A DNA stretch of 63,813 bases, counting the filler, from Hyphochytrium catenoides (lineage: Eukaryota; Protista; Hyphochytriomycota), in the NCBI GenBank assembly GCA_900088475.1. It is 10 parts of 10 records of this genome, joined end to end, with 100 filler letters (N's around TTAATTAATTAA, not from the genome) between each part and the next. Parts side by side here need not be neighbours in the genome. Positions count along the whole stretch, not along the records: positions 19,963 to 45,587 come from FLMG01002559.1; 9 more parts are not named here. One strand, 5' to 3'. Shown here in pieces: positions 1-63,813 of this stretch. The position numbers were made by a program, and so were the translations under genes. Numbering within the stretch: position 1 is the first letter of the stretch; each line of letters starts with the position of its first letter. The notes beneath the pieces are model-generated. The model ran no database searches. It saw only the letters and a program-made list of their open reading frames with translations, and was not told the origin of the DNA.

Positions 1-355
1 GAGAGAGAGAGAGAGAGAGAGGTGTCGAGGGAGACAGACAGAGAAAGAAGGAGAGATGAGAGAAGGGCAGAGAGTCAGAGACAACGGGTCGAAGATAACA
101 CTGATCAAAGAGAAAGAGGAGAAGAGCGGCGACACACATCAGTCCGAGCACCAACAGCAGCTCCTCTAGAGATTGAAGACCTACGAGTCCAAATCTTCAC
201 AGCAGAGAATGGAAGAGCGAAAGAGTGACAGTGCCAGGTCTGGCATGAGAAGGAGGCGAACCAGGGAAAAAGAAGGAGAAGAGGAGATGCTCCCCAATCT
301 TTCCTGGGAGTAGAGAAGGTAAGCAAACAGCTCAGCGGCAACAAACGCCCCTCAC

Positions 356-1075
356 CATGGAGCAGAAGCGTCCTAGATGATAGACCTTGGACTCTGTGGC
401 GCCAGCACCTGAATCCAGTAGTCTAAAAATCAAAGGGAAAGAGGAAGACTAAGTAAAAGGGAGAGAGAGAAAGAGAGAGAGAGAGGAAAGGATGAAAGGA
501 GAGACCAAGTCCGACAGAATAGATTAACGAGAGCTTCTTTGTGGGTAGAACGGAAGCCATGCAAACTGTGAGCCTTAGAGCGGAAGGAAGAAGGCTTACA
601 TTTGCAGCTTTGTTCTCCAGTCTTCTCCGTACATCTGCTCAGGTTCGTACGAGGGGCCACAGAAACGCACCTAAAGAGACGAAGGGAGAGAGAGAGATTG
701 AGACTGGAGATAAAGAGAGAGAGAAATAGTCGTTTACCGTGTGCGTGCAGGTATGATTCTGTCTATTGCACGCTGCGCATACACTTTCGCCGCATCCTCC
801 CTGAGACACTCTGTGCCCTGGATGCTTCTGTTTCGGGAAAGAGGACCATGAAGAGGTAAGGAAGGGAGGGGCTACCAATAGAATAGGGAGGCTAGGCTTA
901 GCCGGGGGAGGAGAGATACAGCGAAGAGGGAGAGAGTAAGTAGCACAAACAATGAGAGAGACTGGGACAGACTGCATGTTTTCAAAAGCAAGGATCGAGG
1001 CAAGGTCATGCAGACGAACAACCATTAGGCAAAAGAATAAAAAAGAGATAGGGAAACAAAGAAAGAAAGAGAGGT

Positions 1076-1139
<64 letters not shown>

Positions 1140-1619
1140 AGGGAGAGAGAGAGGAGGAGGAGACGAGGTGATGGTCCTACTTCACCTTCAGATCAGAGAA
1201 ATATTCCACATGCCACGCGCTGCTCCCTACGAGAGATTCCCGCCAGCAAACGAGCTTGTCTTCGACCTTTCGGTGATTGGCAGAGGTGAAAGTGTAAGGC
1301 GACAAACGCAGGAATGGATGCGTGGAAACGAAGAGATGTCGTCCTCGTCCTTACCAGCTTGATGGCCGTGCGGACCTCAGGGTGCTTGCCCTTCCTAACA
1401 TCCATGTAGTAACTATTATCTAGCTTTAAGATAGCGGGAGCAGTGCAGGCGAGAGAGAGAGTAGAAGAGAGAGAGAGACAGAGAGAAGGGCAACAGGTGA
1501 GGAAGAAGAATTGGGGTAATACGAAATCGAACGTGATCAATCAAATGACTCTTGCGTCCATAACGCCTCCCCCCTGCTACCGTCTCTCTCCATTTTCATG
1601 ACTATTGTCCCTCTCTCTC

Positions 1620-1655
<36 letters not shown>

Positions 1656-2672
1656 CTCTCTCACACACACTCTCTCTCACACTCTCACTCTTTGTCTCTC
1701 GCTAGCTATTCGGCACACACACGCACACCGGACACAGCTTTTGGATCCCTGGCCTGTCCCTTCTCGCCACTGGGTCATCGTCCTCTACTACTTCCTCTTC
1801 TCCCTCTTTCCTTTTTTGTTTACTCTTCTCTTCTAATGAACTGTCTACTCCCCCTTCTGTCGTACCAGTGCTCTGATGAGATACTGAAGGTAAAGGATGA
1901 AGGCGTTCCTCGGGTCTTTCTGAGCCTTCAAAGAGCGGAAGAGAAGGAGAGGATCTGTGTCATCCTCCACATCCGGATGCAGGCGTCGCGGGCGCTTAGA
2001 CCCGGCAGATCTTCTAGCTTTAGACCCAGAACCTAAGGGAGAGAGAACGAGAGAGGGAGAAAACCGACGAGAGGGCGCAAGAGAGAGAGACACACACATA
2101 TAAGAGCAGCAGATATATCACAATCCAAAGGCTCAGTGGTCTAAAGAAGAGAGGTGAAGAGAAGGATAAATGACTTTTGACGAGAGGGAAAAGAAGAGAG
2201 AGAAGAGAAAATGAAGAGGAAGAGAAGGAAAGGGACGGGGCAGAGCTGGACGAAGAGAGAGATGGCAGAAGAGAGAAGGTAGAAGAGAGAGAGTGAAAGA
2301 GCAAGAAAAACAATGGAGAGAGAGAGATGTTGAATTAGAAGTCAATGGGCTCGTCGGAGCTCTCAGGCCTACCACCCAGCATATCTTGTTTCTCTGAGCT
2401 CTTCTGCCTCTTCATGGCAGGTGCCACCACTGGAGTTTCTTGCCTGCTCTTCTCTTTAGCTCTACCACGTCTCTCTCTCTCTTTCTTTTCTCCTCTCTTG
2501 CCTCCATTTGCTTCCTCCTCTGAGGCCGAAGAGACGGCACTCTCTTCCACCTCATCGTCCGCCACGAGAAAATCTCTCATGCTGTCACTGTCAGAGGCCT
2601 CGTCCGCAGACCTGCGACGGAGGAGAAAGAGCCATGAGTAAAAGAATGGGACGGCAACAGAGAAAGAGAGAC

Positions 2673-2707
<35 letters not shown>

Positions 2708-3036
2708 AGAAGGAGAATGAGTAAATAGGGAGACAAGGTGGGTCGAGAACTGCGAAGGAAAGAGAGGAGCTTCTGCTTTGAGAAGGCTGTAGAGAGCGTC
2801 TTACCTTTTGTCAGCGTTAGCAATGAGAGCACCAGCGGATTTCCTAGACTCAGAACCTGAGTCAGCTGTCTGATCTTCCCCGTCTGCCTCTTCCCTCCTT
2901 TTCTCATAATAGTAAACCCTTTTTTCGCCTCTCCCCTTCCTTTCTATCACCAGCGGCAGCTGTCTTCAGCCAACACTCTACTCTCTCTCTTTCTCGCTTT
3001 CTTTGTGTGTGTGTGCCATTCTCGCATGTCTGGCTC

Positions 3037-3068
<32 letters not shown>

Positions 3069-4022
3069 NNNNNNNNNNNNNNNNNNNNNNNNNNNNNNNN
3101 NNNNNNNNNNNNNNNNNNNNNNNNNNNNNNNNNNGTCCTTCCTGCTGCTAGCCGCTGGCATGTACCACTCTCTTTCTTCCTTCCCCCCTTCTCTCCCTGT
3201 CTCGCTCTTGCTCTCTCTCTCTCTCTCTCTCGTCACTTCCCCTTAGTTCCTCCTCCCCCTAGGTAGTGAATATGCTTACCTTGCTGTCACTATTGGTGGG
3301 CTACTCCTCCTCTTCTGTCTCTTTCCCTCTTTCCTCTCTCTCTCTTGCTTTCTCTTTTTCAAAGATGAAGACGATTCTTCAAAGTCCTCACTGTCTGCCG
3401 TCTCTTCCAAAGAGGAGGAGAAAGAGAAAGAAGGATCATCCAGTCTGCCGGTCTTCTCTTTCGCCTTGAACTGTTGATGCTTTGTCGGCTTTGAATGGGC
3501 AGATCGCGTGATACGCGGCTTGGAAAGAGAGAGACGATGGGTTTGTTCTCTCTCATCTCTCTCTCTCTCCTTGTTGGCGGGTGTCTCTCCTTCTCTCGTG
3601 CCTTGGAACACCACTTCTGCGTCAGAATCTGAATCCAAGCCATCCAGAGCAGGCGCTGGGCGAGAGAGAGACTTGCGAAGAGAGAAAGACCTTGCTGCAC
3701 TCTTCTCTCCTTGTCCTTTCTCTTTCTCTAATGGTCTAGGCACCGGAGTACTCAGACTCCCATTCTCTTTGTTTAAAAGAAGCACCGCTTCTTCATCACT
3801 GTCTGTCTCTTCTGCATCGGAGAGAATCCTCTTCTTCTTGGTGGAAGAGGCTGGGGTGGCGGTGGAAGACGCGGGAGAGAGGTTCTCCTTCTCTTTGCCT
3901 TTGTTTTTCCCTGGAGTTCGCGTGGTTTCTTCAGTGTCTAGGCTATTGGGTCTCTCCTTGGAGCTATCTCTCTCTTCCTCGTCATCATCATCCACAGTGT
4001 AAAGAGTACTCTTCCTTGTCAT
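356..4022 (-). CDS. DUF4211/CCDC82-like protein; multi-exon, acidic low-complexity N-terminus, 3' end not resolved
   Basis: The C-terminal exons splice in phase: ...NAFILYLQYLIRAL|LDNSYY...AIKL|VEDKLVCWRESLVGSSAW...DLK|KHP...CAACNRQNHTCTHT|VRFCGPSYE...|...YHLGRFCSM. The SSxW, CxACxR, FxGxxY and GRFC motifs resemble DUF4211. The N-terminal exon is ORF 3276..4022. The linkage across 2800-3280 is uncertain because of an N gap. Confidence 0.7.
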
Positions 4023-4395
4023 TGTTCGTGGAGGTCTCTTCTGGCCTCTGTCCTCTCTCTCTCTCTACCTGCCGTCTCTCGTCTGTGCACGTTGGCTGTC
4101 TGTCTTCTCTCCTAGTCTCTTTCTCCTCGGCTGTCCTGGTTCTTTCTTCTCGCGCTAAGGAGTAATATCTCTCCGCAGTCTCAGAAGTGCAACGCGACAA
4201 TCTGAAGAATCTCTCTTCTCATCTCATCGGCTTGCTCAGTCTTGCCGTCTCTGTTGCTTACACCACAGGCTTCTCTCTTCCTCTCTCCCCACTGCAGGGC
4301 GGTCTCTCACTTCTTTCTCTCTCTCTCTTTCTCTCTCTCTCACGCTCTGTCTCTTCAGAACCCAAGTCTCATCCTAAGAACAGCAGTAACAAAAT

Positions 4396-4538
4396 GCGCG
4401 GGAACTAGCCCGCGAAAATTTCAAGTACTGAATCCTTCAATTTCTCCAAAAATTACAATCCGCTAAACTCTTTATCTTCCACCAAGGAAACCTTTCGCAA
4501 CAATGGAAGTGAAGGTTTCGCGCCAGGTGGTTTCGCGC
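4396..4538. promoter_or_regulatory. Cluster of E2F-like sites upstream of the DUF4211 gene
   Basis: TTTCGCGC at 4516-4523 and 4531-4538 matches TTTSSCGC. Near-matches on the reverse strand: TTCCCGCGC at 4396-4404 and TTTTCGCGGG at 4409-4418. Confidence 0.4.
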
Positions 4539-4854
4539 GCTTTGAAGACTTTTCGTTGTTGGTCCTCTCTCTTTCTCTCTCTCTCTCTCTTTCCTCTCTC
4601 TCTCTCTCTCTCTCGTTCTCTCTCTCTCTCTTTCTCTCTCTCTGTCTCTCCCTTGCCCACTCTTCCGCACTAGCCGCCGCTCTCTGCGGAACGCTGTCTC
4701 CTCCGCTGGCTTCCGCTATGTCTCTGAGTTCTGTCTCTTCTTCTCTCCTCACTCTACTTTTACCTCTCTGAGCGCAGAGTTCTAGGACCACAGAGCGTCA
4801 AACAGTTACTCTCTGCCCAGGCGCTTTATATTGCTAGAGCACTTCTCTCTCGGA

Positions 4855-5416
4855 CTATTCTCTCCGCCCGTGGAGCGTCCTACTCTTTCTCCTCTGCGAA
4901 GCCTCTTCTCTCCCTCAGCCACTGATACACTTTCTGCTTGCATTTTTCAAGACCTGGTGAGGAGATCAGAGGGCGGGCAATAGAAAGTCATAGTAGAGTG
5001 AGGTTAGACGGTGGGCGAAGGCAACGCAACGACAAACCTTTCTAGAGAGAGAGAGAGAGACAAAAGAGAGAGAGAGAGAGAGAGAGAAAGAAAACGACTA
5101 AGCAGAAGCAGAGGAGTAAGAACAACACGAAAGGGACTGGACGAGAACGCAACCAGAGAAGAAGGCCCCCTACGTACTTGTCGCTTCCATGCTGTCCAGC
5201 CAGGGAGAATACATTAGCTCATCTGCTGACTGGCGCATCTCAGGCTATCAGCGACGATGAGGAGAGAGCGAGAGAGAGCGAGAGAAGAGAGAGAAGGGAG
5301 AGAAAAGCGGAGAGAAAGGTTAGCCCCAGAATTGTTCCTAATCTCAAGCACACCAGCTCTCACAACCTCGCTACTCTTCTGTGTATACCCCTTATCCTAG
5401 CTCATATTTCTCTCTT

Positions 5417-5447
<31 letters not shown>

Positions 5448-6155
5448 TTTCAACCCTTTCTCCTTCCCTGCTTCTGCTGTCATATGTTCCTCCCGTGGAT
5501 ATCTTTCGTCTCCCGCTGTCAGAAAGCGTCTCCGTACCTTCTTCTGCAGACAGTTCTCAATAAACCCCTCGAAGTCTTCGCTGAACTCTCCTTTGATCGG
5601 ACACAGCCAGTCAATAACGGAAAGCACTAGAAGTAGCAACAGTTGTTGCCGCAGACCACTATGGTAGAGAGAAAGACCGACAGAGAAAGAGAGAGACAGA
5701 GGAAGGGGAGAGAGAAAAGGAAGGGGAGGGGAACGGGCAGAAGTAGGAGCAGATAGAGTGAGGACAAGAGAGAGAGAGGCGAGAGGGAGAGAGAGAGAGG
5801 GAGTGCAGCTCTCCTACCTTTGGGAAGGCGGGGTGGGTCGCCTTCAACCACCGTTTGAATAAACTGGGACAAAGGGACCAAGCGAAAGGAGAGAAAGAGA
5901 GAGAAAGGGGGCGCAGCCCAGTGGCGAGATTAGTGGAAAGACAGAGACAAGACGAGAAAGAAAAGTGAAGAAAGAAAGAGACCGAACCAATTATGTGTAA
6001 CCTCTGTCTCTTCTCCTTTGGCGCTGTCTTACCTCAATTCTGATCTGTAGGTCTTTGTATGGACTCCGGCCGGTTGCGCACTCCACAAGAACGAGTCCAA
6101 AGCTCCAGATATCAGACGCAAAGCTGGACACATGATGGTGAGGTACGCAAGGACA

Positions 6156-6195
<40 letters not shown>

Positions 6196-7641
6196 ACACG
6201 CGCGAGACAGAGAGAGAGAATGGAATTAAGAGAGAGAGAGCGAGGGAGAGAGAGAGACGGAGAGAGAGAAAAGAGAAAGACAGCGTGGAAACAGACCTAA
6301 GAATGACGAAGAGAGACTGAGGGAGAAGAATTGGTAGAAAGCCAGAGGAAGCGACAGAGGAGGAAGGACAGAAAATGACGCACTTATACTTCTCGTTTCG
6401 TAATCTCTCCGGAGACATGTACTGGAAAGTACCGACAAAGGTCTTGGCCATAGCTGCAAGGATAGGAGGGGAATGTCGGAAAGAGAAAAAGGTAAAGAGC
6501 AAAAGAGACAGCGAGAGAGAGAGGGAGAGAGAAAGCGCAGATAGAGAGAGAGAATAAAGAGACGTTAACCAAAAGTGGAAAGTGTCCGTACTCCACAGTC
6601 GATGAAGTGAGGGAGACAGGGGCTAACCTGAGTCACCGTCCAGTTGTCTTGCCAGGCCAAAGTCACTCAGTTTGACTAGCCCTGTGTTTGTCAGAAGGAT
6701 ATTCTGTGGCTTGATATCCTGGAGAGCGGAAGAAAAGAGGTGAAAGGAGTTCATGGTTTGCACAGCTAGGAAGAGAGAACAGATATAATGGGAGAGGGCG
6801 AAATAAAGCGAAAGACGATTGTGGAGCACAGGAGACACTCGGATAACCAGAGCACAGGTGGAGTGCGCTTGGAGAAGGGAGCCATAAGGTGAGGAGAGGG
6901 CCACAGCGCAGGAGCAGCAGAGAGAAGAAAGAAAGAGTAGGAGAGAGAGAGAGAGACAGCACGAGAGAGACAAGGCGTGCGGAGAGGCAAGAAAAGAGAG
7001 ACAAAGAGAAGAGAGACAGAGAGGCGCACGATAGAAAAGGTGAAGCAATGTAGACAAAACTCAAAGGACAAGGAGACTGAGGCAAGGAAAGGAGAGGACA
7101 GAGCTTAAAAAGGGAAGTAGAACAGGAACCAGATCCATGGCCTTACCCGATGGAACTGATTCAAGCTCTGGAGGTAGTTCAGGCCGCTAAGCACCTGGAA
7201 GGCAATCGCCGCTATAGTGGGCTCAGGGATGGATGGACCGTACTGCCAGGGTCCAGACACCAACAGCGAGAGAGAATGGCATTTTCGCCAGCGTTATGAC
7301 AGTGCAAAGGAAGAGGAAGGTCTATGGGAGATAGAACAGAACATAGAAAGAGTGATAGACGGAGAGGGAAAGGTGATAGGAAGAGACACGAACGCGGGAC
7401 GCCACAGAGAGAGAGACAAAGAGATAGAGGCCAAAGCGATAAATCGGAGAGGACGAGATATCTTAGATCTCACCTTGGCGAGCACTCTGTCGAGTGAGCC
7501 CATATCGCAAAATTCTAAACATACATTCACACTGATCTCGCTGAGGAAAGCCCCAAGAAACTGCACGACACTATGAAGGAGAGAGAGAGAGCGAAAGAGA
7601 ACGAGAGACACACAGAGAGAGGAAGAGAGAGAAAACGAGAG

Positions 7642-7679
<38 letters not shown>

Positions 7680-9411
7680 GAGGAAATGTGAGAGCGTGAG
7701 TCAGACTGCTAAAAAGAAAGCGAGAAGAAGCCGTTAGCCAATGAGGAAGAAATAAACGTCCGGCTGGCTAGTTGGCAGAGAGAAAGAGAATAAAAGCGCA
7801 TGGAGAGAAAGACAGACAGAGGCAAAGGCGGCAGACTCCTTGGAGCCTCACTTTGGACAAGAGGCGTTATATAGAGCCTTGATCTCTCTTAGCACCTGGT
7901 CCCGCTGTCCCTTCTCATAGATGTTAATGACCTGGTCTCGAAGAAAGCGAGTCGGTGGAAGAAAGAAGCAGCAGCAAAGCAGAAACGGAAGGATAGAGAC
8001 CGCTTTAGGAGGTGCTACAGAGAGGGAAACGTGTATGGTCCACAACTTGGATCTTATCAGGGACAGGGAACAGGGACAGGGAAAAAGATATTCGACGGCA
8101 CGTAAGTTTTAGGGAAGAGAAGCTTCGATTGAGATAGAAGCCCTGAGAGAGAAAAGCAAAGAAAGAGATTAGAGGTATTGAAAGAGATGGAGCGAGAGCG
8201 CGAGAGAGGTATTGTGAGGAAGAGAGAGAGAGGGCAACGAGCGAGAGATTAGAGAGAGAGAGAGAGCTTATTTTGGGGACGATGTGACCTTGACGGCTAT
8301 GACAGTGTTCGACGGAAGATGAATCATCTTCCGAACCTGGCCACTGCTGCCCCTCCCAATGACTTCCACAAGCTCAAGATCTTGCTCCTTTATCTCCTAT
8401 ACAGTCTCAGTTAATAGAAGTGTCCCAAGCTGCACTTTGTAAACCAGACTTTGTAGACGACTGCGGTCAAATCAATTTCCTTTGGCTTCCTTGCCCCACG
8501 GTCTTCCTTTTCTTTCTCCATCTGTCTCCAAAAGCATCCGCACCAATATTCTCAACCTCCTTTCACTCTCCATTATCACCATGCTCTCTCTGGCTTGTAG
8601 CTTATTCAGGCTCTTCCCTCCTTTCTTCCATTTCTCTCTTTCTTGTCAAGAGCTTAGCTTCCTCGCTTGTCCTTCTCTAAATCTGTCTCAAACTTTGATC
8701 CTAGACTACTTCTCAAGCCACAAATTACCGCCAAGCTCTTCTTTCTTCCTGGTGTTGGACTCTTCTCTTCGATTGTCTCATCAATAAATAGCCCTTCTCT
8801 GTGCATCGTTGGTGGTTAAGGCGATCCAATCGGGTGAACAGTGAGTAACAGCATCTTCCGTGAGAAGGGATGCAAGGAGATTGGTATGCAGACCCGCCGC
8901 GCGAGGAGGAGGCTGTACGGCAAAGGAGACGGCGAGGAAAGAAAGAAGAGTGTAACAGAGAGAGAAAGAAAGAGAGCGAGGGAACGAAAGAAAGGAAGAG
9001 GCAGAGAGAGACAAACACAGAGAGAGAGAAAGAGGGGGCAGAGAGAGAGAAACTCAGAGAGAGATAATGGAGGCAGCAAAGAAAGGAACCAACCATGAGA
9101 GTGATTGAAGAGAGAGGACAGAGTAGGGAGATGGCCTGTATGGATAAGAGACAGTAAGAAGCAGAAGCAAAGTGGTAAGAAAGGGGCAGACGAGCCAATC
9201 TTCCATGAGAATTGAAATGTGAAGATGCTGGGAAGGATATGGAGATGGAAAACCCTTCTCTCTTGAACGTCTTGTCTCCGGCGCGGTAGGACATCATCAT
9301 CGCCTCCTCCTTTCCGTCATCCTCTTCTCCATCACTCTCCACCGCCAGAGGAGTCAGGGGCCTCCTTCGCGGAGAGGACGAAGCAGCCGCGGAACTCTTT
9401 TTCTCTGACAT
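4855..9411 (-). CDS. MAP kinase kinase (STE7/MEK family), about 13 exons; intron 1 is AT-AC
   Basis: The spliced model gives VIGRGSSGQV, IAVK, REIKAL, CLEFCDMGSLD, HR|DIKPQNILL, KLSDFG, AMAKTFVGTFQYMSPER, SDIWSFGLVLVECATG and FSEDFEGFIENCLQK. ATG at 9411; TAG at 4855-4857. Confidence 0.93.
8801..9240 (-). other. U12-type AT-AC intron in the MAP kinase kinase gene
   Basis: 5' splice site ATATCCTT at 9240; branch CCTTAAC at 8821-8815; 3' splice site CAC at 8803-8801. Removal gives in-frame GFSIS|REGLFIDE, which continues into the kinase exons. Confidence 0.85.
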
Positions 9412-10229
9412 TGATAGCCGTGCTCTTGAGGCTGACTGCACCAGCCCTACCAGGGTTATTGGCCTTATGTTTGCGGTATCTATCCTCTAATGATAAAGTA
9501 CAGTCTTGTCCGCTTCCATCTCTGTTCCTTCACTTATTGCTTCCGCGGAGCTGGGCAGTGCAATAGCAGAATGAGGAGGGAGCGTACCGCTTCCACTCTG
9601 TCTTGAACGCAGGAATATCGGGCAGGATGACCCAGGTATCTCGACTTCCAAGGTCAACTCTACCAGGCATGGGAGCTAGGAGAGAGAGCGCATCAAGGCA
9701 GTGCTATTGGGGATGATCAACTGGCCTAAGAGATTGCTCTGCTTGCCTCTATCGAGCATCATCCAGCCGCCCCGCTAAGAAAATTCTTCGCACAGAGACA
9801 CAGATGCACTGTCTAAGGCGCTGACGAAGCGGCAGCGGCCGGGCGGCGATGGAAAGGAAGCTTGAAGCTGCTGAAGATACACAAAGAATCAAACTCTATG
9901 ATTCCTTAAACAGTTATCACAACATTTAGTTTCTGTGGGAGATGATTATGACTTGCGTCCATACTTGACATTTTGGAACAATCGGGTTAAGGGTAATTGA
10001 CAAGAATAAGCTTATTTGACACCAAATACCTCGTGATTGTGAGGTCAAAGTCAAGAAAGGCGTCAATTATCTCCTAGATTATCACTTACACAGAAACCCC
10101 TTCACGAAAGGACATCGGAAAGATTACGTCAATAGAAAAAATATGAAACATTTTATTCCCCTAGAAATGTATTGTTTAATAGTGAAGAGATAGAAATGTT
10201 TCGCTTTGCCTTTTGTTTCGTTCATCGAA

Positions 10230-10468
10230 GGTCATTTCTTTGATGTCTTCGAAGAGTCAGTCAAGCTTTGGACGGTGGAATCAGCAGGTAAGACAGCACC
10301 TGTCATGGGAGAGAGAGAGAGAGAGAGAGAGAGTGAGAGGAGAGAGAGAGAGTGAGAGAGAGAGAGCGAGAGAAAGACAGAAGAGAGTGAGGGAGAGAAA
10401 GACAGAAGAGAGAAAGACAGAAGAGAGAGAGGGAGAGAGGAAAGAGAGAGAGACAGAGAGGGAGAGAG

Positions 10469-10502
<34 letters not shown>

Positions 10503-10822
10503 ACACCGAGAAGAGCAAGACAAAGAGGGTACCATAGATGGATGTATCATCCTTGCCATGACCTGGCTACTCTCAGGAGCTTGCAGCACAGCGCGCACAA
10601 TAGCAGGACAAGCAGCCGCAAGAAGTGGAGCCATGGCATAGAGATTATCGACAGAGAAGAGAGAGAATTGACACCGTCGTCTCCTTCATAGTCATTTACT
10701 GTCCAGCTTTGTTCCTTCTTTTCTGTGAGTAGCAATTCCCTCCGTAGGGATGTACGGTTAGTTGCACCTGGCGCTGTAAAAGAGTTCTCCTCGCGAATCT
10801 TTCTGCTATCCTGGGCTCCCAT
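10230..10822 (-). CDS. Possible small spliced gene, head-to-head with the ELMO gene; reading frame unresolved
   Basis: A GT...CAG intron candidate at about 10562-10300 has a sense-strand (CT)n tract like the other introns. ATG at 10822 (MGAQDS...). No recognisable domain. Confidence 0.3.
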
Positions 10823-10941
10823 CCTCTTTCCCTCTCTCTCTCTCTCTCCCTCTCTCTCTCTGTGCGTCTCTGTCTGTTCTCTCTCTCTCTTGCCGAGCTT
10901 TCTCCTCATTCTGTTGCTGAGGAACGATAGAGGTCTGAAAG

Positions 10942-13900
10942 ATGGGAAACGCAGAGAGCAGTCCCGGCGTGTACCCTGACCCTGCGCGGTATCCAAAGCT
11001 GATAGGGGAAGAAGAGACAGCAGAACCTTCTCCTCTCTCTTCTTCTTTCTCCTTCAGCAGCTGGTTTTCTTTCCTGGGCCTTGCAGGGGACACGGCCAGC
11101 CCTTACTCAGAGTTTGCCCGGCTGCCTGAGGACAGGGAGATGGTGAAGCTACTGATCCTACAGAAGAAGCTGTACACTCGGCTTATAGAGAAAGAGGAGG
11201 TGAAAGGCTCTCTCCCTCTCCCTCCCTCTCTCTCCCTCTTTCTCTCTCTCCTTTTCCCTCCTTTTGCTTGTTCTATGGCTGCTCTCTTTACGTGTTCCCT
11301 TCCTTCACACTCCCTATCTGTCTGTCTCGGATATTTTGTCTTCCTACCGTTATAGCTCCCCTTCTCAGTCTCTTTCTCTCTTTCTCTGTCTCTTTCTCTG
11401 CCCCTGGGTCTTTTTTCAGACGAGAGCAAGTCTAGGCAAGCTGGCTCTCTCTTTTCCTTCTCCCTATTTCTCTCTGAGTTTCTTTGTCTTTCTTGGTCTT
11501 CTTTGGGATCTCTAACAGCTGTCTCTCCTCTTTACACTTTCCCTTCTGGGGCTCCCTCAGCATGTGGCGCTGTTACGGCGGCTTTGGAACAGCCTGACTA
11601 ACAGTTCTAAGGTAACCGCAGCTGTCTTTGCTTATCAGTCCTTCGTCACACTTTTGTCTTGTTGTTCCAATCTCTCTCTCTCTCTCTGTCTCTCTCTATT
11701 CTCTCTTTTTGTCGCGTTCTCTCTTCTGACTTTTGTCCCTACCCCACCCCACCCTCTCCCCCTCTCCCTCCCTCTCTGTCTTTTTGTTTGTCTGTCTCTG
11801 TATCTCTGTTTCTCTCTCTCTACTCTTTCTCTCTTTTCTCTCTCTCTCTCTCTGTCTGTGTCTGTGTCTGTTCCTCCCCCTTCACCCTACTCCATCCTCA
11901 CATCTATATCGTCTTCTTCCTCACAATATGTGCCTCACATTCTGCAATGCTTTCTTTTTTGGTATGTTCCGCAACTAACGTAGAGACTGTGACCTTCTTT
12001 CGTTTCTCAGCCGTTCCAGCGCTTTAGTCCTCTTTGGGAGGAGCTCGGCTTCAGCTCTTCCAATCCAGGTCCCGAGCTTCGGGGCGGTGGACAGGTAAAT
12101 AGGAGGAGAAGTGAAGGAAAGATGTTTCTTGTGGTCCCTCCTTTGATGGCTTTGTATCGGCAGGCTGTAGGGTCTACAGTCTCTTACGTACTCTCTCTCT
12201 CTCTCTCTCTTTCGATCTTCTCTCTTCCCCGTTCTCTCTCTCTATCTCTCTCTCTCTCTTCTTCCCTTGTTCTTCGTCTCAATCATTATGTCTCCTCTCA
12301 CGCCTCAAGCTGGGACTAGAATGCTTGGTTTACTTCTCTGAGCGCTATCCCGCGGAAGCACGGATGATGATCCGGCCTCAGCACTATCCCTGGGCCCTCA
12401 TGGCAGTGAAGATCACCAATGCCATTGCCCAGGTCTTCCACCTCAGAAATCCCGAGGGCAGAAGAGGTACAAGGCGTTCTCTCTCTCTGTCTCGGTCTCG
12501 CTCGGTCTCGCTCTCTGTCTCTCTCGCTTTGTCTCTCTCTCTCTCTGTCTCTCTCTCTCACTGCTCTGCTATTACAGACAAGAATCGGTTGCCAGAGTTC
12601 TCTTCCGCTCTCTCTCTCTTATTTCTCCCCCTCTGCTGTCTCTCGCCTTTTGTTCTTCAACCTTTGTCTCCATCTTCTTTTTTGTCTCTCTCCGTCTCTT
12701 CTGGCCCCTTCTCTCACTGTCTCTCTCTTCTATCTCTTTCTCTCTCTCTCTGCTCTCGGACACACCCACACCCACACGGACACCTCTATACTTCTGCAGC
12801 AGCGATATATCATCCCTTTCTTAAGCTGAGGCCACATTCTTTCTGCCCTTGCTTCTTTCTCCTTTCTCTTCTCTTAGCAATACCTGCTGCAAGCTTCTCC
12901 CCTAACGTTAGCTCTCTGTGTCCGTCGTCCTTGTCACTTCAGGACCCTTCCCCTGCACAAAGACTGTATACTGGCACGTTTTAGAAGATGAACTCGACTT
13001 CTTCAATCTCTTCTGCTTCTCTCTCTTCGTGATCGATGATATTTATATTGAGGCTTGCAGAAAGTCTAAGGTAACTCTTTTTCTTGGTACATTTTCATGT
13101 TTACTGTCTCTCCATGGAACCTTCCGCCGCTTTGTCTCTCTTAGAATGATCTCTGTCTCTCTGTCTCCCCCTTTTCTCTCTCCCTCTATGTCTTGCTCTC
13201 TCTCTCTCTCCTTGTGTCTCCCCACTTGCCTCTGGGTGTCTGTTGCTCTCCCTTCCTCTTTTGGTCTGTCGGCTCTTACTTCTTCTCTGCATCAAATAAA
13301 ACTATCATCCAGAACCTGAAGGCTACGTGGGCCCAGCACCCAGAGATGATAGCGGAGGTCAGTGCAGCCTCCGCCCTTTGTTTCTCTCGATTCTTCTCCT
13401 CCCTTTGCCTTCCCCAACCCCCAACCAATACCATCATCCCCTTCCTTTCTTTCTCTCTCTCTCTCTCTCTCTGTCACTTTCTCCCTATATGTTCGCACCC
13501 TCACTCTCTTGACTTCTTCTGACTTGAGATTTTCCCCGACACTGTTCTTCTTGCGGTCCGCCTTGTTCCTCTCCCTGTTCACTGATGTTTCCCAAAGCTC
13601 TATCATTCTGCTTAGTGCTAGATGGCCGCGCAATCTCTCTCCCTCTCTCTCTTTCTCTCTCTCTCTCCTAATTTTCCAATCTCACTCTCTCTCTCCTTTC
13701 TCTTTAGTTCGAAGGCCTCCTTCTCACACGCTGTACCATCTTTCTCTTTGTCTCTCTTAGTTTAGAGAAAAGCTACTGTCCGCTCTGAGTCAGGGACCAC
13801 AGAAAATTTCAGACCTGCAATACATCCGAACCGCAGGTAGATTGCTCTCATATCGGCTGTACCCTTTGGATGAGTAATCCTCTGTCTCTCTCCCTCGTTC

Positions 13901-14608
13901 CTCCGATTCTTGGTCTCTCTTGCCCTCGAGTCCTCTCCCTCCAGCACCCTTCTCTCTCGCTCTCGCTCTGTCTCTCGCTCTCTCTCATTCGCTCTCGGCT
14001 CTCTCTAGGCGTGGCTCGCCCTGTCTTTCTCTATCCTCTCTCTCTATCTCCTCTGCTTTCGCAATCTCTTATTCTTATATAAAGAGATTTTCTCTTTATG
14101 GTCCTTTCCTGTTCCCACTCCTTCCTGCTTTATTCGCTTTCTGCTATCCTCAAAGGCAAGCTGCCTCTGATCCCAAATCAACCTCGCCTGTCGCTACTTC
14201 TATTGACGCATTCTCTCCAATGTTCTGTCGCACCAAAGGCGCTCTACCTTCAAATCTATGGAGCCGGGAGGGCACTGTCCCGATGGGTGTCTGTGAGTAC
14301 TCGAGAAAGGGCTGGAAGGCGGTGGGTAAGAAGCAAGAAAGAGGAATGAAGAGGCTGCAGTCCACGTGAGTACCTTCTTTCTTGCGAGTGCTTATGATGC
14401 TCTCTTTCTCTCTTCGATCCCTTCTCGTGACCCTAGCTCTTCTCTTTCTTCACTGGTGTTGACTCGCTCGTCAGTTCCTAGGGTTAGCTCACCCGTGGAT
14501 TGTTTCTCTTGCAGACCTTGACATTTCCCCTATCGGTCGGTCTTCTTTCTTTCTTTCTCTCTCTCTGTATGTATTCTAACGCTTTATTTATTTATTTCTT
14601 ACTTTCTT

Positions 14609-14643
<35 letters not shown>

Positions 14644-16745
14644 CCTCCTTTTGCCCTAAACACTTCTTTCTCCCTCTTTCACCGCGTAGTGCTTGGGCAT
14701 CGGCGCCTTTCTCGCAAGAGGACAATGAACAGTCGCTACTCTCCGAATGCAAGAAAGCCATTCCATCTCTCTCCTCCTGGAAGAGCCAGCCCGAGGAGAG
14801 GGAGAGAGAGACGGAAGGGTCCCTCTTCGAGAATAGTAACAGAATGGCTGATCCCTTCGGGCAAACAGAGGACGAAAGAAGGACCGGGCCTATGCCAGCG
14901 ATATCTGTTGAAGAGGGTAAGAGGGAAGGGGAAAGAGAAGGGGAGAGAGAGAGAGCGGCTGAGAACACATTGGAAGAAGAAGGAGAGGATGAGGAAGAAG
15001 ATAGGACCGAAGGGCGGAGCAGTACTGAGAGTCTAGGGCACGGGGCGAGAGCGGATCTCTTCGCTGGTCTCACGACGAAGAACTATCAAGAGCTTGTGTT
15101 CGATGGTACGTCCTGATCAGGACTTCAGCCACTGGGGACGGGGGAAGGGTTCCTCGCTTTCCTACCTATCTTGTACTCTTCACGTCTCTCTCGCCCCCTC
15201 GCTCTGTGTTGTTTGGGTGTGACACTGTCTCCCTCTCAAGTCCACTGTCACGCTCTTCCTCTGTCTCTCGATGCGCTCAGCGCTTCTTTCTTCATTGTGA
15301 TCTTCTCCATCGCGTCTTGTGTCTTCTCTTTCTCGCCTCTCTCTGTCTCTCTTTTCACCCCAGTCACGTTCTACTTCTCTTCCCTTACCTCCATGCTCTA
15401 AAACTATCATTCTTTCCCTCCTCAGCTCCAACCCCTAACCCTCGAGAGGAGTTAAGCTCTGAAGAGTCTGTCCCCCCGTCTCCCTCTCTCTCGACACCCA
15501 CCAGTAGTATGGAGTCTCCGCTCTTTCAGGTGAGATTGTGCCTCTCCCTTATAAAGCGCAATCTATTCTCCACTAGCTCTATGTCTTTCTTACCTGCAGC
15601 TCATGTCTCTCTCTCTCTCTCTCTCTCTCTGTCTGTCTCTCTCTCTTCCTTCGCTTTTATAAGTTTCTGTCCTTTCTGCTCCGTTTTTGAGCCTATTCCT
15701 CTTGCCTGCCTTTCGTGTTCCTCTCTCTGTTTGCCTTGGGGTTGAGTTGCTGCCTACATGCTCTGCAAGACTGTCATCTGCCTTACAATCTCCGGTTAGG
15801 ACTTTTTGGATATAACTCGAGGAGAGGCGGAGCTCTCCAAACAGAAGGAAGTGGAAGAGGCTCTAGCGATAGAGCGAGGAAGGAGGCTAGATCTGCAGCG
15901 AAAAGTGGAGACAGCTGTTGAGATGGTTAGCCGCACCTTTGCTGCTTTAGCTCATGTCCTTTTCCTCTACCTCTTTTCCTTCCTCCGCTGCCGTCCTCGT
16001 CCTCTCTCTCCCTCGTTATCTCTCTCGCTCCTCGCTTCTCCGTGTCTGAGTGCAATACCTACTTTCTACTGGGCATGCGTGCGAGCCTTTGCGCCTCTTC
16101 CTGGCCAGGCTACTGATGGTTTATCCTCATTCCCTAGTCTTCTCCTCGTCTGTCGTCTCACCCTCGGATCCTATCTTTGTGCTGATAGTGGAAGGCAAGG
16201 CACACAACCGTGCGAAGCCAACTGGCTCATCTATCGGAGATACTTTGGCCTGGCGCGAGGTGGAAGGATGTTGAGGAGAAAGAGCTTGTTGAGCCCGAAA
16301 GGGTACGTGTGGCCTTGAACGAGGCACACATTCTCCTTCCTTTGTTCCCACTTCATAACTTACGTCTCAATTTTCTGGCCCTTGGGCTCTTTATCAGAAT
16401 GGTCTATTTTGACTTAGTAGCCCCGGTTAATCTTTGCATCTTGCTTTCTATTGCAGCTATTCATCTGCTATTCATGGTGCTATTGCGTGACTGCTAACGC
16501 TCTGTAAGAGCCTGAGGTCTCTGTAACGCTTATTTCTTTTCTCTATCAGCCAATTTCCTTATTATCTCCTTTACCATGCTCCTATCTAGGTCAAGAGAGT
16601 ATTTAGAAAGGCGATGGTGGTCGTTCACCCAGATCGTTGCGTGACGCTGACAGAGGAGCAGCAACTGCTTGCACTTGCCATCCATACGGAGCTCGACCGC
16701 ACCTGGGACATCTTTGATCGCATGGAATATAGCTTCGGCTTATAA
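10942..16745 (+). CDS. ELMO/CED-12 (ELMOD-type) domain protein fused to a C-terminal auxilin-type J domain, 13 exons
   Basis: All exon phases are compatible. N-terminus MGNAES (myristoylation-like). ELMO motifs: LLRRLWNSL, WEELGFSSSNPGPELRGGGQ|LGLECLVYF and YPWALMAVKIT. The acidic linker has DPF and DLF. C-terminus: WKARH..VRSQLAHLSEILWPGARWKDV...|VKRVFRKAMVVVHPDR...WDIF. TAA at 16743-16745. Confidence 0.85.
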
Positions 16746-17235
16746 ATGTAATATGACCATGACGATATCGGTAACCTTGTGATTCCTTACCGTATGGAGA
16801 CGTATAGAGCCAGGAAGTGTGGGACTATCCAGAATGACTGAAAGCGGGGATCAAGAGATTGGCTAAATAGAAGACAAAGATAGACACTCTGGAAGTCTTT
16901 ATATTAACTCTAAGGATACATGGCCTGAGGCTGATACTCTGAGGCTACCGTGATAACCCTCATGTGTCGCATCAAACAACAACTACGGATCAAGGGGAAC
17001 AGAGGCTCTGCCCACACTCCATTCTCAGCCGTCAGTCACAGCGATGAGTAACCTAATAAACGGTAGACCTGACAAACAAAAAGTGGCTACTGCGCGCTGG
17101 CCTCTTTGCCCAAGAAATCCAATAACCAATCTCTGATTGAACTCAGTCTTCAGATAAAAAAGCCGGTAAATGCCTACATTGATCTGGCTGTCGTGGTATA
17201 ATTACCAATTGTAATCCCTCCTGTCCGTACAGCGG

Positions 17236-17307
17236 GCGGATGTCGTATAGAGGTTAGTACTTCACGTTGTGGCCGTGACAACCTGGGTTCGATTCCCAGC
17301 ATCCGCA
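17236..17307 (+). tRNA. tRNA-His(GTG)
   Basis: Acceptor stem GCGGATG/CATCCGC; anticodon arm TCACG-TTGTGGC-CGTGA; T arm CTGGG-TTCGATT-CCCAG; T7 Pol III terminator at 17311-17317. Confidence 0.95.
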
Positions 17308-19828
17308 AAATTTTTTTCTCCATCACCGTCATGAAGGTTTCGCGTGAAAGCTTCCATCACACGTATCTTGCCATTGAAAGGGCTTTACAGAGTAACAAAA
17401 AGAAAGATTTCCGCGAAAGCTTCAGAGCTGACTTTTTGGAGCTACCTGACCTCTCTAAACAACATGTGCTCTCATTCCGAATCCAGAAAGCTCTAGCAAT
17501 GCTGGAGCGGTAAATAATACTATTTGATCATGAATAGACTTTGCAAGAGATTTGCCCCCTTTTGCTCCATCCATTTTGGAAACAGTCTTCAGCTTGTGGG
17601 ATCCTTTCACGCTATATATACTGCTACGCTCTCCATCGATACAGGTAAGACCGTACTTATACAGGATCATTTCTATAGTACAGTCTCCTGTCTTGTTTAT
17701 TCTAAACAAGACAACTCTTCCAACCTTGATGATCGGCCCTGACTACTGCCATTGACGTGGGATGTGAGCCTCTGGCGATGCTTTGGCATCTGCTGCAGGC
17801 TGTTGATGAACGTCCCCTGCCCCATTCCAGGCAGGGTGAGTGGTAGTAGTGGTATGAGAGGTTCCCCCTTTCTCTCTTCTTTCTTTGTTCTCTATATTCT
17901 GTCCCTTCGTCCCTACCCTGTCCAGCCATCGCCGGACCGACTATCTACCACTCTCTCTCGTGACTATGACTTCACTTACCTCTCACACCTGTCCTGCTCT
18001 CTCATGTCGCAGTTCTATCTGTTAAACTCTCTGCTGCTGGCTCGGTCGCCTTTAATTAGCAGGACACTAGCCTTTCAACAATAAGGGGGAGCATTAGGGT
18101 TGCAGTGGCCATTATCTCCTGGTGCTGCTGCTGTTTGAACCTTCTCAAGAGAGTATCTATGCTTTCAGGTGCTTGACCAGCAAGGGACTGATATGACTCG
18201 CTTGGCAGCAGGCTGATGGTTGGCGCACGGGGAGCATGACAACCTCCTGGCACCGCAGGCAGGCTGATCCCTCCGTTTGCCAGCCCTATCTTGCAGGCTT
18301 TTTCTATGCAACTACTTCGGTCGTCGTTCTGCGTTCACTCAACTCATTGTTGTTGCTGTTCTCGGCCTTCTTCTTCTTCTTCCTTTGCCTTCAGCTTTTA
18401 TTGTCGTAGTAGCACCACTGATAAATGAAAGCCGCCGAGCGCTGCTAGCGCTTCATAGCATGGTGATGGTTAGGTAGAAGGATGATGATGTTCGTCGTTT
18501 CTGTGGGAGAGGAGGGCGGGAGGGGAGACGACGAGGGTGGTGGTGATTTACCAAGCTTCCCTCATCAGCATCAAAAGTAATGTAGATCTCTTTTCATCTC
18601 TACTTTTTTAGACTACTACAGCCAACGCAGCAGAAAGATGGCAATGTCTCCCCGCGAGTTGCCATTCCTTCCGCCTCTCTTTTTGAAAGCGGCCGCGCTC
18701 TTTCTTGCAAAAGGAAAAGAGCTGTGCTGCTGATGGTGCGAGTGACGATGAGATCATAACTCTGTAGAGCGCTAGCAGGACAATAATATAGAGGGCTGTT
18801 TGTTCCTGCTTCTCACTTATGATGCTACTCTTCTCATGATGATTTCCAGTCTTTTTTTCTCTCAAAAGACAAGCGCCCAAAGTCATCAAAGAGCTATGAG
18901 GCCCTCTCTGCGGCCTTCAAGAAAGAAGAGATCAACCTATTCCTTATTACCTCCTCCGTCGTCGTAAAGTAGCTGTTGCATCAAAAAGAATCTTCATCAT
19001 TATTGTCCATGTCGTCGAAGAAAGGAGAATATTCCTACATATCTCCCTTTACCCTCACTTACTCTCATCATTCATAAGCTCCCGCTTCCTTCGCAACAAA
19101 TAGTAAGCGCCAGATGCCACCACACCTCTAGTAGTGCTAATTGTTACAAAGGGACGATGGGCAAGAAGGGCAACCCTACCAAGGTTATTTATAGCTAGCC
19201 CTAATAATCATCAATTATTATTTTTCTCATGAGCGCTCATCATGCCACAGCTGTTGCTTGCCCTCCGCAGCATCTCAATAAGATGCCCAACATTCGTCCT
19301 CTCTACGCACCACCACCCTAGTCGTAATGCAGGGTCATCATCATCAATCCCATGCGGTCGTCGGCCAACAACAATAACTCCAATTGCTACCATCACCCAT
19401 ACCAGCAGCAACAAGCACCACGAACAGCGATAGCAGCAGCTAGACAGAATAATGAGGGTCAGCAGCAAGTGCTTGGATGTATATATTTATACGCCGCATC
19501 ATCATCAAATAAACAATAAAATGTCTGCTGCTCCAGCAAATGGCGGTGGGTGGTTGGTAGGTGACCGCCGCCGCAGCAGCAACAGGCAGGCAGCAGCGAT
19601 AGCTTCTTTGAATCCTGGATGATGGCGATGATGATGCTCTACTTAGTAGTAGTCCCGCAGCAAGCAATAGCAGCTAATAATATTTCTTCATAGGAAAAAA
19701 TATCTACAAAGTACAGAGTGGCCGTGAAGAGAAATTCTTAGGCTTGGCCACCGAAAATAATTTATTATAGTAATAAACTATACCAAAATTAACCCCATGG
19801 GAAGGGTTGAAAAGCGATGAAAAAGTTT

Positions 19829-19862
19829 TGCGGATGCTGGGAATCGAACCCAGGTTGTCACG
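19829..19862 (-). tRNA. 3' half of a second tRNA-His(GTG), truncated by the contig end
   Basis: The reverse complement, CGTGACAACCTGGGTTCGATTCCCAGCATCCGCA, is identical to the 3' half of the 17236 copy and is followed by a T run. Confidence 0.85.
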
Positions 19863-19962
19863 NNNNNNNNNNNNNNNNNNNNNNNNNNNNNNNNNNNNNN
19901 NNNNNNTTAATTAATTAANNNNNNNNNNNNNNNNNNNNNNNNNNNNNNNNNNNNNNNNNNNN
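19863..19962. other. Artificial contig linker; the same linker occurs at 45588, 48362, 52890, 56818, 58091, 59459, 61505 and 62638
   Basis: N44-TTAATTAATTAA-N44, which has stop codons in all six frames. Confidence 0.99.
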
Positions 19963-20885
19963 ATTCAGTAGAATCTGTTGCACACAGGAGAGTGGGACCT
20001 ACACTGCCACCTTTCTTTATCCATTGTAAGATATTATCGGTTATCACTTCTGTTACCTTCTTTGTTGTCTGTGTCTCTAGTGATCACGTTAGCAGTTAGG
20101 TCAGTATGCAGAGGCAGATGGGTCCTTCTCCCGAGTGTTCAATATTGATGAACAAGCTAGTTGTGTCATGGTTCGCTGAGTCCTGCGAAAGACCAAGGAC
20201 CTGATGCCGGTGTTCCACTCCTGCTGGACATCACGATGACTCTCGATCGCGGCTATTCTTAGTTGACCCTTTCGCCTAGCAATAACCACACCACCCTCTA
20301 TTTATACCCTGCTAGACTCTTAGTGAACTCTTCGTGAACATGCTTTCTTCTCTGAGCTACTACCGAAGTGTGGGCTAAGTAATGCTTATTGTGAAGCCTA
20401 CCTACCTATCATATCATCACTCTTAGGTAACCTCGCTGATCCTACGAACAAGAAGAACCGGTTCACAAGGCTCCTTTGAACAGTTCTTCAGCGATCATCA
20501 TGAAAGCCTTTATGAAGCCTTATATCCGGGTTACCTGATTTATCCATAAAGCGATAATGTCCTGTTCATCATTGGGCAACAGTCACCCTATATACCCATG
20601 AATACGTCTAGAATATGAATGCTGCTAATCTTGAATAAGTCCCCCTGTTTGGTTGGTGGGTGGTTGCGGCGAGCTGGCGATCCATCAGAACAGCGCGTCC
20701 AATGGCGATGAATGAACTCTTTCTTTTGAGCTCCTGCTGCTATTATTGAGCTCTGCATCTCTTCCTCCCACTGTCTGCAGCCTAGAGCCTCGCTGTCAAG
20801 TGAAGACGTAGTCTGGTACTCTATACAAGCAGCTCGCAAAGGCATTTTTTAGCGCTGGGTCGACCAGAAATAAGTGTAGGGTATC

Positions 20886-21523
20886 ATGTCAGACGTCGAG
20901 ACACCTAGCAAGAAGGACAAGGACTCCAAGTCCTACGAGGAGAAGGTTAAATACGTCTCCGCAATCTCGCAGCCCCTTGCTAGCAAGAAGCTTACGAAGA
21001 AGGTTTACAAAGTGGTAAAGAAAGGTGAGTCTGCCTTGAAACGAAGGAGGATCTATGAGATGCTGACTTCCCTTGCAGCGTCCAAGGCGAAAGTAGTGAA
21101 GCGCGGTGTCAAAGAAGTGGTGAAGGCACTCAAGAAGGGCAACAAAGGGTACGCGATGTGTGAACAGACAAACAATTGTCGGATGACCTAAGCTCAAACT
21201 CGTTTCCATTCCTCTTAGACTGTGTATTGTTGCTGGAGACATCTCTCCAATTGACGTTATCTCACACTTGCCCATCCTGTGCGAAGAGGCCGGAGTCCCC
21301 TATGTCTATGTTCCATCAAAGGTACAGTAACCTACCGTCACCTAGGTCTTTCAATAGTGTTCTTGAACTAACGCTAGGTGTCTCCCAGTCTGACCTAGGA
21401 ACAGCAAGCTCGACAAAGCGTCCTACCAGCTGTATCTTGGTGGTACCTTCCAAAGAGTTCGACTCAAAGGACCTTCTGGACGAAGTCAAAGCCGAAGTTC
21501 AGGCGATAACACCAGCGTACTGA
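20886..21523 (+). CDS. NHP2: H/ACA ribonucleoprotein subunit NHP2 (L7Ae family), 4 exons
   Basis: Spliced protein: ISQPLASKKLTKKVYKVVKK|ASKAKVVKRGVKEVVKALKKG..|LCIVAGDISPIDVISHLPILCEEAGVPYVYVPSK|SDLGTASSTKRPTSCILV. Confidence 0.93.
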
Positions 21524-23490
21524 AGCATTTATCTCTTGCTCTAGCGACTGTCCTTATATAGCCATACGCGGTAGCGGCCCGCAAGTGAATCCGCGACCCT
21601 GCCACAGGGTGGAGACCTTTCTGCCGCTCCCAAACTCTGTATCAATAGTAGTTAACCCAATGCTATTCTCTCTTTTCTGGGAAATAGTCAGCCTTCTTTC
21701 TATCCTTGTGCCAATGCTGCTTGCTAACCGAGCTTTTAAGATGGTTACTTTATGAAAGCATCATTATTTCTCACTCCAAGGTGCCCATTCTCCGCGTGGC
21801 GCGCAAAGAGCAGTGGACAGTCGTGCGGGCTGACAAACGAGTTTCTACGTGGCTGCGTGTTATCTTATGCCACGCTTACTCCCTAATGCAAAACCTGTAT
21901 TGAAAGGCCCGTAGGATGTGGTTGGTCTAACGTCTTTAGTGATCCCCATTGCCATAGTATGCAGATCTACCCATAGACTGTCGTGCCTAATGGTCAAGTC
22001 CAGCCGCGACAGACAAGTCGGGGTATGGCATGGCGGACGACAACCCTAGAGAAAGGCCCCACTCCCGTCCACTAGAACATAGGCTACAGGCGCTGTCCCA
22101 CGCAATTGATGTTGAGCGCTGAACGCCTTGCCGAACAACTTGATGGTCCTTTGTGGTGGCTGAATATGAGCAGAGGCTCTTGACAACTAACTAGATCAAG
22201 CGAGCAGGATAACGGATAGGCAAGTAGGCTTTCACGCCGAGCTATAGCGAGAGCCTGCTCTCTTCATTCACTCTGTTGTTGTGAAGAGTATCAATACTTT
22301 AGCAAGACATTTGCGCGAGAGAAGAGGCCTCGAAAACTAATTGGGAGTAAGGGCGAGAGATCCTTGGCGGGGTCAGCTCACTGGGGATTGAGTTCAAGAG
22401 TAAAGCGGAGCGGACAGCATGGCTTCTTCACCAATCATCAGCTATCAAGAAAACTGAGTCTGTTTGTGCCTGTGACTCAGTTCAGCTTAGGCATTTTACT
22501 TTCATCTGCAAGCGCACAGTATGCGGTGCCTTTTGCGGCCTTTTGCGCTCAAGCTTAGTGGTTGTGAGAAGTGGAAGAAGGCGATGACGCGCAGAAAGGC
22601 TGCAAGATGGAGATAAGAAGCCGCCGTCCCAAGCTGCCGCCTGAGATGTCTCCACGCCAGCCAAACGGTTGCTTAAAATGTGTTGCCGTCTATAAAAGCG
22701 GTCATTATCTCTTTTGCCCTTTGGAGAGGAAGTCAACGCAATGGTCATCAGGAGGATTATCTTCCACGGGGAAAGGAGAAAGAAGAACAATAACGAGAGC
22801 TTTATTCGAACATGAAGAGCCCTCATACTAGGAACCTGCCTTTTACATGGGCCAATCTAGGCGCGGAACTTTTGTCTCTTCCTCTGTGGCGGCAAGAAGA
22901 CGCAATGGCAGTTGTTGAGCTGCGGCCATCATCTCCATCCTCAATCATCAATCACCGTTAGCAGTGATCGTGCCAGCGCCAGAGCAACAAGTTCACATCG
23001 GGAAGTGACAGGGGATGTGATTGTCGATTGTAAATAATAAGATCATCTGTTAATTCTTACAGTAAGTGATTATATGTGTGAGATAAACAACATTATCCTT
23101 ATATATTTTTTAACTCACTTGCGTTTGTTGACATTCGGGTTGAGAATTTACAGCTATTTTGGCAGTAAAAGACGGCTTTATGAGTGACAGGCTTGTTGGC
23201 TGACAGCTGATTGGGTGGAGCGGTAGGGAGGGAGTCACAGTCATGAGACAGAGCCAAACGAGCGACTACTGGACAACAGAGATAGGTTATCGCCTATTGT
23301 TTATAGGGTTAATTGCACAGACAGAGGGGTCTACAACTAGAAAGAGTCTTCGAGGTGGAGACTTGGGTAGGTTTGCTTTGGCCAGTGTGGTGCCTCATCA
23401 CCTGAGACTTCAACCTCATCATCAGAATGACAGGCGAGCCAGGGCAGTGCAGTGTAGGCGGCGCTTGGCTTGGAAGAGAGGCGGACAGCA

Positions 23491-23626
23491 AGAGACAGAG
23501 AGACAGAGAGAGAGAGAGACAAAGAGACAGAGAGACAGAGAGACAGAGAGACAGAGAGACAGAGAGACAGAGAGACAAAGAGACAGAGAGACAAAGAGAC
23601 AGACAGACAAAGAGAGGGAGACAGAG
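23491..23626 (+). repeat. (GACAGAGA)n octamer microsatellite upstream of CBS
   Basis: Tandem 8-bp units are visible directly. Confidence 0.9.
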
Positions 23627-23829
23627 ATAGAATGTGGCGAAGAGAGAGGAGGCACAGAGCGAGAGAGTGACAGAGATAGCCGTTCTGAAAGAGCCAGCAC
23701 TTGCAACGATAGCAGTGGAAACAGAGACATTGTTCTGGGCTCTGTGATAACACTCTCAGTCTCTCACTTTCTGCTTACGGCCAAACCTCTGAGGACTGCG
23801 GTTAGACAGAGTTGAGTCAAACGAGAACC

Positions 23830-26800
23830 ATGCCGCCAGCAAGAAAGAGAAACGCTTCCGCGGAGGCAATCGAGGTTAATGGCGCACCGTCCGCAGGCAG
23901 CCCCGCCACTGTCAAGAAGGTAGAAGTGCTTTCTCGTCTCTTTTGGGATGGGTCTGTAGGCTTCCTCTCGTGAGCCGCGTCGTCATTGTCATGTCCGCTT
24001 TGCTTCTTTGTCACACCGTTTTCTCAATCCCTCCTGCTCGAGCGAACTCTTCATTGTTAGCTCTCTTCTAGAGCTTCTACTTTTTTCTCAAACTAGTGTC
24101 ATTGCTGCCATTATGACTCCTAGACCAAAGCCGTCAATGCCAAAGATAACTGCCCCGCCACGTACCGCGCTGGCAGAGAGGATGGGCCTCTAAAGTGCAC
24201 ATGGTATCCGAACGCCAAAGAGAAAAGTGCACACCTGCACCAGCCGCGATGGCGAGAGCCCAAGATCTGCAGCACAATCTTGGATCACATTGGCAACACG
24301 CCTCTGGTGCGCATCAACAAAATAACCAAGAAAGCTGGCCTTCAATGTGAGGTGCTCGCCAAGTGCGAATTCTTCAACGCTGGTGGCAGCGTCAAGGACC
24401 GTATTGGCAAGGTGAGTAGGGAGCGGACGGACCTCTCACCTCTTTTGATTTGGTCTGCTTTCCCGTTTGACGCTGCTTCGTTTGACGCTTCTCACAGTTC
24501 CCGTGATGGTTTTCAGCGTATGCTCGGCCCCGCTGTCTCTCTTCTTCTCGCTCTCTCGTTCCCTCTCGCTCTCTCTCGCTCTCTTTTTTTCTTTCTTTCC
24601 TCTCTCTCTCTCTCTCTCTCCTTCCCTCATCCCTTCTAATTTTCTTCTCATCGGACCTCCATGTATTGCACTGGCTCCACTTACGTGTTTGTTTTGAACA
24701 TAGAGAATGGTTGAGGATGCCATGGCTTCGGGCCGCATAAAGCCGGGCGACACTCTTATTGAGCCAACGTCAGGCAATACAGGTACTTCGGGCGTACTTG
24801 CCTTTATTCTAGCTACTCCTCTCTTCTCTTTTTCTCACTCTCCGGACTGGGACAGGCATTGGCCTTGCTCTGGCAGCGGCAATCTATGGCTTCCGCATGA
24901 TCATCACTCTTCCCGAGAAGATGAGCAAAGAGAAGGTGGACGTGCTCAAGGCGCTGGGGGCGGAAATTATAAGAACACCGACCGAGGCAGCTTGGGACTC
25001 GCCTGAGAGCCACATCGGGGTTGCCAAGAGACTCAACGAAGAGATTCCGAACTCTCATATCCTGGATCAGGTGAGAAAGAGAGATGAGGAAAGACTGCAT
25101 GCTGGGCTAGCGCAAAAGGCCAAATGGCAGTACGGACGGCTTGTTATCAATCTAGAAAAATGGGGAATCAAGGCGACTAAGTCCGCACTCCCTCTCTCTC
25201 GCGCTCTCTTCCTTTGGCTTCGATCACGCAGTACTCGAACCCTTCAAATCCGCTGGCTCACTACGACCACACGGCTGAAGAGATTCTTGAGGCTTGTGAT
25301 GGGCAGGTCGATATGCTGATCGTATCTGCTGGAACTGGAGGCACCATCACTGGCCTGAGTAGAAAGCTTAAGGAAAAGTGCCCCAACGTTATCGTTGTGG
25401 GTGTCGATCCGAAGGGCTCCATCCTGGCAGAGCCAGAGCCTCTTAATGACGACATGGTAAGAGATGACGGAGTATGGAGTCCCGATAGGACCGCGAAAAG
25501 AGGCAATGAGAGGGGAGCTACCTGACGTTGCAAGTGAAAGGGAGAGAAAAGGCTTTCAAGTGAGCGAGACATAGCATTTTCTCTTCCGTATTCTGCTGGC
25601 TTTGCTGTATCCTTTGCACTAAGTTTGACACTCTTCTTCATTCCTCTCGCGTCTGACAGAGGCTCCAACCTTACAAAGTAGAGGGCATTGGCTATGACTT
25701 CATCCCTGCGGTGCTAGACAGGGAAATGGTAGACCGCTGGTACAAGGTAAGAACTAATAGTGCTAGAACAGCTAGCTCAACGCAGCTGCAGCGGGAGGGA
25801 TGTCGTCGTTGTTTTAGGGAAACTTGCGCTTAGATCTACGGGCCCTTCAATTCGAAGTGTCTAGCGCTTTGCAGTTACCGAGATGTGACTGACCAGCATC
25901 CCGCTCCATCTTTCTTGTCTTCGTTCTTTATGACCATGGCAATGGCATAGTCTGAGGATAAGGCATCATTCATCATGTCCAGGCGGATGATCCGGGAGGA
26001 AGGTCTCCTCTGTGGTGAGCATCATTGTCCCAGCCTATTGTATCATCTCCCCAGACCTACCTAGCAGTGTGTGTCTCTTTGGTGTTAACTCTGTACTCTT
26101 CAGGCGGCTCAAGCGGAAGTGCGATGTGTGCAGCACTAGAGCATGCAAAGAGCCTAAAGGCAGGACAGAAATGCGTTGTCATTCTTCCTGATTCCGTCCG
26201 GAACTACATGACGAAGGTAAACTGGCCTTCTTCTCGTTACTCATATTCTTTCGGACCTTTCGTGGAAAGGGTAGCAAGGACACGTCGTCGCTGGTCTCTC
26301 TCTCTCTCTGGACGATCCTAGTTGTTGTTCACGCCATTCTCCTTCGAAAGGTGACGGGCCATGTACACTAAGTCTTCTTTCTCTGTTTTTCTTAGTTCCT
26401 AAGTGATGACTGGATGTATGAGAATGCCTTTGTCACTGATCCGTCAAGCAAGAATCAAGTGGATGCGTGGTGGGCAAGCAAGCCTGTCTCAGAGCTACCG
26501 CTTCAGGTAAGGTGTCATCGGAAGCGAGACAGGGCGGCTGAGAAGGACAAAGATGATTGAGAGAGCAGGAGAAGATGGAAGAAGAGTGAGAGGCGGATGG
26601 AAATGGCCGTTGAAAAGCTCATGAAGGTCTTCCCTCTTAACCATCTAGGTGCCGTTCACTATTTCTTTGAATGTATCTTGTAAAGAAGCTGTGGATATCC
26701 TGAAGGAACAGGGTAAGTTGCAGCTCCCACTAATCTAACTTGCCTTTTCTGGTCCTAACTGCTAGCCTTCAGTAGTACGCCGATAACCTTCAGAAGGTTT

Positions 26801-27437
26801 CCCTAGATGTGAATTTCTTACATCTGATTTCTCCTCTGTCTAACGCCTATAATCGCCGTTTACAGGCTTCGACACGCTCCCTGTCGTGACAGAATCTGGC
26901 ACTATCTGCGGAGTGGTGAGCGAGGGCGGGCTGATGAGCAAGCTAGTCCAAGGAAGAGTGTTAGCATCGGATCCAGTCTCAAAGGCGATGTACACTCAGT
27001 TCAAGACGGTGTCGCTCCGCTCTTCGCTAGGAGAACTCTCTCGCATCTTGGACCACAATCACTTTGCTCTGGTTGTCAGCGAACAGAAGTGTTATGGTGT
27101 AGGAGGACAGCAGACCACGAGCACTGTCATCACCAGTATCGTCACGCGGTAAGGATGTTATCAAAAGGTTCTTCTGTTCAAGATTGTCTCGCGATGGTCC
27201 TCCCTCTCTTTGTTTCTCTCTCTCTGGTTGATGCTGTTGCTTTCTTCAACCTTCGTCACTACCCCTCGTTCACTACGTCTTCGTTCTCATTCACAGCTTG
27301 CTGTTCGTTGAGCTTTACATCTCTATCTCTCAACTTTCTCGGCGTTGGGTCTGACGTTACTCTCTCTATGCTGAATTCCCTGCAGAATTGATCTTCTGAC
27401 CTTTATCACAAGCGGGCCGGACGGACAATCCTCGTAG
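23830..27437 (+). CDS. CBS: Cystathionine beta-synthase with N-terminal heme-binding motif and C-terminal CBS (Bateman) domains
   Basis: [26 protein letters not shown] (PLP lysine), IEPTSGNTG|[57 protein letters not shown]|[18 protein letters not shown]|FLSDDWM and VTR|[10 protein letters not shown] at 27435-27437. Confidence 0.97.
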
Positions 27438-28027
27438 CCCAACTACTTGTCGCAGCCTAGTCGTACTTGATACCTTGTTGGACTCTATTCTAATATATAA
27501 AGCTTGAAACCGCGTCTCCTCTTCGTGGCCAACCACGTCTTTCTCTTTCTCCTGGTTAATTGGCGTCCACATCATACATCCCAGTCTATCATCAATGACA
27601 ACATCCACCTCTAACTATTGTCGGCGGACTAGAAAGATAAGAGTGCGACCCATTGGCTCCCCTGCAGGAACTGACGAAGGAACAGCAAGGGACCTTAAGG
27701 CCTCCTTTTTCAGATCGGCTCAACGGTAGTACTGAACAGACACTACAGAGTGACACATCCCGAAAGGTTTATAGAGGAGAGATGTCGTTTTGAGCTAAGA
27801 CCGCATGGAGTTAAATGACGGCGGGGCAAGGGTCACAGAGCTTCTTTTGCATCCTCAAATAAATTCTCATAAATAAGCAATAAATAGGTATATTGTACGA
27901 ACTCCACAATGCTGTGAAGTTGCTGAGAAGTGAAGCTCCGTCTCCATTGAAGCTTCCTCAAGAGGCGATAAGTGGTGAAACCCAAGGACGCCACGCATCA
28001 GTGCAGCAGCATAGCTGAGAATAGGCC

Positions 28028-31000
28028 TTAAAGTGCGAGATGACCCCGACTGCTTCCCCGCGGCTTGTCCTTTTTAACCTTGCCCGAGAGGAAGTAAAAG
28101 CTGGCGGGATTGCTAGTGTTGGGCCCAGCGGCAGCGGAGTCACCGGTGAGGGCAAAATCTGGATTATTCTCCAGCATGGTATCCAACAACTCCGAAAAGC
28201 GTGGGTTGCTGTCCATCAGCCCCTTAAGGACGTCCTGCTGTGAGGAGGTAGAATCTGGTGTCTCTATGGCTGATATTCTGGTCAGGTAGTCCAAAAGAGT
28301 CTCGAGGCTGTCTTCGTACCCATAGCCCTCCGCGAAGTGAAAAATCTTACTTCTAGAGAGCGTGTACTTCTTGCCTATGGTCGAATTAAGAGTGAGAAGT
28401 TCCCACCAATGAGGTAAAGAAATAGCTGAGGAGGAAGCGTTCCAAAATGGAAAGAGAGCAGTGAAGAGACTTAACAAGAGGCGGCCACTTAACAGTTGGT
28501 CAAGGACTGGCAATTAACAGAGGATAAGTCTTAGGGTATACACCCAAAGGAAGAGAAGAGTGCGAGAAAGCTAGCAGGGATTTTTTGAAGTAGCCTCTCA
28601 CCTAAGTCGATCTGTGGTGTGGACAAGAACACTGGAATGATAAGCTTTCCTCTATCCTCTGCAAAAGCAAGCTGATCATTCAGGATCTCAGACCCAGCCG
28701 ACTTGTCAGATATAACGCAGATAAAGGCAGCACACTGCAGGATCGCGTCCTTAGTCACAGATATGCGCTCTGTCGTATCCTTGTAAAGAGCCTCGCTATC
28801 TACGAAACATCGGTACCCCTTATCTCTGAGAGATAGGTAGAGACCACGGACAAAACGTGTTTGTGTGTCTCCGTGTGCTACAATGGAAAGAGCAAAAGCG
28901 GACGTTAGAGGGAGGGAGATCATCCGTAGCACCGGTCCACTTCACAAGGAAGATATCTATGAACGGAGGGCTGCCGCAGAGAACTGAAATGTAAAAGGAG
29001 TCATCGAGTAAGGACAAAAAGAGCATAACCAGCACGTTGCTCGTGACTCGTCGAATAGGCGCAACATAGAGAGACAGCCAGTGACATCCTAAGCCATCCT
29101 CATGTAGAAATCTCTTAAGTAGCAGTCTGCCCCCCTTACGCCCTACTGGCCCCTCATGCAATTTAGGGGATTTATCATGCGTGAGCTGCCCCTTACCAAT
29201 AAATAGGAAATTTGTCCCTTCAATCATCGTTTGGTCGAAGCGTAAATTGCTTGAGAGGAGCTCACTCTTGGGTCCGACACCTGATACAGCCTGATTCCTC
29301 TCTATTCTTATGCGATTGAGCTCATCCTTCACGCCATCGGCCAATATCCGGACCTTGTCATCGAAAGCAGTCTCATCATACTCAAAGACGACCTGCCTGG
29401 GGTCGACGACTGTCCGCTTGGTGAGGGCTGTCTGGAACGCTACAATCTGTCGCGTATATAGTAAGACCTGCACGACGGCAAAAGTCGATGGAATAAGTTA
29501 AGGAAGCAGTAGGAGAGAGATATGTTTGTAGAGGATAAAGCTAGAGCCACATAGACATAACATTTGCACTGCCTGGATGTTGGCAAGCAATGATCTTGTC
29601 AGTCCCTACCTGCAGCTCATCACTGACAGTGAAATCCTCACAAGAGATGGCAATGACGGGTTTCTGCAGCTGCTTGGCCAATGCTAACTCCTTGAGGCAC
29701 CACTCACTCCTCTGATAGTCCTCGGAGAGGATGCAAATCATCAGGGACGCGTTCATTAAACCCCTTGCTATCTCCTCCCGCCACACTGCGCCTCCACCAA
29801 TGCCATTGCCATCCACGGCGGTATCCATCCAGGTAGTGATGCCTGTAGTCGAGAACAAACAGACGGAGAGATGATAGGGCATGAGCCTGTGGTAAATCGG
29901 GTACAACATATGCTCACTAGGAGCATGGCGCTACTTGCAGAATGTGAGAAGTTCAAGAACCGAAAGAAGGACCTGGAGACAGGAGTAAATGCCCTGCCTT
30001 CTTACCTAGAGATTCCAAACGGTCTCTAACCTTCATCGTAAACTCTGAATGCGAATGCGTATAGCTATTTTGATCCGTGTAGGTTAAATAAACGTCGAAA
30101 GGGCATCGAATTAGCTCACCAGACGATCGTCAGGAAGTGAGGATAGCACTAACCTAATCATTGCATCTCTGGCTCCTGCTGCCCTTTTAATCATAAATAG
30201 AAGCTCCGCACTAGTGGTACATTCCAAGGGCCGCTTGCCCTCGCGATTTATGCGGGTAAGGTCCGCTCCTGCTCGTAAGAGCGAGAGCGCTATCCAAAGA
30301 GGATTAACGACCGCAGTTAAAGAACAAGAATCACCTAGGTGAGCAACTTCCTCTCTAGAAAAACCAGCGCTTCTAACCCTCACCTGTGCACGTATTGCCG
30401 AGCTTGACAGCAATATGCATCGGGGTGTCTCCGTTAGGAAGGCGAACGTTGACATCTACTCCTGCGCTAACTAATGCAGCCAGGACCTCTTCCGAGACTT
30501 GAAGGCCCTGCATTCGGAGTGTAACACGGACGATTGGACGTAAACAGGTAGGATATTGACACGGACGATGGACGTAAACAGGTAAAATATTGAGATATAG
30601 AGGGTTGCGGATGTTAAGCTCGTCAACGCCATCAGTCCACAACCAAAGAGCAGTCGCCGCACCTGCGCACCGCAGAGAATAGGACACATCTGGTCATGGT
30701 CTTTGGTGTGGATATTAGCTCCCGCATACAAAAGAACCTTCACTACCTCCACTTGATCATTCCGGACTAAATAAGAGGGTTATTAGAATCATTTGTGTCG
30801 TAAGCCCTCTTCACGTATGCAGCGAAGCCCGCTTGTTCTCGCTTATACCCCATTCCCCTCCATATATGCCACAATGTCAAACCTGTTTACAATCCATCGG
30901 ACATCTCTTTATTTCGCTGCCCTCTCTCCCATCCGGAGTTTAACATGGGGGTCTCTCTTCTCTAGCGCACCTTCCTTCACTTACCAGCCCAGTGGAGAGG

Positions 31001-34000
31001 GGTTCTCCCTTTATAGTCCATAGCATCTAGGGTAGCTCCAAAGCGAATCAAAGTTGCAGCAGCATCCGCACATCCAGCAATCGCTGCCCAATGTAAAGGA
31101 GAGCGATAGTAGAGTCCATTGCACTGTAGTGACATAGAGATAGGGAATATTCAATGAGAATCAGCCTGAAATTGAAATCTTGTCGCGTGCTTTACTATCA
31201 AGAAAGGCCACCCAAACCGAGCAGAACGAGAGGATTACCTTATCTCCCAAGCAATCCGCATTAGCTCCACTTCTCATGATTTGAATAATGCGCTTCACAT
31301 TGTTCGTTGCTGCAGCCGCATGTAGTGGGGTCAAGGGGACATCTCCTCCCCATTCCTCAAACACTCTGACCAGCATGAACCGGCCGCTGATCAAAGCTCG
31401 AAGAAGAGCTGTGCTGCGCTGACACACCAAGAGATGGTTGGCTGAGGAGAAAATGATTAGCTTATAGAGAAGGATGTGGCTCGTGAACCAGTCACAGGTG
31501 CACCAACCTATAGGGTCACAAAGGATCGCCTCACGATACAGGGTTGTACATATTCTCTACTCTTACCTCTGTGCGCTACCAGCACGTTTACGACCTCCGG
31601 CGATTCTGCCAAAAAAATAGGAGGTACCTCCTCGAAACGGGAAGACGAGACCGTCAGCTGATTGACATCGGCACCGTGTTGAACAAGCCAAAGCACCGCA
31701 TCCGCATGACCATTAGCCACCTAAGAGTTATTCATGAACATTGTTCGAGGTGAGCGACATCACAACCGGTAGGACTGCTGCTCTGCGTTATTATGAAGAC
31801 TCAACGCAGTGATATAACAACGGAGTAGCAATGAAGACACCCGCAACGGTGTGAAACGCAAAAACGTAAGGAGAATGCTTACCGCAACATGCAAGGGGCT
31901 GAGTAGTGTCTGCTCGAAGAGCGAGTAATGGCCGTAAATCGTTTCGCGTTGCCGGTGCGAGTCCTGTCCCCGTCGTCTAAGCCAACCAATCCGGCTGACC
32001 AGAGCTTCATAACCCTCTGCTACCCGAATCTGGATCCACATGACAAAGGTTAGGTTTAGACTCGAAGAGCTCGTCCAACATAGTAGATTGTGAAGAAATA
32101 GCGAAAAGGCTAATGCCGGAAGACAAGCAGCGAAAATGGGAGTGCTGTTGACCTGTATCCGATTCATTTTATCCAAGCTGTTGATGTCGAAGCCAGCTTG
32201 TACTAAGACCTCCAGGACGTCAACGTCGCCTAAAGGAACGAATTGGTGAATAGACCAAAATCAGCCATCCAAAACGCTTCTGAAAGCCCGCCAGCGCCGA
32301 CTTTGCCGTTTCAAAGAAGGTTACATTGCTCCTGTGCCAAACAAGTATCCCTTACCTCGAGCGGCCGCTGCATGAAGAGGGTTGTATGTTGATGTGGCAA
32401 AAAACCCTAGCGACAGCTTCGGAGTCCGGTACATGTGCTGATGAAAGCCATCTCCGAGAGCGGAGGACGCCTCGATCAACGTCTTTTGCAGCTCATTGAC
32501 ATGACCAGAACTGGCGGCATGATAGAGTAGAGTTCTGAAGAGTCTCTCATTCTTACTTCTCCTTGAGAAGCAAAGCAGTTTGGCTATTCCACATGTTACG
32601 ACGTACTGATCACGGCTAAGTGTAACGCCCAGCTGCAGTCGAAAATGATCTCTGAAGCGGTGATACGCTAGCACTTGCGACCACATCAGGAAGTATGCTA
32701 CGTAGCTACAAAGGGAAGAAAAAAGGTTGATGATCCAAAAGGTTAATGATTCATAGAAGAGCAGGATGAGCTAGATTTAGATTTGCACATGTGAAGTGAC
32801 TGAAAAGCACCAAGCCGACAGCACAATTATGAAAGAACGGGGACGCAGTAAAGAGCTACAGTGGGGCTGTTTAGTCAGCATGGAAAGAATATACGATAAA
32901 TCAATAACACAGCCAGAGATGAGGAAACCTCAATCGAACGTGTAAAAAGATGTGAACTAGAAGGACTGACCTGACGACAATGTTTGCCCATACTGCTAGT
33001 AGAATTGTGATCGACGTATCCAGTAGGGCAGTGGTGCAATCCCAGTAAAACCCGGCTACAGCGTTCCAGAGGATAACCACTACCACTCCGACGCCCGTTA
33101 ATGCCGATATAATGACGACAGAGTCACAAATTGTGATATACCAGGTACGCTGATAGACAGAATTCATACGGTTCCGGCGGTAGAGAAAGAACGGGCGCCA
33201 ACCCAGAGTGGCAAACCCTAAGACCACTGTCTTAAGCACAGTACACCCGGTAACCAGCGAAGTAGTAAAGGGCTTCACGCACTCTCCGTGGTAGACAATA
33301 TCCTTTACCATATCCCGTGACTTTTCGTCGTCGATAGCGGATATCTGGAAGAACAGTGAGAAGTATGAAATGAGCGCCAAGGGAGAAAGAAGGAGAAAGG
33401 CGATGTCAATACGACCCAATGGGCTGGACGGAGAGCAAGCATTGTTTAGAAGAACCCGATGTTAGGTAGCATACTTCAGAGTAACCCATGATTAGGTGGG
33501 ACGTGGAAGCATTAAGTGAAGAGAAGCCTACACATTCCATCATTTCAACGCCAGGTGAGGAAAGGACATCAGGTGAAGGCTTCTGAACGTAGGGTTTCTT
33601 ACCCTATTAGGAATCCAAAAGAATTGGTTTACTCCCATGAAGGATAGAACGAAAACCAACTGGATAGTCTTGAAGAGGAGAGGCCAGCTGACGTAGGAGT
33701 TGGCTAGAGCCCCGCGGAATGATCTTGGCGGCTGTTCTATTTCCTCCTTGGAACGTATACTGCCCTCATGATATACGCTCTCGCGATGGATCCGTCGCTG
33801 CTCAAGGCTGTTGGTTCCGCAGAGACGATAAGGGTAAGTGCAGGCCTCCCAGCAGAGAGACAGACAAAAAGGAAATCTTCAAGCTACGATAACGGAAGAG
33901 CAACAATCCGTATGATCAATTGTTGGGGTAAAATCCTATGCCGTTTACCTGGGACGGAAGCTCCTCGTCATGTCCCCAATGGTATATCGGGGCGCCACGT

Positions 34001-34490
34001 AACGATGGTCTCGTTCTAGTTTTTCAATTGTATTTGGTCCCGATCGCTCGACGCCATAACGAGCAATAGAGTCCCGCGTTGTAAGAGGCAATATGCGATC
34101 AATTTTGGCTCCAGAGGTAACAGAGGAAGAGGACCGGAACTATATCGCCAAATGACAAAGATAAAGACGATGGAAGGCTGTGTTAGAGGGTAAAACGAAG
34201 AGGATGTTTGGTTTGCCATTCACCTTTGCTTGCTGCAGGGGTATGGAGATGGCACTCTGCCTCATCTGGACGTCAGAATTGCGCATGGGGAAAGCCGGAG
34301 ACACTGACGGATGGTAGTTGGTTGTTTCTCTGGTGGGATCTGGGGTGGTTGCGAGCGGGCTTGGCTCCATTTTGTATACATTCTTGCTATTCTGGCTCTC
34401 TAGAAGCACTTTAATCCGAGGAGGAAGTTCAAGGCTTTGGTTCCTTCTGAAACTCCTGCTCAACTCGGAGCTCCTGTCTCCGTCCTCCAT
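28028..34490 (-). CDS. Multi-exon protein: disordered N-terminus, 2-3 transmembrane segments, ankyrin repeats, two TIR (TIR_2-like) domains
   Basis: Hydrophobic exons at 33345-32650. Ankyrin motifs: LLYHAASSG, NPLHAAAARG, SPLHVA|VANGH, TPLHAAAATN, SPLHWAAIAG, TPLHWA and DTPMHIAV. TIR1: DAMISYTH...GITTWMD...WREEIARGL..ICILSEDYQRSEWCLKEL. TIR2: FLFIAHG...GYRCFVD...ICVISDKSAGSEILNDQL..IIPV. Confidence 0.87.
30524..30592. repeat. Intronic tandem duplication, about 35 bp x2
   Basis: ACACGGACGA(T)TGGACGTAAACAGGTA(GG/AA)ATATTG occurs twice. Confidence 0.9.
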
Positions 34491-36078
34491 GGTAATCAAT
34501 GCCGCTTAGCTATACACAACAACATACTTAAGGATCGGCCGCATCGCGATAATATGCTCTGCAATATCCGCTCCCAGCCTGCCACTTAGCAAGTACAAGC
34601 TTCTAACGAGTTATCTCTCTTTGACCTCTACGCCTAGCGCATAAGTCACTTCCCTTCTCTCCAAGCATTAAGCATCAGAAAGAGGAATTTATGGGCTTCA
34701 GTCTTCTTGCGTCGTCCACAAGTTGCTCCTGTGCTGCCGCAAGCCAGAACCAAGGTGAGACCCTCTTTGTGGTAGCAAGAGAGTCACAGCCTCGCTAGAA
34801 CCAGCAAAGTGCTTGTGGGAGTCTCGCCACACAGAGAATAGAAAGTTGGCACTCATTTTGCCTCACAACTTTGGTACAAGTCAGGGCGCAGGTGAGGTGG
34901 CGATGACGGACTGTGCGAGCAGACAAAAAGCTTCAGATAAAAGAGAAGAATCTGCACTTATTGGGTCCTGGCAGCGGCATACGATAAGGTTATAAAAGCC
35001 GTCAAGTCCACCTGAAGGGTCTCAGATGCGGCATATTATCAGGATCTACTTCAGCAATAATCCGCGTCTCACGTCTGGTGCAGTCCCCTTGGCCAATTTC
35101 CGCCCTCGCCTACCCGCTTCTACTTCAACTGCCACCCACCCGTCCTCCTTCCTTGCCTCTAGTCTTCCTTGGTACATCGTCTCCTTGTACGCACAACGCG
35201 CAACTACAACAACCAACACCCCTACAGAGTACAGAGAATGCAATGGAGATTCAGTTCAGTTCTCAGTTTTGAGTCTCTATTTTTACTCAGATCATCGAGC
35301 TCAATCTGTAAAGATTCGCAATGAATAGTCCATTTCTGAAGAACGCTGTCCAGAAGGGGAGGGAGCACTTCCCAGCATAATTGTTTGGGGCACTCCGCGT
35401 CTACTTTCGTCTCTGTTCTGCTATCTAACAAGCGGTCCTCCTTGACTGGCCAGTCGTCGTATACTGGGTTTGGATATGGGACAAGGGGTTGCATGGCTTG
35501 CCTAGCCACCACGCGCCGCACTGCATAGTTGCTGGTTGTTGAAGAAGAAATCTGACAGGATCAAGTAGCCAATCGCTGCATTGTCAGCGAACCCTTATAA
35601 GCAACAGATAGGATCCTCATCGCCTTAGGTTTTCACGGTATTCGCTGAACTCCTTATGTAGAAAGTAGTACTACTGGGGCGTTGCCTCTTTCAACGATGT
35701 ATGCGGCGCTGGCGTTGTGGCTGCAACATCTGGCTGTCTCTTTCTAAACTCCCCCAGAAAACAGATACATGGCAGTGCCGTCCAGGCTCGACACCCTTCG
35801 TGCTCCCATTCATTTGACTAGTGCCATAGAGGATCTCAAAGGTCGCAGGACATGTGCATACTGGCATCGGATCATTTTCCTTAATAAGGTTAACGTATCG
35901 CGCTTCGATATGCGTCGTAGCCCCATGAGTATATGTCTATTGGCCCCTGTACCACCTCATTTCAGCTTAGCAACAAGTGCTACTACTCAGGATTAAAGGG
36001 CGGTGAACAAGCTGTCAATAAATAAGAAGAGAAGGAGAAGAGAATGATAGCCACTATTGGTGCTCTAAACTAAGCAGT

Positions 36079-37335
36079 TCACTCATCGTCATCGCCTCCG
36101 CCACGCGCGGCACGTTGAGACGTCGGTATTCCTTCTGACTTCTCCGCAGTAGCAGCTTGAACATTGTAAGAAGTCTCGATGGCTGGCGAAAGCGATGAGA
36201 CGAAGGGCTCCTGCCCCTCATCCTCAGAATGCACCAAAGTTGCAGCATCTACCTCTCTCTGATCTATTGTCTTACTCTCTTTCGATGGTATCGCAGACAC
36301 CTGGTATTGGAAGATGCTGGACTCTATCAAGTCTTCCACAACTGAGCGGACGATTAGCTCTGTCTCAGTGCCTGACTGAATCACATTCACTTCTTCATAC
36401 TCTCCCTCTTCGGGGATTGGCTCCAACCTTGTCCTTTGAAACGGGAAAGAAGAAGACAAGTTCTCATTCGTCTTCCGCCCATCGCGATGCCTCTTGGCAG
36501 ATCGTTCTAAGAAGTGGCACGAGACAATGCATGCGCTGAGAAGAATATACCGCCTTCCAGGCAATGGTTCGGCCATCAGAGCACCAACTAAGATGGCAAT
36601 GGAGCCCACCAGGCCCCAAACAGGACCGATCACGGCATCTACAAGCTGGAACATCAGCACCAAGAGCAACAGAATGCCAGAGACAGCTAGTGCAATCAGT
36701 GCTAGGCCCATGGAGTTCTCCCCCAAGAAGCCGTAGGTCCTAAAGAATAAGGTCTCAGCCTTGGAGACGGTCACTGTCCCTATGTCCTTTACCAGGTTCC
36801 ATAAGTCTTCTAGGAATATGGTGACTTCTAGCCAAATCTTTCTCCGAGTACTCTGCAGTAGTATTTCCTGAATCTCTGTTTCCACTTCTAAGCGATCTTT
36901 GGCCAGTTCAGCGTCTTGCCGCACGCTCTGAATCCTCTTCACGGACTCGTCTGAGAATCTCTCCAACAGACTTTTGATATCATCCGAGCTCAGAGATCGA
37001 AGATCGTTCTTCTCAACTCCCTTTCCGATTGCTGAGCCTGCCGATGACGCTCTGCGTGCGACAGGTGGTGCCTTCTGAGACGCCGTTGGCTTGTCGTCCA
37101 GTCCCTGATATGGAGCGGCAGTGTCGTCATCTTCATCCGTACTCATCAAGACTGCGATGGCGCTTTCTAAGACATCTGAGTCCAGTCCCTGAAGAACGCT
37201 CCAGTCCGGAGCCTCTTCAAGAGCTGTGTGGTCGCTCTCAACGCCCATTTCAAAAGCCATTGATGCGCTTTCTACTAACCCGAGGGAGAAGAGCCCCCAG
37301 CTCACCGCCAGCAAGAGCGCACCTGTCTTTCTCAT
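36079..37335 (-). CDS. Intronless 418-aa uncharacterised membrane protein (signal peptide, acidic/coiled region, 2-3 TM segments, acidic tail)
   Basis: Long non-repetitive ATG-initiated ORF. The N-terminus MRKTGALLLAVSWGLFSLGLVESA looks like a signal peptide. Hydrophobic stretches: MGLALIALAVSGILLLLVLMFQLV and IGPVWGLVGSIAILVGALMA. Confidence 0.7.
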   Translation of the reverse strand: MRKTGALLLAVSWGLFSLGLVESASMAFEMGVESDHTALEEAPDWSVLQGLDSDVLESAIAVLMSTDEDDDTAAPYQGLDDKPTASQKAPPVARRASSAGSAIGKGVEKNDLRSLSSDDIKSLLERFSDESVKRIQSVRQDAELAKDRLEVETEIQEILLQSTRRKIWLEVTIFLEDLWNLVKDIGTVTVSKAETLFFRTYGFLGENSMGLALIALAVSGILLLLVLMFQLVDAVIGPVWGLVGSIAILVGALMAEPLPGRRYILLSACIVSCHFLERSAKRHRDGRKTNENLSSSFPFQRTRLEPIPEEGEYEEVNVIQSGTETELIVRSVVEDLIESSIFQYQVSAIPSKESKTIDQREVDAATLVHSEDEGQEPFVSSLSPAIETSYNVQAATAEKSEGIPTSQRAARGGGDDDE

Positions 37336-38365
37336 CTCTAGGGGTCCCTGCTAGAGGTTGACTTAAGCTGCACTCGACGTCCGTAGTCTACCGAGTTCAA
37401 TGTAACGAAGGGACCGGCTGCTCCATAAACTGTGCCACAGCCCAGCACGCAGGGGAGCTGCCTATTGTCTGTGAGGTTATATAATGTAACCAGGCTCCAG
37501 GCGACTCCTCTTGTCCCCTGAATGTGGCTGCAGGTTGTCCTTGGGCTTCATAATGCGCATGCCAAGGACGCCATCAGATGCTGAGGAGGAGGAACGAAGA
37601 GCAGAGGCGCCATCATTATTCTGATTGAGAACATGTCCCAAGCGAATGGCGAATGGCCTCTCGTCACGAATAACATTGTACGATATTTAGAATCGAAGAC
37701 TCTAATCCCGAATATGCCTGCATTGAAGCTTCATCCTCAGAAACAATCTGCATCTTCTCAGAGTTCAAACTGAAGCTTTCTACAGATCTAGGAAGTGCTG
37801 ATGGCTGATGGAGACCGATCACTGATGATGTCTATGCTGCAGGTTTGCTGATGCAAGTCATTGTACCTGGACACACTAGGGTCGTTAAGAGTGCCGTTTG
37901 GCCTTGACCATCTCGCGCCTCTGCCACACACGTGAAATGAAAGAGAATATGACCCCATACACAGGAATCTGGATGTGCTATGGCATTGATTACTTTGTAA
38001 ACTACGAGGGACTGGGTTCTTATGATGGAAGTCTGAAGCCATGCTTATAGATATGGATGCAAGAGATAGACATCCTACTGGACGTCTTCTTGCAACGCGC
38101 TGTGCGTTAGGCTCCTTTCTATTAGATCAAATGCATTAGGAGACTATACAGGTACTGCTGCTCGGCCCATTCAAGCATCCTGAATGATAAGGCAGCGCAC
38201 TTCTTTGGGCTAGAGAGCAAGTAAACTCCCTGTACAATATAAAATATGTTAAGACACATGTGTACGGACGTCCCTGGTTCTAATTCAGTTGGCTGCTTGT
38301 GCCTCTAAAGAGAGAGCGACGGCTGCGTAGCCCTCCCGGAGACGATAGAAGGGTGGAGTCTTTCT

Positions 38366-41300
38366 TTATGAGTCGTCTGCAAAGCGTACCCTTCTCCTGG
38401 CTGAGGGCCTTACTTCGTCTCCATCCAGCTCTGCTCCGTCCGTAATCCCTACCGCTGACGTTGCTACCAAAGGTGAAAATTCTCTCCTCGGGTCTGCCTT
38501 TTCTTCCGGTACATTAAGCTTTCTCTCTGGTCCTCTCTGCACTGCCTCCACGAACTTCAAATTCTGCAGCAAGAAATGCAGGCGCGCTTGATCGTTCCCT
38601 TTCACTCCTTGCTGCGTGAACAGAAGGCACATGCAGACAGAAAAGTAGCAAGATTCCAGAAGGATAGTTAGACAAACAGGGCAGCCCTTTCTTAACCCCG
38701 ATTAGCAACTTTACGTCCTTCTTTTGACATTGTGTCTCTCTCTTCGTCTCGTCCCATTTCACGGCGGGATGCTCGTCCAACATCCTCGTGGCTCCTCCGC
38801 TGCCACTACCTTACCTCTGCATTGTTCCTCTGATGCATGACAAGCTCCACGGTATCATCCATTATGAGCTGCTCAACTACTACGGAGCTCTTTTGGCCGA
38901 GCCTGTGTGCCCTGCTGATAACTTGATCCTCTAAGCTTTTATCCCAGATCTCGTCCATAAGAAATATGTGGGTCACGAATGAGAGGTCCAAACCGTGGGC
39001 TCCTTCTTTGCATAAGAGTAGGACAGAGACGCCAGGATCATCTCTAAAACGCTGAGGGCAGCGAACAAAGCCAGCGGGGAAAACCAGAGAGTCAGACTAA
39101 ACAAGCGAAACCTCAAGTGAACGGCTCGGTAAATGGCGTTGGCCACCGGAAGATAAGAGCACACGAGAGAGAACGCACAGAGCCGTGTTCCCAGACATGC
39201 CGTCCCGGACTGCAAGACACCACTAAGAGCTGATAGGGAGATATCCTGCTAAGCAAAGAACCAGGGCAGAATACATCCAAGCCGATGGAGCCAAAACTGT
39301 GGGGGTGAGGGCACTAAGATAAGAAACCTGGGATAGGCAGAACTTGCCTACCTGCAGCTCCAACGACCGCTTGCTCCCGAAGAAGTGAGCAACTCTGAAC
39401 CCATGCGAGGTGAGCGCCTCTTCGATGCCATTCAAGTACATGCGGAACTGAGAGAAGACGATGGCCTTTAGAGCAGACACTGGCTGAGGTCGAAGCTGAC
39501 GAGGAAGGGATGCGAGGTTCGCATAAAGATTGTCTCGTTCATTCCTTTTTTTCTCTAGATCTTTCTCTCTTTGAACTTCTCGCAACCTTTCTATGAGGTG
39601 CTTCGCCTTGGACACACTTTCCCAGCTGCTGTCCTGATCAGACTCATCATCTTCCGCAAAAAGGACATCGTTATTTCGCCCTCTTTCTCCCACGTCAGCA
39701 GAGCTAGACGGCAATTGAGAGGGCGGCAAAGGCTGGAGGCCCACTGTCTCGTTTCTTAAGGTGTTCCGTTCAGTCACTTCCGTTATAGATGCAGGCGAAT
39801 GAAGAGATGAAGCTGCTGGTTGAGAGGCGGTGGTGCCAAGAGCTGGTGGCACCGCAGAGGAAGCTGAAGGCTTGCCTCCTGTAGCAGGAAGGGCATCGTG
39901 CCATTTCCAGTTGAGCTCAAAGCCCGGTTGTATGGCCTGGAACTCATCTGTATCAAAATGTCTCTTGCACACCGCGCAATAAGGCGTAAACTCCCAAGGC
40001 GAATTGTCTTCCTCTCCCTCTTTTCCTGATGCCTTCGCACTCCCTCTCCGTGTCACTTTATCCATGCATAGGACGCAGATAAGGTGACCGCATGGCGTGA
40101 GAAGGACTAGCTGGAATTGCTGGAGGCAATATCCGCATTCTTCTCTAAGACCTACCAAGTAAAGACAGACACATAATCATAGGAGAGATTGGCAGCAATG
40201 AGGAAGCTGTCGACACGCCGTTCGACCGCGAGCTAAAGAATTGGACCAAAGCTAGCCCACTATCTGCCAACGCATATCCATTCCTCTGCCTTCACTAGTC
40301 ATACCTGCGGTTGCTTTCCTTATCATTGTTCGCGCCAAGTGCAACAGCCGTCGGTCGGTGCACCACGAGAAGATACTGTTAGCACTGTGATTATAAGCAA
40401 TCTGCTGAAGACCTCCGCCGCAGCAAGCCACCCTATAGGCCAGCAATGAGTAGAGTAACCTCGGTACTTAGTGGAGCCCAGCAAAGACGCCAGGCAGTAG
40501 GCAGTACGTTCCTCTATCGACATTAAAACCTTCATGACATCCATCCAGCATTACCTGAGATTGTGCAGTGTTTCCATCGCGTACTTGCGGTTGGCTGGGT
40601 TTAAGAGATTATCTGGATGTCTAGGGCCCGCCGGATGGTTACCATCCACCATGCCTATTGGCAAGCAGGACATTAGCACCAAAATAAAGGCAACGAGCCT
40701 ATAAGACGCTTGGCACCCCTAGCAGACCGCAATTACATCCAACAATATCAGTAGACTTGACACCGGAACTAGCATCGAAGTCAACAGCTTGACTTGGCAG
40801 CGCACATCACACAACGTCTCAAAAACAAGGCGGTCATGGACTAAACAAGGTGGTTTGGATCTCATCACCGGTCCATGGACCGAAGAGACCCGAGATGAAG
40901 AGAATGAAGAGCAGAGAAGGTCGTCCACAAGACGTCGCGTGCCGCCACCAACCTGTGATGATAAGATTCGCCAGGCAGAAGCTGGCAATTGTATTGTATG
41001 AAGCGGCTTCAACAGGTGACATCCGGAGCACCCGATGAATTCGACTTGGGGGTCGTAGTTCGTCAATTGAAGACTGAAAAGGAGAGCGTTAGCCCTTCTG
41101 CAAATAGCTTTCGTAATCTCATCAACTCTCTGTTAGCAAGCCTCTCGTAGTGGCTTATGCCACCACTTTGTTATATCTTCATATTCAGGCTTTTTTCACG
41201 GTTTATCTTACCTTGAGATGTCTTATCATTATCCGCTGTACGATGTCTCTTAAGCGCAGGAACGCCCGCAGCTTTTTCGCCTGGCATAATGGTATAGGCT

Positions 41301-44300
41301 TAGTGATAGAAGAAAGGTCTTGAATTGGAACTATGAATGGTATATGAGTTGCTCTGTAAGACCAATGTAAGTTCTCAATGTGTCAGCTCAAAACATAAGA
41401 CCAGTCATAAATACGGCGTAGTAAAGCCTCCAACTATTGAGAAGAGCTCAGCATAATGTGATAGCCAAAGTGAGAGCTAACATGGAATGGCTGTGCCACA
41501 AGGTTATTCCATCTTCCACCGTCATCTCGGCCGAAGGAGTGATCGCCCAAAAAGCGTAGTAGTCCGTAAAGATACTTAAGGTCATTGCTCGTGGATGTGC
41601 TGGGGGTTGGGGTGCCTAGGGAGACAGCGGGAAAATAAAAAGTAAGGCCTGGCAGTATGTAGTATGGTATGCGGTGGCTCTAGGCAGGCAATGACTCTGC
41701 GCTCAACCAGCAATTGCGAGAGGCACATGTGACGCAAACAAGAAGACACAAAATGACAGACAGACTAGAAAATAGAAGACAAAGGCACGGCAAGGAACTA
41801 GGACAGTACCGGTCATGACCCACTTATACTCGGCCTTTAGAGCCGACGCCAACTGGCCGGCATCCGTTATGCTCAAAGTCCCTAAAGAGTGGCCCTGACC
41901 GGTCATATGACACGATAGAACGTTAGAATAAAATCCCTAAACGGTGCCAAGCTAAACGGTGCACAGCGAGACAGAGTGACCGATGGCTCCGTCAAACTGC
42001 CGAGCACGACATAGAGCATGAAGACTCTATCAGACTGCAAACGGGGGACATAGGGAATAGGGAGTAAATTGAACGAAAACGTTGGCGCCTTTCTAAACTG
42101 GCGGACTAACGACCAGACGTGGCCCACCTACAGGTGGCCGTTCACGCTGTCTTCCGTCCATGGCAATGAGCATGGGCATGACCCTTCCACCGTTCAAGAT
42201 TGCAAAGCGAAATGCACAAAGCTGCCTCAGAAGGACAAAAGAGCAGAGGACGACGCTCTTGGCGCTGTCTTGGTAATTGTACCTCGTCTATGATAACCCT
42301 GACCCAGTAAACCTTAAGTAGGTTGCTGACACGCAGTCGCTTCCCTCCGGGTACTCCAGCGCCGCCATAGAACACTTCGTCACGGAGTCTCATTGGCAAT
42401 CTCTCCTCTGCGTAAAATAAGGTAGCAACAGAGGTAAACTAGCTCAGCGAAGGCACGGATTGTAGGGTCGTTCATATCCAACGCAAAGTGATTCTGCCTC
42501 GGGACAGAGATGCGGCATGACAGAGACCCTAGCCCAAAGAGGAACAGCAACCGAGACACAATAGGCTCATAACACGAACGGAATTCTGATGGTTGAAATG
42601 GATGCAAATGGTCAAAGGGAAAAGGAGGGAGAGGTCAGCATACCTAGAGCACAAGCTGGCCTTCCCTCTCTCCATTCTAAGGAAAGTCTTCTAAAAGTTG
42701 TGACCACAAGTTCACAGCTTGCCAAAGTCTCAGCAGAGGGGAGAGGTTTCGTAACACGATCAGAATCAAAGAGGATTCTGGAAAGCGAAGAGGGTGAAAG
42801 ATGCTTCTCCAGTTGACTCTTCCAGTGGCCCAACAGAGGGGAAGGTACAATAATAAGAGTTGCGGAAGACGAAAGAAGGTCTTCTCCTCTCACTTCTCTC
42901 TTCCTTGTCAGAGGTGAGCGAAGATGATAACCCTCGACCTTTCTCTCCATTGCCTGCTGCTTAACTGCTGTTACCGACGTCTCTCTCCCATCTCTATACC
43001 CTGAGTCCTGCACCATGACAGAAGGTGGATGAGATGTGGGGACAGGAAACCTTGAGGCTTGGGTCCCGGCCCTCATTCCTCTTGTTTTTGCTATCAAGGA
43101 GAGGCAGGTGACTGTCTTTCCAAGACCCGGCTCGTCACAAAGCATTCCACCCGGAATGTCAGGAAGACTTGGGGTAGGGCCAACCAGGTAGTGCCCAGTT
43201 ATGAGGTTGACATTTATCATCAGTCCTAGACGCAGTGGTGAACAGTAACAACCACAAGAGGAGGCACATAAGATTGAAAATAGTGTTTAGTTGTCAGCTG
43301 TGACACACCTAACGTTTGCGATAGTAATAAGGAATTAGGGGGAAACAACCAGAAAATCGGCAGGAGGAACACTTAGCGAGAAGCTGACGATGGATGAAAC
43401 ATTTTAGAGGAATTCCTGAGACTTCTTACGGGCACTTATACCTTCAGTTGTCCTCAATGGTAGATAAAGAGGATCTATAACCGCCCTCTTTTTGGCTTCC
43501 CTTCCCATCATCCACCTAAGACAGCGAACTTGGTGCGGCAGTAAGCGGAGGATTGCCCCAGGCACAACTGCCATGGACACATTGCGGATGGACCTAAGGG
43601 ACAACAATGCGGTCAATGTACGTGGGATATCGGAGACACTCAGCAGATATAGCAAACGAGATGCGGGCTCGAACCTGGCAGAATCACCAAAGAATAAGCA
43701 CAGGAGACATTGCGTGACTTAGGGCAAACTCAAGATTTTGACTAGCGTCGGAAGCGGACTTATGGACAAGAGACACTCTTCTAACCTTACCGGCAAGTCA
43801 CTGACATGCGGCCTAGATCTGTAGGCCCTAAAAAGTTGAGGACGATCTCAAGAGTGTCTTGAGAAAGAGGGGACAGAAGACCCAAAGATTGAAGAAAGGA
43901 TCGTTCCTCTGTGATAAGCTTCGCCTTCCATTCTCTCTCATGACGCTCATCTAGAAGCTCCTGAGCGCTTTCGTAAGCAGAGCTAAGAGTAGTGGACGGG
44001 GGATGGACTTCCTTTTCTCCAACCACTCTTGGCAAGCAAAGATCCGAGCTCTTTCCTACCACGTTTCCTTGCTCCTCACCCTCTACGTCATTCGACCTCA
44101 TGCATGCCTGTTGGCAGTCCGAGATAACGGAGAGCAGAAAGAGCTTCTTCTGTAGATGTTTTCTGTTCCTGTATACAACTTCGTCCTTCAAATTCAACTC
44201 TACCTCAAAGAAGAGTTCTGCCTCCAAGTCTGTTTGACAGCTTACCTGGGCTTCAAAGGTAAGCTGTGACCAAAGCGTTTGCATTGAAAGGTACGGAGGA

Positions 44301-44922
44301 CCAAGAGTGAGATGACGGCCACGTGGTGAAAGAGAGTGAGAAGACGAAAGCAAACCATAATATGAAGTAAAGAACGGAAAAGTGAATGGCCACACGCGAA
44401 AGCAAGAGCAAAGGCAAGAACTAAAAGCAATCACAAGGTTGGCCCAAGGGCGGAAGGAAGAGTAAACAGAGCAGGTACACACGAGAAGAGGTGCAATGAT
44501 ACCTCTCCTTCGTCTTCCAAGAGCAAGAGAGCTCGCAGCACCTCTCCAGAGGTGACGGCAGCTGTTTGTGCAGAGAACTTTGTCGGTGGCTTTCTATGGG
44601 AAGGGGTAGTAGAAGCGAATGCATTTTTATCTTTTGAGGAGGAGCGTTTCCTCTTTTTGCTGCTAGGCCCGCAAGCAGAGGATGAAGATGAGGAGAGAAA
44701 GGAGGCCGCAGGGAGAGCTTCATCTCTGTGAATCGCTGGAATATCATAGAGAAGAGTGCCAGTAGAAGAAGACATTTCCAGATAGGAAGGTCTGAGAAAC
44801 TTCACTTCTTGGGCTTCTTGTTCCCCGTTTACCCTTGGCTCCACGGCTTCTGGGGGCCCATTCTGCACCCTTTGAAGGGGCGTCAGCCTCACCTGCAGGC
44901 GCAAACCTCCCAAGCAGGGCAT
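38366..44922 (-). CDS. F-box + SNF2-family helicase with RING insert (Rad5/16-like; resembles the Arabidopsis At3g54460 type)
   Basis: F-box LSPLSQDTLEIVLNFLGPTDLGRMSVTCR; LLPHQ..LRWM; GGMLCDEPGLGKT; TLIIVP; RVIIDE|GH; WVMTG|TP; RING CGYC..TPCGHLICVLC..CAVC; KAIVFSQF; GAHGLDLSFVTHIFLMDEIWDKSLEDQVISRAHRLG. Confidence 0.9.
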
Positions 44923-44997
44923 TTTAACGTCGCTGCTAGTAGAACTTCTGTAAGCTCAGAGCTCCGATCCAGCAGACCTCCGAGAAGAGAGCAGCAG

Positions 44998-45043
<46 letters not shown>

Positions 45044-46171
45044 GAGACAGAGACAGAGAGAGAGAGAGCGAAAGAGAGAGAGAGAGAGAGCTTGCGAAAA
45101 AGAGAGAGAAAGCGGCGAGAGAGAGAGAGAGAGTGCGGCGAGAAAAAGAGAGAGAGAGTGCGGCGAGAAAGAGGACAAGCCAAAGGCCGCTACGTCCAAC
45201 TTTAATCTCGATGTGTCATCGAAGGACTTTCAATAGCTGAATGAGCCTTGACCTGAGCATGCATCAGGAGAAGCTCTCGTCAAAGGTCACGATGGAAGAG
45301 CCATGAGCAGGGTTTTTCTCCTCTCCGTGCAGTCTCTCCTTCTCTCAGCCTCTGCTCTCTTCTACCGACTGAGCAGGTAGGGCTTCCTCACTGAGGGTGG
45401 TCGTGAGGGGTGGTGGCAGCAGCAGCGGAGCTGAGATCGTTGCTGCTCAACAGCTGATGGAATCTGACAGATGGATTCTTATTGAAGCAGCTGGAGACAG
45501 AGGAACAGAGAAAGAAGAGAGGGCGCGAAAAACGAGGGAGCGACAGCGAGAGAGAGGAAGAGGAAGAGAGAGAGAGAGAGAGAGAGANNNNNNNNNNNNN
45601 NNNNNNNNNNNNNNNNNNNNNNNNNNNNNNNTTAATTAATTAANNNNNNNNNNNNNNNNNNNNNNNNNNNNNNNNNNNNNNNNNNNNCAGTCAGTTAGTT
45701 GATCAAGAAAACGCAAGTAAGAGATCTAAAAAAATGATCAACGGAATAATAAAGTCGTTTTGTAGGACGGGAGCTGAATGGGGCAGGCGACAGAGATCTT
45801 CATGCCCCTGGGACTACGCTAGAGCTAAAGGGGACGGCAATAGCATTTGTTGTAAAGGGACAGCAAGAGAACCTGTACATGGAAAGATCAAGAAGACTAA
45901 GGGCGAGCAAGTGGAAGGTAGGAGCCAACCAATTACGAGACGTAGTGAAAGAAAGACATTTTTTGCTATCTGACCTCATTTATGACGTAAGGAGAGGCGT
46001 GCCGCACAACGAACCGAAGGAGCCGTTGCCCTCGGCAAAAGTCAGAGAGAGATGCGCAAACTGCAGGGATAACTGTCCGACAAACATAGTCCACCGAGGT
46101 CCACTCTAAACCAGGAGATGAAGTATTCGAGCAAAGATAAGTGCCATTGGCGAGGGTTCAAAGTACGAAAG

Positions 46172-47684
46172 TCAGATAGTAGGTGAGATGCGTGGAGGAG
46201 CTGCAGGCACAGACCATGCGACAGACTGTGGGTTACCTCTTAGAGGATGTAGCTTCTGCCTTAAGGTTTCCTCCTCTTCCTCAGCTTCTTTAGATGCCAG
46301 TGCTAGCTGCAAATCGTCTATCTTCCACGCTTCGGTGAGGTCTTCCTCCAGAATGCGAGCTTTCTCAAGAGAGCTACGACTATTAAGTCGATTGTAGATC
46401 TCCCACCAGAAAGAGTTAGCGGTGCGAGCTGTAAGGCAAGGATCAGTGCTTACATCGCGTGGCAAAAGATTGTTGCGGATGGAAGCTTGATCAGAGCCTT
46501 CGGAGTAAGAAGCTTTGCCAGAGGTGACGACGAGGTGATCTTAAGATGGGTAGTTGCGCAGTGATATAGAGGGTTGAAGAGAGGAGCCAGATATGCAGTG
46601 CACCTTTGACTGTGTGTAAGATGAGGTTTGAGTATAGAATTGATGTACCTTCTGAGGCCTCAAGTAGCACACGGAGCCCCAAGCTGGAGGCTTTGGGACT
46701 GGCATCTTTGGTCATTCGTAGAAGCAGGGCAACCCTATCAACCTGATTCTGAGAGGGCTCAGATGAACACATCGTGGCAAGGATAGAGAAGAAAGCCCTT
46801 AAGTTCTGATCGGGTCTAGAAGATCCCGATGGCGCCGGAATAGAAAGAGAGGGAGTCGGGGGTGAGTGCTTTGGTACAGTTGACGGCCGTAGTGGTGTCG
46901 TCTGCAAGGCCGCTCCCAGAGCAGTAAGAATGACCTTGACCAATCTCTCCAGGTTCTCCTGAAAAGTTTTGAAAAAGGGTTTCGACATTGCGACAAAAGG
47001 CGTGAGCAAATAGGCAACAACTCTTGCGTAAAATTCTGCTTTAACCACATACATAGAAGGTTGTTCGACAAAAAAATTCAAGGATAGACTCACAGGAGCG
47101 AGTATGGGAAGCAAACTTATGAAGGATAAACATCAACAGCTTTAAGGCCATCAGAGTAGAGAGCGAAGGCTTTCTTCACCTCCGAGGGAGCTTTAGCCAT
47201 CCAATCTTTGAAGTTCACTTGAAAGAGCTTCAAGAACAGCTGCGGTTCAATGTTTGCCTCTTGATTTAACGTCGAGATGTCGGTGTGTAACTCCAGATCC
47301 TTCCTATCTCCTTCTTTCCGGTGAGGGCTAGAGACTTTTGCCCTAGCTAAAAGAGAGACAAATATAAGGCCCGTGGGCAACTCAGGACCAAGAGCACAAG
47401 ATAAGTAGATTTGGAGATAAGGGGAAGTAATGCCGGTGTCGTAACTAATGCGGCCTGACTAGACGCGGGTCTCTTGGTACTGAAGGGCATCCTTATTAGC
47501 AAAATATACCTGGGGATCTCGGTTCAGGAAGTGGGGCGGGAGGGGGTTCGCTTGGTGGCTGCGGAGGAAGAGGAGCAGGCTCCTCTTTGCTGCCTATCGG
47601 AGGTGTTTGTATGTCTGCAATAGAGTCAATCTTCCTTCTTTTTGCACTTGGTGAGTGACTCGCCTCGCCAGGAGGAGACTCCAT
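46172..47684 (-). pseudogene. Chain of broken same-strand ORFs; possible decayed gene or mobile-element ORF
   Basis: Protein-like ORFs 47496-47684, 47117-47380, 46491-47114 and 46172-46465 lie close together in different frames without microsatellite introns. No motif recognised. Confidence 0.3.
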
Positions 47685-48461
47685 CTTTGCGGATCGCTCT
47701 CTCTCATCCTTCCCCGGGGACGCTCTGCTGAGAAGGACTCCTCGTTAGACAACTGAATGAATGAGGAACGGAAAGTACTTGTGTAGCTTGATAGGAGAAA
47801 CAACAATGAGAATTCTAGAGGCCAAGCAGACAGATGGCAAAGTGTCCGACCTACTGCCAGACGACTACATCACAACCAGCACTGATGTAGTGAAACACTA
47901 GAGGCATCTCCACCTTGATGAGGGTGAGCTATTGTTCCCTTTTACTGCGCTTCCTCCTTTGGGCGTAGATCCGATTGAATGCAGAGGAGGTGAGGGCTCC
48001 GAAGGAGGAAGAGGAGGTGGCGATAGTTCTCCAACACCTTCCGTAGGAGCGCCCTCGCCAAAATGTGCTGGAAAAAGGCGCCGAAGGGTGGCACTGAGCT
48101 CTGGGTTCTCAACAAGAAGTGGAAACGACCTGTACAGAGGTAGTGCGGCTGTTTGTCAATCAGCGTCTATGGGTCAAGAGGGATTCAGCAAAAGTATGGC
48201 GAGGGTGAAGTGGCATGTGAAGATGCCATACAACCAATTCCGAAGACTACTAAGATTGAGCCAGTATAGAATCCAGTGGATGCTCAACATCAGAAAAAGA
48301 AATGGTGGAGCCCGGAGACCTGAGAGTGTCTGTACTTGTGATGACTCTGTTGTTTATCATGNNNNNNNNNNNNNNNNNNNNNNNNNNNNNNNNNNNNNNN
48401 NNNNNTTAATTAATTAANNNNNNNNNNNNNNNNNNNNNNNNNNNNNNNNNNNNNNNNNNNN

Positions 48462-48669
48462 GGCGATGGCATTGTGACTGAGATTGAGCTCCTTCAGCGC
48501 TGACAATGGCAGGAGCTGCGGCGGCAGAACCTGAAATCTATTGCGAGAGAGATCCAACATCCGCAGCGACTTCAGCCCGCCGAAGGACGGAGGGAGAGAG
48601 AGAAGGCGGTTTCTCGAGAGGTGGAGGCCTTCGAGACTCCAACAGCTGGGCAGCGTGTCTGGCAGGGCT

Positions 48670-48726
<57 letters not shown>

Positions 48727-51405
48727 GGGGATAGAGCACTAGGAAAAAGAATGGAGAGGAAGAAAAAAAGGAGGAGAGGATAGAATAGAGGTGGAGGACA
48801 CGGAGGCAATGAAAAGCAGGTGCATAAGCGCAAGTGAGGCTGACAAAGAAGAGAGAGACAGAGACAGAGAGACCAAACTCCTGATGATTAAAAAGAGCTC
48901 CAGGAGCATGGACACACGACAGAGCAACAGCTAACATTCAATGTCATTGTCCTCGAGGTCCAGCTTCCTCAGATTCTTCAGCAGTCCGACAGTCACTGGC
49001 AAGCTCTTCAGCCGGTTCCGGGCGGCGGACAGCTCCTGCAGCGCCACAAGGCCGCCTAACTCTTGGGGAAGATCCCAGAGCTCGTTGCCCGTCAGGTTCA
49101 GGACCTGAAGGCTCTTCAGGCGACCTATCTTTTGAGGGAGAGAGGAGAGACGGTGCCAAGGAGTCAAGGAAGACGGGGTTTGGTGGAGGTCTGGGAGGAA
49201 GGAAGATCACAAAGAGAAGGGAGAGAGAGGATCAGAGAGACAGAGAGAGAGAGAGATTAAGAGAAAGACAGAGAGTGAGAGAGAGAGAGGATGGCTACCC
49301 CTAAAGGAGGGTAAAGGTTAAGGGTAAGCTGCAAAGAAAGGAAGAGAGAGAGAGAGAGAGGGAGAGAGAGAGAGAGAGAGAGGCCATGGAACAGGATATG
49401 TTATAGGAGAGATTGAGCGCCTGGAGGCTGGTGAGATAGCCCAAACTGCTTGGCAACTTCAGGAGAAAGTTCCCTTCGAGGTCGAGCTCCAATAAATCTC
49501 CCAGACAATCTCCATCAGAAACTCCAAAAGCGTCTGCAGATATCTCTGTCATTGCATTGTGAGACAGACGGAGAATCTCCAGCTGACGAAGACGTCTCAA
49601 ATCCCCATGCAAGCGTCGGATCTTGTTATTCATGAGAAGCAGAGAACGAAGAGGAGAAAGAGAACGAAGAGATCTTGTCTCCTTATTCTCTTTGTCCTCG
49701 ACGGTCTGGCTTGAGCTTGTGGACGGTATGGCCAGCAGCTGATTGTATGAGGCGTCCAATGTCTAGAGGGAAGAGAGAAGAAGCGCAACGAAACAGACAA
49801 AGAGAGAGAGAGAGAGACAATTGGCGAGATCAGTCAAAAATCATAGCGGGAAGCAAGGGAAAGGATAGGGAAAGAGAGAGAGAGAGACGTTCGGCAAATT
49901 GATAGGCAGGAGCACCCGGTACAAGGTGAAAAGAAGAGAGAGAGACAGAGAGATCGGAAGGAGAGAGAGAGACAAAGAGACTACTCTAACCATCCTTTAT
50001 TATTCTCTCTCTCCTTCTTCCATAAGCTTCCTCCCCCATATATTAGCATCTTTGTCTCTCTTCTCTCTCACCTGCAGGAGAGGCATGAAGAACGTGTCTG
50101 TCGGCAGCTCTCGTAGCTGATTGAACTGGAACTGAAGAGAGGAAGAGCGCTCGAGGAAAGGAAGAAGCTTCTCTGGCACGGTTAACAGTCTGTTGCCTTC
50201 CACTCTGAGCACTTGGAGAAGAGAGAGAGAAGAGAGATAGCTAGGGAGAGAAGAGAGAGAGTTGCTGTGAAGATCGAGCAGGCGAAGAGAAGAGAGAGAG
50301 GAGATGACCATTGGCACTTCTGACAGCTCATTGTGATGCAGAACTAGCGCTTCCAGCTTCTCCAGACTCTTCAGGTCCATCTTCGCGCCAAGACAGGGTC
50401 CAATGGCAGCAGAGAGAGAGAGAGAGAGAGGGAGAAAGAGAGAGAGAGAGAAGAGAGAGAAGAAGGCCGGGTGGGAGAGAGGAGAAGATTGTCAGAGACA
50501 GGAGGAAAAAGAGAGAGAAAGCCGGAGAAAGAGAGCGCGGGAGAGCCGAAGAAAGGCATACAGCCAGCGAAGATTTTAAGACCGCGCCAGAGAGAGAGAG
50601 AGAGAGGGAACAGAGACTAACGCAGAGAGGATCATGGTAAGTCTTGGCAAAGCTAGAGAAGAAAAGAGAGAGGAGAGAGAGAGAAACGAGAATGCTAGAC
50701 AAAATGAAACAGAAGCTGAGGAAGCCTCAAAGAGGCCACGAGTCAAGCTCGTCTCTCTCTCTCTCTTTGTCTCTTCCTCTCACTCACTCTCTCTCACTCT
50801 CACTCTCTCTCTCTCTACGCCGTTTTGTCTGTCTCTCTCTTCGTCCCTCGCATTATCTCCTGACTTCTCTTTCATCGTCCTACCGGCAGATTGGTGAGCT
50901 TATTATGAGAGAGATCGAGATGTCTCAGGCGGCTCATCCAGAAGAAGAAGCCCTCTACAGGCAGCTTCTGCAGCCCCAGCTCAGAGAGAGAAAGAGAAGA
51001 GAGAAGCGTCAGACGGCCTCGTGCGGCTTTGGCCTGGTAGAGAGAGAGAGGAAGCGTCTTCTTTCTGTCCTGGACATCGGTGGGGAGGTCTATGTCTCCT
51101 CCTCTCTCTCTCAGTCTAAGCACCATTCGATCTTCTCTCCTCTCTTCTACTTTTCTCCACTCTTCAGCTTCTTTCTCCTTGATCTGTGTAGCAGGAGAGA
51201 AGAGACAGAGAAAGAGGAATAGAGATAGGAGAAAGGACCAGGATGGACAGAAGAGAGGTTAGAGGAGAGATGAGGAAGAGAGAGACAAGGATGGAGAGAG
51301 AGGAGAAGACAACTTAGAACATGGGTTGATGGCTGAGACAAAGTTCCCCTAGATAGCATTTGTCATGGGCATAGGTTGAAAGGAGAGAAAGAGAAAGAGG
51401 AAAAG

Positions 51406-51450
<45 letters not shown>

Positions 51451-52413
51451 AAGAAAGAAAGAGATGAAGAGAGTGGAGAGGGAAGTTTTAAGAGAGAGAG
51501 TGGAACCCAGGGAGAGATGGATAGAAGGTCAGATAGGGCAAGGTGGGATACGGAAAGAAGTCACAAGAACACTGCAGCGAAGAAACGGAGATGGGAAGAG
51601 AGAGAGAGACAAGGAGAGAGAGAGAGGGATGGCGGTAGGCGCGTTCCACACCTGTTTATTGACTCTGAGGCTCATCTCTTCCTTGGCTGTCTCCGCTTCC
51701 ATCTGCATCTTTGCCTTCAGTTCCTGTGCCTGCCTCTTCTGCAGCACTAACAGCCGCTGAGCCTTCCTCCTCCAGAGCTCCTGAGCCTTTGAAGAGAGAC
51801 CACTCGCCACTCTTGCGCCGATGACATCTCTCTCTCCTTTTTCTCTCTTCTGCCGGCGTCTCTCTTGCTGTCTCTTCCGAAGTTCTGACGCCTCAATGGC
51901 CACTCTTTCTCGAAGAAGAAGAAGCGTCTTCCGGAGCTCTTCATCTTCCTCTTTCACGGCCTGACGGAGCCGGGGATTGTTCTCATCGGAGACCGGGATG
52001 CCGATGATGTTCAGAGCGACGGGGATCTTTCTCTTTTCCAACTGCGGAGAGCAAGAACGACAGGGACAGAGAGAAAGATGAGAGGGAGAGAGAGACAGAG
52101 AGACAAAGAATCAGAGAGACAGAGAGAGAAAAAGAGAGAGAAAGGAAGAAGGAGAGGCAAAAGTGGACAGAAAAGGAAGGGAACGAAGAGAAAGACCGCC
52201 GTAGAAAGGAGACTGGAAACAATAAGAGAGAGGAAAAAGGGAACAGGGAGAGAGAGGTAAACGTCGAAGCAGACGGAAAGAGTAGAAACCCATCTCGAGA
52301 AAGGAGACGAAAGGGAGAGAGGAGAGGTTCGCATGAACAGAAACAGCCAGCAAAGAGAGAAAGGAAGGCCCGTAGAAGAGAGGAGACTAAGAGAGAGCGA
52401 GAGCGAGAGCGAG

Positions 52414-52471
<58 letters not shown>

Positions 52472-52838
52472 ACAACACAGAGAGAGAGAAGGACAACACA
52501 GAGAGGGAGAGAGAGAGAAGGACAACACAGAAAGAGAGAGAGAGAGAGAAGGACAACACAGAGAGGGAGAGAGAGAGAGAGAAAACAAGAAGAGAGGGAG
52601 AGAGAGAGAAAGAGAAGAGAGGTCTATGCCTCACCTCGGCAGCACTGCTGCATATGTTCTCACTCCAGGTCCATACAAACTGCTTATAACCGATCGTCCT
52701 CTCGTTCTCTTTCCCTCTCCCACTCTCAAAAGAAGGAAGAACGTTCCTGATGACGCTGTGAAGGCTGCTCTCTCTCCCTTTCGTCTCCTCTCCTTCTTTT
52801 TCCTTTCTTTCTTTCTTTCTTCTCTTCTTCTCCTCCAA
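48462..52838 (-). CDS. Leucine-rich repeat protein (partial), coiled-coil N-region followed by many typical LRRs; contains an AT-AC intron
   Basis: Repeated LxxLxLxxNxLxxLP units, e.g. LRHLDLSHNKLTNLP, LRLLDLHSNSLSSLP, LQALNLSYN|RLSSLP, LQVLNLTGNELWDLP and LRMLDLSRNRFQVLP. The gene runs off the contig. Confidence 0.9.
49153..49399 (-). other. U12-type AT-AC intron in the LRR gene
   Basis: 5' splice site ATATCCTGT at 49399; branch TTCCTTGAC at 49171-49163; 3' splice site CAC at 49155-49153. Removal restores the perfect repeat LNLSYN|RLSSLPQKIGRL. I found no GT/AG pair at the required junction. Confidence 0.9.
52466..52580. repeat. Intronic minisatellite, four copies of GAAGGACAACACAGA embedded in (GA)n
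   Basis: Visible directly. Confidence 0.85.
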
Positions 52839-53479
52839 CTGTCTCTTTCTCTCCTTTCTCTCTCTCTCCAGTGCCGCTGAGAAGGCAGANNNNNNNNNNN
52901 NNNNNNNNNNNNNNNNNNNNNNNNNNNNNNNNNTTAATTAATTAANNNNNNNNNNNNNNNNNNNNNNNNNNNNNNNNNNNNNNNNNNNNTCTTTCCCTTG
53001 CTGTTGCCTACGCACTATAAGCTGGCGGGTTCTACGCCCGTTGTCTACTGGCACTTGGCTGCAATATGCGTATGGGCTGCGGGACTTCTTGCACCATTTT
53101 CTTATGGGCGTTATTCCGCTTGTTCAGTATGCATGTCAGCGTCGAGCCTCTCTCAGTGCTCTACTTCCTGTCTCTCATCAGCTAACTCTTTTATAATAAT
53201 AAAGTAAGGTTATTAACAAATACTAGCACATCACCCTTTCCGTTGAGGCTTATCATCAACTCAAGAGAGTATAAGTCCCAGACCGTCTTCTTCCCTTAGA
53301 GTTGCTGCGTCAATGCTGAGGGATGCTATAAAAGCTGGAAGCACAGGGGTGGAGACAGCAAGGGCGCCTTCTTCCTTCTAAGAATTTGGTTACCTACAAG
53401 GAGTAGCTGCAGCGTCGCAACTAAGGAAGATGATGATCAGTAGCCCTAGTAGGACGCATCCGATAACCAAGAAGTGACA

Positions 53480-55010
53480 TGTCTCATGGTATCGTGTCTA
53501 GAGCTGAGGAAGAAGAGAAGCTTCAAGGTAGGAAGAGGGGAGAACCGCTCAATGAAGATGTTGGCTAGTGAAGACGATAGCCAAGAACATGTGTTCCATA
53601 CTATCGTAGGTAGAGGCGCGAGAAGAAGAGAAGCCTCAAGCAGGGCATAGAGAGAGAAGGGCCGTTCAATGACGTTTGGAGAGTTCCTAGGCCGCCAGTA
53701 GGAACATCGTCGCAGCTTCCTCCATCATCTTTCCTATCCTTTGAAGCTTCCCAGAGTTACTTGTCTCTTCTCTCGCCCAGGTTTCCTCCCAATTCATCTA
53801 GTTCCCCTTCTCTTTCTTTCACTGCGTCTCCCTTCTTCTTTCCTCTCGCTTACTCATCCTCGGGGTCCCGGGCATCAGAGGGCTCCTTGCATGCGGCTGT
53901 TATATGCTAACAACCGACCACTGATGATGATCAATCTACAAGCTTCACTACAGGCTCAGGCATGCCTTCGTACAGGTTAACCTTCATTGACTGTCAGTTC
54001 CCACATAACCTTTGCTCCTTCCGGGAAGACATAAGAGTGCACAAGGACCCGCTCTGCTCCCAGCGACGACTGAAGACTTCACGTAGGACACCTCTGCCAT
54101 CTGAAAACTCCCCACCTATGACGTACGCCTTCAGCAACGCAGTGCAGCTCACTCTATATGGTAGCACTCCAGCCTCAGCAGGGCATTCGCTGTTACAAGG
54201 TCTCATGGTCACTCTGAAAGGTACCTATGGAACCGTAGCCTCTAACACCAGGAGCTCATTGAACAGCGTAGAATCCGACGTCACTCCTAGGCACATGTTT
54301 CGCAGAGACACGTTTGCCTTCTCGAGGTCTCCAGGATTATGAACCTTTTCAGCGACTCAGAGCAACTGAACTCATCGGGATTCACTCCAGCCTCACAGGC
54401 ATGCGCTTTTGGGGCATCTCATCCATTCCGTCGCTAGAAGTGAAAAGCAGTCGGCTTCACTCCTAGCGACGGAAGTTTCTCACGCACGAAGAACTCTGTT
54501 TTCAAGCTCTTCGGTCTTGCTCTACGCCGTAAGCACCTTAGCACCAGTCTGACCCACAGAGCTAGTTCACTTCAGCTGCTTGCTTGTCAAGGGCCTTCTC
54601 AACAGGGTAAAATGCTTTGCAGCGATATCCTTGCCAATCCGTCGCTTGTAGCCAAGACTGGACCTGACTTGTCCCTATCGATTACGCCGTCCTACTTCCC
54701 GTATGCCGGCGATTGGTGCCTCCCTGCTAAACAGGGGTTGTCATGGACAGGGTCCTACGACAGACTTCCTCTCCCCATGGACCAAGCCTTGGCCTATGCG
54801 GTCGCTCCGTGAGAGAGGTCCATGTCAACAAGCTAATGAGGTCGAGGTAGCTTTTCATGCTGATGGGCCTCCTGCAAACTATGGTATCATCCCCCTCCAA
54901 GTAGAGATGGCCCAAGTCCGATAGTAGTTCGGCGAGCCAGCCAGCACACCCAGCCATGCATTTCATAGTGTATCTGCGCATCATCGTGGGCTAGCCCAGG
55001 AGGAATCCTC
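53480..55010. other. Degenerate repeat-containing region, possibly a mobile-element relic
   Basis: No long ORF. Diverged direct repeats at about 53509/53620 and about 54130/54348, plus a 19-bp inverted repeat at 54426-54474. Confidence 0.3.
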
Positions 55011-55245
55011 TGCACCTCCTCTCTGAAAGAGCTTGCTCTTTCACAAGGACGAACTGCTGCCAAGCGCCGAGCAGCAGTAGAACAAATCGCAATGACTGCG
55101 AGCTGACAGATTGAGATGTCTCTTTCTTCCAGCGGCGCCGCTATAAAATGACAGAGTTCTAGGAAAGGTTTTTACCTTAGGATTCAATTTGAAGAAAATG
55201 CTGAGATTCTTGCTAGATCGGAACAGACAGAAGGGGAAAAAAATT

Positions 55246-55319
55246 TGACCTGCCTGGGACTTGAACCCAGAATCTCTTGATCCGTAGTCAAGCGCCTTAT
55301 CCAATTGGGCCAACAGGCC
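55246..55319 (-). tRNA. tRNA-Arg(ACG)
   Basis: The reverse complement is identical to the 55469 copy and is followed by a T-run terminator. Confidence 0.95.
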
Positions 55320-55468
55320 ATTGTTGAGTTCCTCGAGAATAGCCTCGATATACAATCTCCGCTATCCCAGAGTAGCCGTCTTCAATTTGTCCCAGGGGAG
55401 CACTGAGATGGAGTTTGATGTTGCTGTGAGGTACTTCGGTTCTGGCAAAACAGATAGCCTTCAGCAAT

Positions 55469-55542
55469 GGCCTGTTGGCCCAATTGGATAAGGCGCTTGA
55501 CTACGGATCAAGAGATTCTGGGTTCAAGTCCCAGGCAGGTCA
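55469..55542 (+). tRNA. tRNA-Arg(ACG)
   Basis: Acceptor stem GGCCTGT/GCAGGTC; anticodon arm CTTGA-CTACGGA-TCAAG; T arm CTGGG-TTCAAGT-CCCAG; T6 at 55547-55552. Confidence 0.95.
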
Positions 55543-55846
55543 AATCTTTTTTCGTCTTCTTTTCAGAACTCTGTCCTCGCTACAAATAGAACTGAAGATT
55601 GCCGATGAAGATTATTGCGTCTCTGAGTCTCTAACGTCTGGAGCATCGTACGTGGCTTGGTCACCCTGATGCTCGTTGGACAGATACAGGCCCTGCTACT
55701 GTACATCGTTTGATAGCGGTGGAATTTTCGTCCAAGGGAAGCTCATTTCCCTGACGCGTATACTTCCCAGGGTAGCTGTCAACGAAGCGGTAGCTGACTC
55801 ATGTACAACGGCGATGGAATGGAGTAGCATGGCGCATATATAACAG

Positions 55847-56627
55847 AGCTATGTCGACAATCTCAGAAAGAAAGAAGATGTCTCCCTCCTATGCTTGGCT
55901 GTCACGGAGAGTCTCTACGACCACTCTATCTTTGAATCTGTGGAAATTCGTGTTTGTGGCAGTTCTTCTGCTTGCAGCGCAGGGAAGGAGGAGCTTCTGC
56001 GCGCAAGCGGACTACATTTGCAGAGATGTAAGGGTCACTCTCACTTTATATCGCTTGTTCATTATAAGAGTATGTTGGCCACCACCTTCTTGGCTTATTC
56101 CCATTCTCTACGCTCTCTCTGGTTCTTGCTAGCTTTGTCATGCTCCTTCCTGCTTGGCCTCAAACTTCTAGTCGTCCTGAGCTTCGCTTCAGTTCACCTT
56201 AGGCTTCCCTACACCCTGCATGAAGACCGAGATCAAGCCCAATGCCAAGTACTTTTGCAGATTTGCATGTGCTATGGGAGGCTCCGAGGTACCTGTCGTT
56301 CGCTCCCTATTTGCTCTTCTTCTCTCCCCCACTCCATGGTTGTTGCCTCTCTTCTGTTCTTTGAAGGAACCTCCTCGTGCACTTTCATGGACTCTCCGGG
56401 AAGAGGAGGTTGTTCATTTCTCCTTGCCCACTTTGTTATTGCTTTCAGTATGCTTCTTGTTCCTTCTCCTGTCCTGGAGATGTCCGCCGAGAGAGGAGAG
56501 AGACACATCTATACTGAAGGAAGAGAGAGAGACAAACAGACAGAGAGAGAAAGAGAGCCAGATTGTCCTAATCGAGCCTCCTCCTGCTAGCCATGGCTTC
56601 AGCTCTATGTTCCTGATTCTTCTCTAG
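55847..56627 (+). CDS. Uncharacterised spliced gene fragment
   Basis: Three phase-compatible GT-AG exons: SYVDNLRKKEDVSLLCLAVTESLYD...LHLQR|CFPTPCMKTEIKPNAKYFCRFACAMGGSE|PWLQLYVPDSSL. Confidence 0.4.
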
Positions 56628-56917
56628 GTAGGAGCTTCCTTCGATGTGCCGTTGTCTTCCTGTCTTTAGAACTTATTTCCATCTTCCTAAGTTGCCCTCG
56701 AAGAGGTGCTCCCTCCATCTCTCAAAGGTCCCCTAGAGTTCTTTCCATGCAGCCTTGCTTGCCCCTTACCTCTCTTGATAGCGATGGCAGATAGTGGGGA
56801 CGCTCTATCTCTCCTACNNNNNNNNNNNNNNNNNNNNNNNNNNNNNNNNNNNNNNNNNNNNTTAATTAATTAANNNNNNNNNNNNNNNNNNNNNNNNNNN
56901 NNNNNNNNNNNNNNNNN

Positions 56918-57231
56918 ATAACGTACACAGCCTGGAAGATATAAAGGCAGAACTACAGAGAAAAAAAGATAAAGGCAACCACCATAAGCGTTTGAGGAAG
57001 GTAGAAAGAGGAATGAAGAAGGGAAGAGAGACAGAAGAGGAAGAGAGAGAGAGAGAAAGAGAGAGGGAGGGAGAGGGAGAGAGAGAAAGAGAGAGCGAAG
57101 TGATAAGGCGGCGTATCTGAACAGGAAGCGGGAAGAGAGAGGTTATGCACAACGCCTTTTGCATTGGGGGGCGGCTTACAAGTCCAAGAGACACAGTTCA
57201 ATCTACTTAAGGGATGGAAAAGCGACAGAAA

Positions 57232-57266
<35 letters not shown>

Positions 57267-57479
57267 AACTTAATGGGCGAAAGGGTTAGAAATAGTACCT
57301 GAATCATTTGGAACTGCGTGATGTATGGCTTCCAGGGCGCTCTGATGCCAAAGCTGGCGAGGAAATAGTAGCCATACATAAAGACATGCACCTGGCAAGC
57401 ACCGAAGGAACGTGAGCCGATGCGGAGAGCTATGTAAACATTTTGCTTCTATCCTCGTTGTTCCTCTTTGCTATCTTTT

Positions 57480-57520
<41 letters not shown>

Positions 57521-57894
57521 AGCTTAGGTCATTTCATGTGGCGAGGAAAGAAGTGCAGGACTGAAGTACTTACCAGGGAGTTCAAGAAGCAGCAAAAGTA
57601 CTCATCGCCTGCAGCAGATGAAGGCAGAGTCCCAAGTGACAGAGCAGAAAAGAAGAGACAACGGGAGAGAGATGGGGAGAGAGATAGTTTAAGGGAGACA
57701 GAGAAAGTAAGGAACCAAAAGGAAGAGACAGAAGCTTAGCAACCTATCAAACTAGCGAGCTAGTGCAGGGATCCGTGCCAACCTCCAGGTCCATAGGCAA
57801 AGTTGAGATACCAGGTCGGGAAGAAAGTGGTGGCGTGATGATAGACGTGCAAGAAGGAGATCTGGTGGAAGTTCTTCTTAAGGATCATGATAAA
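56918..57894 (-). CDS. ELO/GNS1/SUR4 fatty-acid elongase (internal fragment, PUFA-elongase-like)
   Basis: FIMILKK..QISFLHVYHH (histidine box), YGPGG|DEYFCCFLNSL|VHVFMYGYY and WKPYITQFQMIQ|F. Confidence 0.93.
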
Positions 57895-58228
57895 CTGGTA
57901 TGGAGAGAGAGAGAGTGAGGAGAGAGAGAGAGAGAAAGATAAAGAGAGAGAGGAACAGAAAGAGGACAACAAAAGATAGGTCGTCAGATGCTTTACGACC
58001 CTTTCCTTGCCTTTCCCTAACATTTACGTAAGCGTTTCCTCTCTTCCTCCTGTGTCTCCTCCCTCTCTTCGTGCTTGTCTCTACTATTTTNNNNNNNNNN
58101 NNNNNNNNNNNNNNNNNNNNNNNNNNNNNNNNNNTTAATTAATTAANNNNNNNNNNNNNNNNNNNNNNNNNNNNNNNNNNNNNNNNNNNNTTCAGGTAAC
58201 TTCGAACCCGGCTTGACCAGATAGAATA

Positions 58229-59309
58229 TGTTGGAATCTATGGGATGATTGGACAATGTCATTAGATGAGAGTGCTCTACTTATTGCGAGCCCGAAGGGC
58301 GAGCCTCAATTTCAACCCACAGGGGCTCCAGCACAAATGGACTTTTTCGTGTTGTTGTCTGTGTGTCTGTCTGTCTGTGTGTCTGTCTGTGAGCAAAATT
58401 TCACTATTTGGTTATTCACTAATCACTGTTTGGGCTCTTTCCTTTGGTTAGGGTCTGGATGTAATTTGGGTACATATAAAGGGGTTAAAGTATAAGCGAA
58501 AGGGGGTTTTTGAAACTAACTCGAATTTGTAACGCGAGACGTATCACTATAAACCGAGACACATCGCGTGCGTCCACGGGAATTTGTGTTGTATCCTCAT
58601 TCTACCTGAGACGCATCACCTCCTATCCTGTATATCTAGCTTTAGGAGCTAATTGTAGAGGTAACACGTCACGCGACTCCTGCAGCAGTCGAGAGTTGAG
58701 AAAGTTTCACCCTTCACTCACTCAGTCACTCACTCACGACTCTTCTGAAGAAAGCGTGGGTGAGCGAGTAGAGAGATCCTTTAGAGTGTGCCTACCTAGA
58801 GGAAATAAATGATAGAACTACACATATGATGTAGGAGGAATGAAGAGCTCCTGCTGTTACTTGTAGTTCTACAACTAGGAAATCAGTGAGCGAAGCATCT
58901 TCGCTAATAATGCAGCCGAAGGCTGGATTACGCACTATTAACGTCGGGTGAGCCCCATGCGAAGCCTAAAGCTATTGATAAGCCCAACTGGGGTCCCATA
59001 ATCTAGAGCTATTCTGACTATGCCAACTATTCCTAATAAACCCTAAGATATGGAGGTATAGAGATATCCCTGTCTAGAATAGTCAGTCCTGAAGGTATTC
59101 CTGGGTACTGGCCATGAGCCATAGATATAAACAGGGACATTTCGTTTGCTTCATATCTCGGCTTCTACTGGGAGTTTGGAGCTGAAACTTTGGTAATTAA
59201 GCTTGTCAGCTTGTCGTCCTCATGGCTGTGCCCTCAGACTGCAACACCTCCCCGCAGCTCGAACTCGTATTGTGAAGGGCCGAAGCTGAACCTTCAACAC
59301 CTCCCCGCA
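58229..59309 (-). mobile_element. Putative Ty1/copia LTR (about 1.0 kb) with upstream polypurine tract
   Basis: On the minus strand GCGGGGAGG is followed by TGTTG (59246, duplicated at 59299) and the segment ends in CAACA at 58229. A TGG-starting PBS-like sequence follows 9 nt later. CTGCGGGGAGGTGTTG reads LRGGV, like copia pol ends. Confidence 0.6.
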
Positions 59310-59558
59310 TGCTGTAGACCCGCTAGAAAGAGATTGCTTGGTTCTTGGGTTCCCATTGCACACATTTCTCGATGTACGATGAACAGCGAGGTTGGCGAGA
59401 TGTGGTTTCCTTAGCCTCTTTGATAAACGCGTCGAGATCTCCAGAAAATTCCACATTCNNNNNNNNNNNNNNNNNNNNNNNNNNNNNNNNNNNNNNNNNN
59501 NNTTAATTAATTAANNNNNNNNNNNNNNNNNNNNNNNNNNNNNNNNNNNNNNNNNNNN

Positions 59559-61504
59559 GGTTATAGGAGGAAATGAAAGAAGAGTCACCAATCCTTCTCT
59601 TCCAACCCTCATTAGAGCCGTCGTATCATCAGATTCCGCTTCGTGTGGCAATGTCATTTCTTCACAGCCTGTACAGATTAAATGGGAGCAGGTTCTCAGC
59701 TATTCAGGGTAAGTTCAGAGTCGAATTATTTACGCAGAGCTACCCGTCCACCAGCTACCTAGATTGTCTACATAGATATCTTCAGGAATCTTTCTTGCTC
59801 TTCTGTTGCCAGAATGGCGTCTTTTGCCGGATCGCTTTCTCTTTGGTCACACCCTCTCACTATGATATTCTTCTAGTTCTTTGTGCATTTCTAGGGGTAC
59901 TCTCTTCTTCAACTGACATTCGGAGTTCTTTTTTCTTAGAGAGAAGGCACTTGCTCTGGTCTCTTCAACTTCCGACATGACGACAAGTCTTCTGCTGCCT
60001 GAGCATACGCTCTTAGCGGGACAGACATACCGCTTCGTACTCTCTGTCAATTATGTGGGAGAGCCAGACAAGAACACAGTGCCGGTAACTAGACCAAGCA
60101 TATCTTCCTCTGTCGAGACCATTCCTTGTGTCCGCAGACCTTTAACTTGTTTCACTCCTGTGGGCACCCTCATTACTTCGATGAATCTGTCAATCTAGAA
60201 CTATTCACCTTGCTTTCAGTTTGTTCCGTAAGTGGCCGCTGTTGGCCTTCCTACGAGCAGTTACTACATTTGAAACTGACCTTGGTCTCTTGCACGTCCC
60301 TGGGGAATTTTGGCTCACCTGCTGCAACTCTAATCATTGCTGTCCAGATCGAAGTGTCCGTGGACCCTGCTCCACTTTCTCTGGTACCTATCGGCGGTTG
60401 GAACCAAACGTTATCTTCGCTTTCTTCTGTGAACGTTGGATTAGAGAAGCTTGGCTCTGGGGCCTGGGACGGAATGGGCATCCAGAGCATCGACTGGGTT
60501 AGAATAACTCCTTTGTCCTTCCTCCAGCATAGCTACTCTGCCTCTTCTCCCTTTTGCGGCTCACTTGTATGTGGCTTGCTTTTGAGATCCATCTATTCAA
60601 CGCCTACACCTGAACAGGACGCTCCTTCTTCTTCTCTGAATGCACTTACCCAAGTCTATATGGCCACGATCTTACTGGCTCCATCCTCTTTATCATCGGC
60701 TGCTTCTTCATCGTCATCTGGTCCTTCATCATCCTCTTTCGGCGTCGCTTCTGGCTCTGACTTTGGACTGCGACCACTTTTAACAGAGTTGTAAGAGCTG
60801 CACGTCACCGCTCTGTGACAAAATTGAAGTATCCGCCACGTGCATGACTGCAAGCAATAGTCCCCTGACCCTCCCTGCTGCTTCCTCGAAGACAACACTC
60901 ATCACAATACCCGCAGGGACACTAAAGGGTAGGAGTCCTGCACTCTTCTAGTGATATATTCTTCTGGCCTCCGCTTCCTTTTCATACTATCATCATCGTT
61001 TTATCAGTTAATTACCGTCGTCGGGCTGGCCTTCCATCTTTGGCCGCCAGGATGAGCTTCCTTCCCTCGTCCTACAGTTCTAAAAGAATGCATTCATTAC
61101 TAATGTTGTGCTTAACAGACGGACATACGTACCAGTTTACCATAAACGTGACCTCCCAGTCATATTCATCTGCTTATGTAACGACGATTCAAGTTGCTAG
61201 CGAAGCCTTGCCCACCTCCATCGCGCTGCTGCACGCAGGCCTCAAGATTAACGGGTCAGTGCATCAAACAACTCTCTTTGCTAAAGAATCGAATGTGGTC
61301 TTACTACCATGCGTCTGTACCTATAATCTGGTGGATTTGCTCTCACCTCTTCTTTTTCTTTCTTTAATCTGATGGATTTGCTCTCACCTATTCTTTTTCT
61401 TTCTTTAGAGACCAGATTATTAGACTGCGTACCTCCATCGGCTGGGGGGATGGCGGAGAGCTAGAAGGCACGCAGATGGAATGGAGTGTCTACAAAGGGA
61501 AATC
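59559..61504 (+). CDS. PKD/REJ-like domain protein (internal fragment)
   Basis: Spliced exons give LLLPEHTLLAGQTYRFVLSV, IEVSVDPAPL..IGG, LITIPAGTLK|GHTYQFTINV and KING|DQIIRL...MEWSV. These resemble the repeated LxIPxxTLxxGxTYxFxLxV units of REJ modules. Confidence 0.6.
61324..61405 (+). repeat. 41-bp tandem duplication at an intron 3' end
   Basis: TAATCTGRTGGATTTGCTCTCACCTMTTCTTTTTCTTTCTT x2, followed by the TAG acceptor. Confidence 0.9.
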
Positions 61505-61604
61505 NNNNNNNNNNNNNNNNNNNNNNNNNNNNNNNNNNNNNNNNNNNNTTAATTAATTAANNNNNNNNNNNNNNNNNNNNNNNNNNNNNNNNNNNNNNNN
61601 NNNN

Positions 61605-62637
61605 TAGCAGCCATTTGTGGCTACTCTGGACGGCTTTCGCCTTCGCTGCGGCCTGCTGGATAGAAGCTAGGGTAGGGGATTCACCAGAGTCGACAGAAGA
61701 AGACTTTGTATACTGATTGGCTAATCCCAATCCATTAGTTTCAACTGAGGATAGAGCTCCTGGTGAAGAAGAAGTGGAGGATAGGAGAGCAGCTATGAGA
61801 GCACTAAGGTGCTGAGCATTGCTTTTACTGCTGGGCTCCTGTACCAACGGCAACTTGTCCAAGTGGACGCGAGACTTCCAGCCTGTTGGCCTGCTGCGAG
61901 CAGCGTTCTCCGGAAGCTCAAAACAGTCTGCGCTGTTATGTCCCTTCTTCCTGCAGATGCCGCACTGCCTGCTACCACGCCCAGGTTTCTCCTGTCTTCG
62001 CTGATCGGGGGGATCTTCTCTTTTCCTTTCCCCTGGAGCAGAAAGGGCATTCATCTCCGAAGAGGAGGGTAGAGTATGTCGAAAGTGTACAGAGCTAGAC
62101 ACTCTTCTCTGTTCATCAGCCATAATACGGCTGGTAACATCATTTGCAGCCAGAGAGGAAGTCCCTAGGACGTACAGGTGGCTCACTATAGAGCCAAAGG
62201 ACGGAGGGAGGCTTTGGAGAATTGAAGAGATCAGGATTGTCTCATAAATGTCCTGCTGGTTCTCTTTCTTCTTTCTCCTTTCGAAGATATTCTTTAGAGC
62301 CACTGTCCTCTGTTTCAGGGTGGTCAGGTGGGATCCAGAGAGGTGGTCCCTCCAGAATCAAACCTTGAGTTGGTGATCTCCTGAAGACGTCTGAGGACGT
62401 TGTCCCCTTCCTTTCCATCCATCTGCTCTTGCAGTTTGAGCCATCCCGCGTACGCTGATTCTTGCCCTTCCAGCAGCGACAGGAGCTCATCAGAGACTAG
62501 GGCCGGGGAACCAGTTTGTTGATCGTCTTCCGATCATTCTTCTTCCAGTTCTTCTTGCTTGTCTTCTCTGTGAAGTCCTTACTGGTGAGCGGGTCTTTGC
62601 CATCATCCAGCAGTGTCTGACTCTCATCCTCAAGGTC
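61605..62637 (-). mobile_element. Ty1/copia gag (to start of protease) fragment, frameshifted
   Basis: WKKNDRKTINKL / VSDELLSLL..SAYAGWLKL / ILQSLPPSFGSIVSHL (UBN2-type gag) across two frameshifts near 62500 and 62330. Zinc knuckle CGICRKKGHNSADC. It ends at KWLL, just before the expected DSGA. Confidence 0.88.
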
Positions 62638-62822
62638 NNNNNNNNNNNNNNNNNNNNNNNNNNNNNNNNNNNNNNNNNNNNTTAATTAATTAANNNNNNN
62701 NNNNNNNNNNNNNNNNNNNNNNNNNNNNNNNNNNNNNATTCTCTTGTTTTTTCAAAAGATTTTATTAAAATTTCTAAAATACTTTTTTACTTTTTTTTTT
62801 TCTTTTTTTATAGAAGAAGAAG

Positions 62823-62899
62823 GCGAGTTTTTTTTCCTTTATAGACAAAACAAAAATCAGGTTCAACATTTTTAATGGGTTCAAATCCCATGACTCGCT
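62823..62899 (+). tRNA. Organellar tRNA-like cloverleaf with aberrant anticodon arm; identity unresolved
   Basis: Acceptor stem GCGAGTT/GACTCGC; D stem TTTT/AAAA; T arm ATGGG-TTCAAAT-CCCAT; anticodon arm AAAAAT/ATTTTT with a 10-nt loop. Confidence 0.55.
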
Positions 62900-62966
62900 T
62901 CTCAAAACCAAAGAAAAACCAAAGATATCTTTGAAAATTTAACAATTACAACAACTACCTCAAACA

Positions 62967-63326
62967 ATGCCTCAATTTGATCATTTAACCTTTGCCAGTC
63001 AGCTTTTTTGGTTTTGTACTATTTTCTCCGCTTTTTTTTTAATTTTGACTTATTTATTTTCGCCTGTATTAAGTTTATATGTGAAACTATCACAAAAAAA
63101 AATAAAATCTCATTTTAATTTTTTGTTAAAACAAGTTTTAAATTTTTTATTTACGATTTCAGTATTTTTATTTCGTTCAAAAAAATTAAATGAGTTTAAA
63201 CTTTTTAAAATTTTATTTTTTTCTAGTGTATTATTTTTTAATATTAAAGAAAGTGAAACATTTGAATTTCAAAATAAGAACATCGAGATAAAGCATGAAA
63301 TTTTACTAAATCATTTAAAAAAATAA
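62967..63326 (+). CDS. atp8: Mitochondrial ATP synthase subunit 8 (organellar contig or NUMT)
   Basis: N-terminus MPQFDHLTFASQLFW, then a TM helix and a basic tail. The contig is very AT-rich and intronless. Confidence 0.85.
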   Translation: MPQFDHLTFASQLFWFCTIFSAFFLILTYLFSPVLSLYVKLSQKKIKSHFNFLLKQVLNFLFTISVFLFRSKKLNEFKLFKILFFSSVLFFNIKESETFEFQNKNIEIKHEILLNHLKK

Positions 63327-63590
63327 ATTTTGCACATTGCCGTATTTATCGATGATTTAACTTTTAAAAATGTTTCATGAAACTTAAATGATATGAGATT
63401 TTAATTTTTTTTTCCAAACAACTTTTTTAAGTATTCTTTTCTTTTATCTCTTTTTTAATTTTAAATTAAACCTTCTATTAAAGAACCAATGATAATTTGT
63501 TCTAATTTAAGTATTTTCTGGATTCCAGTCCCAGCGTTGGTCAATAGATGGCAAAGATATCGTTGAATTCCTTTTTCTAAAAAAACTCGC

Positions 63591-63813
63591 ATGTTTTTTA
63601 AAGTAATAAAACAACTTATTTTTTCAAATAAGTTTAAAATATTTCTTCTTTTAAATGTAATTAACATAATTTGTGTCTTGGTTCTATTCAATGATATAAC
63701 GAGCATTTTCGAAAAACTTCAAAACTTTTTTGAAAAAAATCAAGAGACTCCGACAGGATCGGAAGTTTTAGAAGAAACTGTTCAAACAGCTGAAATAAAT
63801 GAAACAAATGAAA
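63591..63813 (+). CDS. Partial unidentified organellar ORF (runs off the window)
   Basis: ATG at 63591, open to the end: MFFKVIKQLIFSNKFKIFLLLNVINIICVLVLFNDITSIFEKLQNFFEKNQETPTGSEVLEETVQ... Same strand as atp8. Confidence 0.45.
   Translation, partial: MFFKVIKQLIFSNKFKIFLLLNVINIICVLVLFNDITSIFEKLQNFFEKNQETPTGSEVLEETVQTAEINETNE

Follow-up and report, generated by a model that had tools for sequence, protein, structure and literature searches.

Does the MAPKK gene found on the minus strand of this Hyphochytrium catenoides sequence carry, as its first intron, an AT-AC intron of the U12 type, and, if it does, is that intron a sign that minor introns are unusually dense in this lineage? The window, i.e., the whole stretch of DNA (63,813 nucleotides, filler included), is composed of ten joined parts, and the gene lies in the first of them, a piece of 19.9 kb (FLMG01000730.1, positions 1 to 19,862), which is the part analysed here. 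The evidence presented below makes it very probable that MAPKK intron 1 is a genuine AT-AC U12-type intron, which would be removed by the minor spliceosome. The claim made for it in the first-pass annotation was well supported by its motifs, by homologue alignment, by splice-site scoring and by population variation.

The MAPKK gene and its first intron

We built and translated a gene model for this STE7-type MAPKK and obtained 12 exons that encode 349 amino acids in 1,050 coding bases, with no internal stops. The coding region spans 9411..5170 (-), from an ATG at 9411 to a TAG at 5172..5170, and is divided into exon 1 (9411-9241; 57 aa, ending ...DKTFKREGFSIS), exon 2 (8800-8729; 24 aa, REGLFIDETIEEKSPTPGRKKSLA) and exons 3 (8396-8289), 4 (7931-7852), 5 (7570-7474), 6 (7242-7147), 7 (6718-6628), 8 (6453-6384), 9 (6123-6033), 10 (5863-5818), 11 (5590-5538) and 12 (5244-5170), all on the minus strand. 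Apart from intron 1, the introns of the gene (10 of 11) are GT-AG, with donors such as GTAAG, GTGAG, GTAGG, GTACG, GTTAG and GTCAC, and because these ten are ordinary we regard the gene model as sound. They are 169-428 nt long and often contain (CT)n runs, and most of them are 67-83% pyrimidine on the coding strand. This range holds for nine introns of the gene, the other two, introns 2 (8397-8728) and 11 (5245-5537), being purine-rich on that strand (33% and 41% pyrimidine, respectively), with a long (GA)n run inside intron 11.

A profile made from 115 homologous MKKs gave the predicted protein a score of 321.5 bits, and the protein is 38-42% identical, over ~300 residues, to the best homologues among the matches listed. 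It has the attributes of a MAP2K/STE7 kinase, namely a full kinase domain (with the glycine loop GRGSSGQV, a VAIK-type motif, HRDIKPQN and DFG), a Ser/Thr pair in the activation loop, and the N-terminal motif of the family. The activation loop is DSAMAKTFVGTFQYMSPE, with the pattern S..AMAKT..VGT..YMSPE. Its two phospho-acceptor positions are separated by four residues (S-AMAK-T; 6384-6453 / 6628-6640, -), compared to three in animal MEK1. Within exon 1, we read the basic-hydrophobic stretch RRRPLTPLAV as a putative MAPK docking site.

The proposed U12-type intron 1 occupies 9240..8801 (-), is 440 nt long and 75% pyrimidine on the coding strand, and lies in phase 0. It opens with ATATCCTTCC immediately past the TCC codon of Ser57, so that its 5' splice site, ATATCCTT (9240..9233, -), matches the consensus of minor introns, [A/G]TATCCTT, at every position and is placed exactly at the first intron base. 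Near the other end, the branch-point sequence GCCTTAAC (8822..8815, -; in context gCCTTAACc, 8822..8814, -) agrees with the consensus TCCTTAAC at 7 of 8 positions, deviating at the first, which is G where the consensus has T. It lies within the ~45 nt before the 3' end in which a U12 branch point of the form TTCCTT[A/G]AC is sought, its candidate branch adenosines, 8817 and 8816, standing 16 and 15 nt, respectively, before the last base of the intron. Such a distance is towards the long end of what is usual for minor introns. The intron terminates in AC (8802..8801, -), reading ...GATGCAC, and is followed from 8800 by the exon 2 codons AGA GAA GGG (REG), giving an in-frame join of GFSIS to REGLFI, i.e., of Ser57 to Arg58. 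All four features reported at first pass (the donor, the CCTTAAC branch site, the AC end and the in-frame GFSIS/REGLFI join) were therefore present on the minus strand where they had been placed. Among minor introns, phase 0 is less frequent than other phases (doi 10.1101/2020.10.12.336362; PMC10639083).

No polypyrimidine tract is found in CACCAACGATGC, which separates the branch site from the 3' end. On splice-site matrices that we derived from 16 major-type introns traced in the same 19.9-kb piece (donors ranging from 4.2 to 11.7, acceptors from -3.0 to 16.8), the 3' end of intron 1 scored -6.6 as a major-type acceptor, versus a median of 12.4.

To obtain MKK homologues, we searched a collection of 15 billion proteins exhaustively with exon 3, which yielded a Carpediemonas MAPKK (P0002) as the best match (60% identity), and then used P0002 as the query, which gave at least 120 MKKs among the matches listed. 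No match was found in the same collection for exon 1, nor for the ELMO-domain exon of another gene of the piece, a metagenome scan with exon 1 likewise found nothing, and the ESM Atlas yielded no usable hit either. The N-terminal regions of 28 aligned homologues, from plants, Carpediemonas, Mastigella and unnamed sequences, share the conserved MKK motif GTFKEGDLxINKKGLxI, and the TFK...FSIS part of exon 1 aligns with its GTFKEGDLxIN portion. The product of the AT-AC join, TFKREGFSISREGLFI, aligns gap-free on GTFKEGDLAINKKGLLI and GTFQDGDLLLNQKGLRL in these regions, with FSISR corresponding to L-x-[IV]-N-[KR]. This N-terminal MKK motif is also present in two dictyostelids. One homologue, P0090 (TFKKGQFSIS), was considered as a possibly mis-spliced relative and rejected, as its ORF is unbroken on its own contig.

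Variation among DNA reads was examined over 5000-9600 in three runs (X1, X2 and X3) from two samples. The sequencing runs of any kind listed for 5000-9500 were these three and three tiny ones without coverage, and a look for RNA runs at 8300-9500 gave none. All 11 listed indels fall outside coding sequence, in introns or the 3' UTR, and five of the six listed coding SNPs are synonymous, a pattern that supports the gene model and shows purifying selection on the exons. Within intron 1, run X2 has a 1-nt deletion at 9214 and a SNP at 9137; the segment 9240..8801 thus tolerates frame-breaking change, as expected of non-coding sequence. At its 5' site no difference was listed in X1 and X2 (X3 had no depth there), and at its branch site and 3' end none was listed in any of the three runs. 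X1 and X3, which derive from the same sample, have different alleles at several sites, and X2, from the second sample, differs again (~1%); therefore two haplotypes are present, and either the organism is heterozygous or the samples are mixed. The contigs of the runs break at CT/GA repeats, and the reported joints all lie within such repeats.

The position of intron 1 was compared with that of introns in other MKK genes. A single exon contains the motif TASGTFQDGDLLLNQKGLRLIS in both Selaginella (L003) and Nelumbo (L004), with an intron just before T-A-SGTF, and Tieghemostelium (L007) has an intron at the same upstream position as the plants and none within the motif; P0090, P0010 and P0014 are all uninterrupted ORFs. 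The intron before T-x-SGT[FW] (Selaginella, L003 378/464; Nelumbo, L004 375/612; Tieghemostelium, L007 284/347) looks like an old position. The MAPKK described here is without this upstream intron and has the AT-AC intron ~13 codons downstream. Conservation of the intron position in MKK orthologues, which the first-pass annotation had proposed to look for, was not borne out: the position is not common to Selaginella, Nelumbo or Tieghemostelium, and it is therefore without support from conservation, which is typical of U12-type introns but not obligatory. It may represent a lineage-specific gain, or an intron that was lost elsewhere.

Minor-intron density and comparison with other lineages

Beyond the identity of this intron, it had been suggested at first pass that minor introns may be unusually dense in this lineage, on the basis of a count of two AT-AC introns in fewer than 100. 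The second of the two is located outside the 19.9-kb piece; if it is real and the pieces unselected, the count would point to enrichment. We traced ~30 introns in the 19.9-kb piece, in four protein-coding genes, with exact coordinates for 17 of them. Besides the MAPKK gene, these are a gene for an acidic low-complexity protein (~640-4022, -; at least 8 introns by eye), an ELMO/CED-12 domain gene (10942 to ~14370, +; 6 introns with coordinates and at least 2 more by eye) and a J-domain-like gene (~14690-16745, +; at least 3 introns). All traced introns of the ELMO and J-domain-like genes are GT-AG.

Features of the acidic-protein gene are a first exon of 248 aa, the sequence DFLVADDEVEE and a C-terminal part that is rich in Cys and matches DUF4211 weakly (E = 0.0065). 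A scaffold N gap (3069-3134) lies inside one of its introns, a GA-repeat intron, and the 248-aa ORF had no match when looked up as an exact sequence. The ELMO gene starts with MGNAES, a possible N-myristoylation signal. The last exon of the ~14690-16745 gene (...VVVHPDR...), which gave no Pfam match, reads to us like a J domain of the auxilin type.

A single intron of the ~30 traced, MAPKK intron 1, is U12-like. All remaining traced donors begin with GT and differ from both RTATCCTT and RTATCTTT, and in the 19.9-kb piece no classic branch site was found near a 3' end besides that of intron 1. The piece contains RTATCCTT at three places, one of them the intron 1 donor. The copy at 6702 (-) was rejected as a donor, being exonic (codons QNILL), and so was that at 16919 (-), which is located downstream of the stop read for the plus-strand J-domain-like gene, where no minus-strand gene is readable. 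Two further U12-like donors were considered and discarded, namely ATATCTTT at 8091 (-), which lies within intron 3, where the kinase alignment leaves an extra exon no room, and one at 9880 (-), which lies upstream of the start codon.

That the lineage is unusually dense in minor introns (on the order of 1% or more), with intron 1 as one sample of this enrichment, appears unlikely to us. One U12-like intron among ~30 is what first argues for it; however, this is a sample of one, picked because it was positive, and 1/~30 would accommodate a U12 density anywhere between ~0.1% and almost 20%. Were the density 0.3%, as in human, ~30 introns would give at least one such intron in ~9% of cases, whereas the 12% of Physarum would predict ~3-4 U12-type introns here, and no other traced donor is U12-like. 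An intron position that is not common to plants or a dictyostelid fits a lineage-specific gain, and the nearest MKK homologues have the motif variant seen in dictyostelids; yet in other organisms, too, minor introns are known from signalling kinase genes, e.g., those of the MAPK family (PMC8329584). The intron architecture also favours enrichment in being Physarum-like, with pyrimidine-rich repeats, lengths of 169-440 nt and 11 introns in one gene (PMC4758236). As for AT-AC introns specifically, they make up ~0.1% of introns in human and ~1% in Physarum.

In an Rfam scan of the 19.9-kb piece we detected only U3 and tRNA-His, and no minor snRNA gene, an absence that is expected from ~20 kb because the piece is so short. 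The U3 snoRNA is full-length (17647-17862, +; 113 bits) and has a TATATATA box ~25-30 nt before its 5' end. The tRNA-His(GUG) gene (17236-17307, +) lies 340 nt upstream of it, and a second, inverted copy of tRNA-His (19830-19862, -) is truncated where the piece ends.

Compared with the canonical U12-type AT-AC introns known from animals and plants, among them those in MAPK8/9 and MAPK12, intron 1 is alike in its ATATCCTT 5' site, its TCCTTAAC-type branch site near the 3' end, its AC terminus, its lack of a pyrimidine tract, its occurrence as a lone minor-type intron among major-type ones and its location in a signalling kinase gene. It differs from them in that its host is a MAPKK with an N-terminus of the plant/amoebozoan type, in that it is a phase 0 intron predicted from sequence, and in that its position is not common to the MKK genes checked.

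Physarum polycephalum resembles the present case in its intron-dense genes and its long, pyrimidine-rich, repeat-filled introns (with a median length of 231 nt and over 9 of them to an expressed gene; PMC4758236), and ATATCCTT-AC introns occur there as well, with 627 ATATCCTT introns counted (doi 10.1101/2020.10.12.336362). In Physarum, however, ~12% of introns are U12-type and the branch motif is TTTGA, 9-12 nt from the 3' site, while the classic CCTTRAC is found in 20 of the 3,648 introns whose 5' site is perfect, which is approximately chance level because the U12 snRNA is altered so that it pairs with TTTGA (doi 10.1101/2020.10.12.336362). The branch-site-binding stretch of this snRNA, GCAAAGAA, would not fit intron 1, whereas the canonical stretch fits. 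Intron 1 has the classic branch site and no TTTGA near its 3' end, and with 1/~30 introns U12-like, in what is a small sample, neither the TTTGA motif at 9-12 nt nor the ~10% U12-type share of a Physarum-type system was found. A further difference is that the Physarum reference strain is haploid (PMC4758236), whereas the DNA samples here show two haplotypes. A scaffold gap and the 2011 date of the DNA runs would also fit Physarum itself as the source of the piece, but we hold this to be very improbable; two studies and no RNA run are listed under the species label of the piece, whereas RNA runs of Physarum are numerous.

Canonical minor introns are also kept, in moderate numbers, by Amoebozoa and other protist lineages, among them Protostelium aurantium (265 minor introns), Pelomyxa schiedti (90) and Blastocystis ST1 (253, of which 77% are AT-AC), and in this respect they are similar to the present case (PMC10639083). 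Blastocystis further combines AT-AC dominance with an enrichment of phase 0 (PMC10639083), and intron 1 is likewise AT-AC and in phase 0, though the minor introns of Blastocystis are ~40 nt long and intron 1 is 440 nt.

Alternative splice joins at intron 1

A second reading of the locus concerns the join itself, namely that the major spliceosome removes a slightly larger intron, 9253..8799 (-), and that the U12-like motifs are fortuitous or only occasionally used; we hold this to be very improbable. Both sites that it calls for exist, a GT at 9253 (GTTTTC) and a CAG ending at 8799, and their join is in frame and free of stops, yet the donor scored -2.4 and the acceptor -9.0, each lower than all 16 traced major-type sites, and the CAG has no pyrimidine tract ahead of it. 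The resulting protein would be five residues shorter, with FSISR deleted and the sequence reading ...KREG/EGLFI..., whereas these five residues are present in 28/28 aligned homologues. Against the profile of 115 homologues, this product reached 315.4 bits, 6 bits below the AT-AC product. Given the base composition of intron 1, the chance of [AG]TATCCTT at a fixed site is p = 7e-5 and that of CCTTRAC inside a 30-nt zone is p = 5e-3; that a perfect ATATCCTT and CCTTAAC would co-occur by chance at the right spacing is very unlikely.

We also scored, in the same manner, every GT-AG, GC-AG or AT-AC splice pair with a donor in 9330-9150 and an acceptor in 8900-8740. Among the 71 pairs that are in frame and stop-free, the 9240/8801 pair ranked first, with the runner-up at 317.2 bits. 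Pairing the AT donor with the overlapping CAG (AT-AG) was rejected, as the frame is shifted and runs into a TGA.

A variant in which the two introns compete in a nested U2/U12 arrangement, as documented in other species (Drosophila prospero and human SRSF10; PMC8329584), is conceivable by analogy, GT..AG enclosing AT..AC here too with both joins in frame, but the enclosing GT-AG sites at this locus, unlike those of prospero and SRSF10, are very weak and are a candidate only.

Proposed splicing of intron 1 and its implications

Returning to intron 1 as an AT-AC intron of the U12 type, its removal can be outlined by the established model of minor splicing, from which the following steps are taken. 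The U11/U12 di-snRNP would bind jointly to ATATCCTT, the 5' splice site, and to CCTTAAC, the branch site, and U6atac would take the place of U11 at the 5' site. Recognition of intron 1 would require neither a polypyrimidine tract nor U2AF, in line with what is described for minor introns (PMC8329584). The bulged branch adenosine (8816/8817) would attack, and the 3' site used would be the first suitable YAC, 15-16 nt downstream of the branch. The join of Ser57 to Arg58 would in this way restore the conserved N-terminal segment TFKxGxΦxΦxRxGΦxI ahead of the kinase domain. Directly observed for intron 1 are its motifs, the frame of the join, its agreement with homologues and its behaviour as non-coding sequence, from which we infer that it is spliced out and that this organism has a minor spliceosome.

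For the annotation of this genome, AT-AC introns must be allowed, as a pipeline that accepts GT/GC-AG introns only would get the N-terminus of the MAPKK wrong. Taken alone, intron 1 is one more canonical minor intron. To our knowledge, gain of minor introns at scale is known only in Physarum. If, as we consider unlikely, minor introns are markedly enriched in the present lineage as well, with the canonical branch site kept, this may represent a second independent expansion, or a stage that precedes the transformation seen in Physarum, and MAPKK intron 1 would then be a lineage-specific gain. An enriched lineage whose branch site is untransformed would, if confirmed as such, show how expansions of minor introns begin.

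Follow-up and report, generated by a model that had tools for sequence, protein, structure and literature searches.

A putative fusion of an ELMOD-type ELMO domain to an auxilin-type J domain in Hyphochytrium catenoides

In an intron-rich locus of Hyphochytrium catenoides, the coding sequence of an ELMO domain is followed, some 2.5 kb further along the same strand, by that of an auxilin-type J domain. The arrangement raises the question of whether the two are parts of a single protein or the products of neighbouring genes. The locus lies within a window of 63,813 nucleotides, by which we mean the whole stretch of DNA that was analysed. Splicing and translation of the sequence give a 13-exon model in which every intron is GT-AG, the phases agree and the product is 639 amino acids long. 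An in-frame stop at 10936-10938 falls just 5′ of the start codon, and the product opens with MGNAES, as expected from the MGxxxS terminus that had been described from the sequence alone. The features of the model are as follows.

10725-10921, + strand: putative 5′ UTR intron (GTGAGT ... AG, CT-rich), predicted by reading the sequence
10942-11199, + strand: exon 1, start codon and MGNAES (N-myristoylation-type MGxxxS), from the frame
11561-11611, + strand: exon 2, GT-AG, phase 0
12011-12094, + strand: exon 3, ELMO GAP motif (Pfam PF04727 profile 42-66)
12080-12082, + strand: CGG codon of Arg127 (codon 24 of exon 3), where ELMODs have their catalytic arginine
12310-12466, + strand: exon 4, ELMO domain core (Pfam PF04727 profile 68-119)
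12943-13070, + strand: exon 5, presumed C-terminal half of the ELMO domain, placed by frame and splice sites only
13313-13357, + strand: exon 6, from the model
13761-13836, + strand: exon 7, from the model, donor CAG/GTAGAT (PWM score 5.2)
14161-14365, + strand: exon 8, acceptor at 14161, donor CAC/GTGAGT, the weakest exon of the model
14690-15105, + strand: exon 9, acidic disordered linker with DPF and DLF (acceptor PWM score 9.8)
15426-15529, + strand: exon 10, linker rich in Ser and Pro, from the model
15800-15925, + strand: exon 11, charged helical segment preceding the J domain, from the model
16189-16302, + strand: exon 12 (114 nt), N-terminal helix and loop of the auxilin-type J domain, from PDB matches
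16590-16745, + strand: exon 13 (156 nt), J-domain helices, HPD and stop codon, from a PDB match

The ELMOD family, which includes human ELMOD1-3 and is found throughout the eukaryotes, comprises Arf/Arl GAPs. East and co-workers are said to have defined its GAP motif in 2012 as WX3G(F/W)QX3PXTD(F/L)RGXGX3LX2L, with a catalytic arginine. The corresponding motif in exon 3 reads W-x3-G-F-S-x3-P-x-P-E-L-R-G-x-G, the arginine being residue 127. Measured against this consensus, the W, G, F, P, L, R, G, G, L and L are kept, while Q is replaced by S, T by P and D by E; the sequence-only reading had placed the motif, its CGG codon and its departures (GFQ to GFS and TD to PE) in just this way. Exon 3 matches the Pfam ELMO_CED12 profile (PF04727) at positions 42-66 (E 4e-4) and exon 4 matches it collinearly at positions 68-119 (E 2.8e-8), the 34.5 bits of the latter passing the cut-off of 23.3 alone. 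These scores, like the PDB scores below, were obtained exon by exon; exon 5, queried alone, gave no Pfam match. The profile and motif matches support the assignment of the N-terminal half as an ELMOD-type ELMO domain that keeps an arginine at the catalytic position. With three positions of the ELMOD consensus replaced in its motif, it is uncertain whether such a domain would act as a GAP on Arf or Arl.

The J half ends about 36 residues beyond an HPD at 16626-16634 (residues 601-603). The best PDB match of exon 13 is the J domain of auxilin (1nz6 residues 53-94, E 2.9e-4), and auxilin J-domain chains (1nz6, 1xi5 and 2qwo) take the top places, the match to Pfam DnaJ being marginal (E 0.24). Exon 12 most closely matches the Arabidopsis chain 3ag7 (residues 23-53, E 0.041), which we take to be JAC1, followed at lower rank by the auxilin chains (E 0.23-0.26), among them 1nz6 at residues 17-52. 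The matches of the two exons abut exactly at 1nz6 residues 52 and 53, in keeping with the C-terminal auxilin-type J domain that had been proposed. The extra helix and loop that distinguish auxilin ahead of the J core are present in exon 12, where the E values are weak (0.04-0.3) but the match is collinear and the exon conserved. Together these matches support an auxilin-type J domain with HPD as the C-terminal half. The identity of the two domains, their order on the strand, the motifs and the conserved gene structure of the J half are directly observed.

Upstream of the J domain, the acidic linker foreseen in the sequence-only reading carries one DPF (14850-14858), one DLF (15054-15062) and one LFQDF of the LFxDF type, and a motif search of the linker for a clathrin box, FxDxF, NPF and W-box found none of them. 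Codon usage favours the model frame in exon 9.

A HMMER search of the J exon against 1.84 billion representatives returned a sole true relative, a fragment of 46 amino acids, three other matches being repeat artefacts. This relative (P0002) lies on an AT-rich metagenome contig of 1068 bp (L001) and is 49% identical to exon 13. The J half belongs to a conserved gene, since L001 matches it in the lengths of the last two J exons (114 nt and 156 nt) and in their intron positions. A piece at the 5′ end of L001 weakly resembles exon 11, and the contig, only 1068 bp long, ends short of the region upstream of the J half. In word-index searches the ELMO exon had no match among candidates of 159-506 amino acids and the J-exon alignment added no further relative, and two metagenome scans, with the J alignment and the ELMO exon, found no relatives. 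With these queries, the HMMER, word-index and metagenome searches gave no relative spanning both halves.

The fusion depends wholly on exon 8, and the joining of exons 7, 8 and 9 is a prediction. Scored with a matrix (PWM) built from the other introns of the same gene, the acceptor at 14161 (-2.1) is the lowest-scoring site of the model. Position 14239 offers a higher-scoring acceptor in phase (3.6), and an acceptor at 14156, which the sequence-only reading had itself named as capable of overturning the fusion, scores as well (3.9) and leads, out of phase, to a stop at 14349. The exon 7 donor scores 5.2, against a leave-one-out range of 3.7-9.4 for the other donors. Phase agreement across 13836-14690 counts for little, since an open in-frame link is also provided by 47 of the 559 AG..GT pairs in this gap. 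The claim of one phase-consistent 13-exon frame consequently stands for the exons, their GT-AG borders and the 639-residue product, and falters at the junction of the halves, where these rival links and the poor score of 14161 tell against it. Exon-like composition around exon 8 is limited to about 14240-14369; frame 2, the one in which exon 9 continues to the J domain, is alone in being open over this entire block and has in-phase acceptors at both 14161 and 14239. Exon 8 has no Pfam domain and no homologue, and its codon usage shows no preference for the model frame, a test that is weak on short exons and was set aside as evidence in either direction, several true exons failing it once stops are ignored. 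Direct joins of exon 7 to exon 9 were rejected: those that keep the frame need either a poor donor or an acceptor within exon 9, and the strong pair 13836 to 14690 breaks the frame and would run into a stop at 15034-15036.

Base composition bears on the same junction. Introns of this gene are CT-rich (pyrimidine fraction 0.65-0.79, against 0.33-0.62 in exons), and the flanks of exon 8 resemble them (0.75 from 13837 to 14160 or 14238, and 0.76 at 14366-14689), with GT and AG at their borders, whereas no CT-richness is seen in the 3′ flanking sequence (16746-17200). Further CT-rich blocks occur near gene starts, at 10725-10921 (+ strand; fraction 0.85 at 10800-10899, inside the putative 5′ UTR intron) and at about 10301-10532 (- strand). 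These too are GT..AG bounded, and therefore CT-richness here marks introns and not intergenic DNA. On balance the composition of the exon 8 flanks favours one transcript.

The main competitor to a single gene is that two adjacent genes on the same strand, one for an ELMOD-type protein and one for a small auxilin-like J protein, have been wrongly joined, a reading to which we give substantial weight while considering it the less probable. The ELMOD gene, on this account, would consist of exons 1-7, with unspliced exon 7 reading through to a TAA at 13875-13877, or would end at 14349 by way of the 14156 acceptor; the J gene would start at ATG 14221 or ATG 14844 and continue through exons 9-13. 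Both products would have family-typical sizes (279 residues for the ELMOD, about 250-350 for the J protein), and translation of the J half might begin independently at the in-frame ATG 14844 in exon 9, which has A at -3 and G at +4. The join, moreover, relies on the weakest splice sites of the model where many other in-frame joins are possible, through an exon without a coding signal of its own, and SAR auxilin-like proteins reported so far all bear DIX and not ELMO (PMC12077222, PMC13753751). Against this, a separate J gene would leave only 343 nt (stop 13877 to ATG 14221) or, with the alternative ends, 495 nt (14349 to ATG 14844) for a 3′ UTR, a promoter and a 5′ UTR, in a gap that is CT-rich and GT..AG bounded like the introns of this gene and unlike its real 3′ flank, and that begins with a good donor right at the end of exon 7. 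To our knowledge, every characterised auxilin relative has a targeting module, be it PTEN-like, kinase, TPR/UBA or DIX. A J-only protein would be without the targeting module found in characterised auxilin relatives (PMC13753751). One variant of separate genes, in which the J half is a DDP orthologue with its DIX hidden in the gap, was rejected: neither the open frames of 13789-15033 nor exons 1-11 match DIX (PF00778), and the DIX core motif is absent from all six frames of the window.

A single transcript could also encode a protein whose ELMO domain is a non-catalytic, GTPase-binding pseudo-GAP whose only task is to bring the J domain to membranes with Arf/Arl-GTP, comparable to the targeting of auxilin by its PTEN-like domain. 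The substitutions at three positions of the GAP motif (GFQ to GFS, TD to PE) would suit such a role, but the arginine is kept, as are its flanking glycines and the hydrophobic positions, and exon 4 alone exceeds the Pfam cut-off, and we regard this reading as unlikely. It is most improbable that the locus is an assembly artefact that joins unrelated DNA between the halves, or is decaying, with one half a pseudogene. The assembly is fragmentary and has an N gap at 3069-3134, but 10942-16745 contains no N run and no break in composition, all 13 exons are open, and the HPD and J-exon structure are conserved in L001.

We lean slightly towards one fused gene, predicted to encode a protein of about 613-639 amino acids with ELMO domain, linker and J domain. 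From N- to C-terminus this protein would comprise a myristoylation-type signal (MGNAES), an ELMOD-type ELMO domain with R127, an acidic disordered linker of about 250-280 residues carrying short DPF, DLF and LFxDF-type motifs, and an auxilin/GAK-type J domain with HPD. We infer its biochemistry, that is, the targeting, GAP and Hsc70 steps alike, from this domain content. The lipid anchor and the ELMO domain would target the protein to Arf/Arl-GTP membranes, where the ELMO domain would stimulate GTP hydrolysis or merely bind the GTPase. The linker motifs would touch adaptor appendages or clathrin, and the J domain would then trigger Hsc70 to remove the clathrin lattice, so that adaptor release and lattice disassembly would be coupled within a single polypeptide. 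A direct fusion of ELMO and J domains is biologically plausible because oomycete ELMO and auxilin-like J proteins are already linked physically via DIX. More tentatively, and a little short of an even call, the protein may represent a fourth class of ELMO protein, in which a myristoylated Arf/Arl GAP of the ELMOD type is covalently linked to an auxilin-type J domain. As an uncoating factor it would tie the inactivation of Arf/Arl to clathrin disassembly by Hsc70, and it would be a Rosetta-stone fusion.

How Arf-GTP hydrolysis, which releases adaptors, is coordinated with removal of the lattice by Hsc70 and auxilin is still under discussion for AP-1/clathrin carriers. If the fusion is real, an Arf-family GAP domain joined to an auxilin J domain would give direct genetic evidence for a coupling of the two steps, and would serve as a simple construct with which to test it. 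The fusion would also suggest that the ELMO (ARAMIS) and J (DARTAGNAN/TgDDP) proteins that DIX assembles in other SAR organisms act on the same vesicle, and would help to explain the recently described SAR 'Musketeer' proteins, in which ELMO, auxilin-like J and NAK-kinase modules are joined through DIX. The Toxoplasma member of this group, TgDDP, is essential for daughter-cell budding (PMC13753751, PMC12077222). If there are two separate genes, the locus is an ordinary one, with an ELMOD beside a small auxilin-like gene.

Like the ELMODs, the predicted protein has a single ELMO domain (PF04727) about 100 residues from its N-terminus, the motif W-x3-G-F-x-x3-P-x-x-x-L-R-G-x-G with its arginine and, in exons 1-7 alone, a typical size. 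It differs from them in the Q to S and TD to PE changes, in its myristoylation-type N-terminus and, relative to ELMODs as reported, in a C-terminal extension of about 370 residues ending in a J domain, if the model holds. With auxilin, GAK, Swa2 and JAC1 it shares a J domain at the extreme C-terminus, a preceding auxilin-specific helix with conserved Trp residues and a disordered DPF/DLF region upstream, but it is without PTEN-like, kinase, UBA or TPR domains and a canonical clathrin box, has just a single DPF and a single DLF, and would have ELMO as its N-terminal module.

ELMO domains are stated to occur only in the ELMO, ELMOD and SAR-specific ARAMIS classes (PMC12077222). The literature searched holds no description of an ELMO-auxilin fusion, consistent with the novelty that had been supposed for the architecture. 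Close to it are DARTAGNAN and TgDDP of stramenopiles and apicomplexans, which combine DIX with an auxilin-like J domain (PMC12077222, PMC13753751); TgDDP resides at the trans-Golgi network, and clathrin and Hsps are recovered in its pull-down (PMC13753751, PMC12077222). The disordered linker, charged helix and C-terminal auxilin-like J domain are common to these proteins and ours, as is the pattern NIR..LL..W...W.....VKK.YR.A...VHPD of the DARTAGNAN sequences (File S1, PMC12077222), but ELMO stands here where DIX would be. ARAMIS, which is SAR-specific, has an N-terminal DIX-like and a C-terminal ELMO domain without a J domain, and is found in the same complex as a J-domain protein (PMC12077222). 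It likewise combines ELMO with another trafficking module via a disordered linker, but ELMO is N-terminal in our model and DIX is missing. Among the proteins pulled down with ATHOS in oomycetes is PLTG_07730, which has an ELMO domain; DARTAGNAN also co-purifies with ATHOS (PMC12077222). The closest relatives of the architecture are these SAR 'Musketeer' proteins, with their pairings of DIX with ELMO and of DIX with J.

The gene model of 13 exons on the plus strand (10942-16745), when rebuilt from the raw sequence, has GT-AG borders throughout and consistent phases, and gives an open reading frame of 639 aa. It begins MGNAES, with an in-frame stop directly 5' of the start codon, and the other landmarks named in the sequence-only reading were also found in place: the ELMO arginine (CGG 12080-12082, codon 24, exon 3) in the motif W-x3-G-F-S-x3-P-x-P-E-L-R-G-x-G, which differs from the consensus by GFQ to GFS and TD to PE; DPF (14850-14858) and DLF (15054-15062) in the linker; and HPD (16626-16634). 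The linker offers few classical motifs: DPF, DLF and LFQDF occur once each, and a motif scan of it found no clathrin box. The assignment of an ELMO domain and an auxilin-type J domain is borne out by single-exon Pfam and PDB matches, the scans having been run exon by exon and not on the spliced protein. Exons 3 and 4 match Pfam ELMO_CED12 collinearly (profile 42-66, E 4e-4, and 68-119, E 2.8e-8), with exon 4 passing the family cut-off of 23.3 alone (34.5 bits). The top PDB matches of exon 13 are bovine auxilin J-domain chains (1nz6 residues 53-94, E 2.9e-4), and exon 12 aligns with 1nz6 (residues 17-52) as well as with residues 23-53 of the Arabidopsis chain 3ag7, the J domain of JAC1. Because both exons match auxilin chains and their matches meet exactly between auxilin residues 52 and 53, the J domain is, as judged from these alignments, of the auxilin/GAK kind, extra N-terminal helix included. 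The Pfam DnaJ match is marginal (E 0.24), which is common for J domains of the auxilin subtype.

When 1.84 billion representative proteins were searched exhaustively by HMMER with exon 13 as the query, a single true relative was recovered: P0002, a fragment of 46 aa with 49% identity and the same SFGL ending. It is encoded on L001, a eukaryotic metagenome contig of 1068 bp and 25% GC (ENA metagenome ERZ19033097, scaffold_128191), which is too short to show the region 5' of the J exons. The pieces of L001 that resemble exons 12 and 13 are 114 nt and 156 nt, lengths identical to those in the window, as are the positions and phases of the introns; the introns of L001 are 61 and 49 nt and its stop codon is TGA. 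These J exons are orthologous to the last two exons of the window, and since exon lengths, intron positions and phases are all shared, exons 12-13 are, on this comparison, a conserved and predicted functional gene structure. Neither the ELMO exon nor the J exon used as query found relatives in the word-indexed protein set or the JGI metagenome contigs, and the lineage seems essentially unsampled.

The same piece of the assembly holds the following features:
2335-2907 and 3276-4022, minus strand: Ser/Asp/Glu-rich low-complexity ORFs, no Pfam match
~5400-9410, minus strand: multi-exon protein kinase gene, MAP2K (MEK/STE7)-like, by motifs and Pfam Pkinase
17236-17307, plus strand: tRNA-His (GTG), by ARAGORN and Rfam (61 bits), ~490 nt 3' of the stop codon
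17647-17862, plus strand: full-length U3 snoRNA, Rfam RF00012 (113 bits, model 1-219)

The kinase gene lies upstream of the ELMO/J gene and is divergently transcribed; it contains DIKPQNILL, KLSDFGLA..DGDS.MAKTFVGT and YMSPERL, and three of its exon pieces match Pfam Pkinase collinearly (profile 2-33, 108-151 and 171-212). An assembly gap (N run, 3069-3134) falls among the low-complexity ORFs. Given the tRNA-His and U3 genes downstream, the 3'UTR of the ELMO/J gene must be shorter than 490 nt. At 19820-19862 (minus strand) there is an inverted second copy of the tRNA-His 3' half and its T-rich trailer, identical to 17274-17316 at 42 of 43 bases and cut by the edge of the piece.

That both domains belong to a single protein, as the sequence-only reading held, is plausible and unproven; from the sequence it is somewhat probable that they form one fused gene, and it is a credible, if doubtful, alternative that an ELMOD gene and a separate J-protein gene lie side by side. 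The issue turns on the join between exon 7 (13761-13836) and exon 9 (14690-15105). With exon 7 ending in phase 1 and phase 2 required at exon 9, an intermediate exon of length 1 mod 3 is needed; the gap contains 559 AG..GT pairs, of which 47 have a suitable length and stay open, so phase consistency is cheap evidence, a point on the side of two genes. By a splice-site PWM trained on the other ten introns, the acceptor originally chosen for exon 8 (14161) is weak (-2.1), and the out-of-phase acceptor at 14156 (3.9), from which the ORF stops at 14349, is on a par with the in-phase one at 14239 (3.6). Two genes are likewise favoured by exon 8 having neither a domain in a Pfam scan nor a homologue, by the TAA (13875-13877) that unspliced exon 7 meets to give 279 aa, a normal ELMOD size, and by an ATG at 14844 (MADPFG..., with A at -3 and G at +4) that could open a 253-aa J protein. 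Codon usage does not favour the exon 8 frame, a test underpowered on short exons and counted neither way. An 83-codon ATG ORF in the frame of the 14156 acceptor (14098-14349, plus strand) overlaps exon 8 and, should the J half be transcribed separately from a start lying 5' of it, would function as an upstream ORF.

Against two genes, the spacer would be just 343 nt (stop 13877 to ATG 14221) or 495 nt (stop 14349 to ATG 14844), and this intron-like stretch would have to contain a 3'UTR, a promoter and a 5'UTR. The introns of this gene are strikingly CT-rich (pyrimidine fraction 0.65-0.79, exons 0.33-0.62), and extreme sense-strand CT-richness appears to mark introns in this genome. Both flanks of the exon 8 block, 13837 to ~14238 (0.75) and 14366-14689 (0.76), carry this signature within GT/AG borders, whereas the true 3' flank (16746-17200) is not CT-rich; ~14240-14365 is of exon-type composition. 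Only frame 2 is open over this full exon-like block, and it reaches exactly the GTGAGT donor and continues as the frame of the J domain. At 5.2, the exon 7 donor (CAG|GTAGAT) is within the span of scores that the other donors reach when each is left out in turn (3.7-9.4). Further CT-rich, GT..AG-bounded blocks at 10725-10921 (plus strand) and ~10301-10532 (minus strand), between the divergent ELMO/J and kinase genes and each on its own gene's strand, are probably 5'UTR introns. For a fused gene, 14239-14365 is a likelier exon 8 than 14161-14365, and the product would then be 613 aa.

ELMODs are Arf/Arl GAPs acting via the motif arginine, auxilin-type J domains bring in and activate Hsc70 at clathrin coats, and DPF/DLF-type motifs bind adaptor appendages and clathrin. 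By analogy with these families, a myristoylated ELMO-linker-J protein would be located on Arf/Arl-GTP membranes, its ELMO domain could promote or sense GTP hydrolysis, and the protein could trigger lattice disassembly. Given the changes of GFQ to GFS and TD to PE, the ELMO domain may merely bind the GTPase.

No paper in the literature searched describes an ELMO and an auxilin/J domain in one protein. Apart from the Musketeers, ELMO domains are stated to have been known from no proteins other than ELMO and ELMOD (PMC12077222). The nearest precedent for the pairing is this SAR Musketeer family, in which a DIX-like domain is combined with ELMO in ARAMIS, with an auxilin-like J domain in DARTAGNAN and with a NAK kinase in PORTHOS (PMC12077222). 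DARTAGNAN co-purifies with ATHOS, and the ELMO-domain protein is on the ATHOS pull-down list (PMC12077222). The Toxoplasma DARTAGNAN, TgDDP, localises to the trans-Golgi network, and daughter budding cannot proceed without it (PMC12077222, PMC13753751). DARTAGNAN sequences from a supplementary table (PMC12077222) share the C-terminal pattern of exons 11-13. In contrast to ARAMIS and DARTAGNAN, the locus lacks a DIX domain in every reading frame, which places it outside both Musketeer classes; if real, an ELMO and a J domain joined directly, and not via DIX polymerisation, would be a new arrangement.

Follow-up and report, generated by a model that had tools for sequence, protein, structure and literature searches.

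A tetraspan ankyrin-repeat protein of Hyphochytrium catenoides carries a catalytic-type TIR domain and a conserved Glu-to-Gln TIR domain on one chain

Bacteria, plants and animals all use TIR enzymes in immunity and cell death; in protists, which include the oomycetes with their major crop and animal pathogens, almost nothing is known about them. In NAD+-cleaving TIRs a single glutamate is catalytic, and this residue is necessary for NADase activity but not sufficient to guarantee it. An active TIR enzyme also depends on a second TIR for the shape of its active site, and precedents for pairing an active with an inactive TIR exist in TNL resistosomes, whose TIR dimers are asymmetric, and in the heterodimer of RPS4 (active) and RRS1 (inactive). 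Among oomycetes, “uncharacterized ankyrin repeat-TIR proteins” are mentioned in the review of Lapin et al. 2022 (PMC9153377), and our literature search found no description of a membrane domain or of a Glu-to-Gln second TIR.

We analyzed one locus of the stramenopile Hyphochytrium catenoides, lying within a window (the whole stretch of DNA that was analyzed) of 63,813 nucleotides. A first-pass annotation of the DNA had proposed a membrane-anchored protein with ankyrin repeats and two TIR domains here, and the limits of the stretch it marked are exactly those of the coding sequence in our gene model, which was built by hand and then corrected against homologs (Table 1). The predicted protein starts with a disordered N-terminus, followed by four transmembrane (TM) helices, an ankyrin-repeat (ANK) region and two TIR domains.

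Table 1. Features of the ankyrin-TIR-TIR gene, in positions along the window; exon ranges run from high to low
Feature	Position	Strand	Details and basis
Whole CDS	28028..34490	(-)	ATG at 34490, stop ends at 28028; 18 exons, 1224 aa
Exons 1-6	34490-34224; 34139-33949; 33807-33603; 33344-32971; 32705-32356; 32229-32125	(-)	
Exons 7-12	32019-31883; 31720-31567; 31441-31239; 31123-30985; 30766-30663; 30507-30384	(-)	
Exons 13-18	30289-30154; 30064-30006; 29842-29610; 29467-29197; 28877-28602; 28374-28028	(-)	
Four-TM (tetraspan) region	32663..33686	(-)	aa 194-360, exons 3-5; hydropathy and family alignment
Ankyrin-repeat region	30174..32530	(-)	aa 405-823, about 11-12 repeats, exons 5-13; Pfam Ank and collinear alignment
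TIR1	29291..30170	(-)	aa 825-986, exons 13-16, C-terminal long helix leads into TIR2; Pfam TIR_2 1.2e-11
Catalytic-type Glu901 of SEWCLKEL	29688..29690	(-)	codon GAG; family alignment and profile alignment
TIR2	28271..29215	(-)	aa 1012-1144, exons 16-18, first strand NFLFIAHGD split by intron 16; Pfam TIR_2 3.2e-9
Gln1086 of SEILNDQL, catalytic-Glu position	28672..28674	(-)	codon CAG; family and profile alignment
Intron 13	30065..30153	(-)	89 nt, GTTAGT...AATAG; homologs read KRAAGxRDVMISYTHxH across the junction
Intron 17	28375..28601	(-)	227 nt; spliced contig of run X6 (possibly RNA)

An exhaustive protein search with the TIR1 exon as query returned 681 relatives at E<=1e-3, with no 100%-identical protein among the matches, and the named top relatives are oomycete proteins with Ank and two TIR_2 domains. 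These include Pythium insidiosum GLE04463.1 and GLD96598.1, Achlya hypogyna OQR96094.1, Albugo candida CCI44432.1 and Plasmopara halstedii XP_024583368.1. The oomycete proteins have the same collinear layout of four TM helices, about 12 ankyrin repeats, a TIR with Glu and a TIR with Gln, are 38-41% identical to the window protein over about 900-955 aa, and share with it the signature motifs GIGGGxVWREEI, SEWCLKEL and DQLAFAED; they differ in gene structure, as the window gene has 17 introns and its Pythium counterpart about one. With its full-length collinearity, TM domain and both TIR motifs, the window protein is a member of this tetraspan-ANK-TIR-TIR family. The tree divides the oomycete proteins into three subfamilies and places the window protein as the sister of one of them (SH-aLRT 92), with the gene lying outside the sampled oomycete clade. 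The family was found in eleven oomycete genera, and counts in four species gave 2 to 4 or more paralogs in each genome. Beyond the oomycetes, the choanoflagellate Salpingoeca kvevrii and one MMETSP transcript from a marine protist also have the ANK-TIR(E)-TIR(Q) cassette and its motifs; these non-stramenopile cassettes carry other N-terminal parts than the tetraspan domain. By its sequence, the protein thus belongs to a conserved, low-copy family and is not a one-off: the membrane-anchored protist design that had been proposed is real, but it is not unique to this genome, and its oomycete relatives had already been noted in print (PMC9153377). The locus and its relatives define a conserved, experimentally unexplored family that is present in oomycetes and at least two other protist lineages.

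We compared this layout with those of the described systems. Pfam searches of the window exons and of six homologs gave no match to LRR, NB-ARC, NACHT, SAM or ARM domains, and the protein is therefore not a TLR, NLR or SARM1, in agreement with the first-pass annotation. Toll-like receptors combine an LRR ectodomain, a single TM helix and one TIR, whereas the window protein has no LRR, four TM helices with short loops, and two TIRs. Plant TIR receptors (RPP1, ROQ1, RUN1, RPS4/RRS1) are alike in that their WCLxEL catalytic helix aligns residue for residue with that of TIR1, but the window protein lacks NB-ARC and LRR domains, has two TIRs on one chain and is membrane-embedded. The protein also resembles SARM1 / TIR-1: in both, a helical-repeat domain precedes an enzyme-type TIR, the protein is membrane-associated, the gene is conserved and low-copy rather than part of a receptor repertoire, and no structure matches TIR1 better than that of SARM1 (Z 15.6). 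Unlike SARM1, the window protein has ankyrins instead of ARM or tandem SAM domains and an integral tetraspan domain as its anchor; SARM1 gathers its TIRs by SAM-driven octamerization, and in that place the window protein has a second TIR that is non-catalytic. TRP-CC channels and plant ANK-TM proteins such as ACD6 also have ankyrin repeats and TM helices in one protein; TRP channels, however, have a six-TM pore C-terminal to the ankyrins, and in ACD6-type proteins a PGG-type membrane domain follows the ankyrins, while the four helices found here are N-terminal. No Pfam match to ion-transport, TRP or PGG domains was found, and TRP structures were absent from the fold matches (Foldseek, VIA).

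The presence of tandem TIR domains was confirmed with Pfam: the reading frames of TIR1 and TIR2 match TIR_2 (PF13676) at 45.6 bits (1.2e-11) and 37.7 bits (3.2e-9), respectively, both above the curated cut-off of 28 bits for the TIR domain (TIR_2 PF13676 / TIR PF01582). In TIR1, the codon that had been singled out as encoding a catalytic glutamate (29690-29688) indeed reads GAG, placing Glu901 in SEWCLKEL. This glutamate is invariant in the family (28 of 28 rows; the accompanying Trp is present in 25 of 28), lies on helix C in the W-x-x-x-E context, and aligns to the WCL(D/E)EL glutamate of RPP1, Roq1, RPS4 and Cat1; profile matches of TIR1 extend to Cat1, Roq1, RPS4, RPP1, RUN1 and SARM1. For the fold, structures were predicted for a Pythium homolog (P0006, 38% identity), with the window exons included as alignment rows. 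TIR1 of this homolog has the flavodoxin-like TIR fold and matches the TIRs of SARM1, RUN1, RPV1 and SPARTA at Z 14-15.6 in VIA (SARM1 15.6; RUN1/RPV1 15.2), so that the TIR fold of the original proposal is supported at the level of a 38%-identical homolog. Models of bacterial defense TIRs also match TIR1. AlphaFold2 modeled the TIR pair of the homolog with a pLDDT of 85 and a pTM of 0.55, the latter too low to define how TIR1 and TIR2 are oriented to each other. Foldseek on this two-domain model was discarded, as it returned mostly unrelated two-domain Rossmann-like proteins (SIS domains), while VIA gave clean TIR matches. TIR1 keeps every sequence hallmark of NAD+-cleaving TIRs that we checked.

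At the corresponding site of TIR2, the codon 28674-28672 is CAG, as had been read in the first pass, and gives Gln1086 in SEILNDQL. Gln occupies the position in 24 of 29 family rows. Three separate comparisons support the equivalence of the two sites: the TIR1 Glu aligns by profile to the catalytic glutamate of RPP1, Roq1, RPS4 and Cat1; the TIR2 Gln aligns to the catalytic position of RPP1 and Cat1, with the profile pairing Dq-LA with DE-LA of RPP1; and the TIR1 Glu and the TIR2 Gln are aligned to each other in a TIR1-TIR2 BLASTP of one homolog (E 1e-8). The TIR2 profile matches Cat1 at 2.7e-6 and RPP1 at 3.6e-5, and in the homolog model the TIR2 fold is seen as a secondary-structure pattern only. 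TIR2 has an aliphatic residue and Gln in place of Trp and Glu, and because both catalytic-type residues are absent we class it as a pseudo-enzyme-type TIR, as had been proposed. Its motif DQLAFAED is nonetheless conserved, with Asp79, Ala82, Ala84 and Glu85 (TIR2 alignment numbering) invariant. In the TIR2 exon of a soil-metagenome relative, all 19 listed differences are synonymous and none is non-synonymous, and the Gln is kept, as CAA. To judge from this comparison, TIR2 is under purifying selection. TIR1 is probably active and TIR2 a pseudo-TIR, and the presence of both on one chain provides a natural experiment on how a TIR active site is assembled and controlled.

Building on the directly established gene structure, architecture, conservation, motif states and (through the homolog) TIR fold, we propose that this is a tetraspan protein with a cytosolic ANK solenoid and TIR pair, in which TIR1 is an NAD+-consuming enzyme and TIR2 its built-in partner, a reading to which we assign a probability of roughly 60%. 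TIR1 would most likely consume NAD+ to yield ADPR, a cADPR-type product or a related nucleotide. Since active TIRs need a second TIR for their active site, TIR2 may serve TIR1 as a conserved, non-catalytic partner that props this site open or holds it shut; its conservation could equally mean ligand binding or a different chemistry. If TIR1 is active, the family would show that stramenopiles have NAD+-derived signaling, and the protein would offer a tractable one-polypeptide model with the partner TIR built in, so that one would not have to assume that identical chains assemble. Alternatively, both TIRs could be pure protein-interaction scaffolds, as in TLR/MyD88, that recruit TIR adaptors at the membrane with no enzymatic step. 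The TIRs of MyD88 and Hydra TRR-2 also match well in sequence or structure, and the loss of the catalytic residues from TIR2 would fit such a role. We nevertheless consider it unlikely, as the conservation of Glu and Trp in TIR1 across the family is expected of an enzyme and unneeded by a scaffold, and the best structural matches are NADase TIRs.

The membrane domain comprises four hydrophobic stretches by hydropathy (aa 194-218, 249-270, 289-314 and 333-360), consistent with the TM segments reported in the first pass, whose count possibly included RIDIAFLLLSPLALISYFSLFF, a hydrophobic stretch around 33420-33350 that is intronic in our model. The N-terminal flank, the loop between TM2 and TM3 and the segment after TM4 are Arg-rich as read from the model sequence, and from this positive-inside pattern the N-terminus, the ankyrins and both TIRs are predicted to be cytosolic. 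With outer loops of about 30 and 18 residues, there is no ectodomain, which weakens the description of the protein as receptor-like. Both outer loops carry Cys residues conserved across the family, and N32, C94, C151, C181 and F207 (numbering of P0006:100-352) are near-invariant in the family alignment. We expect the four-helix domain to anchor the protein and probably to oligomerize. Another possibility is that its oligomers form a pore or channel gated by the cytosolic ANK-TIR part or its nucleotide product, making the protein a self-contained sensor and effector whose output is ion flux or permeabilization; it would then be a eukaryotic counterpart of bacterial defense systems that combine a TIR with a membrane effector. 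The tetraspan layout with conserved Cys in each outer loop is compatible with this, several orthologs have been automatically annotated as TRP-CC channels, and in fold comparisons the top matches, weak as they are, come from tetraspan proteins, among them tetraspanins, LRRC8A and connexins. The known tetraspan families considered for the domain were tetraspanin, MARVEL, MS4A and connexin/LRRC8. The fold matches were obtained by VIA-align with the AlphaFold2 model of the homolog's TM domain (pLDDT 79, pTM 0.74), and their Z-scores (PRPH2 10.2, uroplakin 8.6, synaptophysin and LRRC8A 8.4, connexins 7-7.4) lie in a range that is common for helical bundles and that the tool's own note treats as noise. 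Foldseek found no match to the TM domain in the PDB at E<0.1 and nothing beyond E 1e-2 and TM<0.5 among the AFDB clusters; scores in an ESM Atlas feature search were 0.79 or less; and neither the window exons nor the six homologs matched an ion-channel domain in Pfam. The TRP-CC name of the orthologs is almost certainly driven by their ankyrins alone, and the different N-terminal parts of the non-stramenopile cassettes imply that the TM domain is exchangeable. A pore therefore strikes us as improbable.

In the ankyrin region, Pfam Ank matches fall on six exons (5, 8, 9, 10, 11 and 12), and homologs match Ank_2 at 1e-32 to 1e-77 (Pfam). The estimate of at least seven repeats made in the first pass holds, but is an undercount, with 11-12 repeats counted by eye. 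The region aligns with homologs over every exon junction. The ankyrins may form a regulatory or ligand-binding part, much as the ARM domain does in SARM1. They might instead bind pathogen molecules in a diversifying innate-immune receptor that triggers TIR-dependent cell death. TIR enzymes act in the immunity of bacteria, plants and animals, a repeat domain joined to a TIR is common receptor logic, and the matches of TIR1 to bacterial defense TIRs are in keeping with such a role. This reading, too, has little to recommend it, considering the low copy number and the collinear orthologs in eleven oomycete genera with ankyrins alignable one to one; we saw no expansion or variability of the kind typical of receptor repertoires. 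The low-copy, collinear orthologs look more like a conserved signaling enzyme of the SARM1 type. Because the oomycete family is low-copy and the cassette recurs in a choanoflagellate and a marine protist, the evidence points to a conserved signaling or cell-fate enzyme rather than to a diversifying receptor. Beyond the proposed enzyme-partner pair, we tentatively entertain a bolder idea, which we regard as doubtful but worth stating: ANK-TIR(Glu)-TIR(Gln) may be an old and widespread eukaryotic cassette in which the pseudo-TIR is hard-wired as an obligatory partner or nucleotide-sensing subunit, and may represent a new class of TIR enzyme, activated without SAM-, NB-ARC- or filament-driven homo-oligomerization, with the tetraspan domain of stramenopiles, of a kind not described before, possibly as effector.

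Homology links the domains in one gene. A single collinear BLASTP stretch joins aa 184-1137 to P0006 (955 residues, 38% identity, 658 bits), and in Pythium insidiosum one unbroken 819-aa ORF covers the TM domain, the ankyrins and the start of TIR1, confirming that one ANK-TIR-TIR gene is present, as first proposed. No homology support was found for exons 1-2 (the first ~180 aa). All 17 introns have GT..AG ends and keep the frame; the donor of intron 6 (GTCTTC) is weak and has no other support. One of the 17 introns is covered by possible RNA data: in run X6, a contig of 233 nt passes directly from 28373/28374 to 28601/28602 and leaves out the 227 nt of intron 17, with GT..AG ends on the minus strand. 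The locus is a single expressed gene, its expression being based on this one spliced contig. In the sequencing-run listing, no RNA run matched the whole gene, and one run that is possibly RNA, the source of the spliced contig, had 5% of the words.

The junction between the ankyrins and TIR1 required correction. Our first model had a 35-nt intron here and retained the strand CPFDVYLTY; it was dropped, as homologs show RDVMISYTH and an intron of ordinary length. The true first strand of TIR1, from the homolog junction, is RDAMISYTHSH, and the TIR-like decoy stretch CPFDVYLTYTDQ (about 30105-30070) falls within intron 13. The notion that the locus consists of two genes, or is a pseudogene broken at this junction, arose from that first model, which needed the implausibly short intron or a frameshift at 30150-30115, and is effectively refuted, given that the 89-nt GT..AG intron restores the RDxMISYTH strand common to the homologs, that the DNA contigs from X1 and X2 are free of indels at intron 13 and have zero differences over 28474-32239 (ruling out a frameshift or assembly error at 30115-30150), and that every exon is open and collinear with oomycete homologs in BLASTP. 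For an adjoining 418-aa ORF, a protein search found no homologs. The exon and intron sizes of the gene are similar to those given for Hyphochytrium catenoides (228 and 208 bp, PMC5795050).

The first-pass annotation had described a single gene for membrane segments, ankyrin repeats and tandem TIR domains, and this proved accurate to the base. Within eukaryotic, intron-rich DNA (~49% GC), GT..AG introns connect open segments whose frame shifts; our model, which was built by hand and has one junction (ANK/TIR1) set from homologs, ends exactly at the annotated coordinates and comprises 18 exons separated by 17 introns (84-319 nt), for a product of 1224 aa. BLASTP aligns aa 184-1137 in one stretch with Pythium insidiosum GLE04463.1 (38% identity, 658 bits), some 20 further proteins align similarly, and the ankyrin region aligns with homologs repeat by repeat through every exon junction; exons 1-2 are without homology support. 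In the intron-poor Pythium locus, a single 819-aa ORF holds the membrane domain, all ankyrins and the start of TIR1, with the remainder of the protein in a second ORF beyond a ~60-nt intron, and the architecture is therefore independent of any splice prediction. Pfam places both TIRs above the curated threshold, and ankyrin repeats on six separate exons. In addition, a 233-nt contig from a run classed "RNA?" connects 28373/4 with 28601/2 and lacks the 227 nt between them, exactly intron 17, which shows transcription and splicing for the last two exons only; the listing for the whole gene gave no RNA run. Near-identical and 87%-identical DNA is present in soil metagenomes: in one contig with 87% identity across the TIR2 exon, 19 of the 19 differences listed fall on third positions and leave the amino acid unchanged, the Gln codon among them (CAG>CAA). 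Collinearity, the unbroken Pythium frame, the RNA-spliced intron and the synonymous-only TIR2 differences thus bear out one real, expressed gene, and we regard the TM-ANK-TIR-TIR architecture as virtually certain.

Features of the ANK-TIR-TIR gene, its protein and the neighbouring loci
Feature	Position	Strand	Remark
ANK-TIR-TIR gene	34490-28028	minus	
Low-complexity N-terminus	aa 1-180		
Four hydrophobic helices	aa 194-218, 249-270, 289-314, 333-360		
Ankyrin repeats	aa 405-823		about 11-12
TIR1	aa 825-986		short linker after
TIR1 Glu901 codon	29690-29688		GAG
TIR2	aa 1012-1144		
TIR2 Gln1086 codon	28674-28672		CAG
C-terminal tail	after TIR2		80 aa
DQLAFAED-coding segment	28634-28678		45 nt
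Intron 6	32020-32124	minus	
Intron 11	30508-30662		
Intron 13	30065-30153	minus	89 nt, ordinary
Two-version segment, intron 17	28348-28503		
NHP2/L7Ae-type ORF	20886-21523	+	
Low-complexity repeat	23243-23815		both strands open
Cystathionine beta-synthase-like gene	24280-27160	+	
418-aa ORF	36079-37335	minus	
SNF2/RING-like gene	39223-45000	minus	

A frameshift at the ANK/TIR1 junction was ruled out, since the DNA contigs of two source-organism runs show zero differences over 28474-32239. Intron 6 has a poor donor (GTCTTC), a length that is a multiple of three and no stop codon, and could be retained in the mRNA; retention would place 35 extra residues inside an ankyrin repeat, and the length of the homologs fits the spliced form better. 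We rejected CPFDVYLTYTDQ / CPFDVYLTYTDQN as the first strand of TIR1, as it lies inside intron 13; the homologs read KRAAGxRDVMISYTHxH at this strand, and the window protein RDAMISYTHSH. The intronic stretch CPFDVYLTYTDQN is in frame, closely resembles the first strand of a TIR and continues open into the frame of exon 14; this resemblance may be fortuitous or left over from a former exon boundary, and would mislead automatic gene callers. Intron 11 contains an imperfect direct repeat of ~35 nt (TTTACCTGTTTACGTCCATCGTCCGTGT..., present twice). Part of intron 17 exists in two versions, distinguished by 9 substitutions and a 1-nt insertion; each of the two source-organism DNA runs contains them at about the same depth, so that the source organism appears to be diploid and heterozygous.

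The claim of one catalytic-type and one Glu-to-Gln TIR was likewise upheld, by alignment to TIRs of known structure and by the family rows. In sequence and profile searches against solved structures, the helix-C motif of TIR1, SEWCLKEL, aligns residue for residue with the catalytic motifs RPP1 SSWCLDEL, and also Roq1 STWCLEEL, RPS4 SVWCVREL and the CRISPR-associated Cat1 SDWCWDEL. A profile from 25 TIR2 domains sets D-Q-L-A opposite D-E-L-A of RPP1 and Cat1, and direct BLASTP of TIR1 against TIR2 of one homolog (E 1e-8) has Glu facing Gln. The catalytic Glu of TIR1 is present in 28/28 family rows and its Trp in 25/28, whereas the TIR2 position of the Glu holds Gln in 24 rows, Thr in 2, and Ala, Glu and Asn in 1 each (the Asn row is probably misaligned), and that of the Trp is aliphatic in nearly all rows and Trp in none. 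In the TIR2 motif DQLAFAED, the flanking Asp, Ala, Ala and Glu show no variation in the alignment; one divergent oomycete subfamily is without the motif altogether. Because Gln prevails in the family rows and its flanking residues do not vary in the TIR2 alignment, these alignments indicate that the Gln is not decay, and that TIR2 is a constrained TIR of non-catalytic type with its own signature. The DQLAFAED-coding segment is also matched, with 5 differences, by a separate source-organism contig (845 nt in DNA run X1, 92 nt in X2), probably a paralog elsewhere in the genome.

An AlphaFold2 model that covers both TIRs of the Pythium homolog, computed with the window exons among the alignment rows, supports the TIR fold. 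Mean pLDDT is 85 but pTM only 0.55, and each TIR is therefore confident while the TIR1-TIR2 orientation is not. By VIA-align, TIR1 of this model is closest to human SARM1 (Z 15.6) and RPV1/RUN1 (15.2), with C. elegans TIR-1, Hydra TRR-2 and SPARTA TIRs also among the closest. Model confidence is low at the conserved, Gly-rich BB loop (GIGGG) of TIR1, which would fit a mobile loop, and TIR1 ends in a ~39-residue helix running into TIR2.

For the membrane domain, four helices are evident in the family alignment, together with a conserved Asn preceding TM1, one conserved Cys per outer loop, Cys-Glu within TM3 and an F-x-R-F-R-x-H motif past TM4. Arg-rich segments lie ahead of TM1, in the TM2-TM3 interval and past TM4, and the TM1-2 and TM3-4 loops are acidic or Cys-bearing; by the positive-inside rule this pattern fits an N-in/C-in topology, which would place the ankyrins and TIRs facing the cytosol. 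Since there is no ectodomain and the exposed loops are short (~30 and 18 residues), the earlier term "receptor-like" went too far. For the homolog's domain, the AlphaFold2 model (pLDDT 79, pTM 0.74) has its four helices in a bundle and a beta-hairpin within the cytosolic loop. Foldseek returned no match below E 0.1 in the PDB, AFDB clusters gave no convincing match, and an Atlas feature search scored at most 0.79; the VIA-align matches (tetraspanins, synaptophysin, LRRC8A, MS4A and connexins) had Z 7-10, a level that the tool itself rates non-specific for helical bundles. None of these searches placed the domain in a known family. Some orthologs are named "TRP-CC channel", a name that no TRP feature backs.

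The architecture is less singular than first proposed, as a family of oomycete relatives is already in databases. With the 77-aa TIR1 exon as query, an exhaustive protein search retrieved 681 proteins at E<=1e-3, of which 79 reach E<=1e-10; the named top matches, which have Ank together with two TIR_2 domains, all come from oomycetes (Lagenidium, Pythium, Phytophthora, Nothophytophthora, Plasmopara, Albugo, Achlya, Thraustotheca and Aphanomyces). A quick ML tree resolves three oomycete subfamilies with the window protein sister to one (SH-aLRT 92); the highest identity that it shows is 41%, with Achlya. The Pythium ortholog has about one intron, whereas the window gene has 17; as the protein library also contains no identical sequence, the gene probably comes from a separate, intron-rich eukaryote of soil that is allied to oomycetes. 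Its exon and intron sizes are similar to the published values for Hyphochytrium catenoides, a suggestive likeness. In Lagenidium giganteum DAZ99117.1 (P0001, 2664 aa), two complete tetraspan-ANK-TIR-TIR units, each from a different subfamily, stand in tandem, either as adjacent paralogs merged by annotation or as a true fusion. The ANK-TIR(E)-TIR(DQ[L/V]A[F/L]AE) cassette also occurs in more distant proteins with other N-terminal parts, namely behind a PA domain in the choanoflagellate Salpingoeca kvevrii (P0060, EP00050_P007220) and behind LRR_6 in an MMETSP transcript (P0113); neither has a strong hydrophobic segment at the threshold used, and contamination of these transcriptomes is possible. 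The next-best TIR1 relatives outside the family (P0016, P0019 and similar; L001) carry 3-7 tandem TIR_2 domains, P0019 being encoded on a contig of the bacterial metagenome-assembled genome GCA_030633385.1. Full-text literature searches turned up nothing on the membrane domain, on the tandem TIR or on the Glu-to-Gln state, nor any functional results; the sole relevant statement, in Lapin et al. (PMC9153377), names oomycete "uncharacterized ankyrin repeat-TIR proteins". The window gene adds a member to a family that databases already contain and that the literature mentions once, and the family's design, with a tetraspan anchor, a catalytic-type TIR and a conserved Gln-type TIR in one chain, is a novel variation among TIR systems.

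TIR NADases require the helix-C Glu and gain activity once an adjacent TIR remodels their BB loop; in SARM1, ARM repeats hold the enzyme off, and in RPS4/RRS1 an active TIR is partnered by an inactive one. We propose, with a probability of about 0.6, that TIR1 would be an NAD+-consuming enzyme, TIR2 its built-in partner, activating or restraining, the ankyrins a regulating or sensing part, and the tetraspan domain an anchor that may oligomerise the protein; the first-pass interpretation was reasonable in outline. For TIR1, enzymatic activity by itself has somewhat better than even odds. Binding of NAD+ or a product, without cleavage, may be a further role of TIR2, since its pseudo-active site is so conserved. 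That both TIRs are pure scaffolds is the strongest rival, and an unlikely one. Less likely still is a tetraspan pore acting as the effector. A diversifying immune receptor is equally improbable: low copy number and one-to-one conservation speak against a variable repertoire, and by analogy would argue for a conserved signalling or cell-fate role with SARM1-like logic. A split gene or pseudogene is very improbable, given the one collinear BLASTP stretch and the identical DNA contigs.

From ORF translations only, one upstream neighbour of the ANK-TIR-TIR gene resembles an NHP2/L7Ae-type H/ACA RNP protein, and the other, with several exons, a cystathionine beta-synthase that has a CBS pair at its C-terminus. 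A purine/pyrimidine-rich low-complexity stretch (RETERQRD-type and SLSLCLSV-type translations) is probably a microsatellite-like intergenic repeat. In the unbroken 418-aa ORF, the N-terminus is signal-like and hydrophobic segments lie in the centre; a word-index protein search gave no homolog. Finally, a multi-exon gene resembles, by eye, one for an SHPRH/RAD5-like protein, with LCDEPGLGKT as a helicase motif of SNF2 type and Cys residues in a RING-like pattern.
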